A stretch of DNA of 64,000 bases from assembly GCA_035536915.1 (NCBI GenBank), contig DATLNE010000041.1, positions 1 to 64,000 of the forward strand, in the 5' to 3' direction. How positions within the stretch are numbered: the first letter of the stretch is position 1; every line of letters starts with the position of its first letter. The notes below the pieces were generated by a model, which saw only the letters and a list, made by a program, of their open reading frames with translations, made no database searches and was not told where the DNA came from. Below are positions 1 to 64,000 of this stretch, in pieces. The DNA is from Acidimicrobiales bacterium. Its GTDB lineage: Bacteria; Actinomycetota; Acidimicrobiia; Acidimicrobiales; JAHWLA01. A program made the position numbers and the translations under genes.

Positions 1-28
1 ACCCACGGCCCAGAACGAGGGGAGGCGG

Positions 29-910
29 TCATCGGCGGCGGCGCCTTCGGTCGGCGACGAAGCGCACCACGTCGAGCAGCCAGTCGCGGTCGGTGGCGAG
101 CACGAGGTGCGACGCGCCCGCCGCCCGCACGGCCCGGCCGCGCTGGGCCAACTGGTCGGCCGCGGCGGCGGCGAAGCGTTCGCGGGTGCGGCGGTTGGCC
201 GTCTGCACCTCCACCCGTCGCCCGGTCTCCGGGTCGACGAGCATGAGCACGCCGACCTCGGGCAACTCAGCCTCGCGGGGGTCGCGCACCTCGGCCACCA
301 CCACGGCGTGGCGGGCCGACAGCGCCCGCAGCTCGCGCTCCCACGGGCTGCTGTCGAGCAGGTCGGTGACCACGACGACCAGCCCGCGTCGGCGGGCGGT
401 GAGGCGCAACCGACGCAGCGCGTCGGCCAACGAGGCTTCCCCTTCGGCGGCCCGTTCGCGTCGCTCCAGCCGGTGCAACGTGGCGATCACCGCGGCCCGG
501 CCACCACGGGGCGGCACGATGGAGAAGCCCGCGGGGCCGAAGAGCACAGCACCTAACCGGTTGCCTGCACGAGCGGTGAGGAAGCCGAAGGCGGCCGCGG
601 CGGCCAAAGCCACGTCGCGTTTCTCGCATGAAGCGGTGCCGAAGTCGAGGCTGGCCGAGCAGTCCATCACCAACCACGTCTCCAACTCGCGGTCGGCGAT
701 GGGATTGCGCACGTGCGGCGAGCCCGCCCGGGCCGTGAGGTTCCAGTCCATGCGGCGCACGTCGTCGCCCGGTTCGTAGAGGCGGCCGTCACCGGGCTCG
801 CTGCCGCCGCCGGGCACCAGCCCTTGGTAGTCACCCTGCAGGAGCCCGTCGAGCTTGCGCGTCACCAACAGCTCCAAGTGGCGCAGGCGCGACTCGGCCG
901 AGGCGATCAC
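29..910 (-). CDS. DUF58 domain protein (MoxR partner)
   Basis: 293 aa ORF with a DUF58-like core (RRMDWNLTAR...LVMDCSASL); its ATG overlaps the stop of the upstream MoxR gene (ATGA at 907-910). Confidence 0.7.
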   Translation of the reverse strand: MIASAESRLRHLELLVTRKLDGLLQGDYQGLVPGGGSEPGDGRLYEPGDDVRRMDWNLTARAGSPHVRNPIADRELETWLVMDCSASLDFGTASCEKRDVALAAAAAFGFLTARAGNRLGAVLFGPAGFSIVPPRGGRAAVIATLHRLERRERAAEGEASLADALRRLRLTARRRGLVVVVTDLLDSSPWERELRALSARHAVVVAEVRDPREAELPEVGVLMLVDPETGRRVEVQTANRRTRERFAAAAADQLAQRGRAVRAAGASHLVLATDRDWLLDVVRFVADRRRRRR

Positions 911-1950
911 GACGCCTCGGCCTCCTCTACCTGCGGCCTGCCGTCCTGCCCGGGCGAGATGCGGGGGGCGATCACGGTGCGCACCACTCGTTCCACCACG
1001 TGTTCGGCGTCGACGCCGTCGGCCAGCGCCTCGTACGACAGCAGCACCCGGTGGCGCAGGATGTCGCGGCTGACGTCGTAGACGTCCTGGGGCAACAGGT
1101 AGTCGCGGCGGCGCAGCAGTGCCAAAGCTCGGCCCGCGGCAACGAGCCCGAGGGTGGCGCGGGGGCTGGCGCCGTGGGCAATCAGTGGGGCGATGTCGTC
1201 GAGCTTGTGCTTGGCGGGCTCCCGCGTGGCGAGCACCAGGCGCACGGCGTAGTCGAGCACGGCGTCGTGCACGAACACCTGCGAGGCGACGGCCTGCAGC
1301 TCGCGCAGCTGGTCGGCGTCGAGCACGGCGACCGGTGTGGGCGGGTCGACGCTCATGCGCCGCACGATCTCGGTCTCCTCGCGGGCGTTGGGGTACTCCA
1401 CGAGCACCTTCATGAGGAAGCGGTCGCGTTGGGCCTCAGGCAGCGGGTAGACGCCCTCGCTCTCGATGGGGTTTTGGGTGGCGAGCACGAGGAAGGGATC
1501 GGGCACGTTGTGGGTGATGCCGCCGATCGACACATGCCGTTCGGCCATCACCTCCAACAGGGCCGACTGCACCTTGGCGGGCGCCCGGTTGATCTCGTCG
1601 GCCAGCACCACGTTGGCGAACACCGGGCCGAGCTCGACGTCGAACGCTTCCTGCGACGGCCGGTAGATGCGGGTGCCCACAAGGTCGGCGGGCACCAGGT
1701 CGGGGGTGAACTGGAGGCGGGCGAACGACCCGCCCACCACCCGGGCCATGGTCTCGGCGGCCAAGGTCTTGGCCAGCCCGGGCGCACCCTCCAACAAGCA
1801 GTGCCCCCGGGCCAGCAGGCAGACGAAGAGCCGCTCGATCATGCGGTCCTGGCCCACGACGATGCGCTTGACCTCGAACAGCGCCTGCTCCAGGACCTCG
1901 CCCGGCGGGCGGCTCTCCGTCTTCACGTCAGTTGGTTCCTCTCTTTTCAC
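907..1950 (-). CDS. moxR: MoxR-family AAA+ ATPase
   Basis: 347 aa; Walker A LLEGAPGLAKT, Walker B VVLADEINRAPAKVQSALLEVM; typical MoxR length and order with DUF58. Confidence 0.85.
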   Translation of the reverse strand: MKREEPTDVKTESRPPGEVLEQALFEVKRIVVGQDRMIERLFVCLLARGHCLLEGAPGLAKTLAAETMARVVGGSFARLQFTPDLVPADLVGTRIYRPSQEAFDVELGPVFANVVLADEINRAPAKVQSALLEVMAERHVSIGGITHNVPDPFLVLATQNPIESEGVYPLPEAQRDRFLMKVLVEYPNAREETEIVRRMSVDPPTPVAVLDADQLRELQAVASQVFVHDAVLDYAVRLVLATREPAKHKLDDIAPLIAHGASPRATLGLVAAGRALALLRRRDYLLPQDVYDVSRDILRHRVLLSYEALADGVDAEHVVERVVRTVIAPRISPGQDGRPQVEEAEAS

Positions 1951-2428
1951 GCGGCGGCGCCCAGCGCCCTCGCAACTCCTTGGCCTGCGTGCCGTCGTGG
2001 ACGTCGACGGCGCGGGCCTTGCCGTCGGCCACGATGGCCTTTACGTGTACTCGGTCCCCCACCTTCACGTCGGCGATGCCGTTGTTGCCTGCGTTCACCA
2101 TGGTGCCGTCGTCGACGGCATACGTGCGGCTGAAGCCGTCCTCGCTCTTGACGATGATCGAGGTGGCACTCACCTCGGTGGCTTCACCGACCTGGGTGGC
2201 AAGCGTCTGGTAGCCGCCCGCCGGTGCCTTGGTGGTGAACTCGCCGTGCAGTGCCCCCATGCCCATCCCCTTGTGCCCACCTCGGCCTTGCTTCATAGCG
2301 GCGGCGGGCGGGTCGTCGGCCGGCGCCTGTTCGGTCTGGGCGCCCGCCACGCCGAGCCCGGCCAGGGTAAGCCCGACAGCGGCTCCGGTGGCCACCAGGC
2401 CTGCCTTCCAGTTACGGGGGGTCTGCAT
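1928..2428 (-). CDS. hypothetical secreted protein (N-terminal signal peptide)
   Basis: 166 aa; N-terminal hydrophobic signal-like segment (LVATGAAVGLTLAGLGVAGAQT); no recognisable catalytic motif. Confidence 0.4.
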   Translation of the reverse strand: MQTPRNWKAGLVATGAAVGLTLAGLGVAGAQTEQAPADDPPAAAMKQGRGGHKGMGMGALHGEFTTKAPAGGYQTLATQVGEATEVSATSIIVKSEDGFSRTYAVDDGTMVNAGNNGIADVKVGDRVHVKAIVADGKARAVDVHDGTQAKELRGRWAPPREKRGTN

Positions 2429-2462
2429 TGCTTTCTCCTTTGTTCAGCGGGTGCGGTTTTGT

Positions 2463-3623
2463 TCAGCGGGGTGCGGTGGTGAGGGTGACGGTGACCGTGC
2501 GTTCGGCGCCGTCGCGCACGACGACGACGGGAACCTGTTCGCCTGGGCGATGGGAGCGGACGGCAGAGCCCAAGGCAGCGGCGCCGTCGACGGCCTTGTC
2601 GCCGACCTTGACGATGAGGTCGCCCTGCTGGAGCCCGGCTTGGGCGGCGGGCGAACCGGGCTCGACGCTGACCACCACGGCGCCCCGGCTGCCGTCGGTG
2701 GGGTCGCCGCTGCTGATGCCCATGTAGCCGCGTTCGGCGGCGGGCTGGTTGCCCCGCAGCCGTTCGACCACGGGCATGGCCTGGTCGACGGCGATGGCGA
2801 AGCCGATGTTCTCGGCGGCCGTGCCGCCGCCGCCGCTGGCCACTGCGGTGTTAATGCCGATGACCTGTCCGAGGGCGTTGACCAGCGGCCCGCCCGAGTT
2901 GCCCGAGCTGATCGAGGCGTCGGTCTGGATGAGGCCGGTCATGCTGCCGTTTTCGGTCTCGAGCGTACGGTCGAGGGCGGAGACGATGCCCCGGGTGACG
3001 GTGGGGCCGCCGCGCAGGGCGAGGGCGTTGCCGATGGCGACCACGTCGTCGCCCACTCGCACGTCGGCCGAACGGCCGAGCTCCGCCACCGGCAGCCCTC
3101 CTGCGCCTGGGATACGCAGGAGGGCCAGGTCGGCGGCGGCGTCGAGGCCCACCACTTCGGCGTCGCGGGCTTGGGACTCGCCGGCGAGGGTGACCCGCAC
3201 CGTGCTCGCGGTACCGACCACGTGGGCGTTGGTGAGGATCTCGCCCTCGGCGGTGAGCACGACGCCGGTGCCCGCACCGGTGCGACGACCGCCCATCGAC
3301 GAGGTCGACACGCTGACCACCGCGGGGCCTGCCTTGGCCACCACCCCGGCCACGTCGAGGGCGGTGCCACCCAGTTGCAGCGGGCGAGACGCTGTCGTCG
3401 GCCCGACGGCCGCCGCAAGGGCGCCGCCGTCGTCGTCGAAGGCCCGGGTCACCGCCGCCCCGGTCACGCCGGACAGTAGGGCGACGGCGACAAGGGCGGC
3501 AGCCACGCGACTGCGGGGGGAACGAGCCGCCGGAGGCGGGGGGACCTCCCGCGGCTCGTGGGTGGGGGGAACCTCGTCGGCCGCGGTGGGCGGCCTGTCG
3601 AGCAGGGCGAGCGGCGTCTCCAT
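2463..3623 (-). CDS. trypsin-like serine protease with PDZ domain (HtrA/PepD family)
   Basis: 386 aa; S1C protease motifs (TNAHVV, GNSGGPLVNALGQVIGINTA) and a C-terminal PDZ-like region; N-terminal membrane anchor; sits downstream of the two-component pair as in mprAB-pepD. Confidence 0.85.
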   Translation of the reverse strand: METPLALLDRPPTAADEVPPTHEPREVPPPPAARSPRSRVAAALVAVALLSGVTGAAVTRAFDDDGGALAAAVGPTTASRPLQLGGTALDVAGVVAKAGPAVVSVSTSSMGGRRTGAGTGVVLTAEGEILTNAHVVGTASTVRVTLAGESQARDAEVVGLDAAADLALLRIPGAGGLPVAELGRSADVRVGDDVVAIGNALALRGGPTVTRGIVSALDRTLETENGSMTGLIQTDASISSGNSGGPLVNALGQVIGINTAVASGGGGTAAENIGFAIAVDQAMPVVERLRGNQPAAERGYMGISSGDPTDGSRGAVVVSVEPGSPAAQAGLQQGDLIVKVGDKAVDGAAALGSAVRSHRPGEQVPVVVVRDGAERTVTVTLTTAPR

Positions 3624-3668
3624 GCCCCTCAGGATGCGACACCAACCTGGGAATCGGCTGTGGATCGC

Positions 3669-5060
3669 CTACGGAGTTGTTGGGTGTCCGTTCCGGCCGA
3701 GCGGCAGGTCCACCACGAAGCGGCTGCCCTGGCCGGCCTCGGACTCCACCCGCACCGAGCCAGAGTGGGCCTCCACCACGGCAGCCACGATGGCCAGCCC
3801 CAGTCCGGTGCCGCCCGCGGCGCGAGAGCGCGACGCGTCTGCGCGGTAGAACCGCTCGAACACCCGGTCCGCCACCTCGGGCGCCATGCCCGGGCCTTGG
3901 TCGGCCACTTGGAGGCGGGCCACGCCGTCGCGGGCGGCGAGCGAGACGGCCACCGGCGTGCCCGGCGGCGTGTGCACACGGGCGTTGGCCAAGAGGTTGC
4001 CGACCACCTGGCGCAGGCGCTGTTCGTCGCCTTCGACCACCACGGGGGCGATGTCGAAGGTGACGGGGCGGTCGGGTTCGACGGCCTGCGCGTCGCGCAC
4101 GCTGTCGGCCACCACGGCGTCGAGTTGCACCGGTGCGCGCTCCAACGGTCGGCGCTGGTCGATGCGGGCCAGCAGCAGCAGGTCTTCGACCAAGGCGCCC
4201 ATGCGCTTGGCCTCGTCCTCCATTCGGCGCATGGCGTCGGCCAACTCGTCCTTCGACTGCAAGCCGCCCGCCCGCCACAACTCGGTGTAGCCCTGGATCG
4301 ACGTGAGCGGCGTGCGCAGTTCGTGCGAGGCGTCGGCGGCGAAACGACGCACGCGTGCCTCCGATTCCTCCCGCTCCTGGAAGGCCTCCTCGATGCGGCC
4401 GAGCATGGCGTTGAGGGCCGCGCCCAGGCGGCCCGCCTCGGTGCGTTCGTCGACGTGATCGATCCGTCGCGACAGTTCGCCTTCGGCGATCTCGTCGGCC
4501 GTCTTGGCCATCGACACCAGGGGGTCGATGCCGAGGCGGAGCATCCACCACGCCACCGTGGCCAAGGCCGCGAGCACGGCCAGGGTGCCCACTGCCTGCA
4601 CCCACCGCACCTGGGCCAGGGTGGCCTCCAATTCGCTGAGGCTCAGGCCCACCACCGCGGTGCGGCCGTCGGGCCCGGCTACGCCGACTAAGCGCCACTT
4701 GCCGTCGCCCGACGCGGCGGGGACGGTGAAGGGCCGGCGTGCTTGGCCGGCGCCGGTGACGTTGGCCGCCAGTTGCGACAGGTCGATCACCGGCGGCGGG
4801 CGTTCGTCGGCCTGGAGGACGGAGGCCACTGTGAAGATGCCGCCGCCTTCGATGACGGCGATGTAGTACTCGGTGAGCGCCTCGTTAGGGCGGCCGAGCA
4901 ACCCGCGGCGCCCCTGCACGGTCTCGCTGGCGGCGATGAGCTGCTTGTCGAGGCGGTCGTGGAGGAACGACGAGAACGTGCTGGAGATCGCCACGTTGGT
5001 GGCCACCAGCACGAGGGCGATGGCAGCCACGCCGATGATCACCCGGCGGCGGAGCGACAT
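3669..5060 (-). CDS. sensor histidine kinase (MprB/MtrB-like, HAMP + HisKA + HATPase)
   Basis: H-box HELRTPLTSIQGY, ATPase G-boxes (DQGPGM, GGTGLGLAIV), two TM segments; start MSLRRR chosen because its ATG overlaps the response regulator stop (ATGA at 5058-5062). Confidence 0.85.
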   Translation of the reverse strand: MSLRRRVIIGVAAIALVLVATNVAISSTFSSFLHDRLDKQLIAASETVQGRRGLLGRPNEALTEYYIAVIEGGGIFTVASVLQADERPPPVIDLSQLAANVTGAGQARRPFTVPAASGDGKWRLVGVAGPDGRTAVVGLSLSELEATLAQVRWVQAVGTLAVLAALATVAWWMLRLGIDPLVSMAKTADEIAEGELSRRIDHVDERTEAGRLGAALNAMLGRIEEAFQEREESEARVRRFAADASHELRTPLTSIQGYTELWRAGGLQSKDELADAMRRMEDEAKRMGALVEDLLLLARIDQRRPLERAPVQLDAVVADSVRDAQAVEPDRPVTFDIAPVVVEGDEQRLRQVVGNLLANARVHTPPGTPVAVSLAARDGVARLQVADQGPGMAPEVADRVFERFYRADASRSRAAGGTGLGLAIVAAVVEAHSGSVRVESEAGQGSRFVVDLPLGRNGHPTTP

Positions 5061-5737
5061 CAGGAGACCCGCAAGGAGTAGCCGACGCCGCGGACCGTGT
5101 GGATCAACGGCGGGCCCAGGCGGTCGACCTTCTTGCGCAGGTAGCTGATGTAGGTCTCGACCACCGTGGCGTGGCCGTCGAAGTCGTACTGCCACACGTG
5201 GTCGAGGATCTGGTTGCGCGACAGCACGCGGCCTGCGTTCACCAACAGGAAGCGGAGCAGCTTGTACTCGGTCGGAGACAGGTCGACGACGTGGCCCGCG
5301 CGGCGCACCACGTGGGCGTCGTCGTCCATCTCCAGGTCGGCAAGGGCGAGCTTGGCGCTGCCCGCGCTGACGCCTTGGCGGCGCAACAGCACGTGGATGC
5401 GGGCCACCACCTCTTCCAGGCTGAACGGCTTGGTGACGTAGTCGTCTCCGCCCAGAGTGAGGCCCCGCACCTTGTCGTCGACCGCGTCGCGGGCGGTGAG
5501 GAAGAGGACGGGAACCTGGACGCCGTCGAGGCGGAGGCGGCGGAGGATCTCGAAGCCGTCGAGGTCGGGCAGCATGACGTCGAGGAGGAGGACGTCGGGG
5601 GCGAACTGGGCCACCTCTTTGAGGGCGCCGCGCCCGTCTGAGGCCACCCGCACCTCGAAGCCGAAGTGGCGCAGTGCGGTGTCGAGGAGGAAGGTGATGT
5701 TGTCTTCGTCGTCGACCACGAGGACGCGGGCGGCCAT
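5060..5737 (-). CDS. OmpR-family response regulator (MprA/MtrA-like)
   Basis: MAARVLVVDDEDNI...DVMLPDLDGF receiver domain plus a C-terminal winged-helix (trans_reg_C); ATG verified at 5735-5737. Confidence 0.9.
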   Translation of the reverse strand: MAARVLVVDDEDNITFLLDTALRHFGFEVRVASDGRGALKEVAQFAPDVLLLDVMLPDLDGFEILRRLRLDGVQVPVLFLTARDAVDDKVRGLTLGGDDYVTKPFSLEEVVARIHVLLRRQGVSAGSAKLALADLEMDDDAHVVRRAGHVVDLSPTEYKLLRFLLVNAGRVLSRNQILDHVWQYDFDGHATVVETYISYLRKKVDRLGPPLIHTVRGVGYSLRVS

Positions 5738-5814
5738 CGCTGTCGATTCTGGCACCGGTTCCTGTGAACTTCCTGGGAACGCGGTGGGAGGTACCCGTGG
5801 GCTAAGACAGGGGG

Positions 5815-6234
5815 ATGGACATCCTCTACACCGCCGACGCCACGGCATGGGGCGGCCGCGACGGGCGCGTGGCGTCCTCCGACGGCGTGCTCGACGTACA
5901 ACTGGCAGTGCCCAAGGCGCTGGGCGGGCCGGGCGGCGAGGCCACCAACCCCGAGCAGTTGTTCGCCGCCGGGTATGCCGCCTGCTTCCACAGCGCGCTG
6001 AAGCTGGTGGCGTCGAAGGCGGGCATCGACGTGAGCGAGTCGGCCATCACCGCACGGGTGGGGATCGGCGCCACCGAGGGCGGGGCGTTCGGGCTGCAGG
6101 TCCACCTCGACGCCGAGTTGCCCGACGTGGAACGTGAGACCGCCGAGAAGCTGGTGGCCCGGGCGCACGAGGTGTGCCCATACTCCAACGCCACCCGCAA
6201 CAACGTCGAGGTTGTGCTGAGCGTCGTGGGGTAG
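5815..6234 (+). CDS. OsmC/Ohr family peroxiredoxin-like protein
   Basis: 139 aa; Ohr/OsmC signature (AAGYAACFHSAL...EVCPYSNATRNN); divergent from the response regulator. Confidence 0.85.
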   Translation: MDILYTADATAWGGRDGRVASSDGVLDVQLAVPKALGGPGGEATNPEQLFAAGYAACFHSALKLVASKAGIDVSESAITARVGIGATEGGAFGLQVHLDAELPDVERETAEKLVARAHEVCPYSNATRNNVEVVLSVVG

Positions 6235-6244
6235 CACGAGGCCG

Positions 6245-6697
6245 ATGGCCGCCGTCCCCGACCCGGATCACCAGCGTCCCGAGGGGGTCGACGACGTGGT
6301 GGTCGAGGCGGCAGGCAAGGTGTCGGAGGCCTTCGAGTGGCTGGAACGGGCACGAGGGCGGCTCTACGACTTCCATCACCTGATCGGCCGGGCCGACTTC
6401 GTCATGGAGGACGCCGCCGAACTGCTCGAACGGTGCGGTGCATGCGAGCTCGCCACCCTCTTGCGAGAAGAGGTGATCGGCCGCAACGTGCTCGACGGGC
6501 GGTGGACGTTCCAGGTGGTCGAGGAGTTCGACGCCGTCTACTTCCAAGCGGCCGCCGACGCCGAGCGCCGGGTGCGCGACGAACTCCTGGGCGGACGACG
6601 GCACGTGTTCGAGGCGGAGCTGAAGGAAAAGCGCCGCACGCCGAAGCGGCCAGGCCACGAGAGCCTGCCGCCGTCCCGCCACCTCGACGACGGGTAG
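6245..6697 (+). CDS. hypothetical protein ('gene A'; a partial, diverged copy of its 3' end lies at 8100-8445)
   Basis: 150 aa ORF with plausible composition; its 3' 340 nt recur at about 95% identity downstream. Confidence 0.5.
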   Translation: MAAVPDPDHQRPEGVDDVVVEAAGKVSEAFEWLERARGRLYDFHHLIGRADFVMEDAAELLERCGACELATLLREEVIGRNVLDGRWTFQVVEEFDAVYFQAAADAERRVRDELLGGRRHVFEAELKEKRRTPKRPGHESLPPSRHLDDG

Positions 6698-6702
6698 ATC
6701 GG

Positions 6703-6726
6703 TGTAAGCGTATACGCTTACACCGA
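6703..6726. promoter_or_regulatory. perfect 24-bp palindrome GGTGTAAGCGTATACGCTTACACC (candidate operator or terminator)
   Basis: read directly from the sequence, between the gene A stop and the HTH-XRE gene start. Confidence 0.45.
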
Positions 6727-7286
6727 TGCGGACCGATGCGCTTGTCGTCTCGCTGCGGCGCGACAGTCGGCTCTCCGTGCGCGCGCTGGCCGCCGCTGCG
6801 GGCGTGGCCGCCAGCACCGTCCACCGGATCGAACGAGGCGACCTGCACCCCACGGTGGAGCTGCTGGAGCGGATCACCAAAGCGGCCGGCATGCGCCTTC
6901 GCCTCGACACCGAGGTCGATTACGCAGCCAGCCTTGTCGGGCTGGCTCGATGCCTGGGTGACGGCGAGCCCATCCGCATGGCTGCCGAGCTCGCGCACCG
7001 CTACCGGGCCGCCGACAGCATCACCCGAGCGCGCATGATCACCGCGGAGCCTGCACCCACGGGTGACGAGCGGTGGGACGCCTTCCTGGGTGGGCTGGCC
7101 GAATGGTTGGCCGTGACCACCGACGAGGCTGCGCCGGGCTGGGTGCACGACGACAGCCGCTTCCTGGCTCGCGGGTGGTGGGTGACGCCGATGAGGTCGA
7201 TGCGGGCGTGGGAGTACGCGGGGACGCCTGCGGCGTTCAAGATTCGCGGCGTCTTCCTCCACCGCGACTCGTTGAGGAACGTGTAG
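6726..7286 (+). CDS. XRE-family helix-turn-helix transcriptional regulator (antitoxin-like)
   Basis: 186 aa; N-terminal HTH_XRE-like segment (LRRDSRLSVRALAAAAGVAASTVHRIERGD); translationally coupled to the next gene. Confidence 0.6.
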   Translation: MRTDALVVSLRRDSRLSVRALAAAAGVAASTVHRIERGDLHPTVELLERITKAAGMRLRLDTEVDYAASLVGLARCLGDGEPIRMAAELAHRYRAADSITRARMITAEPAPTGDERWDAFLGGLAEWLAVTTDEAAPGWVHDDSRFLARGWWVTPMRSMRAWEYAGTPAAFKIRGVFLHRDSLRNV

Positions 7287-7801
7287 TGCTCAGTCGGGAG
7301 CGGATACTCCGGCTGTTCGCCGAGCTCGACCAAGAGCTTCGACGCATCGACGTGCGCGGCGACGTGTTCGTCGTCGGGGGCGCGGCCATGACCGTGGCCT
7401 ACGACGCCCGCCCCGCCACCCGTGACGTCGATGCCATCTGGCACCCGTCGACCGAGGTTCGGGAGGCAGCGGCCGCTATTGCGGGGCGCCATGACGACCT
7501 CGAACCGGACTGGCTCAACGATGCCGTGAAGGGCTTCCTGCCCGGGCCCGACCCTGCGCCGCGGGTGGTCTACGACGGGGACTTCTTGAGCGTGTCGGCC
7601 GCGTCGCCCGAGTACCTCCTGGCCACCAAGCTCTTGGCCAGCCGGGTGAGTCGTGACGAGGCCGACATCGTGCTGCTCTACGACGTGTGCGGCCTGACAT
7701 CGGTCGACGAAGGGCTCGAGGTCGTCGAGCGCTACTACCCCGGGCGCCCGATCGAAGCCAAGGTGCGCTTCTTCCTCGAAGAACTCATCGGCGACGAGTG
7801 A
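7286..7801 (+). CDS. nucleotidyltransferase-like protein (DUF6036/AbiEii/MNT-like fold), partner of the XRE regulator
   Basis: GTG at 7286 overlaps the TAG of the upstream gene; 171 aa; NTase-like core (VFVVGGAAMTVAY...RDVDA); the start codon is inferred. Confidence 0.5.
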   Translation: MLSRERILRLFAELDQELRRIDVRGDVFVVGGAAMTVAYDARPATRDVDAIWHPSTEVREAAAAIAGRHDDLEPDWLNDAVKGFLPGPDPAPRVVYDGDFLSVSAASPEYLLATKLLASRVSRDEADIVLLYDVCGLTSVDEGLEVVERYYPGRPIEAKVRFFLEELIGDE

Positions 7802-7805
7802 CGCC

Positions 7806-8085
7806 TTACAACTTGGGCGCGGGGCCGAGGCGGGGGCGGGCGAAGCGGCCGATGCCTCGCGGCAGGTCGCCGGTGACGGTTGGCGCGGGGACCGACGGCG
7901 CCACCGGCGCGCGCCGGAACGGGCCGAGCAGTTGCGGCACGTGGCCGGGCGCCTGGAGCAGCCCGAGGTACATGAGGATCAGCCCGACCAGCACCATCGC
8001 CGAGACCACCTGCGGCGTGCGCTCGGTCGAGGCCCGTCGGCCCCCGGGCGGCAGTGTCGACGGCGGTGCCCACATCGAAGCTTTC
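7806..8085 (-). pseudogene. truncated, diverged copy of the 3' end of gene B (9195-10202); retains the C-terminal TM segment
   Basis: about 280 nt, roughly 95% identical to 9195-9475; carries an internal deletion relative to the full copy. Confidence 0.55.
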
Positions 8086-8099
8086 GAAGTCCTCGAGCC

Positions 8100-8445
8100 C
8101 GGTGGGCGGCTCGTACGACCTCCATCACCTGATCGGCCGGGCCGACTTCGTCATGGAGGACGCCGCCGAACTGCTCGAACGATCGGTGCATGCGAGCTCG
8201 CCACCCTCTTGCGAGAAGAGGTGATCGGCCGCAACGTGCTCGACGGCCGGTGGACGTTCCAGGTGGTCGAGGAGTTCGACGCCGTCTACTTCCAAGCCGC
8301 CGCCGACGCCGAGCGCCGGGTGCGCGACGAACTCCTGGGCGGACGACGGCACGGGTTCGAGGCGGAGCTGAAACAGAAGCGCCGTACCCCGAGGCGGCCA
8401 GGCCACGAAAGCCTGCCGCCGTCCCGCCACCTCGACGACGGGTAG
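8100..8445 (+). pseudogene. partial, frameshifted copy of the gene A 3' end
   Basis: about 95% identical to 6360-6697, with a 1-nt indel (cggtgcggtgcatg versus cgatcggtgcatg) that breaks the frame. Confidence 0.55.
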
Positions 8446-8509
8446 GACTCGCCGCTACCGCATGGCTCGTGGTGGTGGTCAAGGCGGCCCACCGCGACAC
8501 TTCCAGGTC

Positions 8510-8953
8510 TCATGCCGCTGGGGCTGTCCCCCCATGCGGAGTTGCGTGTCGCGGTTCAATGGCCTCACGGACGGTCACGGCGACAGCAAGGGTTCCCGGA
8601 AGGTAAGCCAAGCTGTCGGCACCTAGCGCCCCCATCACAGTGAAGGTTCCTGTCAGCGCCAAGGCAGCAACCAACAGGACACGCTCCCGACGCCGTAGAT
8701 AACGCTGCAGACAGAGGGCCATTGCTTCGGGCGGCAGCACCAGGAGCGCCGCCACCAGAGGACCATGCTTCGTCGTCAGCGACACTCGATGCGGCGCTGG
8801 CGTCACCTGTGAGCTTCGTCCGTTCTCGATCTTGGCTGTCGCTATGGCAAGGCGGGGCGACGAGTGCACTGACTGCGTAGGAAACGATGCGAGATAGGCC
8901 GATGCTCCCAGGGTCAAGAGAACGCTCGCGATGACGAATCGACGCAACTCCAC
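8510..8953 (-). CDS. hypothetical membrane protein (lower-GC cassette)
   Basis: 147 aa with several hydrophobic segments; local GC lower than the flanks; no recognisable family motif. Confidence 0.35.
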   Translation of the reverse strand: MELRRFVIASVLLTLGASAYLASFPTQSVHSSPRLAIATAKIENGRSSQVTPAPHRVSLTTKHGPLVAALLVLPPEAMALCLQRYLRRRERVLLVAALALTGTFTVMGALGADSLAYLPGTLAVAVTVREAIEPRHATPHGGTAPAA

Positions 8954-9045
8954 GCGCTCAGGGTAGTCCGTAGTCCGCCCGGCACACTTGGCTAGCTTCG
9001 GTGATCTATAACGTCCGCCTTGACGACGACCGAGAGAGCGTCGAC

Positions 9046-9085
9046 TGCTTCTCTGGTATGCGTATAGAGGTTCTCTGATATGCGT
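9046..9085. repeat. tandem direct repeat TATGCGTATAGAGG x2 in an AT-rich intergenic region
   Basis: ctggTATGCGTATAGAGGttctctgaTATGCGTATAGAGGcc read from the sequence. Confidence 0.5.
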
Positions 9086-9194
9086 ATAGAGGCCTTTGCT
9101 CGGGTTCGATTGGGAGGCGCCAAAGCACCCGCTAACAATGCCTACTGCTGGTACGGATAGAGCTTGCGTACCGCAATAGCTTCGTGGGGCAACG

Positions 9195-10202
9195 TCAGAG
9201 CTTGGGCGCAGGTCCGAGCCGGGGACGGGCGAAGCGGCCGATGCCTCGCGGCAGGTCGCCGGTGACGGTGGGCGCGGGGACCGACGGCGCCACCGGGGCG
9301 CGCCGAAATGGGCCGAGCAGTTGCGGCACGTGACCGGGCGCCTGGAGCAGCCCGAGGTACATGAGGATGAGCCCTACCAGCACCATGGCGGAGACCACCT
9401 GCGGCGTGCGCTCGGTCGAGGCCCGTCGGCCCCCGGGCGGCAGTGTCGACGCGGGCACTGCGGCCGACGGCCCGCTGGCCGGCCCGCTGGGTGCCACCGT
9501 CGCCTGGGTCGTCGGCAACGGCACCCCGTCCACCAGCAACGGCGGTGAGAACGTCTCGGTCGGCACCCCGAAGGCGGTGCCCGCATCGAAGCCCTCGAAG
9601 TCCTCGAACCCGGCGGGCGGCTCGTCGCCGTCGGACTGGCCCGGATACGTCGTCACGGTGATGGCGTCGGCGCCCGGCTTTTCGAACGCCACCTGGAACA
9701 CCTTGCCCGCCGTGGGTTGGAGCACGATGTTCAGCATTCCGTTGCGCACCAGTCCGCCTACGGGAAAGCGGACCTTGCCCGCGATCACCGAGCCGTAGGC
9801 CAACGCGCCGACCTCGCACGCGGGTGCCCGGTTCAGCGGCCCGCCCTCCTCGGGCGCCCACACCCGATTGGCGATGCACGCTTCCACGGCGATGTCGCCC
9901 TGCGCCTTGGGCTGGCCGGTCGTCTCGTCGGTGTCGATTGCCAGCACCAATTCGCCCACCGCTTGGTTGTCGTCGACCGGCAACCGCAGCGCGGACTTGC
10001 CGGCCGGCGCTGTGGGCTCGCCCGCCACGTAGAGCCCGCCCGGGTCGACGGGGCTGGGCGGCGAGGCGGGCAGGCCCAACGCTTCGCCCGACGCCGCCCA
10101 CCACCACGCCGTCGCCTCCGGCGCATCGGCACCCACCGGCAGCGGGCCGACGACCATGACGAACCCCGCCACCAACGCCACGACGCCCAGCAGCCGCCTC
10201 AC
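9195..10202 (-). CDS. secreted/membrane-anchored hypothetical protein ('gene B'), last gene of the Liv-like ABC operon
   Basis: GTG start overlaps the TGA of the upstream ATPase gene (GTGA at 10199-10202); N-terminal signal-like segment (RRLLGVVALVAGFVMVV) and a C-terminal TM (VVSAMVLVGLILMYLGLL). Confidence 0.5.
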   Translation of the reverse strand: MRRLLGVVALVAGFVMVVGPLPVGADAPEATAWWWAASGEALGLPASPPSPVDPGGLYVAGEPTAPAGKSALRLPVDDNQAVGELVLAIDTDETTGQPKAQGDIAVEACIANRVWAPEEGGPLNRAPACEVGALAYGSVIAGKVRFPVGGLVRNGMLNIVLQPTAGKVFQVAFEKPGADAITVTTYPGQSDGDEPPAGFEDFEGFDAGTAFGVPTETFSPPLLVDGVPLPTTQATVAPSGPASGPSAAVPASTLPPGGRRASTERTPQVVSAMVLVGLILMYLGLLQAPGHVPQLLGPFRRAPVAPSVPAPTVTGDLPRGIGRFARPRLGPAPKL

Positions 10203-13126
10203 GTGGCCACCCGCCGCCGGCGGCGTCCGCCGTGCCCGTTGCCGTTGCCGTTGACCGTGCCCGACCGGTTGACGGCAGCCACGTCGCCGCCCAGGTACGA
10301 CTCCACCACCCGCGGGTTGCTGATGACCTCGGCGGGCGTGCCCTCGGCGATCACCGCGCCCAGCTCCAGGGCCAGCATGCGGTCGGAGATCTCGGTGATG
10401 AGGGGCATGTCGTGCTCGATGACGAGCATGGCGCACCCGGTCTCGGCCCGGATGCGGCGCAGCAACGGTGCCAGCGCCTCGGTCTCCCGCTGGGCGATGC
10501 CCGACGACGGCTCGTCGAGGATCAGCACCGAGGGGTCGTGGGCGATCGCCATGGCCAGGTCGACGATGCGGCGGCTGCCGGTCGACAGTTCCCCCACGAA
10601 CTTGTCGCGGAAGGCGCCGAGGTTCATCAGTTCGACCAGGTCCTCGACGGTCCACGCGATGTCGTCCTCTTGGGCCTTGGCCTCCGGCAAGCCCAGCGCC
10701 GAGGCGATGTGGTCACGCACCTCGAGGTGGCGCTCCAGCCCCATGGCCAGGTTCTCGGCCACGGTGAGGCTGGGGAAGATGCGGGCGTCCTGGAACGAGC
10801 GCCCCAGGCCGGCCCGGGCCCTTCGGTCGGGCGACCATGAACTGACCTCGACGCCTTCGAAATAGATGCGGCCGCCGTCGGGAGCCGTGAAGCCCGACAC
10901 CAGGTCGAACACCGACGTCTTGCCCGCGCCGTTGGGGCCGATGAGGCCGAGGATCTCCCCGCGCCACAAGTCGAAGGTCACGTCGTCGACGGCACGGATG
11001 CCGCCGAAGCGCTTGGAGATGCCGTTCACGGCCAGGATGGGCTCGTCGGCGCGGTCGATGTCGCCCTCGGTCGGCGCCGCACGGCGCGCCACCCGGCCGC
11101 CCGCCCCTTCGAGGAACACCGAGCGCAGGATGTCGCCCCGCTCGAGCAGTTCTTCGGTCGGCCCCGAGAAACGCACCTCGCCTTTCTCCAGGAAGTACGC
11201 CCGCTGGGCCAGCGTCAACGCCACGTTCACCGACTGCTCCACCACGATCACCGTGGCGCCCTGCTGGTTGATGTGGCGCACCATGTCGAGTAGCTGTTCG
11301 ACGATGGTGGGCGCCAAGCCCAACGACAGCTCGTCGATCATCAGCAGCTTGGGCCGGGCGATGAACGACATGCCCAACGCCAGCATCTGCTGCTCCCCGC
11401 CCGACAAGTTGCCGGCGAGCTGGTCCCACCGCTCGCGCAGGCGCGGGAACCGTTCGAGCACCTCGTCGGTCGCCTGCCGCACCCGCTCCTGCTCGTCGGC
11501 GAACAACCACGCCGCCACCCGGAAGTGCTCGGCCACGCTCAGCGTGGGGAACACGCCGCGGCCGCCCGGCATCTGGACGATGCCGAGCTTGGTCGACTGC
11601 ACGGCGTCGGCGTGGGTGATGTCGCGCCCCGCGAAGAAGACGGCCCCGCCGATGGGGTCGACGACGCCGCTGATGGCTTTCAGCAAGGTTGACTTGCCCG
11701 CGCCGTTGGTGCCCAGCAGGGCCACGATCTCGCCCTCACGGATCTCCAGGTCGACGCCGAAGAGCACTTGGACGGAGTCGTAGGCGACATCGACGCCCCG
11801 GCACGTGAGCAGCGCCTGCTGGCCGCTCTCCGCCAACTCCTCGCGCAGCCGCACCGCCGTGGCCAAGGTGGCGGCTGCTTGCGCGGCGTCGCGGGCGACG
11901 AAGCGGTAGGCGGAGTAGGCCAGCGCGCCACCCAGCACCAGCAGGGCCGACAAGACGCTGACGGCGACCCGGTAGCCCGCGTCGGAGTCGCCGATGGAGG
12001 CGATCAGCGGCGACAGCAAGCCGCCGAGGCCGAGGTAGAGGATGGCCCAGGCAAAGCCCTGCGAGCGCACCCGCGGCGGCGACACCAGGCCGACCAGCGG
12101 GAAGTAGTTGGGCTGGTACGCCCCGATGCCGATGCCCGCCACGAAGTTGAAGAACAACGACAGGCCCGACCAAGGCGAGACCGCCATGGCCAGCAACCCG
12201 CCGCCGATGAGCATGTACGACAGGCCGTTGTAGCGGGCCAGCTTGGGCAGGTCGCCCGCGGTCAACGCCCGGCCTGCCAACCGCTGTCCGTACAACAGGC
12301 CGACGACGGTGCCGAGGCCGGAGGCGAACACCACCATGCCCCGTCCCTGGGCCTCGAAGCCGTACTCCTGCTCGAAGAACAGCACCACGAGCTGCGTGAG
12401 GGTCAGCGCCCCGATGCCGAGTAGGAAGATGCCCGCCCACAACCGGCGCAGGGTGCGCACGGCGAACAGTTGGCGGCGGGCTTCACCGAACGGGACGGGC
12501 TCCAGCAGCGCGGCCTCGGCCGCCACGCCCGCGTCGACGCTCTCGCCCCGTAAGGGTTCGCGCAGCTTCACCAACATGGCGACGAGCACGAACGTGGGCA
12601 CCGCCAGGACGACGAACACGAAGCGCCAGTCCCACATCGAACCCAGCGCGCCGATGACGACGGCCGAGCCGAGCCCGATGGGGTTGGCCATGCGGTGGAA
12701 GGCGAAGACCTGCGGGTGGGTCGACGGGGCGTAGTAGTCGGAGAGCAGGCTGGCGTGCACCGGCTCGTTGATGATGCGCCCGACGGCGGCACCCATGCGG
12801 GCCACGATGAGCACGCCGATCACCGGGGCCAAGCCGGTGAGGATGGCCATGGTGCCCCACAGGAAGGCGGCGATGGCCGACAGGCGCACGCGCTTCACCC
12901 GGTCGGCGGTGAACCCGATGGGCAGGGCGGCCAACAGCGCCGTCACCGCGGCCAGCGAACCGACGGCGACGATGCCTTCGTCGGACAGGTTGAAGGCGTC
13001 GCGGATTTCCGGGGTCAGCACGCCGAAGGCGACCCGGTCGAACTCGTCGACCAGGTTGAGCCCGAAGAGGACGAGCAGCGGCAGCGCCGAGCCGCCGCCG
13101 GTAATGCGGTCGAGGCGCTCCTTCAC
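10199..13126 (-). CDS. fusion protein: N-terminal MFS-like 12-TM domain + LivG-like + LivF-like ABC ATPase domains
   Basis: 975 aa; roughly 430 aa polytopic N-terminus, then two Walker A sites (GTNGAGKST, GPNGAGKTS) and ABC signature LSGGEQQ / LSTGSRR. Confidence 0.8.
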   Translation of the reverse strand: MKERLDRITGGGSALPLLVLFGLNLVDEFDRVAFGVLTPEIRDAFNLSDEGIVAVGSLAAVTALLAALPIGFTADRVKRVRLSAIAAFLWGTMAILTGLAPVIGVLIVARMGAAVGRIINEPVHASLLSDYYAPSTHPQVFAFHRMANPIGLGSAVVIGALGSMWDWRFVFVVLAVPTFVLVAMLVKLREPLRGESVDAGVAAEAALLEPVPFGEARRQLFAVRTLRRLWAGIFLLGIGALTLTQLVVLFFEQEYGFEAQGRGMVVFASGLGTVVGLLYGQRLAGRALTAGDLPKLARYNGLSYMLIGGGLLAMAVSPWSGLSLFFNFVAGIGIGAYQPNYFPLVGLVSPPRVRSQGFAWAILYLGLGGLLSPLIASIGDSDAGYRVAVSVLSALLVLGGALAYSAYRFVARDAAQAAATLATAVRLREELAESGQQALLTCRGVDVAYDSVQVLFGVDLEIREGEIVALLGTNGAGKSTLLKAISGVVDPIGGAVFFAGRDITHADAVQSTKLGIVQMPGGRGVFPTLSVAEHFRVAAWLFADEQERVRQATDEVLERFPRLRERWDQLAGNLSGGEQQMLALGMSFIARPKLLMIDELSLGLAPTIVEQLLDMVRHINQQGATVIVVEQSVNVALTLAQRAYFLEKGEVRFSGPTEELLERGDILRSVFLEGAGGRVARRAAPTEGDIDRADEPILAVNGISKRFGGIRAVDDVTFDLWRGEILGLIGPNGAGKTSVFDLVSGFTAPDGGRIYFEGVEVSSWSPDRRARAGLGRSFQDARIFPSLTVAENLAMGLERHLEVRDHIASALGLPEAKAQEDDIAWTVEDLVELMNLGAFRDKFVGELSTGSRRIVDLAMAIAHDPSVLILDEPSSGIAQRETEALAPLLRRIRAETGCAMLVIEHDMPLITEISDRMLALELGAVIAEGTPAEVISNPRVVESYLGGDVAAVNRSGTVNGNGNGHGGRRRRRVAT

Positions 13127-15486
13127 CGGCGCACCTCCTCGATCACCAAGTCGTCCTCGGCGGCCACCGCCCGCACCCGATGCCGAGACCGACGAGCCCG
13201 GAGGCGAGCCGCTTCAGGGCGGAAGTGCTCGTGCGTCGCCACCCGTTCGACGGGCACGTGCTCCTCGCACGCCGGGCAGATGATCACCGAGTCGGGCAGT
13301 TCCAACAGTGCACGGCCCGCGCCCACTTCTTCGCCGACCTCGGTGAGCAAGTCGGGATCGGTGCCCGACACCGGCCGGCCCTGTTCTTCCAGCGAGTCGG
13401 CCACCAGGCTGGGCACGTGGATGCCGCGACGAGCCGCCACCCAGCGCAGGAAGCTGTCGCGCGCCCGGTAGCCAAGTTCGGCCAGGCCCCCGGGGAAGAA
13501 CAGCAACAGGACCATCAAGCCGACGCCGGTCGTCAGCAGGTCGAAGAACTCGATGGTGCGGAAGAACGGGAAGCGCTGGAACACGATCAAGTAGGCCGCC
13601 CCAGCGACCGCGCCACCGACCGAGGTGAGCCCGCCCACCACGGTCATGGCGAAGACCTTGATGGAGTCGACGGGCGGATAGGCGTTCACGTCCAACGCCC
13701 CCTGCTGGTACACGAACAACGCGCCCGCCACCGCGGCCATGAAGCCGGAGATGGCGAAGGCGGCCAGACGGGTGCGTGACAGGTTCACGCCGTACGACTG
13801 CGCGGCACGGGGGTTGGCCCGCACGGCGATCATCACCCGCCCCGAGCGACTCGACCTGATCTGCCGGGCCATCACGATCATCAGCACCAGGAAGACAAGG
13901 CACACGTAGTAGAAGACCAAGTCGTTGCCGGTGTCGATGCGGCCGTAGATCTTGGGGCGGTAGACAATGCCGCCCTCCGGCGGGAGCATCCAGCCGAAGA
14001 AACGCCGGTCGAGCAGGAAGGCCTGCGTGGTCCCGGCAAACGCCAAGGTGGTGACGGCCAAGAACAAGCCCTGCACGCGCAGCGCAGGCAGGCCCACCAG
14101 CACAGCGACGACGGCGCCCACCATGCCCGCCACGATGATGGTGACGAAGAAGTCGGCCTGGTGGTTGGCCGCCAGGCCCCCTGCCACCCCGGCGCCGACG
14201 CCGACGAAGGCGAATTGGCCGAGGCTGATCTGCCCTGCCCATCCCGTCAGTACCACCAGCGACACGCCGACCATCGCGTAGATCAACAACAGCGAGGCGT
14301 CGTTGCGATAGAGGCGTCCCACCAGGAACGGCAGGCCCACTGCGAGTCCGGCGGCCAGCGCCAGAACGAGCGTCCGCGCGCCCAGTACCTCGCGCACGTT
14401 GCGCAACTCCGAGGGGATGGGACGGAACTCTTTCACCGTGCGCCACGTCGTCACGCCCGTGTCGTGCGCCCGCCCCGCGCTCTGCCGCTGCAGCAACAGG
14501 GCCACGAGGATGATCGGCAGCATCATCGCCTGGCTCAGCACCGAGTTGCGGGTGCTGTAGTACATGGCGAAGTCCATGCCGCCGATGGCCATGCCCGCCA
14601 CGAAGGCCACGGGCAGGCTCTGCATGCGGGCGACCATGGCGGCGGCCAGTGCATAGAGCAGCACGCTCGGCCCGATGATGGTGCCGAACGACAGCCCGAC
14701 GAGCGGCGCCCGCAGGAAGATGCCGACTGCCGACAGCAGCGCCGCGAGCATCCACACCAGCGTCGACACTCGACGCACAGGGACGCCCAGCAACGACGCT
14801 CGCTCGGCGTTTTCCGCCGACGCTCGCACGGCGATGCCGATGCGGGTGAGGCGGAAGAACAACCCGAGGGCCACCACGATCACGCCGACGACGAGCAAGG
14901 CCACGACGTGGTCGCCCTTGAGCACGGTCCCGCCGAAGGTGAACCGCCAACTGCTGAACGGGGTCGGGAAGTCGGCGGGCGGCAGCGCGTCACCGGTGAT
15001 CCACCCGGGGATGTTGAACTCCACGTAGGCGAGCAGTTGCCCGATGCCGATGGTGACGACAGCGAGGATCAGGCGGGGCGCTTGCGTGAAGCGGCGCACG
15101 ACGAGGAAGTCGACCAACCCGCCGAGCACCAGCGACCCCACCACCACGAGCAAGAGCGCGGCCCAATACGGCCACCCCTTGGTGGTGACCAGGACGACGC
15201 CGAGGGTGGCAGGTGCGGCACCGAGTCCGGCCTGGGCGAAGTTCACCACCTGGTTGGCCCGGTACACCAGGATCAGGCCCATGGCGATGAGGCCGTAGAG
15301 AGCACCGATCACGACGCCGTACGCCACGATGCCGGTCGGCATGCGGCCGGGCAGGGCCAGGTTCAACAGGTTCGGGTAGACGACGATGGCGGCGAGCCAG
15401 ATGAAGACCCACGCCGCGGCCGCGCTCGCCCCGCCGCCGCGCAGGAAGCGCGTGGTCGCCGCGCCCGCGTCGCGGACGGCTGTCAC
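13123..15486 (-). CDS. branched-chain amino-acid type ABC permease, fused LivH-LivM domains
   Basis: 787 aa polytopic protein with two BPD_transp_2-like halves; ATGA overlaps on both sides. Confidence 0.8.
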   Translation of the reverse strand: MTAVRDAGAATTRFLRGGGASAAAAWVFIWLAAIVVYPNLLNLALPGRMPTGIVAYGVVIGALYGLIAMGLILVYRANQVVNFAQAGLGAAPATLGVVLVTTKGWPYWAALLLVVVGSLVLGGLVDFLVVRRFTQAPRLILAVVTIGIGQLLAYVEFNIPGWITGDALPPADFPTPFSSWRFTFGGTVLKGDHVVALLVVGVIVVALGLFFRLTRIGIAVRASAENAERASLLGVPVRRVSTLVWMLAALLSAVGIFLRAPLVGLSFGTIIGPSVLLYALAAAMVARMQSLPVAFVAGMAIGGMDFAMYYSTRNSVLSQAMMLPIILVALLLQRQSAGRAHDTGVTTWRTVKEFRPIPSELRNVREVLGARTLVLALAAGLAVGLPFLVGRLYRNDASLLLIYAMVGVSLVVLTGWAGQISLGQFAFVGVGAGVAGGLAANHQADFFVTIIVAGMVGAVVAVLVGLPALRVQGLFLAVTTLAFAGTTQAFLLDRRFFGWMLPPEGGIVYRPKIYGRIDTGNDLVFYYVCLVFLVLMIVMARQIRSSRSGRVMIAVRANPRAAQSYGVNLSRTRLAAFAISGFMAAVAGALFVYQQGALDVNAYPPVDSIKVFAMTVVGGLTSVGGAVAGAAYLIVFQRFPFFRTIEFFDLLTTGVGLMVLLLFFPGGLAELGYRARDSFLRWVAARRGIHVPSLVADSLEEQGRPVSGTDPDLLTEVGEEVGAGRALLELPDSVIICPACEEHVPVERVATHEHFRPEAARLRARRSRHRVRAVAAEDDLVIEEVRR

Positions 15487-17213
15487 TCGGGTGCCCGAGG
15501 CTCGCCCGCCCCCCAGCTACCGAGCTCCCAGCGACGGCCCCCCTCGACGGCGATGTACGCACCGGTCCCGCCGTCGATCTTCGACTTGGCTGCCGGGTCC
15601 CAGTAGGTGTGCCGAGAGTCCTGGATGGCCGTGTAATCGCCTGGGCCGAACTTCACCATGACCGACGCCGGGTCGCGCGTGCGCTCCCACCCGCCGCTCG
15701 ACGGCAGGCTGAGCATGCCCCGCTCCACGTTCGTCGGGGTCAGGTTCGGCCCCGCCATCTGGATCTGGCTCGACACCAGCGACATGTAGGCGTACAGGAG
15801 GTTGGCGCCGGAGTAGAGGCCGGTGACGCCCACGTCGGCGGCGGCTCGGGCGGCATCGCTGTCGTTGAACGGGATGGGGTCGGCCAAGTGTCCTGGCCCG
15901 AAGGCATTGCGCCACTGCGACGTCTCGTACAGCCGCCCCAGCACGTCGTAGTCGATGAGCCCGGACCCGGCGAGCAGGTGCTCGGGGTACCAGCCTTGAG
16001 CCGTCGCTGCGTTGGTGAAGAACCGGGGGCCGATGGGGTCGGACAGGAAGACGACGGTCGTCGCCCCGTCGTCCTTCAGCTTCTGCATGGCTGTGGCCGC
16101 CGTCTCCTGTGCCTTGGTGATGTCGGAGGGCGTGGTAACGGGCTCGACGGCATCGCCTGGGCGACCGCACATGCCTCCTGTCACCAGGTTCACCAGGTCG
16201 ACGGCGTTCTTCTGGGTGTACTCGTACCTTTGGGTTACGACGCCGAGCACCCGCCGCTTGGCCCGGATGTCGGGGGTGCCCGCCAAGGTGGCGTTCTTGC
16301 CAGACATCTTCTTGCACCAGTAGCTGGCCAGGTGCTGCACGGTGCGGGTGCCGTCGACGAACACGTCCCAGTGGTAGGGCCGGTTCCGTGTGACGAAGTC
16401 GTTGTGGAAGTGCCAGCCCCCGATGTTGACGACGCCCAGCGCCGTCCACTGCTCGAAGACTTCGCCCTGCACCGTCGAGTTCGTCCAGAACACGGCGAAC
16501 GGTGTGTGCTCCTGGTTGAGGCGCTTTGCCTCATCCCGGAAGCAGGCGACATCTGGAGGCGTGATCTCGCACTTCCCCTGGACGAAGATCCAGTTGATCT
16601 TGCGGCCGTAGAACTCGTAGTGCTTGTCGAAGAACTTGGCGAAGGCCTCGCGGGCCTTCTTCTCTTCTTCGGGGGACGACGCCAGGCCCTGGGTGCGCAG
16701 GATGGCGTCGACCTGCTCGTTCGACTTGGGCCGGTAGTGGATGACCTTGACGGCCTCGGCGGACACGCCGCGGTAGGTGGCGCCGCCGTTGTCGCCTGTC
16801 CACCGGGGGACGCAGGGCGGCGATGTGCGGGTCACGTCCTGCTGGCGCACGCCGTCCTTGGCGCACTTGCTCTTGTCGGTGGAGAGCTTGCCGGTGGCAG
16901 TGCCGGAGCGCGTGCCCCCTCCCGTCGCGCCTGACCCGGTGCCGCCCGTGGCGCTCGTACCGCCTGGCCCGCCGCCCGCAGCACCGCCGCCCGCGGCGAC
17001 ATCGTCAGCCGTGCCTGCGATGCCGTCGGCGCCGAGGCCTGCCTCCGGGTCGAAGGCGCCGGGGCCGGCCGTCAGTTCGTCGCCACGGGAGCCGGGGCCG
17101 CCCGTCGACGGCACGAGCGCCACCAACAGGACTTGGACCCCCGCCAGGATCAGGAATGGCGCATACCGCCGCGCCAGGGAGCCGGGAACCGCCAACGTAC
17201 TGCCCCTTCCCAT
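15483..17213 (-). CDS. ABC transporter substrate-binding protein (Liv/periplasmic binding protein type I-like) with a G/T/A-rich low-complexity linker
   Basis: 576 aa; N-terminal TM/signal segment, long low-complexity linker, then a PBP1-like domain; first gene of the operon. Confidence 0.7.
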   Translation of the reverse strand: MGRGSTLAVPGSLARRYAPFLILAGVQVLLVALVPSTGGPGSRGDELTAGPGAFDPEAGLGADGIAGTADDVAAGGGAAGGGPGGTSATGGTGSGATGGGTRSGTATGKLSTDKSKCAKDGVRQQDVTRTSPPCVPRWTGDNGGATYRGVSAEAVKVIHYRPKSNEQVDAILRTQGLASSPEEEKKAREAFAKFFDKHYEFYGRKINWIFVQGKCEITPPDVACFRDEAKRLNQEHTPFAVFWTNSTVQGEVFEQWTALGVVNIGGWHFHNDFVTRNRPYHWDVFVDGTRTVQHLASYWCKKMSGKNATLAGTPDIRAKRRVLGVVTQRYEYTQKNAVDLVNLVTGGMCGRPGDAVEPVTTPSDITKAQETAATAMQKLKDDGATTVVFLSDPIGPRFFTNAATAQGWYPEHLLAGSGLIDYDVLGRLYETSQWRNAFGPGHLADPIPFNDSDAARAAADVGVTGLYSGANLLYAYMSLVSSQIQMAGPNLTPTNVERGMLSLPSSGGWERTRDPASVMVKFGPGDYTAIQDSRHTYWDPAAKSKIDGGTGAYIAVEGGRRWELGSWGAGEPRAPE

Positions 17214-17285
17214 AAAGGTTCAGTGACAGTGCAAATAATATGACGTCGGTCACATCTATACCTGTCGCGAGGGGCGGTTCAATCC

Positions 17286-17789
17286 TCAGGCAGGCGTCAG
17301 CGGCGTCTCCAACTCCCACTCGCCGTGGTCCAGGCGGGTCGAGGTCTCGGGTGCGAGGCGGCGGGCGATGGCCATCATGCGGCGGTTCTCGCCCATCACG
17401 GTGGCGGTGAGGGCCTTGACGCCGTGGCGCTTGGCGTCGCCGGCCAAAGTGTTGAGCAGCACCTTGCCCAGGCCGCGACCCTGCCAGGCGTCCTCCACCA
17501 CAATCGCCACCTCGGCCCGGTCGGGGGCGTCGCGGAAGCGGTCGTAGCGGGCCACGCCGACGATCTCGCCGTCGACCTCGGCGGCCAGGGCCTGGCGCTT
17601 GTCGTGGTCGACGTCGGCCAGGTAGTGCAGCACCCGGGGCGAGGGCTCGCTCACCGACTGCAGGAAGCGGAGCCGCACGGTCTCGGGCGAGAGGCGGAAG
17701 AACAGGCGCCGGAGGCCGTCCACGTCGGAAGCGTCGAGCTCACGGAGGACGACCGCCGTGCCGTCGGGGAGGGTGCGGTTCTTTTGCAC
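17286..17789 (-). CDS. GNAT family N-acetyltransferase
   Basis: 167 aa; acetyl-CoA binding motif (WQGRGLGKVLLNTLAGDAKRHG). Confidence 0.8.
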   Translation of the reverse strand: MQKNRTLPDGTAVVLRELDASDVDGLRRLFFRLSPETVRLRFLQSVSEPSPRVLHYLADVDHDKRQALAAEVDGEIVGVARYDRFRDAPDRAEVAIVVEDAWQGRGLGKVLLNTLAGDAKRHGVKALTATVMGENRRMMAIARRLAPETSTRLDHGEWELETPLTPA

Positions 17790-17935
17790 GACCGGTTCAA
17801 CCCCGGCGCGCCCCCGAACCTGCCGTGTCGTTGGTCACTGGCCCGAGCGGCCGGCGTCCGGGCTGCGGACTAGTCCCGTGGCTACGGGCAAATGACGCGT
17901 TCGCGCCATTCTTCCTACCTCCCGTGGCGCCGAAG

Positions 17936-18817
17936 ATGATGGAGGAGGGCCGAAAGGAGGCCGAGGTGTCGATCCTGCACATGCGGCGAGCGAGGCGGCA
18001 CAAGCCGCGCACGGTGTTCGTCTTGGGGGGCGGCGGGAACCTGGGCGCCATCCAGGTCGGCATGCTCCAAGCCGTCTTCGAACGAGGCATCCTGCCCGAC
18101 GCCCTGGTGGGCTGCTCGGTGGGGGCCATCAACGCCGCCGCCGTGGCTGCCGACCCCACCGTCGAGGGCGTGCGCCGCATGTCGGAGGTCTGGGCCTCGC
18201 TCAACGACGACGCCATCTGCCCGGCCGGGCGCCTGTCGTCGATCCGCCTGCTGGCCACACGTAGCCGGTCGCTCCAACCCAACGACGGCCTGCGCCGCCT
18301 GCTGGAGACGTGGCTGCCGTTCCGCACCTTCGAAGAAGCCGAACTCCCCTTCCACGTAGTGGCCGCCTCGCTGGAGACCGGCGACGCCCGGTGGTTCTCG
18401 TCAGGACCTGTCATCGAGCCGATCCTCGCCTCGGCCGCCCTGCCCGGCGTGTTCCCGCCGGTGCCGATCGCCGACGAGCTGTTCATCGACGGCGGCGTCA
18501 TCGACAACGTGCCGATCTCCCGAGCCGTCGAGCTGGGCGCCGAGCGCATCGTCGTGCTCCACGTCGGCAACTTCGAACGCAAGCGGCCTGCCCCTAAGCG
18601 GCCCATCGACGTGTTGGTGCAGTCGTTCTCCATCGCCCGCAGCCACCGCTTCCTCAGGGAGATAGCGACACCGCCCGAAGGCGTGGAGCTCATCGTGGTG
18701 CCGAGCATCGACCCGGGGCAGCTGCGCTACGACGACTTCCGCCACTCCCGCCGCCTCATCGCCGGCGGCCACGCCGCCGCGGCAGCCCACCTCGACCGGG
18801 TGGCGGCCACGGCTTAG
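17936..18817 (+). CDS. patatin-like phospholipase
   Basis: GGGxxG (VLGGGGNLGA), GxSxG nucleophile motif (GCSVGA), DGG motif (FIDGGVIDNVP); the start at MMEEG is inferred. Confidence 0.8.
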   Translation: MMEEGRKEAEVSILHMRRARRHKPRTVFVLGGGGNLGAIQVGMLQAVFERGILPDALVGCSVGAINAAAVAADPTVEGVRRMSEVWASLNDDAICPAGRLSSIRLLATRSRSLQPNDGLRRLLETWLPFRTFEEAELPFHVVAASLETGDARWFSSGPVIEPILASAALPGVFPPVPIADELFIDGGVIDNVPISRAVELGAERIVVLHVGNFERKRPAPKRPIDVLVQSFSIARSHRFLREIATPPEGVELIVVPSIDPGQLRYDDFRHSRRLIAGGHAAAAAHLDRVAATA

Positions 18818-18933
18818 GAGCCGAGCCGATAGGCGAGGCGACCAATGAGCACAGTGCCTGTCTCGGCGGCCTCAGGCCGCCGAGAAGCCCTACGGCGCGT
18901 GGCGGGTGACCTGTCCGCGCAACTCCTCAGGCG

Positions 18934-19311
18934 CTACGCGGCGCCCGTCGTCTCCCACTCGACGCGGGGGGCGTCGGACCACAGGCGCTCGAGGTCGTAG
19001 TAGCGGCGCACCTCGTCGAGGAACACGTGGACGACGAAGTCGCCGTAGTCCATGAGCACCCAACGGGCGTCGTCGAGGCCTTCCACCCGCAGCGGTTTGT
19101 GGCCGCCCGCCTCGTCGACCTTGCGCTCGACCTCCTCGGCGATGGTGCGCACCTGCCGGGCGTTGGCGCCGCTGGTGATGACGAAGGCGTCGGTGATGGC
19201 GAGCACCGCCCCCACTTCGAGGACGACCGTGTCCTCGCCCTTCTTGTCGGATGCGGCCTTGGCCGCAGTCACCAACAGTTCTCGAATGTCGTCCCGGCTG
19301 GTTGCTGCCAC
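18934..19311 (-). CDS. rsfS: ribosome silencing factor RsfS (iojap)
   Basis: 125 aa; RsfS-like sequence and the conserved nadD-rsfS neighbourhood. Confidence 0.9.
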   Translation of the reverse strand: MAATSRDDIRELLVTAAKAASDKKGEDTVVLEVGAVLAITDAFVITSGANARQVRTIAEEVERKVDEAGGHKPLRVEGLDDARWVLMDYGDFVVHVFLDEVRRYYDLERLWSDAPRVEWETTGAA

Positions 19312-19316
19312 GTCGC

Positions 19317-20522
19317 CTACTTGAAGTCCTTTCCGACGATGATCGTCACGTCCACCACATCCAGCGGATTGCGGCTGAACACAAGCTTGCCCACGCCCAG
19401 CGCGTCGCGAACCCGTTGCGCATCCGCCTGCTTGGCCCGGTCGTAGAAGACCACCTGGGTCTCGGTGTAGTCGAACCGGGCGGCGTTGCCGGTCAGCTTG
19501 ACCTCCACGGCCGTGCCCAACTTGTCGGCCACCCGCTGCGCCAACTGCACGGCGCCGGTGCCGTTGAGGATCTGCACGATCGGACGGCCGCCCGTCGCCG
19601 CCTGGCCGCCCGGGAACAACGCGCTTCGCAGCTGGGCGAGTTCGGCCCGGTCGACTTGGTAGAGCTGGCCGTCAGCACCCGTGCCCAGGGGGTCGACGGG
19701 CAGGCTGCGGGTGCGGACGGGGCCCGCGGCCAGGTCGCGCAGCAGCTTGGCCAGCGCCGGGGGCTGCTCGGGCACGGCTTTGGGGTCCTTGAGCTTGGCC
19801 AGCCAGGCGTCCCAGAAGGCTTGGTGGCGAGCCAGGCGACTGAGGTCGGTGGACCGGCCCCGCTCGGCCAGGAGGCGGGGGACGTCGGCGGCGGCCACAT
19901 CGTTGGGCCCCGACTCGAACAGCACCTTGACCGTGCCCCGGGCGTCGACCTGTTCGACCCGCTCGGGGATGTCGACCTTGATCGGCGCCGCCGGGGTGAC
20001 GAGGGCGGTGATCGCCGCATCGTCGAGCACGTGGACCTCGCCGATGGTGGCGCCCAGCAGGTTCTGCACCGTGGCCTGGAGGCGGGCGGGGCCGCCCAGG
20101 CTCAGCACTTGGCCCAGAGGCTGGAGGTCGAGGGAGGCCACTTCGGCCATGGCGCCCGGCGGGAGCAGGACGATGGTGCCGCCCTTGCCGCCGGCATCGG
20201 GGGCGACGACGAACAACGAGATCGCCTGGCCCGCGGCGTCGCGCTGGGCCAAGAGGACGGCGGGGGGCGGCGGCGCGGCCGCGGCCGCTCCGGGCTTGGT
20301 GTCGTCGCCCTTGTCGGAGGTGGCGTCGGAGACGAAGAGGCCGACGGCGGCCAGCACCACGAGGACGGCGACGGCCACCGCGGCGGTGAAGCGCAGGCTG
20401 CGCGTGCGGCGCTGCTTGCGGCGGCGCAGGTCCCGACGCGACCGGCCGGTACGGCGGGTCTCGGGCAGCGGGATGGTGGCGACGTCGTCGTGCAGGTCGG
20501 GCGGGGCCACCGGGCTGTTCAT
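19317..20522 (-). CDS. membrane-anchored LytR_C-domain-like protein
   Basis: 401 aa; Arg-rich N-terminus, one TM, Ala/Pro-rich linker; sits in the usual slot between nadD and rsfS in actinobacteria; domain assignment is tentative. Confidence 0.5.
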   Translation of the reverse strand: MNSPVAPPDLHDDVATIPLPETRRTGRSRRDLRRRKQRRTRSLRFTAAVAVAVLVVLAAVGLFVSDATSDKGDDTKPGAAAAAPPPPAVLLAQRDAAGQAISLFVVAPDAGGKGGTIVLLPPGAMAEVASLDLQPLGQVLSLGGPARLQATVQNLLGATIGEVHVLDDAAITALVTPAAPIKVDIPERVEQVDARGTVKVLFESGPNDVAAADVPRLLAERGRSTDLSRLARHQAFWDAWLAKLKDPKAVPEQPPALAKLLRDLAAGPVRTRSLPVDPLGTGADGQLYQVDRAELAQLRSALFPGGQAATGGRPIVQILNGTGAVQLAQRVADKLGTAVEVKLTGNAARFDYTETQVVFYDRAKQADAQRVRDALGVGKLVFSRNPLDVVDVTIIVGKDFK

Positions 20523-20526
20523 CCGA

Positions 20527-21078
20527 CTAGTCAGCGTACAGACCGCGCTCCCTGATCACGCGGAGCGCGGCGGGCGGCACGAGCACGTCGACGGGGCGCC
20601 CTTCGGCCATGCGGGCCCGCAGCTCGGTGCTGGTGACGTCGAGGCGGGGCACGTCGAGGGTGCGCAGGCCCGGCGGGTTGGCGACACCCGGGCGGGGCAC
20701 CACAACAAGTTCGGCCAACGTGGGCACCTCGTCGGCCCGCACCCAGGTGTGCAGGTTGGCCGCCGCCTCGGCGCCGAGCACGAGGAACACGTCATTGCCC
20801 GCCAGGGCCTCCAGCGTCTCCACCGTGTAGGAGGGGCCCCCGCGGTCGATCTCCATGCGGCTGGCCTCGACGCCGTCGATGTCGGCCGCCGCTGCAGCGA
20901 CCATGGCGAACCGGTCCTCCGCCGGCGTGATGGCGCGGGTGTCCGCCTTCTGCCACGGGATGTTGGCCACCATCAGCAGCACGCGGTCGAGCGCCAACTC
21001 GTGGCGGGCGGCCACCGCCACGGCAAGGTGGCCGATGTGGACGGGGTCGAACGTCCCGCCGACGACGCCGACTCTCAT
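20527..21078 (-). CDS. nadD: nicotinate-nucleotide adenylyltransferase NadD
   Basis: GGTFDPVHIGH (H/T)IGH motif; ATG verified at 21076-21078; 183 aa. Confidence 0.9.
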   Translation of the reverse strand: MRVGVVGGTFDPVHIGHLAVAVAARHELALDRVLLMVANIPWQKADTRAITPAEDRFAMVAAAAADIDGVEASRMEIDRGGPSYTVETLEALAGNDVFLVLGAEAAANLHTWVRADEVPTLAELVVVPRPGVANPPGLRTLDVPRLDVTSTELRARMAEGRPVDVLVPPAALRVIRERGLYAD

Positions 21079-21080
21079 CC

Positions 21081-22013
21081 TCAGGTGCCGGCGAGGCGAG
21101 CCACGACCTCGCCGAAGGCTTCCATCTCGGCCTCGTGCACCACGACGTAGCTGAGGCCGTACTCCTCGCGCCGGCGCTGCAACGTCTCGCAGATTGTGTC
21201 GACGCTGCCCACGAGGGCGAGGGGGATCTCCAACGCTGCTTCGGGCTCGATGCCGAACAGCGGGGCGATGTTGGCGGCGGCCTCGTTGGGGTCGACGCCG
21301 ATCTGGACGAGGAAGGTGAGCACTTGCAGTTCGATGTCGTCGATGCGGTCGCCCGCCGCCTCGCGCACCCAGCCGATGCGCTCCCGATAGCGGTCGGCCA
21401 GCGCCGAGGCCGCCGTCTCCGGGCCGACGTAGCCCGACTTGAGGTTGGGGTTGACGCCCACGATGTCGGCCTCGCGAGCAGCGATCGACAGCACCTTCTT
21501 GCCGCCGCCGCCGATGACGATCTTGGGGTGCGGCTGCGAATACGGTCGGGGCAGCCCCTGGGCGTTGGTGATCGTGTAGTGCTCGCCCGAGAACGAGAAT
21601 GTGGGCTGCGACCACAGCCCCTTCATGACGGCCAGCCCTTCGACCATGCGGTCGATGCGGGTGCCCGGCGAGTCGTAGGGCATGCCCGACTCGTCGTAGT
21701 CGGTCTTCATCCACCCGGCGCCGAGTCCCGCCTCCAGGCGGCCTTCGCAGAAGAGGTCGAGGGTGGCCAGCTCCTTGGCCAGCACCAGCGGGTGGCGATA
21801 GTCGTTGTCGAGCACCAGCGCCCCCACGTTGAGCCGCTCGGTCGCTTCGGCTGCCGCCGTCAGCGCCACCAGCGGCCCGAACTGCTCGCCGAAGTGGTCG
21901 GGGATGTAGAGGGTCGAATAACCCAACGCCTCGACCTGCCGGGCCCGTTCCCGCCACGACTTGCCGTCAGGAGCGAACGCCGTCTGCACCGCGAAGCGAA
22001 AGGGCTTGGTCAT
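21081..22013 (-). CDS. LLM-class (luciferase-like) F420-dependent oxidoreductase
   Basis: 310 aa; luciferase-like TIM-barrel motifs; 2-nt gap to nadD. Confidence 0.75.
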   Translation of the reverse strand: MTKPFRFAVQTAFAPDGKSWRERARQVEALGYSTLYIPDHFGEQFGPLVALTAAAEATERLNVGALVLDNDYRHPLVLAKELATLDLFCEGRLEAGLGAGWMKTDYDESGMPYDSPGTRIDRMVEGLAVMKGLWSQPTFSFSGEHYTITNAQGLPRPYSQPHPKIVIGGGGKKVLSIAAREADIVGVNPNLKSGYVGPETAASALADRYRERIGWVREAAGDRIDDIELQVLTFLVQIGVDPNEAAANIAPLFGIEPEAALEIPLALVGSVDTICETLQRRREEYGLSYVVVHEAEMEAFGEVVARLAGT

Positions 22014-22087
22014 GCCCGGAACTCTACGGCGGACGACACGAGTACGGGCTGCCCGGAATCCGGGCAGCCCGTACTCGAACTACGACG

Positions 22088-24103
22088 TCAGGCCGCTTCG
22101 ACCTCCACCTCCACCTCCGGCTCCACCTCCGGCGCCGGCTCCAACGCCGGAACGGGCACTGGCTCCCCGCCCGAAGGCTGGAGGTAGCGCATCAGCGTCG
22201 CCGCCAGGCCGTCGAGGCTGGAGCCGCCGCCCGTCACCAGCACCTCGGGCATGATGTCGACGCCGCCCTCGGCCACCGCGTTGGCCACCGCCACCAAGGC
22301 CGTGGCACCGCCGCCGATGGCGTCGCGCTGGGCCTCGAAGCCCGCAGCCCGCGCCAAGCCCAACGCCTCGGTCGCCGCTGCTTCGGCCACGCCGATGGCC
22401 CGGGTGCGGTCAGCCTCGGCCTCACCGGTCAGCCGCACGTAGGCGGCCTCGCCTTCGGCTTCGGCCCGCCGTGCCTCGGCCTGGTTGCGCTGGATGTCGA
22501 CCGACACCTGGGCGACGGCCAGGTCGGCCTGCATATCGGCCGTGCCTCGGGCCCGCTCCACTTCGATGCGAGCGGTCTCGGCCCGCTGCTGCTCCTGGTA
22601 CGTGGCCCGCTCCTGGTTGGCGATCTCCCGGCGGGTCAGTACCTCGACCAAGGCGGCGGGGAAGATCACGTCCTGGATGTAGACGCCCCGCGTCTCCACC
22701 TCGTAGGTCGAGAGGTACTCGCGCACCGCCTCGTAGGCAGCCCGCTGTACCTCCTCGCGGGTCTCGATGAACCGCACCGCTTCGAGGTTCTGCAGCGTGT
22801 TGCGGAAGTGGTTGCCCACCGCGCTCTGCAGCACCTCGTTGACCAGGTTGACCATGGTGCCGACCATCGAGATCACCTTGGGCGCCCGCGTGTCGCTCAC
22901 GTGGATCTGCACTTGCAGGTCGATGGTGAACACGAAGCCCTCGCGGCTCTTGCCGATGATCGGCTCGAGGCGGGCGTCGAGGTTGTGGGCCATCGACGTG
23001 GCGTTGGCCCAGTTCAAGGTGAGGATGAACGTCGGCACGATCTCGGCCGCGTAGATGCGCGGGTTGATGGCGTACTTGCCGGTGCGCAGCGGCTCCTGCC
23101 AGATGCCGCGGTGGCCGGGTCGCACGATCGACCCGAACTTGAACTCCACCCCCGACGTGTCGAGCGTGGGCAGCCCGACGAAGCCCTTGATGACCGCCAC
23201 CTCGCCCTGGTTCACGACGAGCATGGGAACGAGTTGCACCTGCACCAGGAACGGGTTGAGCAGGTAGGCGCCGTAGAGCAACGGGTCGTGCTGCAAACCG
23301 ATGCGCCCGCCGTTGTCGAGGAACGCCTGGAAGTCCTGGTAGTTGTTGTGGAGGTCGTTCTTCGAGCCCAGCAGCGTGTCGATGAGCTCGGCGTCGGTGG
23401 TCTCCGGCGACTGCTCCATGGCAGCCACATCGGCGAAGCCGCCCAGCCTGCTGGCGATGTCGCCCGAGTCGAGCGGACCGCCTTCCAGGGTGGTCACCAG
23501 CCCCACCACGTCGACGTCGCCCTGCGGCGCGATCACCACTACCCGCAGCTGCTCAGGGCGTAGCCCGAAGGAGTGCGGGGCGAGCCCGTCGTCGGCCAGG
23601 AAGGCAAGCTCCGGCGCCACCGGCAGGCCGAACACCTCGCGGGCGGTGATGACGATGAACCCGACCGGGTGGATGGGAACGGTGGTGCCCGGCGGCAGGA
23701 CGGGGCGCTGCACGCCCTTCTGGCCGCCCGCCCGCAAGAACGTCTCCAGGTCGGAGAAGTTGCCCGCCCGCGGGAAGTAGTGCGCGCTCTTGGCGCCGAT
23801 GGGCAACGGCGCGCCGACCTGGGCGATGACGACGCCGATCTCCCCCGCAGGCACCTGCACCCACGGGAACTTCGACACCGAGAACACCGGCCAGAACTTG
23901 AAGCGCAACCCCGGCATGAGCAGCTCGGCCTGGTAACCCGCCTCGCCGCCGAAGGCGATGGGGTCGTCGCCCTCAAGCTTCTTGAAGCCGAGCTTCTTGT
24001 TGACCAGGCCCACCTCGGCGGCGCCGATGAAGTGGACCGACTTGAGCAGGAGGACGACCGCGAGCAACGCCACCGGCGCTCCCGCGATCAGCGTGGTGTT
24101 CAT
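22088..24103 (-). CDS. flotillin-like SPFH/band-7 domain protein
   Basis: 672 aa; N-terminal TM, SPFH domain, long Ala/Glu/Arg-rich coiled-coil (flotillin-type) C-terminus. Confidence 0.75.
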   Translation of the reverse strand: MNTTLIAGAPVALLAVVLLLKSVHFIGAAEVGLVNKKLGFKKLEGDDPIAFGGEAGYQAELLMPGLRFKFWPVFSVSKFPWVQVPAGEIGVVIAQVGAPLPIGAKSAHYFPRAGNFSDLETFLRAGGQKGVQRPVLPPGTTVPIHPVGFIVITAREVFGLPVAPELAFLADDGLAPHSFGLRPEQLRVVVIAPQGDVDVVGLVTTLEGGPLDSGDIASRLGGFADVAAMEQSPETTDAELIDTLLGSKNDLHNNYQDFQAFLDNGGRIGLQHDPLLYGAYLLNPFLVQVQLVPMLVVNQGEVAVIKGFVGLPTLDTSGVEFKFGSIVRPGHRGIWQEPLRTGKYAINPRIYAAEIVPTFILTLNWANATSMAHNLDARLEPIIGKSREGFVFTIDLQVQIHVSDTRAPKVISMVGTMVNLVNEVLQSAVGNHFRNTLQNLEAVRFIETREEVQRAAYEAVREYLSTYEVETRGVYIQDVIFPAALVEVLTRREIANQERATYQEQQRAETARIEVERARGTADMQADLAVAQVSVDIQRNQAEARRAEAEGEAAYVRLTGEAEADRTRAIGVAEAAATEALGLARAAGFEAQRDAIGGGATALVAVANAVAEGGVDIMPEVLVTGGGSSLDGLAATLMRYLQPSGGEPVPVPALEPAPEVEPEVEVEVEAA

Positions 24104-24204
24104 CTCTTCCTTTCGACCCGAGCGACACGCCGGGTCTCGTCGGTATAAGCGTATCAAGACGTCTCGATGAGCGGAAGAGGTTTTCTGGCGATATCCTGGC
24201 GGCT

Positions 24205-24678
24205 GTGCCTCCCCCTCCCCTGGTCCCTGCCGACGACGGCTGGTTCGAGTGGACCGCCGCCCCGGCCAGCGCAGGACGGGTGCTCGTGCGCGTCGACCGC
24301 GCCGACGACGGACGCCACCAGATCACCGCTATCCGCATCGAGGGCGCGGTCTCGGCCGACCTGCTGCGGTCGATCCCGGTGGGGCGCATCGAGGCCGCGG
24401 CCAACGCCGTCCTCCACCCCGGCCCGGCCGCACCGCCCCGCCGCCGGGCCTCGGCTCGCATCGCCGACGCACTGCGGGCCAACGCCGTGCAGGGGTACCC
24501 CGACACCTTCTACGACGCCGTAGCTGCGGCCTACCGCATGCTCGTGGGCACCAGCTCCCGGCCCATCGGCGACCTGGCCGAAGCCAACGACGTGCCCGTC
24601 ACCACCGCGCAGCGATGGGTGAAGGAGGCGCGCCGTCGGGGCAAGCTCCCGCCGGGCCGCAGCGGCAAAGCAGGCTGA
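24205..24678 (+). CDS. hypothetical protein with a C-terminal HTH-like segment
   Basis: 157 aa ORF with non-degenerate composition; ends in AQRWVKEARRRGKLP; weak support. Confidence 0.35.
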   Translation: MPPPPLVPADDGWFEWTAAPASAGRVLVRVDRADDGRHQITAIRIEGAVSADLLRSIPVGRIEAAANAVLHPGPAAPPRRRASARIADALRANAVQGYPDTFYDAVAAAYRMLVGTSSRPIGDLAEANDVPVTTAQRWVKEARRRGKLPPGRSGKAG

Positions 24679-24684
24679 AGGCCT

Positions 24685-26061
24685 TTGCGCAACACCACAG
24701 GAGCCGCGACGCTGGTGGACATGTCGCAGTGGACGCCGAGCAGCTGGCGCGACCTTCCCGCCGACCAGCAGCCCGACTGGCCCGACGAGGCCGCGCTCGA
24801 CCGCGCCCTCAAGCAGTTGGCGTCGCTGCCCCCGCTCGTCTTCGCAGGCGAGGCCCGCCAGCTCACCGACGCCTTGGCCGACGTGGCTGCGGGCAAGGCG
24901 TTCCTGCTGCAGGCGGGCGACTGCGCCGAGTCGTTCGCCGACTTCACCGCCGACGCCATCCGCGACAAGTTGAAGGTCGTCCTCCAGATGGCCGTCGTCC
25001 TCACCTACGGCTCGGGCGTGCCCACGGTGAAGGTCGGACGGATCGCCGGGCAGTTCGCCAAGCCCCGCTCCTCCCCCACGGAAATGGTGGGCGGCCTGGA
25101 ACTGCCGTCGTTCCGAGGCCACATGGTCAACGACGACGCCCCCACCGTGGCCGCCCGCACCCCCGACCCCGAGCGGCTGGTGGCGGCGTACCACCAGGCG
25201 GCGTCCACCCTGAACCTGCTGCGGGCCTTCACCAAGGGCGGCTTTGCCGACCTGAGCCAGGTCCACGTCTGGAACCAGCAGTTCGTGGCCACCTCCAACG
25301 AGGGCCGGCGTTACGAAGCCATCGCCGGCGAGATCGACCGAGCCATGCGGTTCATGCGGGCCTGCGGCATCGACCTGGCCCGCGAGGCCAACCTCCACCA
25401 GGTCGACTTCTTCACCAGCCACGAGGCCCTCCTGCTCGGCTACGAGGAAGCGCTGACCCGCAAGGACTCGCTGACCGGCGATTGGTACGACTGCTCCGCC
25501 CACATGCTCTGGATCGGCGAGCGCACCCGACGCCTCGACGGCGCCCACGTGGAGTTCTTGGCCGGGGTGCGCAACCCCCTCGGCTGCAAGGTCGGCCCCA
25601 CGGCGACGGCCGACGAGGTGCTGGCCCTGTGCGAGCGGCTCAACCCGGAGCGGGTGCCGGGCCGGCTCACCCTCATCTCCCGCATGGGCGTCGACAAGGT
25701 GGCCGCCGCCCTGCCGCCGCTGCTGGCTGCCGTGCGGGAGGCGGGCCACCCTGTGGTGTGGGCGTGCGACCCCATGCACGGCAACACCTATACGAGCCCG
25801 GGCGGGCGCAAGACCCGGCACTTCGACGCGGTGATCGACGAGGTGCGCCGGTTCTTCATCGCCTGCCACGACGAGGGCGTGTGGCCCGGCGGCCTCCACA
25901 TCGAGCTCACCGGCGACGACGTCACCGAGTGCCTGGGCGGCGCCGAGGAGATCCTCGAGGACCACCTGGAGTCGCGCTACACCACCACCTGCGACCCCCG
26001 GCTCAACGCCCGCCAGTCGCTCGACCTGGCCTACCTCGTCGCGGAACGCCTCCGCGCCTGA
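24685..26061 (+). CDS. aroG: class II 3-deoxy-7-phosphoheptulonate (DAHP) synthase
   Basis: 458 aa; class II AroA-type N-terminus (WTPSSWRDLPADQQPDWPD) and length; the true start may be the internal MSQW. Confidence 0.85.
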   Translation: MRNTTGAATLVDMSQWTPSSWRDLPADQQPDWPDEAALDRALKQLASLPPLVFAGEARQLTDALADVAAGKAFLLQAGDCAESFADFTADAIRDKLKVVLQMAVVLTYGSGVPTVKVGRIAGQFAKPRSSPTEMVGGLELPSFRGHMVNDDAPTVAARTPDPERLVAAYHQAASTLNLLRAFTKGGFADLSQVHVWNQQFVATSNEGRRYEAIAGEIDRAMRFMRACGIDLAREANLHQVDFFTSHEALLLGYEEALTRKDSLTGDWYDCSAHMLWIGERTRRLDGAHVEFLAGVRNPLGCKVGPTATADEVLALCERLNPERVPGRLTLISRMGVDKVAAALPPLLAAVREAGHPVVWACDPMHGNTYTSPGGRKTRHFDAVIDEVRRFFIACHDEGVWPGGLHIELTGDDVTECLGGAEEILEDHLESRYTTTCDPRLNARQSLDLAYLVAERLRA

Positions 26062-26094
26062 CCTCTGGAGTACATAGCCGGCGAAAATCGCCGG

Positions 26095-27903
26095 CTATGT
26101 ACTCGGGACCGAGCGGCGGCGGCGGGTTGTGGCGAGGCGGACGCCGACGGCCGACAGCAGCAGCACGGCGCCCAGTTCCATCGGCGTGTCCTCACCGGTG
26201 GCGGCCAGCGATCCGACCGACCGTTCTTGCTCGGCGCCTGCCACCCGCGTGCGGGCATTGGCGTTGGCGTTGTCGTTCGGGCCACCGGCCCGGCCCGTCG
26301 GCATCCAGTTGGGCTCGGCCGTGAACGACACCACGTCGATGCCCCGCCCGATGTCGGACGACATCAGGAAGTAGGTCCGCGTGCCGTCGTCGTTGTCGGC
26401 GATCTTGAACGGCTCGATCGTCCACGTCTGCGCACCGGGGAGGGTCAGCGCACCCACCTCGGTGAACGACCAGCGGCCCTCGGCGTCGATCTCGTAGTCG
26501 ATGACCTTGAACCCCTGGCTGTACCAGGCGGCGATGATCCGCTGCTCGTCGGGGATGTGCTCGATGACGTGGATGTTGCAGAACGTCGGCGCGGGCAGCA
26601 GGTTCTTCGAAATGAAGACGGCCTTCTTGCCGTCATTGGTCTGGGCGTACGTGGGGTTGGCGGGGTCCGAGATGTCGAACACGTGCATGCCGCCGTTGCC
26701 CACCGGGTTGGCCACCGTCGGCGCACACGTCGACCCCGGCGGCACCACGCCGCCGCCGCGCTCGTCGGTGACCAGCAGCCACTTGCCGTCGGGCGTGGGG
26801 TCGGCCTCGTGCGAGATCGACACGCCTTCGTTCGACGGCACCGCGGTGTTGCCGTTGGTGGCGTCACGCCCGGGGTGGTTGACGTGGCCCACGTGCGAGA
26901 ACCCGGTGGCCGCGGGCTTGCCCGCCGCCGCCCACTGCGCGGCAGTGACGCGGCAGTCGCTGACCTTGGCCGCCGTGTTGGTGCCGTCGACGACCGTGCA
27001 CGACAGCGGCGTGCCCCGCACGTCGCCGTTGCCCGCCGTCAGCCCGCTGACATCGATGATCGCCGTGCCGTTGATGCCGGCGCAGTACAGGCGTCCGGGT
27101 CGGGCCGTGATGTCGTGACAGCCGTGGGGCGCCGTTCCCTTGTCGTTCGTCGTCCACGACGGATCGAACGGCATTCGGTACACGGCCGGGCGGCAGGCGG
27201 CGCGCTTGGCCTCCAGCGACCCCGTCAGCCCGAGGCACGAGCGGATGTCGACCACGTCGATCCACGGACGGTCCTGGTCGGAGTTGGAGTTGTAGACGAT
27301 CCACGGGCGGGTGGCGTCGAGGGTGGCGGTGTGCGAGGTGCCGTCGAAGCGCAGAAGGTGCACCTCCTTCACCGGCGCCCCGCCCTCGCGGCCGACGCCC
27401 GAGATGTCGAGGATCTCCATGCCGCCTGCCCCCGGGTCGTGGCAGCGGTCGTTGGCGTCGGTGGTGTCGACGGCCAGCTCGGCGTCGTCGGGCGGCGTCA
27501 CCACTGTGTCGTGCTGCAGGCCGGTCACGCCCCGCGACGGGTTGCAATGGGCCGAGCCGTGGTCGGCCACCCACTCGGGGGCGACGGCGCCGTCGGCGCC
27601 GGTCAGGCGTACCACCCGCTGGCCTGCGTACTGGCCGTTGCCCTGGCCCAGGCTGCCGGCGATGCCGTAGATCGCCTCGCCCCGGGAGAAGAACTTGAGG
27701 TCGGTGCCCGGGTTGGGCGGGAAGTTCTTGAGAAACTCCCACTGCCCGACCTGCTGGATCGGTGTGCTCGGCAAGGCGGGTGACAGGACCGCCAAGGGCT
27801 CGTTGGACTCGGTGTGATCAGCGGCCGCCGGGACGGCGGTGAGGCCGAGAACGGCCGCCGCCGTGAGCGCCGGCAGGCCGAGCAATGCTCGGTGCGCGCG
27901 CAT
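26095..27903 (-). CDS. secreted beta-propeller-like (LVIVD-repeat-like) surface protein with a C-terminal LAxTG sortase sorting signal
   Basis: signal peptide (MRAHRALLGLPALTAAAVLGLTAVPAAA); C-terminal LAATGED + hydrophobic stretch + RRRR; repeated GxxxDIS/V motifs. Confidence 0.55.
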   Translation of the reverse strand: MRAHRALLGLPALTAAAVLGLTAVPAAADHTESNEPLAVLSPALPSTPIQQVGQWEFLKNFPPNPGTDLKFFSRGEAIYGIAGSLGQGNGQYAGQRVVRLTGADGAVAPEWVADHGSAHCNPSRGVTGLQHDTVVTPPDDAELAVDTTDANDRCHDPGAGGMEILDISGVGREGGAPVKEVHLLRFDGTSHTATLDATRPWIVYNSNSDQDRPWIDVVDIRSCLGLTGSLEAKRAACRPAVYRMPFDPSWTTNDKGTAPHGCHDITARPGRLYCAGINGTAIIDVSGLTAGNGDVRGTPLSCTVVDGTNTAAKVSDCRVTAAQWAAAGKPAATGFSHVGHVNHPGRDATNGNTAVPSNEGVSISHEADPTPDGKWLLVTDERGGGVVPPGSTCAPTVANPVGNGGMHVFDISDPANPTYAQTNDGKKAVFISKNLLPAPTFCNIHVIEHIPDEQRIIAAWYSQGFKVIDYEIDAEGRWSFTEVGALTLPGAQTWTIEPFKIADNDDGTRTYFLMSSDIGRGIDVVSFTAEPNWMPTGRAGGPNDNANANARTRVAGAEQERSVGSLAATGEDTPMELGAVLLLSAVGVRLATTRRRRSVPST

Positions 27904-28136
27904 GTCCGGTACGTACCACTTGCACGGTCTGCGCAACCATTGAACTAAAACTTGATCGGTTTACTCATATTTCGTACTCTTGACTTCATGCAGGGGTTGA
28001 CGACCACCGTGTTGCGCCGCCGTGGCGCCCCGTCGGTCGCCATGGGCCGCACCCCCCACCAGGCCCACGACACCCGCTGTATGCCCCTCCGCTGACCCGA
28101 CCCTGACCTCGTCCGCGTCGTCCCGGAGGCTCCTCC

Positions 28137-28913
28137 TTGCAGCTTGACCTTGCCATCGCCCTCGCCGGATTGCTCGTCGGTTTCACCGTCGGCCTCACCG
28201 GCATGGGCGGCGGCGCACTCATGACCCCGATCATGGTGCTGTTCTTCAAGGTCTCTCCCCTCGCAGCCGTCTCCAGCGACCTCGTCGTGTCCCTGATCAT
28301 GAAGCCCGTCGGCGGCGGCGTGCACCTGAAGCGGGGCACCGTCCGCAAGGACATCGCCCTGTGGCTGTGCGTCGGCTCCGTCCCCGCTGCCTTCGCCGGC
28401 GTCCTCATCCTCAACGCCCTCGGCGCCCACAACGTCGACGACCTGCTGAAGCGGGCACTCGGCCTGGCCCTGCTCGCCTCCGCGGGCTCTATCCTCCTGC
28501 GCCGCATGATCGACCGCCGTCGGGCCGAGGGCTACGAGCCCCGCCCCGCCGTGCTCAACCGCCCCCTCACCGTGCTCGTCGGCGTCATCGGCGGCCTCGT
28601 CGTCGGCCTCACCAGCGTGGGCTCGGGCTCGCTCATCATCGTGATGCTGCTGTTCCTGTACCCGGGCCTGAAGTCCAACGAGCTGGTCGGCACCGACTTG
28701 GTGCAGGCCATCCCCTTGGTCGGCGCCGCCGCCATCGGCCACATGTTCTTCGGCGCCGTGCAACTGGCCCTCACCGCCAGCCTGCTGGTGGGCGCCCTCC
28801 CCGGCGTCTACATCGGCGCCCGCCTCTCGGCCCACGCCCCCGACAAGGTCGTGCGCCCCGCTCTGTTCGTTGTGCTCCTGACGTCGGGCCTCAAGCTCGT
28901 CCAGGTCATCTGA
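28137..28913 (+). CDS. TauE/SafE family sulfite/anion exporter
   Basis: 258 aa polytopic protein; TauE signature (GLTGMGGGALMTPIMVL). Confidence 0.85.
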   Translation: MQLDLAIALAGLLVGFTVGLTGMGGGALMTPIMVLFFKVSPLAAVSSDLVVSLIMKPVGGGVHLKRGTVRKDIALWLCVGSVPAAFAGVLILNALGAHNVDDLLKRALGLALLASAGSILLRRMIDRRRAEGYEPRPAVLNRPLTVLVGVIGGLVVGLTSVGSGSLIIVMLLFLYPGLKSNELVGTDLVQAIPLVGAAAIGHMFFGAVQLALTASLLVGALPGVYIGARLSAHAPDKVVRPALFVVLLTSGLKLVQVI

Positions 28914-28923
28914 GGAGGATTCG

Positions 28924-30696
28924 ATGGCCATCACCCATGAGATCGACCCCGCTGCCCTTCGGGACATCGAGAAGTTCGAGACGCAGCTCGCCCTGTACCT
29001 GAAGGGCGAGCTCGACGAGGACGTCTTCCGTGTCTTCCGACTGAACAACGGGATCTACGGCCAGCGCCAAGGCGGCCACAACCAGATGGTGCGGGTGAAG
29101 CTGCCGTACGGCTCGGCCACGCCCGAGCAACTGGAGATGATGGCCCACGTGGCCGACACCTACTCCCGCGGCTGGGGCCACATCACCACCCGGCAGAACA
29201 TCCAGTTCCACTTCGTGCAGTTGGAGCAGATCCCCGACGTCATGCGCGACCTGGCCTCGGTGGGGCTGACCACCCGCGAGGCGTGCGGCGACACCGTGCG
29301 CAACGTCACCGGCTGCCACCTGGCGGGCGCTTGCCCGTTCGAGGTGCTCGACATCAGCCCCTGGGCCGAGGCCGCCTTCCGCCACTTCCTGCGCTCGCCC
29401 ATCGCCCAGCGCCTGCCCCGCAAGTTCAAGATCAACTTCTCGGGCTGCTCCACCGACTGCGGCCAGGCCATGTTCAACGACGTGGGCGTGATCGGCGTCG
29501 GCCGCCCCCGGCCCGACGGCACCATCGAGCCCGGCTTCCGGGTGTTCTTCGCCGGCGGCCTGGGCGCCAACCCGCACCCGGCCGCCGCGCTCGAGGAGTT
29601 CACCGCCCGCGAAGACCTCATGCCCACCATCGAAGCGATCCTGCGGGTCTTCGACCACTACGGCAACCGCGACAACAAGCTGCGCGCCCGCATGAAGTGG
29701 CTGCTCGACACCATGGGCGTCGACGAGCTGCGAGAGCGGATCATCAAGGAGCGCAAGTTCCTGCGGGCGTCGGCCACCTGGCCCGGCGGCATCCCCGAGT
29801 ACGTGGCCGAACACGGCGACGCCCCCGCGGGCGTGTCGACGGCCATCACCCCCACCCCCGTCGGCGTGCCCGTGACCCTCAAGCTGCCCGAGCGCGACGC
29901 CTACACCAAGTGGGAGACCGCCAACGTGGTGCGGGGCGTGGCCAAGGGCACGGTCAGCGCCTACGCCTTCGCCAAGCTGGGCGACATCACGTCCGACCAG
30001 TTCCGGGCGCTGGCGTCGATCCAGCGGGAACTGCGGGCCGAGGTGCGGGTCACCAACCGCCAGAACCTGGTGTTCCGGGAACTGACCGAGGAGCAGGTCA
30101 AGACCCTCTACGACCGCCTCGCCGTTCTCGGCATGGCCGAGCCGGGGGCCGAGCTGGCCCGCGACGTGGTGAGCTGCCCGGGCGCCGATACCTGCAACCT
30201 GGCCGTCACCCAGAGCCGCGGCCTGGCCGACGAGATCGGCCGTGCCCTGGAGGAAGCGGGCCTGGCCGAGGTCGGTGGCATCCGGGTCAACATCTCCGGC
30301 TGCACCAACTCGTGCGGCCAGCACCACATCAGCGACATCGGCTTCATGGGTGTCGAGCGCCGCGCGCACGGCAAGGCAGCGCCCGGGTACCAGATGCTGC
30401 TGGGCGGCTACGTGGGCCAGACACAGATCGAGTTCGGCGAGAAGGCACTGCGCCTGCCGGCCAAGCGGGCGGGCGAGGCGACGGTGCGAGTGGTGGCCAA
30501 GTTCGTGGCCGAACGAGACGGCGGCGAGTCGTTCCAGTCGTGGCTGTCGCGCACCGGCGGCGCCGTGGCCGTGGCCCCTCTGCTCAAGGACCTCGACGAG
30601 TTCCCCACGCCGGAAGAGGCGCCCGACTTCTACGTCGACTACGGCGAGACCGGTCCGTACGTAAAGGAGATCGGGGAGTCAGAGTGCGCAACGTAG
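28924..30696 (+). CDS. sirA: ferredoxin-dependent sulfite (nitrite/sulfite) reductase hemoprotein
   Basis: 590 aa; two NIR_SIR ferredoxin-like/sirohaem halves; Cys cluster (CGDTVRNVTGC...CTNSCGQHH). Confidence 0.85.
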   Translation: MAITHEIDPAALRDIEKFETQLALYLKGELDEDVFRVFRLNNGIYGQRQGGHNQMVRVKLPYGSATPEQLEMMAHVADTYSRGWGHITTRQNIQFHFVQLEQIPDVMRDLASVGLTTREACGDTVRNVTGCHLAGACPFEVLDISPWAEAAFRHFLRSPIAQRLPRKFKINFSGCSTDCGQAMFNDVGVIGVGRPRPDGTIEPGFRVFFAGGLGANPHPAAALEEFTAREDLMPTIEAILRVFDHYGNRDNKLRARMKWLLDTMGVDELRERIIKERKFLRASATWPGGIPEYVAEHGDAPAGVSTAITPTPVGVPVTLKLPERDAYTKWETANVVRGVAKGTVSAYAFAKLGDITSDQFRALASIQRELRAEVRVTNRQNLVFRELTEEQVKTLYDRLAVLGMAEPGAELARDVVSCPGADTCNLAVTQSRGLADEIGRALEEAGLAEVGGIRVNISGCTNSCGQHHISDIGFMGVERRAHGKAAPGYQMLLGGYVGQTQIEFGEKALRLPAKRAGEATVRVVAKFVAERDGGESFQSWLSRTGGAVAVAPLLKDLDEFPTPEEAPDFYVDYGETGPYVKEIGESECAT

Positions 30697-31376
30697 TGGA
30701 GCACTCCAAAGAAGCAGTGCGCGACAGGACGGCACTCACCGAGGTCTCGCAGAAGCTTGAGACTTTGCCGCCTAGTGCTGCAATCAAGTGGGCGGTCGAG
30801 GAGTTCGGCGACAGCGTGATCGTCGCCGCGTCGTTCGAGGACGCCGTGCTGATCGACATCGCCGTCAATGTGAAGCCCGACATCGAGTTCCTGTTCCTCG
30901 ACACCCAGTACCACTTCGCCGAGACCCTCTGGTACGTCGAGCAACTGCGGGCTCGCTACGGGCTCAACATCACCACCGTGCACCCCGAGGTCGGGCCCGA
31001 CAGCCTGTGGGCCACCGGCGACCTGCAGGGCTGCTGCGCCGTGCGCAAAGTCGAGCCGCTGGCTCGGGGCTTGAAGGGCAAGCAGGCGTGGGTCACCGGC
31101 CTGCGCCGGGTCGATGCGCCCACCCGGGCCAACGCGCCCGTCGTCGACTGGGACGCGGCGCGCGACATGGTCAAGGTCAACCCGCTGGCGACCTGGACCG
31201 ACCTCGACATGGCCGGCTACATCGCCGACCACGACCTGCCCCAGCACCCGTTGTGGGAGCGGGGCTTCGCATCCATCGGGTGCTGGCCGTGCACGCGGCC
31301 GGTGGCCGAGGGCGAAGACCGACGAGCCGGCCGCTGGTCCGGCGCCGACAAGATCGAATGCGGGCTCCACCAATGA
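30684..31376 (+). CDS. cysH: phosphoadenosine/adenosine phosphosulfate reductase CysH (APS reductase type, CC...CxxC)
   Basis: C-terminal 230 aa of a long ORF; motifs QGCCAVRKVEPL and SIGCWPCT; GTG start inferred. Confidence 0.85.
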   Translation: MRNVVEHSKEAVRDRTALTEVSQKLETLPPSAAIKWAVEEFGDSVIVAASFEDAVLIDIAVNVKPDIEFLFLDTQYHFAETLWYVEQLRARYGLNITTVHPEVGPDSLWATGDLQGCCAVRKVEPLARGLKGKQAWVTGLRRVDAPTRANAPVVDWDAARDMVKVNPLATWTDLDMAGYIADHDLPQHPLWERGFASIGCWPCTRPVAEGEDRRAGRWSGADKIECGLHQ

Positions 31377-32299
31377 CGCTGACCCTTGATCCGCCCCGGT
31401 ACGAGCTGTCCGACCTCGACGCCCTCGAGGCCGAGGCCATCTTCATCATGCGAGAGGTGGCCGCCGAGCTGGAACGGCCCGTGCTGCTGTTCAGCGGCGG
31501 CAAGGACTCCATCGTCCTGCTGCGGCTGGCCGAGAAGGCGTTCCGCCCCGGGCGGTTCCCCTTCCCGATCATGCACATCGACACCGGCCACAACTTCTCC
31601 GAGGCCGTCGAGTTCCGCGACCGGCGGGTGGCCGAGCTGGGCGAGCGGTTGATCGTCGGCTACGTGCAGGACGACATCGATGCGGGCCGCTCCCGCGAGG
31701 AGACCGGGCCGCGGGCGTCGCGCAACCGACTGCAGACCACGACGCTCCTGCGCATGATCGACGAGCACGGCTTCGACGCCGCCTTCGGTGGCGCCCGGCG
31801 CGACGAGGAGAAGGCTCGCGCCAAGGAGCGGGTCCTCTCGTTCCGCGACGACTTCGGCCAGTGGGACCCCAAGAACCAGCGGCCCGAGCTGTGGTCGCTC
31901 TACAACGGGCGCATCCGCAAGGGCGAGCACATCCGCGCCTTCCCCATCTCCAACTGGACCGAGATGGACGTGTGGCAGTACATCCAGCGCGAGGAGCTCG
32001 AAGTCCCGTCGATCTACTTCGCCCACCACCGCAAGGTGTTCCGGCGCGACGGCATGCTGCTCGGCGTCGGTCCCGTCACCGAGCCGAAGGACGGCGAAGA
32101 GGTGTTCGAGGAACTGGTGCGCTACCGCACCGTCGGTGACATGAGCTGCACCGGTGCCGTGGTGTCGTCGGCGGCCACCATCGACGAGATCATCACCGAG
32201 GTGGCGGCCACCCGGATCACCGAGCGGGGCGCCACCCGGGCCGACGACAAGTTCTCCGAGGCCGCCATGGAGGACCGCAAGCGCGAGGGCTACTTCTAG
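31373..32299 (+). CDS. cysD: sulfate adenylyltransferase subunit 2 CysD
   Basis: 309 aa; PAPS-reductase-fold motif LFSGGKDSIVLL; ATGA overlap with cysH. Confidence 0.9.
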   Translation: MTLTLDPPRYELSDLDALEAEAIFIMREVAAELERPVLLFSGGKDSIVLLRLAEKAFRPGRFPFPIMHIDTGHNFSEAVEFRDRRVAELGERLIVGYVQDDIDAGRSREETGPRASRNRLQTTTLLRMIDEHGFDAAFGGARRDEEKARAKERVLSFRDDFGQWDPKNQRPELWSLYNGRIRKGEHIRAFPISNWTEMDVWQYIQREELEVPSIYFAHHRKVFRRDGMLLGVGPVTEPKDGEEVFEELVRYRTVGDMSCTGAVVSSAATIDEIITEVAATRITERGATRADDKFSEAAMEDRKREGYF

Positions 32300-32304
32300 A
32301 TCCC

Positions 32305-33549
32305 ATGGAGCTCCTGCGGTTTGCCACGGCCGGGTCCGTGGACGACGGAAAATCAACGCTCATCGGGCGGCTCCTCCACGACTCGAAGTCGATCTTCGAG
32401 GACCAGTTGGAGGCGGTCGAACGCTCGTCGCAACAGCGCGGCCACGACTACGTGAACCTGGCGCTGCTGACCGACGGCCTGCGGGCCGAGCGGGAGCAGG
32501 GCATCACCATCGACGTCGCCTACCGGTACTTCGCCACGCCCCAGCGAAAGTTCATCATCGCCGACACCCCCGGGCATGTGCAGTACACGCGCAACATGGT
32601 CACCGGTGCGTCGACGGCCGACCTGGCCATCGTGCTGGTGGATGCACGAAAGGGGCTGCTCGAACAGTCGCGGCGCCATGCCTACATCGCCACCCTGCTC
32701 GGCATCCCCCACTTGGTGGTAGCGATCAACAAGATGGACCTGGTCGAGTGGGACGAGGTGGTCTTCAAGGACATCGCCTCGCACTTCGAAGGCTTCGCCG
32801 CCGGGCTGCACCCGCACGAGGTCACGTTCATCCCCCTCTCCGCGCTGGAGGGCGACAACGTCGTCGACCGGTCCACCAACATGGCGTGGTACGACGGGCC
32901 GACGTTGCTGGAGCACCTGGAGACCGTCGAGGTGGCCTCCAGCTTCAACCACGACAAGGGCCGTTTCCCGGTGCAGTACGTGATCCGGCCGCTGACCGCC
33001 GAGCACCACGACTACCGGGGTTATGCGGGCACGGTGGCGGGTGGCGTCTTCCGTCCCGGCGACGAGGTCGTCGTGTTGCCCTCGGGGCGACGTTCGACCG
33101 TTGCGGGCATCGACACGCTCGACGGCGAGGTGCCCGAGGCGTTCGCGCCGATGTCGGTCACCGTGCGCCTGGCCGACGAGATCGACATCTCACGCGGCGA
33201 CATGCTGGTGCGGGCCGACGACCCCGAGCCTCGGGTGACCCAAGAGCTCGACGCCATGTTGTGCTGGTTTTCCGAGCAGCCCATGCACGTGGGCACCAAG
33301 TACGCCATCAAGCACACCACCCGATCGGCCAAGGCCGTCGTGCGTGAGTTGCAGCACCGGGTCGACATCGACTCGCTGCAGCCCGAGACCCGGGCCAGCG
33401 AGCTCGACATCAACGACATCGGTCGAGTCTCGATCAAGGTCAGCGCCCCGCTGATGGTCGACCCCTACTCGGTGAACCGCCTGACCGGCAGCTTCATCCT
33501 CATCGACGAGGCAACCAACGCCACCGTGGCCGCCGGAATGGTGCTCTGA
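32305..33549 (+). CDS. cysN: sulfate adenylyltransferase subunit 1 CysN (GTPase, no CysC fusion)
   Basis: 414 aa; G1 GSVDDGKST, DTPGH, NKMD motifs. Confidence 0.9.
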   Translation: MELLRFATAGSVDDGKSTLIGRLLHDSKSIFEDQLEAVERSSQQRGHDYVNLALLTDGLRAEREQGITIDVAYRYFATPQRKFIIADTPGHVQYTRNMVTGASTADLAIVLVDARKGLLEQSRRHAYIATLLGIPHLVVAINKMDLVEWDEVVFKDIASHFEGFAAGLHPHEVTFIPLSALEGDNVVDRSTNMAWYDGPTLLEHLETVEVASSFNHDKGRFPVQYVIRPLTAEHHDYRGYAGTVAGGVFRPGDEVVVLPSGRRSTVAGIDTLDGEVPEAFAPMSVTVRLADEIDISRGDMLVRADDPEPRVTQELDAMLCWFSEQPMHVGTKYAIKHTTRSAKAVVRELQHRVDIDSLQPETRASELDINDIGRVSIKVSAPLMVDPYSVNRLTGSFILIDEATNATVAAGMVL

Positions 33550-33564
33550 CTATCGTCCGCGGCT

Positions 33565-34002
33565 GTGGGTGATCACAACGGGGCAATCGCGGCGGCGGCC
33601 ATCACGACGGTCGGCGGGATCATCGTCGCCCTGATCACGACCGGCGCCATCGGCGGCGACGACAAGGACAGCGGCCCGCCCTCCCAGTCGCAACCCACCA
33701 TGACGTTCCCGTCGATCCCGGTCGGCACCCGCACATCGTTGTTCTCCAACCGAGACAGCGGGCCGGGCGGCACCCGGGTGGTGCTCAGCGGCGAGGGGTT
33801 CGCACCCAACGAGAAGGTCACGTTCCGGCTGCACGTCCAGGAGATCGGCCGCACCACCGCCAACGCCGAGGGCCGCTTCTCCAACGTCACCGTCAGCATT
33901 CCCACCACCTACTCCAAATTCGCCCCGCAGCAATTCGACTTGGTGGCCGATGGCGAAAGCCCGGCCAACCACGCCACCACGCCGTTCACCGTCACCGGCT
34001 GA
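33565..34002 (+). CDS. hypothetical membrane-anchored protein
   Basis: 145 aa; N-terminal hydrophobic segment; no family motif. Confidence 0.35.
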   Translation: MGDHNGAIAAAAITTVGGIIVALITTGAIGGDDKDSGPPSQSQPTMTFPSIPVGTRTSLFSNRDSGPGGTRVVLSGEGFAPNEKVTFRLHVQEIGRTTANAEGRFSNVTVSIPTTYSKFAPQQFDLVADGESPANHATTPFTVTG

Positions 34003-34432
34003 GCAGTACCCGCAACGCCGCCAGCGACTTCTTCTGCATGGCCGCAACACGCCGCCGCATGACCCAGCGCTCCAGCCGGCTGAGCGGGCCGCCGGGGAAG
34101 TCGACCGTCATGCAGTGCCGCACCACCGTGCCGCCGTCGGCAGCGGGCACCAGTTCCCACTCGCTCAAGAACCGCGCGCCCACGTGGATCTCCTCGGCCA
34201 AGGCGTGGCCGGGCTCGGCCCGCACCACCTCGCTGTGGCCCACCAAGTGGTGGAGCAGCATCGACGGCTGGGCCGAAAAGCGGGTGCCCACCTCGACCGG
34301 CCCCGGCGGCGGTTCAACCTTGCGCAGCTCTGTCAGCCACTCCGGCCTGCGGGCGATGTCGGCGATGACGGCGTAGACCTCCTCCGGCGACGCCGCCACC
34401 GCGGCGGACTGCTCGATGCGGTCGCTCATCAA
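33992..34432 (-). CDS. SRPBCC (Bet v1-like/polyketide cyclase-like) family protein
   Basis: 146 aa; START/SRPBCC-like signature (PEEVYAVIADIARRPEW). Confidence 0.7.
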   Translation of the reverse strand: MMSDRIEQSAAVAASPEEVYAVIADIARRPEWLTELRKVEPPPGPVEVGTRFSAQPSMLLHHLVGHSEVVRAEPGHALAEEIHVGARFLSEWELVPAADGGTVVRHCMTVDFPGGPLSRLERWVMRRRVAAMQKKSLAALRVLLSR

Positions 34433-35199
34433 CGGTGGTCGAGCAGCAGCGACTGGGCGCTGCGGCCCACGTGGCCCTCACAGTCGTACAGCGCCGACTC
34501 GGCCAACCCTGTGCCCGTCGGGCCGTGGTGGGTGCGGCTCTGCAGGCACATCCACTCCCCCACGGGCTGGCGGTAGGCGTACACCGTCAGGTCGGGGTTG
34601 ATGAAGAGGAACCGGTTCATGGGCAGCACATGGCTGATGCCGTTGCCGAAGTCGGCGGCCGCCACCAGCCGTTGGATGCCCGACGGCTCCTCCCCTTCTA
34701 CCACCGGAACCCGCAGGCGGATCCACGACGTGCAGGGGCCGGGCGCGTCGAAGCTGCCCTCGACGTAGCGCATCTCCACCCCTTCGTTGTGGAACGCCTG
34801 CCACGGCCATTCGGCGTCCATCTTCGATGTTGTGCTGGGCAAGGCCGGAGCACCGATCTGCTCCACGTCGTCGGTCAGTTCCACCTCCGCCTCGCGGATG
34901 CGCCACGCCGTGGCCCGGCACAATTCGTGCTCGTCGTCGGACAGCACCGCCTCCAACTGCTCCACCCGCTTGCCCGGTCGCACCGTGCGCACCGCCACCT
35001 GCAACGGCGCCACCGGCACGGGTCGCAGGATTTCCACGGTCACCCGGGCGACGAGCTTGGGGTCACCGACCTCGTGCTGCTCGAAGGCGCGGGCCAGCAG
35101 GGCGGCGGGTGGCCCGCCGTGGAGGGAGTCGGGGCTCCACGGTCCGCGGGCGTAATCGGTGGGCACGAAACGGTCGCCGTCGGCGATGAAGAGGGCCAC
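34429..35199 (-). CDS. acyl-CoA thioesterase (TesB-like double hotdog)
   Basis: 256 aa; thioesterase-II-like N-terminus (PTDYARGPWSPDSLHGGPPAALLARA). Confidence 0.7.
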   Translation of the reverse strand: MALFIADGDRFVPTDYARGPWSPDSLHGGPPAALLARAFEQHEVGDPKLVARVTVEILRPVPVAPLQVAVRTVRPGKRVEQLEAVLSDDEHELCRATAWRIREAEVELTDDVEQIGAPALPSTTSKMDAEWPWQAFHNEGVEMRYVEGSFDAPGPCTSWIRLRVPVVEGEEPSGIQRLVAAADFGNGISHVLPMNRFLFINPDLTVYAYRQPVGEWMCLQSRTHHGPTGTGLAESALYDCEGHVGRSAQSLLLDHR

Positions 35200-35227
35200 G
35201 GATCGACCGTAGTTCGTGCTGTTGCCT

Positions 35228-35866
35228 TCAGCGCTCGACGCCGACGAGGTGCGCGGTGTCGTTGTGGCGCACCAGCCGCCAGCGCCGGTCGTCCTGGCGC
35301 GACCACTCGGTCAGCGCCGTGTTCTCCGTCCAGATGCTGACGGGAATGGCCGATTCGAGCGGCAGCCCGAAGAAGGTGTGGAACGACCCCGCCACCACGC
35401 CGCCGTGGCACACCAGCACCACGGTGCGGCCCGCGTGCTCGTCGGCGATACGCAGCAGCGTCTTCGACACCCGCCCGTGGAAGTCGGCCAGGCTTTCACC
35501 GCCCGGGGCGATGGGGGCCAGCGGGTCGGCGGCCATGTCGACGTTGTAGCGGCGGCCGTACTCCTCCCACGACAGCCCGTCGCTCTCGCCGGGATGGATC
35601 TCGCACAGGTCGCAGTCCTGGGCCACGGCGAGCCCGCCCAAGGCGGGGGCGACGATCTCAGCGGTCTCGACTGCTCGGGGCAGGATGCTGGTGAGCACCA
35701 AGTCGGCCGCCACCTCGCCGGTGGCCGCCAGCCGGTCACGCAGCGCCTCAGCCTGGCGACGGCCCAGCGGCGACAGGCCGGTACAGCCGTCGTGGCCGCC
35801 CACAACCTGGTCGACCGTCGCCATCGACTCGCCGTGACGGACCAAAACCAGTCGGGTAACGCTCAT
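35228..35866 (-). CDS. histidine phosphatase family protein (phosphoglycerate mutase-like)
   Basis: RHG motif (LVLVRHGES) near the N-terminus; 212 aa. Confidence 0.75.
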   Translation of the reverse strand: MSVTRLVLVRHGESMATVDQVVGGHDGCTGLSPLGRRQAEALRDRLAATGEVAADLVLTSILPRAVETAEIVAPALGGLAVAQDCDLCEIHPGESDGLSWEEYGRRYNVDMAADPLAPIAPGGESLADFHGRVSKTLLRIADEHAGRTVVLVCHGGVVAGSFHTFFGLPLESAIPVSIWTENTALTEWSRQDDRRWRLVRHNDTAHLVGVER

Positions 35867-35954
35867 CCGCCCATCCTGCCCGCTCCGAAACGTTTGAACG
35901 GACACGTCCGCCGGCAATCACGGCAGACACGACCTGCCCAAGGAGGCAACGAAA

Positions 35955-36410
35955 ATGGCGGCTGACACACGGAGGAACGACTACCACTGGGTCCAATGGC
36001 TCGCACTTGCCGTAGGCGCCACCTACACCCTCGTCGGGCTTGTGGGCTTTGCCATCACGGGCTTCGACCGCTTCGCCGAGCACACCGGCGACACACTGGT
36101 CGGCTTCGAGATCAACCCGCTGCACAACATCGTGCACCTGGTCATCGGTCTCCTCGGGCTTGCCATGTGGCGGCGCTTCGACACTGCCCGCACCTACGGG
36201 TGGATGCTGGCCGTCGGCTACGGCGCGGCGTTCGTGCTCGGCTTGGTCATCATCGGCGACGAGGACAAGAACTTCCTGTCGCTGAACGTGGCCGACCAGT
36301 TCCTGCACATCGGCAGCGCCCTTGTCGGCCTCGCCATGGCCTTGGCCAAGCCGGGACAAGGCGCCGGCCGCACCAGCGACAGCCCTCGTCGCACCCGCGC
36401 CGCCCGGTGA
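35955..36410 (+). CDS. DUF4383-like small membrane protein
   Basis: 151 aa, four predicted TM segments, DUF4383-like pattern. Confidence 0.6.
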   Translation: MAADTRRNDYHWVQWLALAVGATYTLVGLVGFAITGFDRFAEHTGDTLVGFEINPLHNIVHLVIGLLGLAMWRRFDTARTYGWMLAVGYGAAFVLGLVIIGDEDKNFLSLNVADQFLHIGSALVGLAMALAKPGQGAGRTSDSPRRTRAAR

Positions 36411-36456
36411 CGTTCGAAGGGTGCGGAGCCCGCCGGCTCCGCACCCTTCGCCGTAC

Positions 36457-37887
36457 TCAGCTCAGGTGCTCGACGAAGCGTTCGAGCTGCTTGAGGTTGC
36501 GGCACTCGAACACGCCGTCGCAGTGGGTGCCGTACTCGCTCACGATCGAGTCGCCGGTGTCCCAGTACGACTTGGGCTCGGGGTTCAGCCAGAAGACGTG
36601 GCGGGCCCGCTTGCGCATCTCCTGCACCACCCACGCTTGTGAGGCGTGGTAGTTGTTCCGGGCGTCGCCCAACAGGATCACGCTCGTCTTCGTGGTGATC
36701 TCCTTGCCCCACCGCTCCCAGAACACGTCGAAGGCGTGGCCGTAGTCGGAGTGGCCGTCGACCCACACCACGTCGGCTTCGGTGTTGACCCGGTGCACCG
36801 CCTCGGTGATGTCCTCCACGCCTTCGAAGTAGCGGGTCACCTCGTCGATGCCGTCGATGAAGACGAACGAGCGGACCTTGGAGAACTGCGACGAGATGGC
36901 ATACACCAGGTGCAAGGTGAACCGGGCGAAGGCAGCCACCGAGCCTGAGATGTCGGCGATGACCATGATCTCGGGCTTCGACGGGCGCGGGTAGCGGAAC
37001 TTGGGCTCGGCGGGCACGCCGCCGTAGCTCAGCGAGTGGCGCACGGTATTGCGGAAGTCGAGCGGCCCCTTACGGCCGTGGCGGCGCTTGCGGGCCAGCC
37101 GCACCGCCAGCTTGCGGGTCAGCGGGTAGATGGCCCGGCGCAGGGCGGCCAACTCATCCTTGGACGCGTGCATGAAGTCGATGTCTTCAGGCAACGGCTT
37201 GCGCAGCGTCTTGGCCATGGCCTCGGCGCCCCGGTCGGCCACCAGCCGCCGGCGGATCTCCGCTTCGATCTCCTTGCGCAGCTTGTCGATGCGGGACTCG
37301 AACTCGTCCTTGGCCAACCGCTCTTCCAGCGGCGTGATGGCGTCGGCCTGCTCCCGCTCGGCCTCCATGAGGCGGTCGAGCACCCCGTCGAGGTCGAGGT
37401 TCCGCAGGGTGCGGTAGAGGTAGTAGGTGCCGCCCACGGGCCGGCCCGGCTCCATGCCGCTGAAGCGCTGCACTGCTTGGCGGGCCAGCGCCTTGAGCAT
37501 GGCCTCGTCGCCTTCCATCAGCGCCTTGTAGAGCATCTCGGCCAGCTCTTCAGGCGTCATGGCCTCCATGCCGCCGCCCTTGCCCGCCTCGCGGTCGGCC
37601 ATCATCGACTGGAGCAACTCGGCCAGGTCGGCACCCGAGTCGTCGCCGTCCTCGCTGATGCGGTACTCCGAGCCCCGCATGGAGAAGTACACCTCGAAGA
37701 CGGTCTCGAACGCCTTCCAGTGGGCGTTCGACTTCACCAGGGTGGCGGCCAGCGCGTACTTGAAGGCGTCGCGATCCTCCAGCGGGATGTGCTTGACCGC
37801 CTCCATGGCGTCGAGGTTCTCGGTCAGGCTGACCGGCAGCCCGGCGGCCCGAAGTTCCTGGATGAACCCGGCGAGGAGGTCGAGCAT
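36457..37887 (-). CDS. VWA domain-containing CoxE-like protein
   Basis: 476 aa; C-terminal VWA with MIDAS-like motif (DISGSV); CoxE-like organisation downstream of a CoxD/MoxR ATPase. Confidence 0.8.
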   Translation of the reverse strand: MLDLLAGFIQELRAAGLPVSLTENLDAMEAVKHIPLEDRDAFKYALAATLVKSNAHWKAFETVFEVYFSMRGSEYRISEDGDDSGADLAELLQSMMADREAGKGGGMEAMTPEELAEMLYKALMEGDEAMLKALARQAVQRFSGMEPGRPVGGTYYLYRTLRNLDLDGVLDRLMEAEREQADAITPLEERLAKDEFESRIDKLRKEIEAEIRRRLVADRGAEAMAKTLRKPLPEDIDFMHASKDELAALRRAIYPLTRKLAVRLARKRRHGRKGPLDFRNTVRHSLSYGGVPAEPKFRYPRPSKPEIMVIADISGSVAAFARFTLHLVYAISSQFSKVRSFVFIDGIDEVTRYFEGVEDITEAVHRVNTEADVVWVDGHSDYGHAFDVFWERWGKEITTKTSVILLGDARNNYHASQAWVVQEMRKRARHVFWLNPEPKSYWDTGDSIVSEYGTHCDGVFECRNLKQLERFVEHLS

Positions 37888-37890
37888 CCC

Positions 37891-38814
37891 TTAGGCCCCG
37901 TTGACTGACAGTTCCTTGGACGCCTTGGCGATGTCGCTCTGGTACTTGAGCAGGATGTGCAGCGTCTCTTTGGCCTGCTCGGCGTCGACGTTCTCGATGC
38001 CCAGCAGCACCAGCGTGCGGGCCCAGTCGAGGGTCTCGCTCACCGACGGGTGCTTCTTCAGCTCCAACTGCCGGATCGAGCGCACGATGCGCACGACCTG
38101 GTCGGCCAGGTGCTCGGAGATGTCGGGCACGCGGGTGAGGACGATCTCCTTCTCGCGGTCGAGGTGCGGGTAGTCAACGTGCAGGTACAGGCAGCGCCGC
38201 TTCAACGCCTCCGACAGCTCACGGGTGTTGTTGGAGGTGAGGAACACCAGCGGGATCTGCTTGGCCACCACCGTGCCCAGCTCCGGCACCGACACCTGGT
38301 AGTCGGAGAGGATCTCCAGCAAGAGGGCCTCGGTCTCGACCTCGACCCGGTCGACCTCGTCGATGAGGAGGACGACGGGTTCGTCGGCCCGGATGGCCTC
38401 GAGCAGCGGGCGGGTGAGGAGGAAGTCCTCGGTGAAGATGTCGTCCTCGATCTCCTGCCACGTGGCCGAGTTGCGCTCGACCTGGATGCGCAGGAGCTGC
38501 TTCTTGTAGTTCCACTCGTACAGGGCCTTGGACTCGTCGAGCCCCTCGTAGCACTGGAGGCGGATGAGGCGGGCGCCCGTCATCTCGGCCACCGACTTGG
38601 CCAGCTGGGTCTTGCCGGTGCCGGCCGGGCCCTCGACGAGCACGGGCTTGCCGAGGCGGTCGGCCAGGTAGACGACGCCGGCGATGCCCTCGTCGGCCAG
38701 GTAGGCGACGTCACGCAGCCCCTCGCGCACTGCGCCTACGGATTCGAAGCGTTCACCCATTGGTGCAGCGTACTCCCGTACTTGACCGTGCGGTCTAGTT
38801 GATACGCTGCTCAA
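37891..38814 (-). CDS. MoxR/CoxD-like AAA+ ATPase (AAA_5/CbbQ-like)
   Basis: Walker A GPAGTGKT, Walker B VLLIDEVDR; its ATG overlaps the fic stop (ATGA at 38811-38814). Confidence 0.85.
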   Translation of the reverse strand: MSSVSTRPHGQVREYAAPMGERFESVGAVREGLRDVAYLADEGIAGVVYLADRLGKPVLVEGPAGTGKTQLAKSVAEMTGARLIRLQCYEGLDESKALYEWNYKKQLLRIQVERNSATWQEIEDDIFTEDFLLTRPLLEAIRADEPVVLLIDEVDRVEVETEALLLEILSDYQVSVPELGTVVAKQIPLVFLTSNNTRELSEALKRRCLYLHVDYPHLDREKEIVLTRVPDISEHLADQVVRIVRSIRQLELKKHPSVSETLDWARTLVLLGIENVDAEQAKETLHILLKYQSDIAKASKELSVNGA

Positions 38815-40025
38815 CTCTGATCCGCTGTCGCAGAAGGTCCAAATGGCAGCTGGGGCTCGCTGGTCAAGTCGGGGGTCTTTGAAGAAGGCGTGAAGAGGTC
38901 AGAGGTGTCGATGGGCTGACGGCCGTGGCGAAGTCGAGCACGAATTTCGAGCAAAGGCCCTGTGGCGACATAGAAGGTTCCCCGTTTCTTCCCTCGTTGC
39001 TCCAAAAGCCCGGCGTTCACCATCGACCGTAAGTCCGTCGTGGCTACCTGGTTGGAGATCTCTTCGCCCCAACTCTTCATAACCGCTCGGTAGCCCGAGT
39101 TGCGTATCCGCAGGCCGAGAGTCGCGTCGAACAGCCCTCCAATCGAGCGCTGGGGTAGGCCGCGGGCGCCGATCAACTCCTCCAGTTCGCCCCAGATTCG
39201 TTCAGACTCACGTACGCGACGGAGGACACTGCGGGCTTGCACGTAATGAGCCTGGAGACAGAAGCGCACCCACGGCCGGGCATCGTTCTGCGGATTCCAC
39301 CGGCCCATCCCGACCTGCGCTAACACGCCGTAGTAGGCGTCGGTATTGGCGCCGAGATACTCCTCGATGCTGCAGAACTCGGGGACGAGGATGCCTTCTC
39401 GGGCTAGTACCAGCGTTTGGAGGCAACGAGCCATTCGGCCGTTGCCGTCGCGGAACGGGTGGATCATCGCAAGGTTCAGATGCGCCATGGCGCCACGGAT
39501 GGTCGCTGGTACCTCAGCATGAATCGTCAGCTGCTTCACGAGTTCTTCCATCAAGCCCGGGACGAGGTCAGGGTCTGGGCCCTCGTACACGACGTCGCCC
39601 GACGCGTTGTTCCTGATCCAGATCGCTCCTGGTCGCCACAGTCCCGGACCTGCCGCCAGTGCGTACTCCGTCATCATGAAATGCAAGCTGCGGATGATGG
39701 CGGCGGTGTACTCGAAGTGTCGGTCCTGCGCGAGTTGGAGGACGTAGGTCATGGCGCGGCGGTAACCCATGACGGCATGCCAGTCCTCGTCGCGCGCCTC
39801 CGCGGGGTCGTCACCTTCGATGGCTGCGACGGCATCCTCAACGGAGACGTTGTAACCCTCGATGCTGTTCGAGCCTTGAATGGCACGAGCGGACAGGACA
39901 CGCCGAACAGAGCCAACCCACCGCCGGGGTTCGGCGACGTAGTAGCGCAACTCTCGACGTACTGCTTCGATACGGTCGAGCGCCGCCTGCTCCTCGGGAC
40001 CGATGGTCGGAATCTCGTAGATCAC
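38811..40025 (-). CDS. Fic family protein (Fic_N + Fic + C-terminal winged helix)
   Basis: canonical Fic motif HPFRDGNGRMAR; GC visibly lower (about 60%) than the flanks; AT-rich region immediately upstream. Confidence 0.85.
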   Translation of the reverse strand: MIYEIPTIGPEEQAALDRIEAVRRELRYYVAEPRRWVGSVRRVLSARAIQGSNSIEGYNVSVEDAVAAIEGDDPAEARDEDWHAVMGYRRAMTYVLQLAQDRHFEYTAAIIRSLHFMMTEYALAAGPGLWRPGAIWIRNNASGDVVYEGPDPDLVPGLMEELVKQLTIHAEVPATIRGAMAHLNLAMIHPFRDGNGRMARCLQTLVLAREGILVPEFCSIEEYLGANTDAYYGVLAQVGMGRWNPQNDARPWVRFCLQAHYVQARSVLRRVRESERIWGELEELIGARGLPQRSIGGLFDATLGLRIRNSGYRAVMKSWGEEISNQVATTDLRSMVNAGLLEQRGKKRGTFYVATGPLLEIRARLRHGRQPIDTSDLFTPSSKTPDLTSEPQLPFGPSATADQS

Positions 40026-40140
40026 GTGGCAACCTCCGCCCTTGCGAAATTACACTGTGTGCAACCTTTCTACGCATTGATAGTATCAGTTTAAGCAATT
40101 GATTCAAACAAAAATCACCGCGCTGCAGCCGCCAGCGTTC
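40026..40140. promoter_or_regulatory. AT-rich putative promoter region upstream of the fic operon
   Basis: sequence tacactgtgtgcaacctttctacgcattgatagtatcagtttaagcaattgattcaaacaaaaatcacc is strongly AT-rich in a 70% GC genome. Confidence 0.4.
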
Positions 40141-40167
40141 GGGCGGGCGACCTCAAGGGCGTGCGAT

Positions 40168-42453
40168 CTAGTTGAAACGGCGGCGTGCGGTCCGCAGTGC
40201 CACGCCTACCGCGACCGCCGCGCTGGTGGCGACAAGCGGGCCGAAGGTGCGGCCCAGCGGCGGGTACACCACCCAGTGCGTGAGGTAGATGGCCAGCGAC
40301 GCGCCGGCCACGGCGGCGACCGCCCGGTTGAGCGGCGCAGGCACCGGAATCGACGCCACCCAGATGAGCACCAGCAGGAAGGCAAGGACGACGACCTCGC
40401 GGCGCAGGGTGAAGAAGAACCCCGCCGTGCCCGCCACCGCCACGGCCGACAGCGCCAGCCGCTGGCGCCACGTGGTGGCGACCGCCGCCACCCACCCCAA
40501 GGCGAACAGCCAGGCCACGTAATGCGGACGGTAGATGCGCATCCCCATGTGCGGCAGCAGGCGTGCCGCCAGCGTGACGGCCAGCACCACCCACGCCACC
40601 TCGACCGGCCGGGCCCGCGCCAGGGCTCGCACCCGGGGCACGGCGAACACGGCGGCGGCGACCAGCAGGATCTGCACCAGCGCCTCGATGTACCAGAAGG
40701 CCCAATGCACCCTCGGGTTGCCGAAGTAGCCGTTGACGAGCAGCACATCGGGCAGGTCGAACTTGTCGCTGGCGCTCGCCAGGACGGCGATCCACGCCAC
40801 GCTGGGCACAACGATGCGGACGATGCTGCGCAGCATGCGGCCGGACTCGAGCTGGAAGCGGGCAAAGTTGAAGCCCGCCACCGCCAACAGGGCGTGCGCG
40901 CCCCCCTCCAGCGAGAACAGGCGGGCGTGGCTCCCCACGATGAAGACGATGGCCACGGCCCGCACCACCACGTTGGCTTCGACCCTCGGCGTGCGGCGGG
41001 GAGGGCCGGCCCGCAGCCGGTTCACAGGCGTGATGTGCCAGTGAGGCGGCAACCCGCCGAGCAGCTCCTCCAAGGCCACGCTGGCCTCGACGTACGACAG
41101 CGAGTCACCCCCCAACGACACGAAGGTGTCGTCTTCGTGCACCTCGTCGCAGCCGAGCACGGCGGCGAACAAGTCGGCCACCGTCGTCGGCCGGGCCGCG
41201 GCGACCGAGGTCGCCAGCATGGCGGCGTAGTCGGGCTTGCCGTTGGCCAGCCGGGGCACGTCGTCGACCACGTGCACGGCCGACAGCGGCAGCCCCGTGC
41301 GCTCGCACACCGCGGCGGCGTCACCCGCAAGGACCAAGCGCTCGTCGTTGCCTGCGCACACGACACCGAGCGTCCGCTCCAAGTGGTCGAGGTCGATGCG
41401 CAGCCCGAACAGCTTCACGAACCGGCCTCGTCGGCCCACGACTTGGTACAGCCCCTCAGGAGTGCGCCGGGCCAGGTCGCCGGTGTGCAACGCATCGACG
41501 GTGGCGCCCAGCGCCAAGTCAGCGGGCTGCGACGCGTAACCCATCATCACGTTGGGGCCGCGGTAGACGAGCTCGCCGTCGGCCGCGATCTCGAAGCTCC
41601 CGCCGGGGACGGGCACGCCGATGCAGTCGGGGTACGACGTCGCCAGCTCGGGCGGCAAGTAGGCCATACGCGCCGTCGCCTCCGCCTGGCCGTACATGAC
41701 GAAGAACCGCCAGCCCTTGCGCTCGCCCAAGGCGGCGAAACGCTGCACCCGTTCGGGGGCCAGTCGCCCGCCCGCTTGCGTCACCACCCGTAGGGAAGGC
41801 AGGTGCATGCCGTCGAAGCCCACCCGGTCGAGCATCTCGAACGTGTACGGCACGCCCGCCAACGAGGTCGCCTCGTGCGCACGGAAGGTGTCCCAGAAGC
41901 AGCGGTCGACCACCGACAGGCCGGTGAGCACCAGCCCGGCCCCCGCGGCAAGGTGGCTGTTGATGACCGACAGCCCGTAGCAGTAGTGCATGGGCAGCGA
42001 GGTGATCGCTCGATCGTCGGCACCCAACTCGAGGTACTCCGCGATGGCCGCGGCATTGGCGTCGAGGTTGCGGTGCGAGAGCCGCACCAGCTTGGGCGAA
42101 CCCGTCGACCCCGACGTCGACAGCAGCAGTGCCAAGTCGGGGTGCAGGTCGTGCGCAGTGCCGGAGCGACGCTCGGCGATATGGCCGCCGTCGATCACCA
42201 CGTCCGGGTCGTACTGCTCGTCGTCGCCCACCAGCACCACGTGGCCTGCCCGCAGCGCGCCCAGGTAGGCGACCAGCGAGTCAACATCGTTGCGAGCCCG
42301 CAAGAGGACCAGCCGTCGCTCGGTGCCGAGGGCGGCGCCGACGTCGTCGGCCCGTTGTGCAAGCTGGCGGTAGGTGAGCTGCCCCGCCACCGCGACCCGA
42401 TCCCCGTGCGAGTCGAGCCCGGCGGCGAACCCGGCATGTAAGGCTGACCGCAC
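40168..42453 (-). CDS. tridomain protein: AMP-dependent adenylation domain + phosphopantetheine-binding carrier + C-terminal polytopic acyltransferase-3-like membrane domain
   Basis: 761 aa; adenylation core LLSTSGSTGSPKLV; carrier Ser motif LGGDSLSYVEA; about 290 aa C-terminus with at least 8 TM and an AT3-like start (RAVAIVFIVGSH). Confidence 0.7.
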   Translation of the reverse strand: MRSALHAGFAAGLDSHGDRVAVAGQLTYRQLAQRADDVGAALGTERRLVLLRARNDVDSLVAYLGALRAGHVVLVGDDEQYDPDVVIDGGHIAERRSGTAHDLHPDLALLLSTSGSTGSPKLVRLSHRNLDANAAAIAEYLELGADDRAITSLPMHYCYGLSVINSHLAAGAGLVLTGLSVVDRCFWDTFRAHEATSLAGVPYTFEMLDRVGFDGMHLPSLRVVTQAGGRLAPERVQRFAALGERKGWRFFVMYGQAEATARMAYLPPELATSYPDCIGVPVPGGSFEIAADGELVYRGPNVMMGYASQPADLALGATVDALHTGDLARRTPEGLYQVVGRRGRFVKLFGLRIDLDHLERTLGVVCAGNDERLVLAGDAAAVCERTGLPLSAVHVVDDVPRLANGKPDYAAMLATSVAAARPTTVADLFAAVLGCDEVHEDDTFVSLGGDSLSYVEASVALEELLGGLPPHWHITPVNRLRAGPPRRTPRVEANVVVRAVAIVFIVGSHARLFSLEGGAHALLAVAGFNFARFQLESGRMLRSIVRIVVPSVAWIAVLASASDKFDLPDVLLVNGYFGNPRVHWAFWYIEALVQILLVAAAVFAVPRVRALARARPVEVAWVVLAVTLAARLLPHMGMRIYRPHYVAWLFALGWVAAVATTWRQRLALSAVAVAGTAGFFFTLRREVVVLAFLLVLIWVASIPVPAPLNRAVAAVAGASLAIYLTHWVVYPPLGRTFGPLVATSAAVAVGVALRTARRRFN

Positions 42454-42486
42454 CCTTAAAAGTTAGGCGTACCTAATACAGAGGCG

Positions 42487-43785
42487 TCAAGCCCGAACGT
42501 GGCCCTCGCCTTCGACGATGTACTTCACCGTCGTGAGCTCGCGCAGGCCCATGGGGCCGCGGGCGTGCAGCTTCTGGGTGGAGATGCCGATCTCGGCGCC
42601 GAAGCCGAACTGCTCGCCGTCGGTGAAACGGGTGGAGGCGTTGACCACCACGGCGGCGGCGTCGACCTGCTGGGTGAAGCGGGTGGCCGCAGCCATGTCG
42701 CGGGTGAGGATGGCCTCGGTGTGGCCCGACCCGAACCGGCTGATGTGCTCCATGGCGGCGTCGAGCGACGGCACCACGGCCACCGACATCTTGAGGTCGA
42801 GGAACTCGCGGCCGTAGTCATCGTCGGTGGCGGCGCCGATGCGGTCGACGAGGGCGCGGCTGGCTTTGTCGCCGACCAGCTCCACATCGGCCAACGCTTC
42901 GGCGGCCCGGGGCAGGAACTCGGCGGCCACCGACTCGTGCACGAGCAGCGACTCCGCCGCGTTACACACGGACGGCCGCTGCGTCTTGGCGTTCACCACG
43001 ATGTCGACGGCGGCATCGAGATCCGCCGTCGCATCGACATAGATGTGGCAGTTGCCGTCGCCGTCGATGACGTAGGGGACGGTGGCGTTCTCGAGGATCG
43101 ACTGGATGAGCGACGGCCCACCGCGCGGGATGAGGCAGTCGACGTAGTCGCGCAGCCGCATGAACTCGACGGCCGCTTCCCGCGAGGTGTCCTCCACCAG
43201 GATCAGCGAGTCCTCGGGCAGGCCTGCCTTGGCGAAGGCTTCACGCAAGACAGCCGCGATGGCCGTGTTGGAGCTGATGGCGGCCGACGAGCCCCGCAGG
43301 AAGGCAGCGTTGCCCGACTTGAGGCACAGGCCCGCGGCGTCGCTGGTGACGTTGGGCCGGTTCTCGTAGATGATCGCAACGACGCCGAGGGGCACGCGCA
43401 CCCGGCGGATGCGCAAGCCGTTGGGCCGCACCCAACCGTCGACCACTTCGCCCACGGGGTCGGCCAACGCTGCTACTTGGCGCAGCCCGTCGGCCATGCC
43501 TTCGACGCGTCGGGGGTCGAGGCGGAGGCGGTCGACCACCGTGGCCGTGGTGCCCGCCGCCTCGGCCCGGGCCACGTCGTCGGCGTTGGCCCGCAGGATG
43601 TCGTCGGTGCGTTCCACCAACAGGTCGGCCCCGGTGCGCAGCGCCTCGTCCTTGGCCGCCGTGGAGGTCGTCGCCAGGACGCGCGAGGCCGCTTTGGCGC
43701 GTTGTCCCAGTTCGGTCAAAGGCGTCGAGGCCACGCACGAAAGTCTACGGCAGACTGGCCCGATGACGGCCGTGCGCAAAGCCAC
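42487..43785 (-). CDS. proA: gamma-glutamyl phosphate reductase ProA
   Basis: ProA/aldehyde dehydrogenase-like motifs; start slightly uncertain. Confidence 0.85.
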
Positions 43786-44365
43786 CTATGCCGACGTCCC
43801 CGCCTTGAGCGCAGCGCTGGCGCGGGCCTTCGAGGACGACCCCATCTTCGAGTGGCTGCTGCCGCCGGGGCGCACCAAGCGGCGCATGGACCGGCTCACC
43901 AAGTCGATGGAGGTCGCACTCCGAGTCCTGCACCTGTCGCACGACTCGACGTGGACCACGCCCGACCTCGCAGGCGCGGCAGTGTGGGACCCGCCCGACA
44001 AGTGGAAGACAGGGCCACGCGACATGCTGCGCGGCGTGCCCGCCATGGCGTGGGTGCTGCGGGGCCGGTTGCTGCCCGGCATACGCGCCCTGTCGGCCGT
44101 GGAGCGCAAGCACCCGCCGGGCTCACACTGGTACCTCGCCATCCTGGGCACCGAGCCCGCCGCGCAGGGCAAAGGGGTGGGCACCGCCCTGCTGGAGCCG
44201 GTGCTCCGGCAGTGCGACGAGCGCGGCGAGGAGGCGTTCCTCGAGTCGTCGAAGGAGCGCAACGTGCCGTACTACGCCCGCTTCGGCTTCGAGGTGGTCG
44301 GTGAGGTGCAGTTCCCCGACGGGGGGCCGACCGTGTGGCAGATGCTGCGTCAGCCGCGGTCCTGA
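43763..44365 (+). CDS. GNAT family N-acetyltransferase
   Basis: 200 aa; motif [22 protein letters not shown]. Confidence 0.75.
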
Positions 44366-45117
44366 GCCTGGCTGTCGAAGAACCGCAGCAACTCGATCGG
44401 CACCGGGAACACCAGCGTGGAGTTTCGTTCGGACGCCACTTCGACCATGGTCGACAGCACGCGGAGCTGCATGGCCGCCGGTGACGCGTGGAGGATGGCG
44501 GCGGCTTCGCCCAACGACACGGCCGCTTCCTTTTCGCCCTCGGCGTGGATGATCTTGGCTCGCCGCTCGCGCTCGGCTTCGGCCTGGCGGGCCATGGCGC
44601 GGCGCATCGACTCGGGCAGCTCCACGTCCTTGAGCTCGACCAGGGTGACCTTGATGCCCCAGGGGTCGGTGAGCTGGTCGATGATCTGCTGGAGGTCCTG
44701 GTTGATGCGGTCGCGTTCGATGAGCAGGTCGTCGAGGTCGACCTGGCCGAGCACGCTGCGCAAGGTGGTCTGGGCCACCTGCGAGGTGGCGTAGAGGTAG
44801 TCCTGCACGGCGACGATGGCCCGCACCGGGTCGACCACCTGGAAGTAGGTGACGGCGTTGACCCGCACCGTCACGTTGTCCTTGGTGATGACGTCCTGGG
44901 GCGGGATGTCGTAGGTGACCGTCTGCAGGTTCACCTTCACCATGCGGTCGATGATCGGGATGATGAAGAACAGGCCCGGGCCTTTGGCACCCATGACCCG
45001 GCCCAGCCGGAAGATCACGCCGCGCTCGTACTCGGCCACGATGCGCACGGCCGAGGCGACGATCACCACGACAAGGAACAGCAGGAACCCGAGCCCGATC
45101 AGCACGCCTTCGTTCAT
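44350..45117 (-). CDS. stomatin/SPFH (slipin) family protein
   Basis: N-terminal TM then SPFH domain ([16 protein letters not shown]); ATGA overlap with nfeD. Confidence 0.8.
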
Positions 45118-46418
45118 GTCTCGCTCTCCTGTTCTACGACGAGCACCAGCCCGTCGACGTCGACCACTCGCGCCGTGGCGCCTTCGTGGAGTTCGGTGGT
45201 GCTGCGAAGTTGCCACCAGGCGCCGTCCACGAAGGCCTGCCCTCGCGGCCCGACGGTCACCTGCTGGCCGAGGAAGCGCTCGGCGCCGGTCATGGTCGAC
45301 GGCGCGGTGATGGAGCGGCGGGCGAAGCGGCCCGCGACGACCACGCCGCCGCCGACGACGGCGGCCACGGGCACGAACACGGCAGCGCTCAGTTCCAAGC
45401 CGGGCGCGTCGTCGAACAAGAAGACGCCGCTGAGGGCGAGCGCGACGGAACCACCGGCGGCGGCTACGCCTATGCCCGGGGCAAACAGTTCGAGGGCGAA
45501 CAGCACGACGGCGGCCAGCAGGAGCAGCAGGCCCACGACGTTGACGGGCAGCACGGCCACGCCGAAGAAGCCCAGCAGCATGAAGATGACCCCGACGGTG
45601 CCTGCTCCCATGATCCCGGGCGAGGCCAGTTCGTACATGAGGGCGAGGGTGCCGATCGACAGGAAGAGGAAGGTGAGGTTGGGGTCGGCCAGCCGTTGCT
45701 GGATGCGGCGGAACAGGCCCATCTCGCGCTCGTCGGTCGTTGCTCCGGCGGTGCGCGCGGTCACGGTCGACTGGTCGCCCAGTTTCACCTGGCGGCCGTC
45801 GGCTTGGCGCAGCACGTCGTCAAGGGTCGCCGCCAGAAAGTCGACGGCCCGGATGCGCACGGCGTCATCGGCCGAGACCGAGCGGCCTTCCAGCACGATG
45901 TCGCGGGCGAAGCCGATATCGCGACCACGCAAGCGGGCCAGCGACTCGGTGTAGGCGGCGGCGTCGTTCACCACCTTGCGCTCGAGGTCGCCGCCTTCCA
46001 GGTCGATGGGCGTGGCGGCGCCGATGGCCGTGCCGGGCGCCACGGCGGAGACGTGGGCGGCGAGGGCGATCACCGCACCTGCCGAGGCCGCTCGCGCGCC
46101 CTGGGGGCTGACGTAGACGACCACGGGGACGCTGGCAGAAAGGATGCGCTGCACGATCTTGCGCATCGAACTGTCGAGCCCGCCCGGGGTGTCGAGGTGC
46201 ACGAGGTAGGCGGCATAGCCGCCCCGCTCGGCCCGCCCGATGCCGTCGGCGATGTGGTCGGCGATGACGGGGGTGATGGCGTCGTCGACGGTGGTGACGA
46301 GCACCTTGGGAGCGGGCTGCGCCGCGGCCGCGGGCCAGGCTCCGAGGACCAGCGTCATCATCAGCCCAGCGATCACCCGCGCCACTGCCGCGGACTGTAA
46401 CTGAGACGCATGACACAT
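45114..46418 (-). CDS. NfeD family membrane protein (ClpP-class serine protease domain + C-terminal OB-fold)
   Basis: 434 aa; ClpP-like N-terminus, central TMs; classic nfeD-stomatin operon. Confidence 0.8.
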
Positions 46419-46453
46419 TCCCTTCAGGGCAGTGCGTCCGTACCATCGGCCTC

Positions 46454-47125
46454 ATGCTCGGACTTCTGCGGCGGATGGGTCGGTACAGCTCGGCAGCGTT
46501 GTCGGAAGCCTTCGACGAACGAGCCGACCCGAAGGTGCAACTGGAGCAGGCCATGGCCGAGGCACAGGCCCAACACCGGCGTTTGCGGGAGCAGGCGGCC
46601 ACGGTCGTGGCCAACCAGAAGCACACCGAGATCCGGCTCAACCGTGCCATGGAGGAGTTGGCGGAGGTGAGCGACTCGGCCCGCCACGCCCTTCGCATCG
46701 GCGACGAACGAGCCGCCTTGTCGTACGCGGCCCGCATGGTCACCATCGAGGCGGATGTCGACGGGTTGAAGGCGTTCCACCTACACGCCAGCGGCGCTGC
46801 CGAGCAGGCCAAACGAGCCGTCGACGAGAACGCTTTAGCGCTGCAGAAGACCTTGGGCGAGCGGCAGAAGCTGCTGAGCCAGCTTGACCAAGCGCGCATG
46901 CAGGAGCAGATCAACGGCGCGCTGGCGATGCTGTCGGAGTCGGTGGGCGCCGACGTGCCCACGTTGGCCGAGGTGCGCGACAAGATCGAGCGTCGCTACG
47001 CCCGGGCGCTCGGGGTGGCCGAGTTACAAGGGCGGCTGCCCGCAGCATCGACCGGGGACTTCGAGCAGTCGCAGTTGGAGCGTCGAGCCGCCGAACGACT
47101 CGACCGCCTCCGCCTCACCCCCTGA
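46454..47125 (+). CDS. pspA: PspA/IM30 (phage-shock protein A/Vipp1) family protein
   Basis: 223 aa all-helical; PspA N-terminus (FDERADPKVQLEQAMAEAQ). Confidence 0.85.
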   Translation: MLGLLRRMGRYSSAALSEAFDERADPKVQLEQAMAEAQAQHRRLREQAATVVANQKHTEIRLNRAMEELAEVSDSARHALRIGDERAALSYAARMVTIEADVDGLKAFHLHASGAAEQAKRAVDENALALQKTLGERQKLLSQLDQARMQEQINGALAMLSESVGADVPTLAEVRDKIERRYARALGVAELQGRLPAASTGDFEQSQLERRAAERLDRLRLTP

Positions 47126-47137
47126 CGCAACCGACGA

Positions 47138-48294
47138 TCACGCCGCCGACGCTGATCGCGAGTGCGCGCCACTGCACGCTGCGAGTGCGCCAGGTGGTCG
47201 GGTCGTGCGGGTGCGGCCGCGTGGATCGGTGATGACCAGGGTGCCGTCGGGCTTCAGCTTCTCCGACCAGCCCGGTTGATGGCCGAGGTGGTGGTGGCGG
47301 CTGCACTTGAGCACCAGGTTGTCGAGGCTCGTGGTACCGCCGTCGTGCCACGGCATCACGTGATGCGCCTCGCACCAGTGCGACGGCCGGTCGCAGCCCT
47401 CGAACCGGCAGTGCCGGTCGCGCAGCACCAGCGCCGACCACAATGGGGCCGGGATGGTCCGGGTGGAGGTGCCGTAGTCGAGGATCGTGCTGCGGCCATC
47501 GGTGACCACCCGGTGGATCGCCGCATCGCACGCCAGCGCCTGCACCGACGCACCGTCGAGCAGCCCGCCGCCCACGAAGCTGCCGCCCTTGCCGGCACGT
47601 AGGGCTTCGTAGTCGACCACCACGTTCAGGTGCGGGCGATGCCGTCCGCCACGACGACCGCTCTGGTGGTCGAGGAAGAACCTGCAGACATCGACCAGTG
47701 CATCGGCCCTGCGCTGCGACGGCAGCACGTCGGGGTCGTCGACCATCGCCAACCGCAACGCGGTGGCCACGGTCTCGCCGCCCAGCGGGTCGAGCGAGCC
47801 GGTCAGTTCCCATTGGCCGTCCAAGGTCTGCGACAGGTGGACGCCCCTCTCGAGCTTCGGCTCGATGTCGAGCATCGCCTTCCACTGCTGCATGGCCAAC
47901 GCGGTGTCGGCCACCGATAGGTCGACCAGCGCGGGCACGACCGCCGCTTCGTGTTCCGCGAACTCGGCGTCGCATTGCGCACGATGGCCTGCACCTGTCC
48001 GCCCGTGAGGCTTCCCGACAACCAACACGCCGCCGTCATCGGCAGGGTGCGCAGCTTCTTCGCCGTGGACGCCACCGTCTTCGCGGTGCTCGCCGTCATG
48101 CCTGCGTGGTGCCGCAGCCAGGCCGTCATCGACGTCGCCCCGTCGAGCTCCCACAGGGCCTCGGCGTCGAACTCGCCGACCGCCGCCGCCAGCTTGGCGT
48201 TGAGCAGGTCCGCCACCTTCAAGACCTCTGCCAGGGCGTCGCCGTCGAGCGGAACTTCCAGCTTTTCGACGACGTCCCGCAGTTCTCCAACCAC
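47138..48294 (-). pseudogene. DUF222 + HNH endonuclease (REP13E12-like), frameshifted
   Basis: DUF222-like N-terminus in one frame (47803-48294) and the HNH C-terminus (HWCEAHHVMPW...LVLKCSRHH) in another (47138-48154); the frame switch lies near 47960-48010. Confidence 0.6.
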
Positions 48295-48361
48295 GCTCTA
48301 ATCGTACACATGTTCGATCCGAAGATCAAGCAAAAACCCTTGTATTTAAAGGGCTTTTGGC

Positions 48362-49453
48362 TTATGGAAGCACGACGAGGTCGTCGCGGTGGACGACTTC
48401 GTGGGGCAGGTCGGGAGGCAGGTCGGCCGTGCGCCGGCCCGCCCACTCCTTGACCCGCGCCGCCGAGTGACGCACGAGGCCCTTGGCGAACACCCGGCCC
48501 GCAGCATCCGCGATCTCAACGGCGTCTTCGGCCTCGAAGCTGCCCTGCACCCCGACGACCCCAGCGGGCAACAACGACGTGCCCCGCTCCGTCAGCGCTC
48601 GCCTCGCGCCGTCGTCGACGACGACCGTGCCCGACGCGCCGACGGCGAAGGCGATCCACAGCTTCCGTGCAGGGAGGCGCCGGTCGTGCGGTCGCACCAC
48701 CGTGCCGATGCCGACATCGCCCGCCACCGCACCGGCCACCACGCCGGGACGGTCGGCAGCCGCGATCACGGCCCGCACGCCCGACCACGCGGCGATCTTG
48801 GCGGCCGCCAACTTCGACGCCATGCCGCCGCTCCCCCGCACCGAGCCCGCGCCGCCCGCCACCCGTTCGAGTTCGTGGTCGACCTCCACGATTTCCTCGA
48901 TGAGCGAGGCGTCCTCGTGGAACCGGGGATCCGCGGTCAACACGCCGGGCATGTCGGTGAGGATCACCAGCACGTCGGCCGTCACCAGATGGGCGACCAG
49001 CGCGGCCAGTCGGTCGTTGTCGCCGAAGCGGATCTCGTCGTCGGCCACCGCGTCGTTCTCGTTGACGATGGGCACGACGCCGAGCTCCAGCAGGCGGATG
49101 AGGGTCTGGCGGGCGTGCAGGTACTGCTGGCGGTGCACGAAGTCGAGCGGAGCCAGGAGAACCTGGCCCGCCACCAGGTTGTGGCGTGCGAGCACGTCGT
49201 CGTAGACGCGGATGAGCCTGCCCTGCCCGACTGCTGAGACGGCTTGGAGGGTCGGCAGGTCGGTGGGCCGGGCGCCGCCGAGGCCGAGGGGCGGCAGCCC
49301 GGCGGCGATGGCGCCCGAGGTCACGACGATGACCTTGTGACCCTGGCCCCGCAGGCCCGCCACCTCCGAGCACAGCTTCTCGATGGCGAGCAGCTCGATC
49401 TCACCGTGCTCGTCGGTGAGCGACGACGTCCCGATCTTGACGACGACCTTCAT
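48362..49453 (-). CDS. proB: glutamate 5-kinase ProB (with PUA domain)
   Basis: MKVVVKIGTSSL start; 363 aa. Confidence 0.9.
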   Translation of the reverse strand: MKVVVKIGTSSLTDEHGEIELLAIEKLCSEVAGLRGQGHKVIVVTSGAIAAGLPPLGLGGARPTDLPTLQAVSAVGQGRLIRVYDDVLARHNLVAGQVLLAPLDFVHRQQYLHARQTLIRLLELGVVPIVNENDAVADDEIRFGDNDRLAALVAHLVTADVLVILTDMPGVLTADPRFHEDASLIEEIVEVDHELERVAGGAGSVRGSGGMASKLAAAKIAAWSGVRAVIAAADRPGVVAGAVAGDVGIGTVVRPHDRRLPARKLWIAFAVGASGTVVVDDGARRALTERGTSLLPAGVVGVQGSFEAEDAVEIADAAGRVFAKGLVRHSAARVKEWAGRRTADLPPDLPHEVVHRDDLVVLP

Positions 49454-49577
49454 TACGGCAGCACCGGCCGAAGGCCGGTTCCTCTCTGCGCTCCAGCGAC
49501 GGGTGGCAGGCGCGGAGGGGTCCCCGCCCGAGGGACGAGGGCGGGGAGGTGCCGAGCCTGACGGAACCCGGAGCGCA

Positions 49578-50804
49578 TTACGGCTCGTACTCGAAGCTGA
49601 AGCCGCCGATGTGCACGATGTCGCCCTCGCGCGCGCCCGCCCGCGCCAGCGCCCGGTCGACGCCGAGGCGCTTGAGCCGGCCCTGCACGTAGGCGAGGGC
49701 TTGGGCATTGGTGATGTCGGACACCGCCACGGCCCGCTCGGCCGCCTTGCCCCGCACAACGAACGCGCCGTCGTCGCCCCGTTCGATGAGCAGCCCTTCG
49801 GCCTCGGGCCGGTGCACCACGAAGCCCACCGCCTCGGGCAGTTCCTTGCGCGCCTCTTCGACGAGCACGGCCAATTGGCCCAGCAGTGCGGGGATGCCCG
49901 CCCCCGTCACGGATGAGATGAGATTCCCATCCCACATGCTGAACGCGACATCGGCCTTGGTCCCGACGGTGACGCGAGGGCGCTCCAGCAGCTCAGGGCG
50001 GTACTGGCCCAGCTCCTGCAGAAGGATGCGCTCCTGTTCTTCCGGCGGCGTGCCGTCGGCGGCGGCCAGGTCGAGCAGCACCACGAGCACGCGCGCCCGC
50101 TCGACGTGACGAAGGAACCGGTGCCCCAGCCCCTTGCCCTCGCTGGCCCCTTCGATGAGCCCGGGGATGTCGGCCACCACGAACTCGTGCTCGTCGTAAC
50201 GCACGACGCCGAGGTTGGGCACCAGGGTGGTGAACGGGTAGTCGGCGATCTTGGGCTTGGCCGCCGAGATGCGGGAGATGAGCGTCGACTTGCCGGCGTT
50301 GGGGAAGCCGACGAGGGCGACGTCGGCCATGAGCTTGAGCTCGAGGTTGTACCAATGCTCCTCACCGACCTCGCCCTGCTCGGCGAAGCTCGGCGCCCGG
50401 CGGCTGTTGGAGAGGAAGGTGGCGTTGCCTCGCCCGCCCCGTCCGCCGGCCCCGGCCATCCAGCGGTCGCCGTCGTTGGAGAGGTCGGCCGCCACGTTGC
50501 CTTCGAGGTCCTTGACCACCGTGCCGATGGGGACTTTGACGATGGTGTCGGCGCCGTTGGCACCGTGCTTGGCGCGGCCCGCGCCGTGCCCGCCGTTGCC
50601 CGCCCGCCGGTGCGGGTGGTCACGGAACTGGAGGAGCGAGGCCACGTCGTGGTCGGCCACCAGCCACACGTCGCCGCCCTTGCCGCCGCTGCCGCCGTCG
50701 GGCCCGCCCTTGGGCGTGTGGGCCTCACGACGGAACGACACCGAGCCCGCGCCGCCGTCGCCCGCCTTCACGTGCAGCTGGGCCTCGTCGACGAACCCGG
50801 CCAT
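49578..50804 (-). CDS. obg: GTPase Obg/CgtA
   Basis: Obg fold N-terminus (FVDEAQLHVKAGDGGAG), G-domain motifs (GFPNAGKST, DIPGLIEGAS). Confidence 0.9.
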   Translation of the reverse strand: MAGFVDEAQLHVKAGDGGAGSVSFRREAHTPKGGPDGGSGGKGGDVWLVADHDVASLLQFRDHPHRRAGNGGHGAGRAKHGANGADTIVKVPIGTVVKDLEGNVAADLSNDGDRWMAGAGGRGGRGNATFLSNSRRAPSFAEQGEVGEEHWYNLELKLMADVALVGFPNAGKSTLISRISAAKPKIADYPFTTLVPNLGVVRYDEHEFVVADIPGLIEGASEGKGLGHRFLRHVERARVLVVLLDLAAADGTPPEEQERILLQELGQYRPELLERPRVTVGTKADVAFSMWDGNLISSVTGAGIPALLGQLAVLVEEARKELPEAVGFVVHRPEAEGLLIERGDDGAFVVRGKAAERAVAVSDITNAQALAYVQGRLKRLGVDRALARAGAREGDIVHIGGFSFEYEP

Positions 50805-50937
50805 CAGGCGGCCCCCATGGCGCGGGACATTACGCTGGCGCAGGCCTGCAGCGGGGAGTGGAGGAAGGGGGACATAAGGGGAGACGCGTCAGCGCCGGGC
50901 CTCGAAGGCCCGGCGCCGCAGAAATCGTGAGGGCAGA

Positions 50938-51195
50938 TCAGCCGTCGGCAGGGAGGATGTCGACCAGCTTCCGGCCCTTGCGGGCGCCGAACTTCACCTT
51001 GCCCGGAGCGAGGGCGAACAGCGTGTCGTCGCCGCCGCGGCCCACGTTGATGCCCGGGTGGAACTTGGTGCCGCGCTGGCGGACGATGATGGCGCCGGCG
51101 TTGACGGCCGTGCCGTCGAACACCTTGACGCCGAGGCGCTGGGCGGCTGAATCACGCCCGTTCCTGGTGGAACCTCCACCTTTGGTCTTCGACAT
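50938..51195 (-). CDS. rpmA: 50S ribosomal protein L27
   Basis: 85 aa; L27 sequence ([15 protein letters not shown]). Confidence 0.95.
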
Positions 51196-51201
51196 GGCTC
51201 G

Positions 51202-51510
51202 TTAACCCCTGGAGATCCCGGTGATCTCGATCATGGTGTACTTCTGGCGGTGACCCCAGCGCTTCCGCTGGTTGGTCTTGTTCTTGTAGGTGAAGCCCCG
51301 GACCTTCGGGCCCTTCTCCTCGCCGACCACTCGGGCCGACACGGTGGCCGCAGCCAGGTCGCCACCGGTCACGACGTTCTCGCCGTCGACCAGGAGCAGG
51401 GGTGTGAACGTGACGTCGTCACCCTCGTCCTTGCCGAGCAGCTCGACGAGGACGCGCTCGCCTTCGGCTACGCGCTCCTGCTTGCCACCGGTCTTGATCA
51501 CTGCGTACAT
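51202..51510 (-). CDS. rplU: 50S ribosomal protein L21
   Basis: 102 aa; MYAVIKTGGKQ L21 N-terminus. Confidence 0.95.
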   Translation of the reverse strand: MYAVIKTGGKQERVAEGERVLVELLGKDEGDDVTFTPLLLVDGENVVTGGDLAAATVSARVVGEEKGPKVRGFTYKNKTNQRKRWGHRQKYTMIEITGISRG

Positions 51511-51648
51511 AGGCGGTCCAGTGTAGGCGAAGCCGTGCGAAGCCGTTAATCCGGCGTAGGTCCTCCGGCGGGGCGGCGTGCCCTACCACTGGCAGGCAAT
51601 GTGGCTACACTGATGTGCAGCAAGTGGCGTCATGGTGGAGGTCGAGGA

Positions 51649-51903
51649 ATGGAAGTAGGCGTCCGAGAACTCAGGGACAACCTCAGCCGGTACCTGGACC
51701 GAGTCCGAGGAGGCGAGGAGGTCGTCGTCACTGATCGCGGGCACGCCATCGCCCGAGTGCTGCCGATGGGCGTTGAGCGGGCACTGGACAGGCTCGTTGC
51801 CGAGGGAGTCGTCACTCCTGCTCGACAGCCGAAACAGCCTCCTGGAAAGCCGATCAAGACGAAGGGGACTGTCTCGGATCTCGTTCGCGAACAGCGGCGG
51901 TGA
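51649..51903 (+). CDS. type II antitoxin, Phd/YefM family
   Basis: 84 aa from MEVGVRELRDNLSRYLDRV; overlaps the PIN gene by 4 nt. Confidence 0.7.
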   Translation: MEVGVRELRDNLSRYLDRVRGGEEVVVTDRGHAIARVLPMGVERALDRLVAEGVVTPARQPKQPPGKPIKTKGTVSDLVREQRR

Positions 51904-52319
51904 TCGCCTACTTCGACACGTCGGCACTGGTTCCGCTGCTGATCGAGGAAGCGGGCTCGGAACCAGCGGCCAGGCTTTGGGACGCCGCCAATCGTGTTGC
52001 GAGCGTACGGCTGGTCTACCCCGAGGCTCGCACAGCGCTTGCGCAGGCGCATCGGATGGAGCGCATGACGGCCGGGGAGTTGCGATCCGCGGCCGCCGCC
52101 CTCGAGGCGCGATGCGCGCAACTCGAGATGCTGGAAATCGACGAGGCGCTCACCTACCACGCCGGCGACCTCGCCGAACAGCACGCGCTGCGAGGGTACG
52201 ACGCCGTGCACTTGGCGGCGGCGCACCGGGTCAGCGACGCCGAGCTCGTAGTCGTTGCCGGCGATCGTCTGTTGCTGGCCGCCGCAGCGGCAGATGGGCT
52301 CGCAACAGCCGCCATCTGA
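51900..52319 (+). CDS. vapC: PIN-domain toxin VapC
   Basis: MIAYFDTSALVPLL PIN N-terminus, 139 aa, conserved acidic residues. Confidence 0.8.
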   Translation: MIAYFDTSALVPLLIEEAGSEPAARLWDAANRVASVRLVYPEARTALAQAHRMERMTAGELRSAAAALEARCAQLEMLEIDEALTYHAGDLAEQHALRGYDAVHLAAAHRVSDAELVVVAGDRLLLAAAAADGLATAAI

Positions 52320-52326
52320 GCATCAG

Positions 52327-54174
52327 CTACAGGAGCGAATCGTCGAACACGATTCCGCGGCCCCCGCAGTGCGGACAGGTCTGGGAGAACGATTCCACCA
52401 GGCCCTCCGACACCCGCTTGCGGGTCATCTCCACCAAGCCCAGCTCGGAGATGTCGAACACCTGGGTGCGGGTCTTGTCGCGCGACAGGGCGCCTCGGAA
52501 GGCCTTCATCACCTCGTCACGGTTCTTGCGGATCTCCATGTCGATGAAGTCGATGACGATGATGCCACCGATGTCGCGGAGCCGAAGCTGGCGGGCGACC
52601 TCTTCAGCCGCCTCCAGGTTGTTGCGGTAGACGGTCTCCTCCAGGTTGGAGGTGCCCACGTTCTTGCCGGTGTTGACATCGATCACGGTCAGCGCCTCGG
52701 TGCGCTCGATGATGAGCGACCCACCCGACGGCAGCCACACCTTGCGGTCGAGCGCCTTGTGCAGCTGCTCGTGCACGTGGAAGCGTTCGAAGATCGGCAG
52801 CGCCTCGGCCTCGGGGTCGTAGAACTCCACCCGGTCGGCCAACTCAGGGCTGATGGAGGCCACGTAGTCGCGCACGTCTTCGTACAGCGCCCGGTCGTCG
52901 ATGACCACGGCGCGGTAGTCGCGGTTGAACTCCTCGCGGATGACCCGCACCGCCATGTCGGGCTCCCGGTAGAGCAGCGACGGCGCCTTCGACCGCTTGG
53001 CCAGCCCGTCGATGTCGTTCCACTGCTTGAGCAGGCGGGCCACGTCGCGCCGCAGTTCGTCGGGCGTGGCGTCTTCCGCCGCGGTGCGCACGATGAGGCC
53101 GTGCCCCTCGGGCCGCACCTCGTCGAGGATGCGCCGCAGGCGCTTGCGCTCGTCGTCGGCCAGCCGCTTGGAGATGCCGTAGGTGTCGCTGTTGGGGATC
53201 AGGACGACGAACCGGCCGGGGAGCGACACCTCCTGGGTGAGGCGGGCGCCCTTGGTGCCGATGGGGTTCTTGGTGACCTGGCACAGGATGGTCTGGCCCG
53301 CCCGCAGCAGTTGCTCGATGCGGGCGCTGCCCTTGCTGCCGCCGCCTTCCACGTCGTCGCGGTCGTAGTGGACGTCGCCCCGGTACAACACGGCGTTCTT
53401 GGGCGTGCCGATGTCGACGAAGGCGGCCTCCATGCCGGGCAAGACGTTCTGCACCCGGCCGAGGTAGATGTTGCCGTCGATCTGGTTGACGTCGTCCTGC
53501 GGACGCGACACGTAGTGCTCGATGAGCGAACGCCCTTCCAGCACGGCGATCTGCGTGGCCCCCGGCCGCAGGTGCACGCACATCTGGTAGCGGCCCACCG
53601 GCCGCCCCTTGCGCTCCCGCCCCCGGCGCTTCTCCATCGTCTCCTCGTCGAGCTCCACGGGCTCGTCGAGCTCGGCAGCGGCGACAGCTTCCTGGCGCTT
53701 GGCACCGCTGCGACCGCGCCCACCACGGCGGCGGCGCTTCCGGCTGCTGCCGCCCTCCTTCGGCTCCGGCGCATCGGCGGCAGGGGTGTCCGGCTTGCCG
53801 GCCTCGCCGGCCACCACGGGCGGCGGCACCTTCGGCGTCAGGAAGGGCTTGGGCGGGAAGATGCCGGGCTCGCCGGGCATGATCGTGGCCTTGGCTGCGG
53901 CCTCAGGCGAGGGGCGTCCCTCGTTGGGGCGGTCGGGCAGGTCGTCGGGACGACGATCAACCTCGGCCTCGTCGCCCGCCGCGCCGTTGCCGTTGCGATC
54001 ACCACCGCCCCCGCCGCCACCTGAGCGGTTGCGGTTGCGCCCGCCTCGGGAGCCCCGGCGGCGGCGCTTGGCCGCTCCGGTGCCGCCGGACGGCGTCGCC
54101 CCGCCCTCAGCGGCTGCGGGCTGTTCCTGATGCTCCTGCGGTTCTCCGGCAGGGATCGGGGTTGCGTCGGACAT
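52327..54174 (-). CDS. rne: ribonuclease E/G family endoribonuclease with Arg/Gly-rich N-terminal extension
   Basis: S1 + RNase E/G catalytic core and C-terminal Zn-link (CPHCGGRG); conserved position upstream of rplU. Confidence 0.85.
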   Translation of the reverse strand: MSDATPIPAGEPQEHQEQPAAAEGGATPSGGTGAAKRRRRGSRGGRNRNRSGGGGGGGDRNGNGAAGDEAEVDRRPDDLPDRPNEGRPSPEAAAKATIMPGEPGIFPPKPFLTPKVPPPVVAGEAGKPDTPAADAPEPKEGGSSRKRRRRGGRGRSGAKRQEAVAAAELDEPVELDEETMEKRRGRERKGRPVGRYQMCVHLRPGATQIAVLEGRSLIEHYVSRPQDDVNQIDGNIYLGRVQNVLPGMEAAFVDIGTPKNAVLYRGDVHYDRDDVEGGGSKGSARIEQLLRAGQTILCQVTKNPIGTKGARLTQEVSLPGRFVVLIPNSDTYGISKRLADDERKRLRRILDEVRPEGHGLIVRTAAEDATPDELRRDVARLLKQWNDIDGLAKRSKAPSLLYREPDMAVRVIREEFNRDYRAVVIDDRALYEDVRDYVASISPELADRVEFYDPEAEALPIFERFHVHEQLHKALDRKVWLPSGGSLIIERTEALTVIDVNTGKNVGTSNLEETVYRNNLEAAEEVARQLRLRDIGGIIVIDFIDMEIRKNRDEVMKAFRGALSRDKTRTQVFDISELGLVEMTRKRVSEGLVESFSQTCPHCGGRGIVFDDSLL

Positions 54175-54189
54175 GGAGTACGTCCCTTC

Positions 54190-54912
54190 TCATGACGCAC
54201 GCTCCAGGCTTGGAGCGGGCGGCGCGTCCGTCGCGTCGAGCGGGGCCGGCAAAGGCTCCGATCGCGCGCCGTCGCGCAGAATCCATTGGGCAGTTCGTCG
54301 CACGCTCGCTGCCTCGATGCTGCCGTCGGGCGACAGTGCCCGCAGCAACTCCGTAGGCCGCAAGGCACGCGGCGCGGCGGCAAGCTCGCACTCGAGCACC
54401 ACCGGGTCGCCAGGGGCGACGGTGACGGACAGGAGGCCGGGTCGGATGTCGTCTTCCGACAGGCGGCCTTTGCGTTCCCGCGAGACGACGAGCGAATCGG
54501 CGGCCAGCGCGTCGGCGACAAGGCGTTCCATCTTGTCGGCCGGAGCGCCCACCACCTCGACCCGCCACGAACACGAGCTGACCTCGTGCTGGAGCGAGTC
54601 GGCCCGGTCGTCGATTGCCGCCGCGGCCGAAACGTCGACCCCGGCGGGGAGCACCGGCGTGAGCAGCGCCGGCAACGAGTCGACGTCGACGGTGGCGCCG
54701 GGCGCCAACTCGATGTCGAGGTACTCGGCCACCGACTCGGCGCCGGTGGGCAGGGCGAGCCCGAAGCTCACCTTGGGGCGAGGCGAGAACCCCTGGGTGT
54801 AGGCCAACGGCAACTGCACCCGCCGGAAGCCCCGCTCCCACATGCGGGCGAGGTCGCGGTGGCTCGTCCACCGGATCTTGCCCACCTTGGAGAAACGGAG
54901 CCGGACGCGCAC
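54190..54912 (-). CDS. DUF2344 (TIGR03936-like) radical-SAM-associated protein
   Basis: RLRFSKVGKIRWTSHRDLARMWERGFRRVQLPLAYTQGFSPRPK; GTG start inferred just after the radical SAM gene stop. Confidence 0.7.
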   Translation of the reverse strand: MRVRLRFSKVGKIRWTSHRDLARMWERGFRRVQLPLAYTQGFSPRPKVSFGLALPTGAESVAEYLDIELAPGATVDVDSLPALLTPVLPAGVDVSAAAAIDDRADSLQHEVSSCSWRVEVVGAPADKMERLVADALAADSLVVSRERKGRLSEDDIRPGLLSVTVAPGDPVVLECELAAAPRALRPTELLRALSPDGSIEAASVRRTAQWILRDGARSEPLPAPLDATDAPPAPSLERAS

Positions 54913-54914
54913 GG

Positions 54915-56855
54915 CTAGCTCGGCCGCCCGGCGAGGAGTTGCACGGGGACGAACCCGCCCGTGCTCAGGTCTTGCCCGGTGCCCTGGCTGCCGCCCGCGG
55001 GCGGCATTGGTGATGCCACGACGTGCTCGATGCCGTAGCCCGTGCAGGCGCCGCAGTCGTAACAGGGGGTCCACCGGCAGTCCTCGACGCCCGACGCAGC
55101 CAGCGCGTCCTGCCAGTCCTGCCAGAGGAAGTCCTTGTGGAGCCCGGCCGAGATGTGGTCCCAGGGCAGGACCTCGTCCTCGTCGCGGTGGCGGTACACG
55201 TACCAGTCGACCGACAGGCCGTGCTTGGCCATGGCGTCCTCCCACAGCGAGAGGTCGAAGAACTCCGACCACTCCTGGAAGATGCCGCCGTTGCGCCACA
55301 CCTCCTCGATCACCGCACCCAGCCGGCGGTCGCCGCGGCTGGCAATGCCCTCGGCCAACGTGGCCTTGGGGTCGTGCCACTTGAGCTGCACGCCTTGGAC
55401 CTTACGGGCTGTGTCCTTCAAGAGGTTGACCTTGCGGCGCAGCTCGTCGACCGTGTTCTGGCCGAACCACTGGAACGGCGTCTGCGCCTTGGGCACGAAG
55501 CCGCCGACCGACGCCGAGACGGTGACCCGGCCCGAGTGCTTGCGCCCGATGGCTGCACAGTTCTTGGCCAACTCGACGATGCCGAGGGTGTCCTCGTCGG
55601 CCTCGGTGGGCAGGCCGGTGAGGAAGTACAGCTTGATGCGCTGCCACCCCTGGCTGAAGGCCGACTCCGCCGCGCCGTACAGGTCCTCTTCGCGGATGAG
55701 CTTGTTGATGACCTGGCGCATGCGCCAGGTGCCGCCTTCGGGGGCGAACGTGAGGCCGGTGCGGCGCACCTTGGCGATCTCGGTGGCGATGCCCACCGTG
55801 TAGGCGTCGACCCGCAGGCTGGGCAGGCTCACGCCGACCGAGCCTTGGCACATGGGGTCGTTGATGATGCCGCCCACCACGTCTTCGATGCCGGAGTAGT
55901 CGGCCGTCGACAACGAGGTCAGCGCCACTTCGTCGTAGCCGGTGCGCTGCAGGCCGCCGGTGACCATCGAGCGCACCTGCTCGTTGGACCGCTCGCGCAC
56001 CGGGCGGGTGATCATGCCCGCCTGGCAGAAGCGGCAGCCCCGGGTGCAGCCCCGGAACACCTCGACGTTGAGGCGGTCGTGCACCACCTCGGTCATGGGC
56101 ACCAGTTGCTGCTTGGGGTACGGCCAGTCGTTGAGGTCGGAGATCGTGCGCTTCTCGACAACCGCGGGGACGTCTGCGTACTTCGGGGTGACCGAGCGCA
56201 GCGCCTCGCCGTCGTAGGCCACGTCGTACATCGAGGGCACGTAGACGCCCGGCACTGTGGCCAGCTCGCGCAGCACGCCTTCACGCGACGTGCGCCCGCT
56301 GTTCTTCCAGCCCCGCACGACGGCGGTGATGTCGGACACCACCTCCTCGCCGTCGCCGATGACGAAGAAGTCGACGAAGTCGGCCAGGGGCTCGGGATTG
56401 AAGGCGCAGTGGCCGCCTGCGGCGATCAACGGGTGTTCAGGCGAGCGGTCCGCCGTGCGAACCGGCACGCCCGCCAGGTCCACGCAGTTCAACAGGTTGG
56501 TGTAGACGAGCTCGGCCGACAGGTTGAAGGCGATGAGGTCGAAGTCGCCCGCCGCCCGGTGGGTGTCGACGCTGAAGAACGGCACGCCGCGGGCTCGCAT
56601 CAGCGCTTCCATGTCGACCCACGGCGCGTAGGACCGCTCGGCGACCGCATCGGGGCGCTCGTTGAGGATCTCGTAGAGGATCTGGAGCCCCTGGTTGGGC
56701 AGGCCGATCTCGTAAGCGTCGGGATAGACGAGGAGCCAGGCGACCTTGTGCGGGCTGTGCACGGGAGCCTGCGCGCCGTCTTCGCACCCGATGTAGCGAG
56801 CCGGCTTCTGCACCTTGGCCAGCAGGGGCTCGATCCGCGGCCAGAGCGACGTCAT
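54915..56855 (-). CDS. B12-binding-domain radical SAM protein (TIGR03960-like)
   Basis: 646 aa; CxxxCxxC (CTRGCRFCQAGM); conserved pairing with DUF2344 upstream of rne. Confidence 0.85.
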   Translation of the reverse strand: MTSLWPRIEPLLAKVQKPARYIGCEDGAQAPVHSPHKVAWLLVYPDAYEIGLPNQGLQILYEILNERPDAVAERSYAPWVDMEALMRARGVPFFSVDTHRAAGDFDLIAFNLSAELVYTNLLNCVDLAGVPVRTADRSPEHPLIAAGGHCAFNPEPLADFVDFFVIGDGEEVVSDITAVVRGWKNSGRTSREGVLRELATVPGVYVPSMYDVAYDGEALRSVTPKYADVPAVVEKRTISDLNDWPYPKQQLVPMTEVVHDRLNVEVFRGCTRGCRFCQAGMITRPVRERSNEQVRSMVTGGLQRTGYDEVALTSLSTADYSGIEDVVGGIINDPMCQGSVGVSLPSLRVDAYTVGIATEIAKVRRTGLTFAPEGGTWRMRQVINKLIREEDLYGAAESAFSQGWQRIKLYFLTGLPTEADEDTLGIVELAKNCAAIGRKHSGRVTVSASVGGFVPKAQTPFQWFGQNTVDELRRKVNLLKDTARKVQGVQLKWHDPKATLAEGIASRGDRRLGAVIEEVWRNGGIFQEWSEFFDLSLWEDAMAKHGLSVDWYVYRHRDEDEVLPWDHISAGLHKDFLWQDWQDALAASGVEDCRWTPCYDCGACTGYGIEHVVASPMPPAGGSQGTGQDLSTGGFVPVQLLAGRPS

Positions 56856-57122
56856 GTTCCGCGCCAGTGTAGACGGCTGCCCGCCTGCGCCCCCCTTCGG
56901 CCCGGACTATTGACACCTGGCCATGACAGTCACCGTTCGGACAAATGGCTCTCATGAGTGGCTGCTCCCCCGACGATGCAGCTTTTGCTCGTCTGAGCAC
57001 CGGGGGGAAGCAACAACCCCTCCGTACCGAATCGGCAAACCCGAGGCGACTCGGGGACGCAAAGCCACGGACCTGCACGACGCAGGCAGCCGGGTTACCG
57101 AAAACAGGAGGAACAACCGAAT

Positions 57123-57806
57123 ATGCAGTCAAACCGAATCAAGGTGCTCGCCACCTTGGGTGTACTGAGCGCGGCCGCGGCCGGGCTCGGTGGGATCGGG
57201 ACCTTCGCCGGCTTCACGGCCCAGGTGAAGAACGCCGACAATCTGTTCTCCAACGGCACGCTCGTGCTGTCGTCGACCAAGACCGGTGGCAGCGCCTGCC
57301 TGTCGACGGGCGGTGGGACCACCGACACCAACTCCAACACCTCGTGCGAGGCCCTCTTCAACGCCACCGTCCAGAAGCCCGGCGATTCCGCCACCCAGAC
57401 GGTGACCGTCAAGAACGAGGGCAGCTTGGCCGCCACCGCCTTCAAGGTGTTCTCGGCGGCCTGCACCAACGCCGACAACGCCGAGAGCTACCACGGCACC
57501 GGCAATCCCTGCTCCAAGGTGCAGCTTTACGTCCAGCAGTACTCGGACTCTGGCTTCACAACGCCGTCGGCATGCGTCTACGGCGGCACAACGACAGCGA
57601 ACACCTGCGACTTCTCCGACGCCGCCAAGACGTTGGCCGCCTTCCAGACGAGCTACAGCTCGTCGTCGAACGGCCTCGCCATCGGCAGCGGGCTCGACGC
57701 AGGCGGGTCGACCTACTTCAAGGTCGGCGTGAAGCTGCCGGCTGATGCCGACAACACCTTCCAGGGCCGCAAGGCGACCACGGACCTCACGTGGTACCTG
57801 GCCTGA
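57123..57806 (+). CDS. secreted protein with SipW-cognate (TasA/camelysin-type) signal peptide
   Basis: N-terminus MQSNRIKVLATLGVLSAAAAGLGGIGTFAGFTAQ...NLFSNGTLVL matches the GTFAxFTD/NxFxxGTLxL pattern; Thr/Ser/Gly-rich mature part. Confidence 0.6.
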   Translation: MQSNRIKVLATLGVLSAAAAGLGGIGTFAGFTAQVKNADNLFSNGTLVLSSTKTGGSACLSTGGGTTDTNSNTSCEALFNATVQKPGDSATQTVTVKNEGSLAATAFKVFSAACTNADNAESYHGTGNPCSKVQLYVQQYSDSGFTTPSACVYGGTTTANTCDFSDAAKTLAAFQTSYSSSSNGLAIGSGLDAGGSTYFKVGVKLPADADNTFQGRKATTDLTWYLA

Positions 57807-57811
57807 GCAGC

Positions 57812-58375
57812 ATGACGGCGTCGGGGCCTTCGGGCCCCGGCGCCGTGCTGTCCTTCGGACCGCCGCCCGTCGGTCGGCTGCGCGTCGTCGTGCGTGCGGT
57901 GGTCGTTGCCTTCGCCGCGCTGCTCGTCGTTTTCGTCGGGCTGGGGCTCGTCGTCGGGCCCCACGTGTTCGGCTACCGGGTGCTGTTCGTGCGCACCGCC
58001 AGCATGGAGCCGACCCTGCCGGTGGGCTCGCTGCTCGTCGTGCGCCAGGTCGATGCCGCCGATGTCGAGTCGGGCGACATCCTCACCTTTTCCCACCCTG
58101 ACAGCCCCGAGCGCCTCGTGACCCACCGTGTGGTGCGGCGCGACGGCGAAGGCTTCGTCACCCAAGGCGACGCCAGCACGGCCGCCGACCCATGGCGGAT
58201 CCCGGCGACGGGCTCGGGCTGGCGGTATGCGTTCTCGCTTCCCGGCGTCGGCTTCCTCCTCGGCTACCTGCGCTCGGGCATGGTCTCGACCGTGGCTTTG
58301 GCGTTGACGATCGTCGCCTGCTCCGCCCAGTTCCTCCGGCTCATCTGGCGCCCGGCGCCCGCCGTCAGCTGCTGA
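57812..58375 (+). CDS. sipW: signal peptidase I, SipW type (S26B)
   Basis: single TM followed by the catalytic Ser motif (RTASMEPTLPVGSLLVV); 187 aa. Confidence 0.8.
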   Translation: MTASGPSGPGAVLSFGPPPVGRLRVVVRAVVVAFAALLVVFVGLGLVVGPHVFGYRVLFVRTASMEPTLPVGSLLVVRQVDAADVESGDILTFSHPDSPERLVTHRVVRRDGEGFVTQGDASTAADPWRIPATGSGWRYAFSLPGVGFLLGYLRSGMVSTVALALTIVACSAQFLRLIWRPAPAVSC

Positions 58376-59157
58376 TGAAACGCCTCGTCGCCGTCGCCTT
58401 GGCCTTTGCCTTCGCGATCGCCGTGTCGTCGGCGACAGGCACCGACGCGACCTTCAGCGGGCGCACCCGCTCGACCCAGGCCTTTTCACTGCTGGCCGTG
58501 GGGACGCCGTCGCAGTTGACCGCCCAGCCGCTCGGCAACGACGTGTCGTTGTCGTGGAGTGCCGGGCAGCACGCCACCGCCTACCAGGTGCGCGCCGGCA
58601 ACACGTGCGTCGGCATGACGACGGTGGCGGAGCCGACGGCCACCTCGCACAGCGACACGCCCGACGTGGCCGCTGGTGAGTCACGCTGCTACGGCGTGCT
58701 CTCCACCCTCGACCAGTGGACGAGCGTGACCGGCAACCCCGCCGTCATCGTGCGCGTGGGTTTCGTGGCCACGTCGGTGGCGATCGTCGAAGGCGCGTGC
58801 GGGACCAATGGCTTCCTCGACTGCGGCGACCAGTTCGTGATCGAGCTCAACCAGCCCGCCAATGTCGTGACCCCTGATGCCGTGTGCGCCGAGTCGGGCG
58901 CCATCGTGCTCGGCTGCGAAGACAGCGTGGGCACGTTGTCGGGCGGCACCCTCGACGCCGATGCCCGCTACGCCGCCACCTCGTCGTGGTCGAACGGCAA
59001 CCGCATCCTCACCATCACCGTGGGAGCGCGCACGCAAGGCACCGTCGACCCCACCATGGCGGGCCCGTGGACGCTGACCCCGACCGGCCTCACCTCGGCC
59101 ACCGGCGACGTAGCGATCTGCGCCACCGCAGGGGACTGCCGGCCGACGACTAGCTGA
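58375..59157 (+). CDS. second secreted protein with probable SipW-cognate signal peptide
   Basis: MKRLVAVALAFAFAIAVSSATGTDATFSGRTRS; start overlaps the sipW stop (TGATG); Cys-rich mature domain. Confidence 0.5.
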   Translation: MKRLVAVALAFAFAIAVSSATGTDATFSGRTRSTQAFSLLAVGTPSQLTAQPLGNDVSLSWSAGQHATAYQVRAGNTCVGMTTVAEPTATSHSDTPDVAAGESRCYGVLSTLDQWTSVTGNPAVIVRVGFVATSVAIVEGACGTNGFLDCGDQFVIELNQPANVVTPDAVCAESGAIVLGCEDSVGTLSGGTLDADARYAATSSWSNGNRILTITVGARTQGTVDPTMAGPWTLTPTGLTSATGDVAICATAGDCRPTTS

Positions 59158-60304
59158 AGCGGCGCATGTGCACGTTGAGCACGAGGCCCACGGCCGCAAA
59201 ACCCGCCAAGGTTGCGGAGCCGCCATACGACATGAAGGGCAAGGGGATGCCGGTGATCGGCATGATGCCCATGGTCATGCCGACGTTCTCGAAGATCTGG
59301 AACACGAACATGGCCAGCACGCCGACGCACACCAGCGTGCCGCTCAGGTCGCGGGCCAAGGCGGCCGCTCGCCACGTGCGCCAGATGACGACGGCGAACA
59401 GGGCCAACAGCAGTCCTGACCCGGCCAGGCCGAGCTCCTCCCCCACCACGGTGAAGATGAAGTCGGTGTGCTGCTCGGGCACGTACGACAGGTTCGTCTG
59501 CGAGCCGTTGAACAACCCGGTGCCGGTCAGCCCGCCGTGGGCAATGGCGATCTTCGACTGGTTGAGGTTGTAGGCCGAACGCTGCGTGTCCTCGGTGGGG
59601 TCGAGGAACGCCGTCAGCCGCTCGCGCTGGTAGTCCTGCAGGATGCCGAGTTGGAGCACGACCACCACGACGGCCACGCCCATCAGGGCCAGCGCCCCGA
59701 GGTGCTGGGGCCGGGCGCCCGCCACCAGCAACATGCCGAGCAGGATGGCCAGGAACACCAGGGCGGTGCCGAGGTCGGGCTGCAGCATGATCAGCCCGAC
59801 GGGCACGGCGGTGAGCCCCACCACCACGGCAAGCCGCTGGGCGTCGAGGTCGCCGCGGTGCAGTGATGCGTACGCGGCCAGGCAGACGATCAGGGCGATC
59901 TTGGCCCACTCCGAGGGCTGGAACTGGAACGACGCCAGTTGGAACCACGCCTGCGAGCCCTTGCTGCTGGAGCCCAAAGGCGTGAGCACAGCGAACAGCA
60001 ACGCCACCGTGGCCGGGTAGATGAGCGCGGCGCGGTCGCGGAACACGCGGTAGTCGACCAGCGTCATGCCGATCATCACGGCGATCCCGAGCACCACGAA
60101 GACCAGTTGGCGATTGAGGAAGTACTCGGGGTCGACTCGTCCCTCGGCCTCCAGCCGCCGGCGGGTGGCGCTGTAGACCATCAACGTCCCCAGGGCCGAT
60201 ATGAGCACGACGGCGACGACGAGCACGAAGTCGACGTGCGCCCACGGGCCCGTGCTCGTGCGGCCCGTGCCCCGGGTGCGCGTGCGACTGGCTACAGCGG
60301 CCAT
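59150..60304 (-). CDS. rodA: rod shape-determining SEDS protein RodA
   Basis: FtsW/RodA motifs (PSEWAKIALIV, MSYGGSA); ATGA overlap with the PBP2 stop. Confidence 0.85.
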   Translation of the reverse strand: MAAVASRTRTRGTGRTSTGPWAHVDFVLVVAVVLISALGTLMVYSATRRRLEAEGRVDPEYFLNRQLVFVVLGIAVMIGMTLVDYRVFRDRAALIYPATVALLFAVLTPLGSSSKGSQAWFQLASFQFQPSEWAKIALIVCLAAYASLHRGDLDAQRLAVVVGLTAVPVGLIMLQPDLGTALVFLAILLGMLLVAGARPQHLGALALMGVAVVVVVLQLGILQDYQRERLTAFLDPTEDTQRSAYNLNQSKIAIAHGGLTGTGLFNGSQTNLSYVPEQHTDFIFTVVGEELGLAGSGLLLALFAVVIWRTWRAAALARDLSGTLVCVGVLAMFVFQIFENVGMTMGIMPITGIPLPFMSYGGSATLAGFAAVGLVLNVHMRRFS

Positions 60305-62202
60305 CAGTCGACCCCTCCGGCCAACTGCACGTCGCCCACCGGCTTGCCCGCCAGCCCGGCGAAGATACGCCGCGCCACCGGCGCCGCCACGGAACCGCCG
60401 AAGCCCGACTCCTCCATGATCACGGAGATGGCGTACTGCGGGGCGTTGGCGGGGCCGAAGCCCGCGAAGATGGCCGTGTCCTGCTTGCCGGTCACCTGGG
60501 CGGTGCCGGTCTTGCCCGCCACCGGGAAGCCGTCGAAGCCTGCGAAGGCGCCATGGGCGGTGCCCTTGGGATCGGTGATGGCACCGCGAAGGCCCGCCAC
60601 GATGGGGGTGCGCACGTTGGCCGGCAGGTCGACCTTGCGGGTGGTGACCGACGGGACTTCGCGCACGACCGTGCCGTCCTGGCGCAGGATGCGCGCCGCC
60701 ACCTTGGGTTGGTGCACCGTGCCGCCGTTGGCGAACGCCGCATAGGAGACGCCGAGTTGCAGGGGCGTCACCACGGTCTCGCCCTGGCCGATCGACAGGT
60801 TGACGTTGTCGCCCGCGAACCAGCGGCCCTCGGGGAAGGCGTCGGGCCGCGCCTCGTGCAACCGCTTGCGGCCCTCGGGATCGGAGATGCGGCCGCGGGC
60901 CTCCGACGCCAGCGGGATGCCCGTCTTCTCGCCCAGGCCGAACTCCTTGGCCGTGTCCTGAATGACCGTCTCGCCGTACTGGCTGCGCTGGTTCCAGAAC
61001 GACGCACCCAACGTGTAGAAGTAGACGTCGGACGACACGGCCAGCGCCCGGGTCACGTTGACCCGGCCCCACGGGTAGCTGCCCGCGTTGCGGAAGGTGC
61101 GGTTGCCGACCCGCAGTTCGCCGTGGTCGTCGAAGGTGGTGCGCTCGTTGACAAGGCCCTTGCGCATGGCGGCCGTCGCCGTCACCAGCTTGAAGGTGGA
61201 GCCCGGCGCGTACTGGCCCTGCACCACCCGGTTGTTGAGGGGGAAGTAGCTGGCCGGGTCCTGCATCGTGCGGAACACGTCGGGGCTGATGCCATTGACG
61301 AACGAGGCCGGGTCGTACGTCGGGTACGACGCCATGGCCAGCACCGAACCGTCGTTGGGGTCGAGCACCACGACGGAGCCCGCGGGCGCCACGAAGTTCT
61401 TCTTTGTCTCCCGGTCGGCGTCGCGCCGGGCCGCTTCGAGGCCGCGCACGAGAGACTCCTCGGCCAGGCGCTGCACGTCGAGGTCGATCGTCAGTTGTAC
61501 GTCGTGGCCTTGCACGGGGGCACGGCGGGCGAGCGTCTGCAATACCCGGTTGGACGAGTCGACTTGGAGCTTGGTGATGCCCTGCTCGCCGCGCAGGTCT
61601 TCCTCGTAGGACTGCTCGACGCCCGACTTCCCGATCGACTCGCCCAGCCGATAGCCCTTCTCGTCGCGGCTCTTGAGCTCGGTGTCGTTGATCTCACCGA
61701 CGTAGCCGAGCAGGTGGGCGGCCAGGGTGCCGTTGGGGTAGGAACGGCGGGCCAGCTTGGCCTCGTCGACGCCGGGGAAGTCGGCGCGGTGCTCCTTGAG
61801 GTAGACGATCTTCTCCTCGGGCACGTCCTCGGCCACCGGCACCGGCTTGTAGTGGCTGTAGCGAGGATCGGCGATGCGCTTGACCAGCTCGGCCTCGCTG
61901 ATGCCGAGCAGGGCGGCCAGGCGCGGGATCACCTCTTGTTCGTGGCCCTTGAGCTCGACCCGGTTGACGGTGATGGCCTCCGACACCCGGTTGTCGACAA
62001 GCACCCGGCCTTGCCGGTCGAGGATGCGGCCGCGCGGCGCTTCCTCGAAGACGAGCTTGGCCTCGTTCTGCTCGGCCTGCAGCTGGAACGTCTCGCTGTC
62101 GAGCACCTGGAGGTACCAGAGGCGGGCGAAGAGGGCGGCGAAGAGCGAGATGACGACGACGCCGAGCACGGCGAGTCGGAGGCGGCTGTTCTCTGTGGTC
62201 AT
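60304..62202 (-). CDS. mrdA: penicillin-binding protein 2 (class B PBP)
   Basis: N-terminal TM, dimerisation and transpeptidase domains (STFK, SSD/N, KTGT); 4-nt overlap with mreD. Confidence 0.85.
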   Translation of the reverse strand: MTTENSRLRLAVLGVVVISLFAALFARLWYLQVLDSETFQLQAEQNEAKLVFEEAPRGRILDRQGRVLVDNRVSEAITVNRVELKGHEQEVIPRLAALLGISEAELVKRIADPRYSHYKPVPVAEDVPEEKIVYLKEHRADFPGVDEAKLARRSYPNGTLAAHLLGYVGEINDTELKSRDEKGYRLGESIGKSGVEQSYEEDLRGEQGITKLQVDSSNRVLQTLARRAPVQGHDVQLTIDLDVQRLAEESLVRGLEAARRDADRETKKNFVAPAGSVVVLDPNDGSVLAMASYPTYDPASFVNGISPDVFRTMQDPASYFPLNNRVVQGQYAPGSTFKLVTATAAMRKGLVNERTTFDDHGELRVGNRTFRNAGSYPWGRVNVTRALAVSSDVYFYTLGASFWNQRSQYGETVIQDTAKEFGLGEKTGIPLASEARGRISDPEGRKRLHEARPDAFPEGRWFAGDNVNLSIGQGETVVTPLQLGVSYAAFANGGTVHQPKVAARILRQDGTVVREVPSVTTRKVDLPANVRTPIVAGLRGAITDPKGTAHGAFAGFDGFPVAGKTGTAQVTGKQDTAIFAGFGPANAPQYAISVIMEESGFGGSVAAPVARRIFAGLAGKPVGDVQLAGGVD

Positions 62203-62702
62203 CGGGCGTAGGAACGGTCGGGTTCGAGTCCCGCCATGGCCCACGAGGCCAGGCGCACGGCGGGCAGGGCGAGCACGGCGTTGCCGACGGCGACGACGGC
62301 AACGATGGCCGGCACGTCAGCGTCGAGCAGCTGGGTCTGGCCCAGCACGGCGCCGAGCACGACGAACAAGACGATGCCCGCAGCGCTGGCCACGAACGCC
62401 GTCACCGGGGTGATCCACCACGACGAGCGGATGAGCGTGGCCTGCAGGGCGCCCACGGCGAAGGCGACGAGGGCGAAGGTGAGGGCCGACAGGCCGAGCG
62501 GGGTCTGCACGAACAAGTCGGCCAACAGGCCTACGCCGAAGCCGACAACCGCGCCCGACTCGCTGCCCGCCACGATGGCCACCGCGATGGCGAACAGCAG
62601 GAGGGCGTCGGGATGGACGCCGCGGATGCGCACGTCCTGGAAGGCCGAGTACTGCAGCGTGAGGACGAGCAGTACGGCAATCGGCAGGCGGGCCCGGTTC
62701 AT
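62199..62702 (-). CDS. mreD: rod shape-determining protein MreD
   Basis: 167 aa polytopic; position between mreC and PBP2. Confidence 0.7.
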   Translation of the reverse strand: MNRARLPIAVLLVLTLQYSAFQDVRIRGVHPDALLLFAIAVAIVAGSESGAVVGFGVGLLADLFVQTPLGLSALTFALVAFAVGALQATLIRSSWWITPVTAFVASAAGIVLFVVLGAVLGQTQLLDADVPAIVAVVAVGNAVLALPAVRLASWAMAGLEPDRSYAR

Positions 62703-63532
62703 GCGGCCCGGGGGCTCCACTGGAGGACCTTGACGAAGGTGAGGCGGCTGAGGTCGACGACCGGGTCGACGGTGACCTCCTGCTGCAGTTCCCCGGGGCG
62801 AGCCGTGGCCGAGCGCACCTTGCCCACCGGGATCCCCGGCGGGAACACGCTCTGCTGCAAGCCGCTGGTGACCACCACTTCGTCGGGCGGCACCACCGTG
62901 GCGGGGTCGATCAGGTCGACGCCGAGGGGCGAGCGTTCGCCTTGGCCGTTGGCCACGCCGATGTCGCCCGACGACACCAGCCGCACGCCGACGCTCGACT
63001 CCGCGTCGGTGATCAGCAGCACCGTCGAACGGGTGCGGCTGGCCTCGACCACTCGGCCCACCAGCCCGGCGCCCGACACCACCGGCATGCCTTGGACCAC
63101 GCCGTCACCAGTGCCGCGGTCGATCTCCAGCGTCAGCTCGAAGTTGTTGGGCGAGAGGGTCACCACGCGGGCGGCCACGGTGGGAATGTCGCCGATGTAG
63201 GCGAGCTCCTGCTGGTCGAGCAGCGCCTTCAGCTCGCGCTGGGCGTCCTGGGCCTTCAGCTGTTCGCCGTCGCGACTGGCCAGCTGTTCGCGCAGGCGGG
63301 CGTTTTCCGCCTCCAGGTCGCCGTAGTGGACGATGCCCTGCACCACGTCGCCCACCGGTTCGAACACGGCGTCGGCCGCCGAGGTGATCGGCGCGAAGGC
63401 GTCGCGGGCGGCACCGCGCACGCTGTCGACCACCCGGGCCCCGCGCTCGTCGAGGGTCAGCAGGGTGACAGCGGTGACGACGAGCAGCAGGAGGGTGAAC
63501 CGAGGACGAGCAGAGCGTCGATAGACGGCCAC
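62699..63532 (-). CDS. mreC: rod shape-determining protein MreC
   Basis: N-terminal TM, coiled coil, MreC beta domains; 277 aa. Confidence 0.85.
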   Translation of the reverse strand: MAVYRRSARPRFTLLLLVVTAVTLLTLDERGARVVDSVRGAARDAFAPITSAADAVFEPVGDVVQGIVHYGDLEAENARLREQLASRDGEQLKAQDAQRELKALLDQQELAYIGDIPTVAARVVTLSPNNFELTLEIDRGTGDGVVQGMPVVSGAGLVGRVVEASRTRSTVLLITDAESSVGVRLVSSGDIGVANGQGERSPLGVDLIDPATVVPPDEVVVTSGLQQSVFPPGIPVGKVRSATARPGELQQEVTVDPVVDLSRLTFVKVLQWSPRAA

Positions 63533-63545
63533 GCAGGCCGGCTCC

Positions 63546-64000
63546 TTAGTGGCCGCTCGAGGAGATGAGGACCTGCTTCAGGGCCTCGAACTCCTCGAGG
63601 CACTGGCCGCTCCCGATGGCGACCGAGTGCAAGGGGTTCTTGGCGATGACGATCGGCATGCCGGTCTCGGCCGAGAGGCGGGCGTCGAGGCCGTGGAGCA
63701 GCGCGCCGCCCCCGGTGAGGACGATGCCCTGTTCCATGATGTCGGCGGCGAGCTCGGGCGGCGTCTTGTCGAGGGTCACCTTCACAGCATCGACGATGGC
63801 CGACAACGGCTCTTCGATGGCCTCACGGATTTCCTCGGTGGTGGTCACGATCGTCTTGGGCAAGCCGGTGATGAGGTCGCGGCCTCGGATCTCGGCGTGC
63901 AGCTCCTCTTCCAGGGGGCACGCGGAACCGAGGGCGATCTTGATCTCCTCGGCCGTGCGCTCGCCGAGGGCGAGGCTGTACTCCTTCTTGATGAACTGGA
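63546..64000 (-). CDS. mreB: rod shape-determining protein MreB (3' part; 5' end lies beyond the window)
   Basis: actin-like C-terminus (GIVLTGGGALLHGLDARLSAETGMPI); the reading frame continues to the window edge. Confidence 0.9.
   Translation of the reverse strand, partial: QFIKKEYSLALGERTAEEIKIALGSACPLEEELHAEIRGRDLITGLPKTIVTTTEEIREAIEEPLSAIVDAVKVTLDKTPPELAADIMEQGIVLTGGGALLHGLDARLSAETGMPIVIAKNPLHSVAIGSGQCLEEFEALKQVLISSSGH

What the first reader, a model, noticed from the sequence alone, without database searches (positions are those of the whole stretch)
57123..59157. SipW signal peptidase operon with two SipW-cognate (TasA-like) substrates in a high-GC actinobacterium
The first gene encodes a protein whose N-terminus (GIGTFAGFTAQ...NLFSNGTLVL) matches the SipW-cognate signal-peptide class of Bacillus TasA/CalY. 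It is followed by a SipW-type (S26B) signal peptidase with the SMEPT motif and a second exported protein whose signal region (ATGTDATFSGRT) resembles the same class and whose ATG overlaps the sipW stop. This is a tapA-sipW-tasA-like organisation, and it suggests a dedicated secretion and processing pathway for fibre or biofilm-matrix-like proteins. The cluster sits beside the mre/rodA cell-shape cluster.
Basis: partly seen in the sequence, partly recalled or inferred. Interest (0 to 1): 0.65.

Follow-up and report, generated by a model that had tools for sequence, protein, structure and literature searches.

The report
Riboswitch-controlled TasA-like fibre operon
An uncultured soil actinobacterium (Acidimicrobiales) carries a three-gene operon for a TasA-like biofilm-fibre protein, its own SipW-type signal peptidase and an unannotated fibronectin-like partner protein, preceded by a c-di-GMP-class riboswitch; it is a recognisable relative of the Bacillus biofilm-matrix operon with a different accessory protein and different regulation.

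Summary
The three ORFs are real and lie where stated. g1 (57123-57806) belongs to the TasA/Peptidase_M73 family: it just passes Pfam, aligns to B. subtilis TasA by hhalign (prob 95%) and has the TasA fibre 8aur as best fold match. g2 (57812-58375) is an archaeal/ER-type (SipW-type) signal peptidase: it passes TIGR02228, fails the LepB-type model, has the Ser/His/Asp motifs and has no lysine. g3 (58375-59157) is not TasA-like. It is a signal peptide followed by an FN3 domain and a second beta-sandwich, from an unannotated family. Only its N-terminal cleavage and strand region resembles that of g1, as in TapA. Neither window protein reaches the TIGR04088 cut-off, although g1 orthologues at 65% identity do. 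The order [TasA-like]n-S26-g3 recurs in MAGs of Actinomycetota, Chloroflexota and Dormibacterota. The mre/rodA neighbourhood is specific to one clade. Best reading: a cyclic-dinucleotide-controlled donor-strand fibre system in which g3 acts as a TapA-like initiator or anchor. That role for g3 is inferred. Novelty is moderate: a new variant of a known kind.

The parts
57002..57023 (+). Predicted 5' expression-platform elements. A G-run (57002-57008) can pair with CCCCUCC (57017-57023). CCUCC (57019-57023) is also complementary to the Shine-Dalgarno GGAGG.
   Evidence: In short-context MFE and centroid folds, CCUCC pairs with GGAGG and encloses the aptamer (window; L042). With more upstream sequence, the G-run:CCCCUCC hairpin wins instead. 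L003 has CUCCC and GGGAG, a possible compensatory change, but its MFE differs. This is prediction only.
57025..57103 (+). GEMM-I class (c-di-GMP-I clan CL00126) riboswitch aptamer
   Evidence: Rfam RF03167 c-di-GMP-I-GGC scores 62.8 bits (gathering 59), E 9e-14, over the full model 1-80. Aptamers of the same clan lie at the same position upstream of g1 in L042 (63.2 bits), L003/L004 (RF01051, 63 bits) and L041 (48.3 bits, cut by the contig end).
57106..57111 (+). Shine-Dalgarno AGGAGG of g1. It lies 3 nt after the aptamer and 11 nt before the ATG.
   Evidence: Read directly from the sequence.
57123..57806 (+). g1: TasA-like (Peptidase_M73 family) secreted protein and predicted fibre subunit. 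Cleavage is predicted at GTFA29|G30F31. Six cysteines are invariant.
   Evidence: - PF12389 scores 23.1 against a gathering score of 22.5.
- hhalign against B. subtilis TasA gives prob 95.3%, E 2e-8. It aligns GTFA|GF with GTWA|AF and also aligns KPGD..N.GSL.
- The best Foldseek match is the TasA fibre 8aur_A (E 1.9e-5), followed by 5of2 and 5of1.
- It has more than 400 homologues, several of them named 'TasA family protein'.
- It has a single His, so no HExxH motif.
57812..58375 (+). g2: SipW-type (archaeal/ER-type, S26B) signal peptidase I with N- and C-terminal hydrophobic anchors. An alternative GTG start at 57791 overlaps g1 by 16 nt.
   Evidence: - TIGR02228 scores 68.3 against a cut-off of 51.85. 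TIGR02227 (bacterial type) scores 32.3 against a cut-off of 47. NF046067 (Bacillus SipW equivalog) scores 48.8 against a cut-off of 190.
- The only PDB sequence match is human SEC11C, with SMEP, HRV and GD aligned.
- It has no lysine.
58375..59157 (+). g3: secreted protein of an unannotated family. It has a signal peptide, then a TasA-like cleavage and strand segment (predicted cleavage GTDA25|T26F27), an FN3 domain (~45-127) and a second beta-sandwich (~130-250). It has 8 Cys. It is the proposed TapA-like initiator or anchor.
   Evidence: - No Pfam or NCBIfam family is matched.
- In hhalign against the g1 family, only the N-terminal 30 columns align (E 2e-5, prob 77%).
- It lies downstream of the S26 gene in most related loci.
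- The profile finds 118 representatives at E<=1e-30.

Best explanation
The region is one operon, made of a riboswitch, g1, g2 and g3, for a cell-surface or matrix fibre of the TasA type.

**Shown**
- g1 is a TasA-family protein.
- g2 is a dedicated ER/archaeal-type (SipW-type) signal peptidase.
- g3 is an FN3 plus beta-sandwich protein. Its family shares with g1 only the segment around and just after the predicted signal-peptide cleavage site.
- The genes are translationally coupled: a 5-nt gap or 16-nt overlap between g1 and g2, and TGATG between g2 and g3.
- The gene order is conserved across three phyla.
- A GEMM-I riboswitch aptamer abuts the g1 ribosome-binding site.

**Inferred**
- Both precursors are exported by Sec. 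g2 cleaves them at ...GT[F/D]A | [G/T]F..., which exposes an N-terminal strand beginning x-Phe, as in TasA (A28-F29).
- g1 polymerises by donor-strand exchange. Each subunit inserts its N-terminal strand into the next one. The TasA interface residues F29 and P62 correspond to F31, which is invariant, and P86, which is nearly invariant.
- g3 has complete Ig-like domains and a donor-like N-terminus. It donates its strand to the first g1 subunit and therefore sits at one end of the fibre as nucleator, anchor or adhesin, which is the role shown for TapA in Bacillus.
- Translation of the operon responds to a cyclic dinucleotide, most probably c-di-GMP, through an interplay of anti-SD and SD. The direction (ON or OFF) is not resolved.
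For: **g1**
- Family and fold.
- The N-terminal residues 15-41 are disordered in the monomer model, as expected of a donor strand.
- F31, P86, Q214 and six Cys are conserved.

**g2**
-.

**g3**
- Fold.
- The N-terminal motif is shared with g1.
- Orthologue motifs include L018 AAFTAQTQNPGNAYA and L007 GTFALLTARTSNPNSVFA, against the g1 consensus ATFTAQTxNPxNxFA.
- An HMM of g1 residues 22-50, searched against 1606 six-frame ORFs, hits at E<1 only g1 paralogues, g3-family genes and one other post-S26 gene.

**Cassette conservation**
-.
- In some loci the third gene is a second M73 paralogue instead of g3.
- g1 is much more conserved than g3 (91% against 69% identity on the same contig). This fits a structural subunit paired with an exposed accessory protein.

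**Riboswitch**
-.

**Precedent**
- TapA donates its N-terminus to TasA, has a complete Ig fold and therefore acts only as initiator (PMC10151520).
- TasA fibres assemble by donor-strand exchange (PMC9674648).
- PF12389 homologues are known in Actinobacteriota and Chloroflexota (PMC9245690).
Against: - No experiment exists for any member of this clade, and all related loci are MAGs.
- g1 passes PF12389 only marginally, and the fold match is moderate (TM about 0.45).
- Neither window protein reaches the TIGR04088 cut-off.
- The g3 N-terminal motif is degenerate in the window's own clade: 6 of 21 identities and no hit with the g1 N-terminal HMM.
- A test for cognate-specific similarity between the g3 and g1 N-termini across 17 loci was not significant (499 of 5000 shuffles reached the observed value).
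- The shared motif could reflect peptidase recognition alone.
- No complex model could be computed.
- The riboswitch is confined to the nearest relatives. Its sub-variant (RF03167 against RF01051) and hence its ligand are not settled. The fold predictions disagree on the state of the SD.
Confidence: 0.6

Rival explanations
1. g3 is an independent secreted FN3 adhesin or cell-wall protein. It is co-transcribed with the TasA-like gene and uses the same peptidase, and the shared N-terminal motif is only the recognition determinant of the SipW-type peptidase. g3 is not incorporated into g1 fibres and does not nucleate them.
For: - In the window clade, the motif beyond the cleavage site is poorly conserved.
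- No cognate-specific co-variation was found.
- g3 has complete FN3-type domains typical of adhesins.
- Chloroflexia orthologues carry a long Thr/Ser/Pro-rich tail like cell-wall-spanning surface proteins.
Against: - In most orthologues the similarity extends about 20 residues past the predicted cleavage site, through the NPxNxFA part that aligns with the TasA donor strand. That is more than a peptidase needs.
- The position directly after the peptidase is strictly conserved across three phyla.
- TapA provides a precedent (PMC10151520).
Confidence: 0.25
2. g1 does not form fibres. It acts as a soluble or surface-bound monomer or oligomer, for example a sheath or S-layer-like coat, an antimicrobial protein or a spore-associated protein, as was first proposed for TasA.
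For: - The fold match is moderate.
- g1 has a 21-residue disulfide-bonded insertion and three putative disulfides that Bacillus TasA lacks.
- There are no experimental data.
Against: - The positions that form the TasA protomer interface are the most conserved ones: F31, the KPGD motif and the YQG-like QG (PMC10151520).
- All characterised members of the superfamily polymerise by strand donation (PMC9674648, PMC9245690, PMC12518558).
Confidence: 0.1
3. g1 is a camelysin-type metalloprotease, as the Pfam name Peptidase_M73 suggests, and the operon encodes a secreted protease with its maturation peptidase.
For: The Pfam family name.
Against: - g1 has a single histidine and no HExxH or other zinc-binding motif.
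- The matched structures are the non-enzymatic TasA jelly-roll.
Confidence: 0.03

Closest known systems
Bacillus subtilis tapA-sipW-tasA operon (TasA fibres, TapA initiator, SipW peptidase)
   Same: - It has a TasA-family subunit with the same cleavage-site and donor-strand signature (GTWA|AF against GTFA|GF).
- It has a dedicated ER-type signal peptidase encoded between the two substrates.
- Its accessory protein is an Ig-like protein that shares only the N-terminal strand with the subunit.
- The genes overlap or are tightly coupled.
   Different: - The gene order is subunit-peptidase-accessory rather than accessory-peptidase-subunit.
- g3 is not homologous to TapA: it matches no family and has FN3 plus a beta-sandwich instead of a V-set Ig domain.
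- g1 is not a TasA equivalog (NF046066 scores 21.6 against a cut-off of 450). It carries a disulfide-rich insertion and six invariant Cys.
- Regulation appears to be by a riboswitch rather than by SinR/Spo0A.
- The host is a high-GC actinobacterium.
Bacillus cereus sipW-tasA-calY and Clostridium perfringens sipW-bsaA (BsaA family, TIGR04090)
   Same: A SipW-type peptidase is clustered with one or more TasA-superfamily matrix proteins. Related loci here also carry 2-4 paralogues, or a second M73 paralogue as the third gene.
   Different: The window cassette has one subunit plus a non-TasA FN3 protein. There is no evidence for BsaA-type isopeptide bonds. TasA itself gives only a weak TIGR04090 signal, and g1 gives none.
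Archaeal bundling pili AbpA/AbpB and AbpX (TasA superfamily)
   Same: These are donor-strand fibres of TasA-like subunits. The adjacent gene encodes a larger secreted beta-rich protein that has been proposed as initiator or adhesin (PMC9245690). AbpX genes often lie next to a signal peptidase I gene (PMC12518558).
   Different: AbpA operons lack a dedicated peptidase. The sequence relationship to g1 is remote and was not tested here.
TIGR04088 / TIGR04089 'SipW-dependent-type' and 'alternate-type' signal peptide proteins of NCBI annotation
   Same: g1 orthologues in Chloroflexia pass TIGR04088 and are named accordingly. The g1 N-terminus gives a faint TIGR04089 signal (14.7 bits).
   Different: The window's g1 and g3 fall below both cut-offs, and NCBI annotates them as hypothetical proteins.
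c-di-GMP-I (GEMM-I) riboswitches, e.g. Vc2
   Same: The aptamer matches over its full length above the gathering score, with the conserved GCAAACC...GACGCAAAGCC...UUACCG core.
   Different: - The best-scoring model is the GGC sub-variant, whose ligand I could not verify.
- The aptamer lies in front of a TasA-like operon in Acidimicrobiales.
- None of 121 other metagenomic sites with the same 19-nt core is followed by such genes.
- I found no report of a riboswitch in front of a sipW/tasA operon in the library searched.

Membership tests
TasA / Peptidase_M73 (PF12389) | Score at or above the Pfam gathering threshold | tested here: met
   23.1 bits against 22.5, which is marginal. Many orthologues carry a precomputed PF12389 hit.
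TasA / Peptidase_M73 (PF12389) | TasA jelly-roll/Ig-like fold | tested here: met
   The best Foldseek match is 8aur_A, the TasA fibre (E 1.9e-5, prob 1.00). 5of2 and 5of1 also match. TM is about 0.4-0.46.
TasA / Peptidase_M73 (PF12389) | N-terminal cleavage site followed by a donor strand beginning x-Phe, and the KPGD 'proline box' residue | tested here: met
   hhalign to B. subtilis TasA gives prob 95.3%. It aligns GTFA|GF with GTWA|AF and KPGD..N.GSL with KPGD..NNGSL. F31 is invariant and P86 nearly invariant.
TasA / Peptidase_M73 (PF12389) | Polymerisation by donor-strand exchange | not testable with these tools
   No multimer prediction or experiment was available.
Bacillus TasA equivalog (NF046066) | Score at or above the curated cut-off of 450 bits | tested here: not met
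   21.6 bits. The control, B. subtilis TasA, scores 513.8.
SipW-dependent-type signal peptide (TIGR04088) | Score at or above the cut-off of 19 bits | tested here: not met
   No hit was reported for g1 or g3, either full-length or as N-terminal fragments, at E<=10. The model is in the library: TasA scores 38 bits, and the g1 orthologues P0027 and P0030 score 26.2 and P0014 scores 21.2.
SipW-type / archaeal-ER-type signal peptidase I (S26B; TIGR02228) | Score at or above the curated cut-off, and better than the bacterial LepB-type model | tested here: met
   TIGR02228 scores 68.3 against 51.85. TIGR02227 scores 32.3 against 47.
SipW-type / archaeal-ER-type signal peptidase I (S26B; TIGR02228) | Ser-His(-Asp) catalytic residues rather than a Ser-Lys dyad | tested here: met
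   SMEP, HRV and GD...D align with human SEC11C. The protein contains no lysine at all.
Bacillus SipW equivalog (NF046067) | Score at or above the cut-off of 190 bits | tested here: not met
   48.8 bits.
TapA (TasA anchoring/assembly protein) | Sequence homology to TapA/YqxM | tested here: not met
TapA (TasA anchoring/assembly protein) | N-terminus homologous to the subunit's donor strand, on a complete Ig-like body, encoded next to the peptidase | tested here: met
   This holds at family level. hhalign of the g3 family against the g1 family aligns only the N-terminal 30 columns (E 2e-5; motifs). The body is FN3 plus a beta-sandwich. The gene follows the peptidase. The signal is weak in the window copy.
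c-di-GMP-I riboswitch clan (CL00126: RF01051 / RF03167) | Covariance-model score at or above the gathering threshold, on the sense strand, 5' of a gene | tested here: met
   RF03167 scores 62.8 against 59, over the full model, on the + strand, 20 nt before the g1 ATG. Orthologous sites are found.
c-di-GMP-I riboswitch clan (CL00126: RF01051 / RF03167) | Binding of c-di-GMP | not testable with these tools
   This needs in-line probing or ITC. The ligand of the GGC sub-variant could not be looked up, because the supplement is not held.
Fibronectin type III domain | FN3 fold | tested here: met

The most novel reading that the evidence does not exclude
The g3 family is a previously unrecognised accessory subunit that is widespread in Actinomycetota, Chloroflexota and Dormibacterota. 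It is not homologous to TapA but is functionally convergent with it: it nucleates or anchors TasA-like donor-strand fibres through a mimic of the subunit's N-terminal strand. In this Acidimicrobiales lineage the whole fibre operon is placed directly under a cyclic-di-GMP riboswitch. That would be the first direct link between a second messenger and TasA-type matrix fibres, and a handle on surface structures of uncultured soil actinobacteria.
Probability: 0.4. Interest if true: 0.55.

Novelty: new variant of a known kind. Interest (0 to 1): 0.45.

Why it matters
TasA-type fibres are the best-understood protein scaffold of Gram-positive biofilms and are now known from archaea as well. Outside Bacillus and Clostridium they are known only as database hits. 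This locus shows a compact three-gene version that recurs in abundant but uncultured soil lineages (Acidimicrobiia, Gaiellales, Chloroflexia, Dormibacterota). Its accessory protein has no annotation, yet at family level it reproduces the 'borrowed N-terminal strand' design of TapA. If that is confirmed, initiator-by-strand-mimicry would be a general, independently evolved principle of chaperone-free donor-strand fibres. The riboswitch gives a testable regulatory input for matrix production in organisms that cannot yet be grown. The finding is not a new kind of system: the peptidase-subunit pairing is already captured by NCBI and Pfam models and was noted in the literature (PMC9245690).

Tried and rejected
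- **TIGR04088 on g1 and g3**. There was no hit. A positive control showed that the model is present, so this is a true sub-threshold result and not a gap in the library.
- **Cognate co-variation test.** I asked whether each g3 N-terminus is more similar to the g1 N-terminus of its own locus than to those of other loci. Across 17 loci the observed score was 34.8 against 32.8 +/- 1.5 for shuffles, and 499 of 5000 shuffles reached the observed value. This is not significant.
- **Metagenome scan.** I searched for the riboswitch core GACGCAAAGCCACGGNCCTG to collect more riboswitch-g1 loci. It returned 120 stretches (121 sites), none followed by g1, S26 or g3. The core is generic to GEMM-I, so no extra sequences for covariation were gained.
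- **Ligand of the c-di-GMP-I-GGC sub-variant.** Weinberg et al. 2017 does not discuss it in the main text, and its supplement is not held. The other papers only list the name.
- **Direction of riboswitch control.** Folds with different amounts of upstream context give different states for the SD, so I make no ON or OFF call.
- **Functional link to the mre/rodA cell-shape cluster.** Rejected. The synteny is limited to the window, L003, L041 and L042. The other cassettes lie in unrelated contexts.
- **Camelysin protease reading.** Rejected. There is no metal-binding motif.
- **Sortase anchoring of g3.** The C-terminal ...CLPTxxGxF of orthologues is not an LPXTG sorting signal, because no hydrophobic tail follows it.
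- **Tat export.** Neither signal peptide has a twin-arginine motif.
- **Sigma-70 promoter and terminator scan.** No promoter-like site was found, and the only two terminator-like sites are on the minus strand inside g1, no more than shuffles give.
Full report
**1. What is in the sequence**

Between two minus-strand housekeeping blocks lie three plus-strand ORFs. Upstream are RNase E/G, DUF2344 and a radical-SAM gene. Downstream are RodA, PBP2, MreD, MreC and MreB. All flanking genes were confirmed by Pfam.

- g1 is 57123-57806 (227 aa).
- g2 runs from GTG 57791, or more probably ATG 57812, to 58375.
- g3 is 58375-59157 (260 aa).

g1 has a canonical AGGAGG 11 nt upstream of its start. The g2 ATG lies 5 nt after the g1 stop. 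The g3 ATG shares a base with the g2 stop (TGATG). The g3 stop overlaps the RodA stop by 8 nt in convergent orientation.

Proteins 100% identical to g1 and g3 are on record from a 71.5-kb contig of an Acidimicrobiales MAG, where they are annotated 'hypothetical protein'.

**2. g1 is a TasA-family protein**

- It passes Pfam PF12389 (Peptidase_M73, the TasA/camelysin family) narrowly, at 23.1 bits against 22.5.
- A profile of 46 homologues aligns with B. subtilis TasA at 95% probability (E 2e-8). The alignment covers the signal peptide, the cleavage site, the following strand and the KPGD...N.GSL motif. GTFA29|G30-F31 is in register with TasA GTWA27|A28-F29.
It is validated by its 513.8-bit match to the TasA equivalog model.
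- The only PDB sequences that the profile touches, weakly, are TasA entries.
- The AlphaFold model has pLDDT 75. Residues 15-41 are disordered.
- The best structural match of that model is the TasA fibre 8aur, followed by the TasA crystal structures.
- F31 is invariant, and P86 and the C-terminal QG are conserved. These correspond to F29, P62 and Q232 of the TasA protomer interface described in PMC10151520.
- g1 differs from Bacillus TasA in a 21-residue insertion and in six invariant cysteines.
- It has one histidine and no metal-binding motif, so the 'camelysin protease' name does not apply.
- It is far from the Bacillus TasA equivalog model.

**3. g2 is a SipW-type peptidase**

- It passes the archaeal/ER-type model TIGR02228 (68.3 against 51.85) and fails the bacterial LepB-type model (32.3 against 47).
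- Its only PDB sequence match is human SEC11C, with SMEP, HRV and GD...D aligned.
- It contains no lysine, so a Ser-Lys dyad is impossible.
- It is not an equivalog of Bacillus SipW (48.8 against 190).

**4. g3 is not TasA-like, but it borrows the TasA-like N-terminus**

- g3 matches no Pfam or NCBIfam family.
- Its model (pLDDT 82) shows a signal peptide, a disordered stretch (residues 12-38), an FN3 domain and a second beta-sandwich.
- A profile-profile comparison of the g3 family with the g1 family aligns only about 30 N-terminal columns (E 2e-5, prob 77%). It places GTDA25|T26-F27 on GTFA29|G30-F31.
- In orthologues the resemblance is much stronger. L018 has AAFTAQTQNPGNAYA, L007 has GTFALLTARTSNPNSVFA and L005 has ASFNAKGVNPNNVFA, against the g1 consensus ATFTAQTxNPxNxFA.
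- An HMM of g1 residues 22-50 was searched against 1606 six-frame ORFs of all loci. At E<1 it hits only g1 paralogues, g3-family genes and one other gene that follows the peptidase. No unrelated ORF is hit.
- The window's own g3 is not among those hits. It shares only 6 of 21 aligned positions with g1. In this clade the motif has therefore decayed to G-T-x-A-x-F-S...F-S.
- Neither g1 nor g3 reaches the TIGR04088 cut-off, although TasA and the Chloroflexia orthologues of g1 do. I read this as divergence within the class and not as exclusion from it.

**5. Conservation of the cassette**

- The order g1 - S26 peptidase - g3-like is found in Acidimicrobiales (L003, L041, L042), Gaiellaceae (L005), other Actinomycetota (L001, L018, L022-L024), Chloroflexia (L007, L012, L013, L017) and Dormibacterota (L029).
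- In the Chloroflexia loci L007 and L008 the gene caller missed g3.
- Several loci have two to four g1 paralogues in front of the peptidase.
- In L021 and L025 the third gene is a second M73 paralogue.
- The g3 profile finds 1850 representative proteins at E<=0.001 and 118 at E<=1e-30. Part of these are FN3-repeat giants, but many are full-length proteins of about 300 aa.
- All 32 GTDB loci are MAGs.
- g1 is far more conserved than g2 and g3 (91%, 69% and 69% identity on L041).
- Synteny with the radical-SAM gene and rodA is confined to the closest relatives. The position beside the cell-shape genes therefore looks incidental: a plus-strand insertion into a conserved minus-strand array.

**6.

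- Rfam places a GEMM-I clan aptamer at 57025-57103 on the plus strand. It is RF03167 c-di-GMP-I-GGC, at 62.8 bits against a gathering score of 59, E 9e-14, over the full model.
- It ends 3 nt before the g1 Shine-Dalgarno.
- Aptamers of the same clan occupy the same position in L042, L003/L004 and L041.
- None was found in the 26 more distant loci scanned.
- CCUCC at 57019-57023, immediately 5' of the aptamer, is complementary to the SD. It pairs with the SD in short-context folds.
- With more upstream sequence, a G-run (57002-57008) competes for that CCUCC. L003 has CUCCC and GGGAG but folds differently.
- This looks like a translational expression platform. I cannot say whether the ligand turns it on or off, and I could not verify the ligand of the GGC sub-variant.
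- I found no paper describing a riboswitch in front of a sipW/tasA operon.
- None of 121 other metagenomic GEMM-I sites with the same core precedes such genes.

**7. Mechanism**

Shown:
- The families and folds of the three proteins.
- The shared N-terminal motif at family level.
- The operon architecture and its conservation.
- The presence of the aptamer.

Inferred, from the Bacillus system (PMC9674648, PMC10151520):
- Export is by Sec; there is no twin-arginine motif.
- g2 cleaves after GT[F/D]A.
- g1 polymerises by inserting its new N-terminal strand into the next subunit.
- g3 has complete Ig-like domains, so it can donate a strand but cannot accept one. It would therefore act as initiator, anchor or tip adhesin.
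- Extracellular disulfides stabilise both proteins.
- Translation responds to a cyclic dinucleotide.

The main rival is that g3 merely shares the peptidase and is an independent adhesin. The non-significant cognate co-variation test and the degenerate motif in the window clade keep this rival alive.

**8. Comparison and novelty**

In logic, this is a TasA/SipW matrix-fibre operon. Membership of the TasA family and of the SipW-type S26B peptidases is met. Membership of the Bacillus equivalogs, of TIGR04088 and of TapA is not met.

TasA homologues in Actinobacteriota and Chloroflexota have been noted before (PMC9245690), and NCBI names some orthologues 'TasA family protein'. The core finding is therefore not new.

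The new elements are these:
- A conserved, unannotated FN3-type third gene with a TasA-like N-terminal strand, which is a TapA analogue but not a homologue.
- The inverted gene order.
- The cyclic-dinucleotide riboswitch in this lineage.

I rate it a new variant of a known kind, with moderate interest.

Noticed in passing
window 57025-57103 (+): A GEMM-I / c-di-GMP-I clan riboswitch aptamer (RF03167, 62.8 bits) lies directly upstream of the g1 ribosome-binding site. It is conserved in L042, L003/L004 and L041.
   Followed up: yes
window 57002-57023 and 57106-57111: A G-run, CCCCUCC and the SD GGAGG can form mutually exclusive helices around the aptamer. This may be a translational expression platform placed 5' of the aptamer. 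The direction of control is unresolved.
   Followed up: partly
window 59150-59157: The 3' ends of g3 (+) and rodA (-) overlap by 8 nt, with no terminator-like structure between the convergent genes. The same overlap is seen in L041 (2093-2100).
   Followed up: no
window 52327-63863: The three plus-strand genes interrupt a minus-strand array that is otherwise continuous: mreB-mreC-mreD-PBP2-rodA followed by radical SAM-DUF2344-RNase E/G. This suggests an insertion. GC content does not differ from the flanks.
   Followed up: partly
L007 6415-8178 (+), L008 6415-8178 (+): In the Chloroflexia contigs the public gene calls show small minus-strand ORFs here. The plus-strand ORF is a strong g3-family match (E about 1e-94), so the g3 gene was probably missed by the gene caller.
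   Followed up: partly
L017 7300-7924 (+) (also L007, L012, L013): Chloroflexia g3 orthologues carry a C-terminal tail of about 250 residues, rich in Thr, Ser, Pro and Ala and of low complexity. The actinobacterial ones lack it. It may be a cell-wall-spanning or glycosylated stalk.
   Followed up: no
L017 9657-9740 (-): A c-di-GMP-II riboswitch (71.1 bits) lies in front of a 231-aa secreted protein (8936-9631, -), about 1 kb beyond the end of g3 (7924) in a Chloroflexia MAG.
   Followed up: no
L002 5195-5796 (+): The S26 peptidase is split into two ORFs (107 and 76 aa by the public gene calls) between the TasA-like and g3-like genes. This is either a frameshift or pseudogene, or an assembly error.
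   Followed up: no
L021 6134-6862, L025 2227-2850, L026 6170-6892, L034 5934-6755 (+): In these cassettes the gene after the peptidase belongs to a different family from g3. In L021 and L025 it is a second Peptidase_M73 paralogue (49-54 bits). All four share the N-terminal motif ...AGTGA[VL]ATWTATTSA.NT..AGTVL, but L026 and L034 were not scanned against Pfam. This resembles the B. cereus tasA/calY arrangement.
   Followed up: partly
L029-L031, L033, L036-L038: These loci have two to four tandem g1-family paralogues in front of the single peptidase. L026 also has a second ORF (6879-8429) with an S26 hit, much longer than the other S26 genes.
   Followed up: no
L044-L163 (120 metagenome stretches; 80 listed): 121 GEMM-I sites share the exact core GACGCAAAGCCACGGNCCTG. 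None precedes a TasA-like, S26 or g3 gene. What they do regulate was not examined.
   Followed up: no
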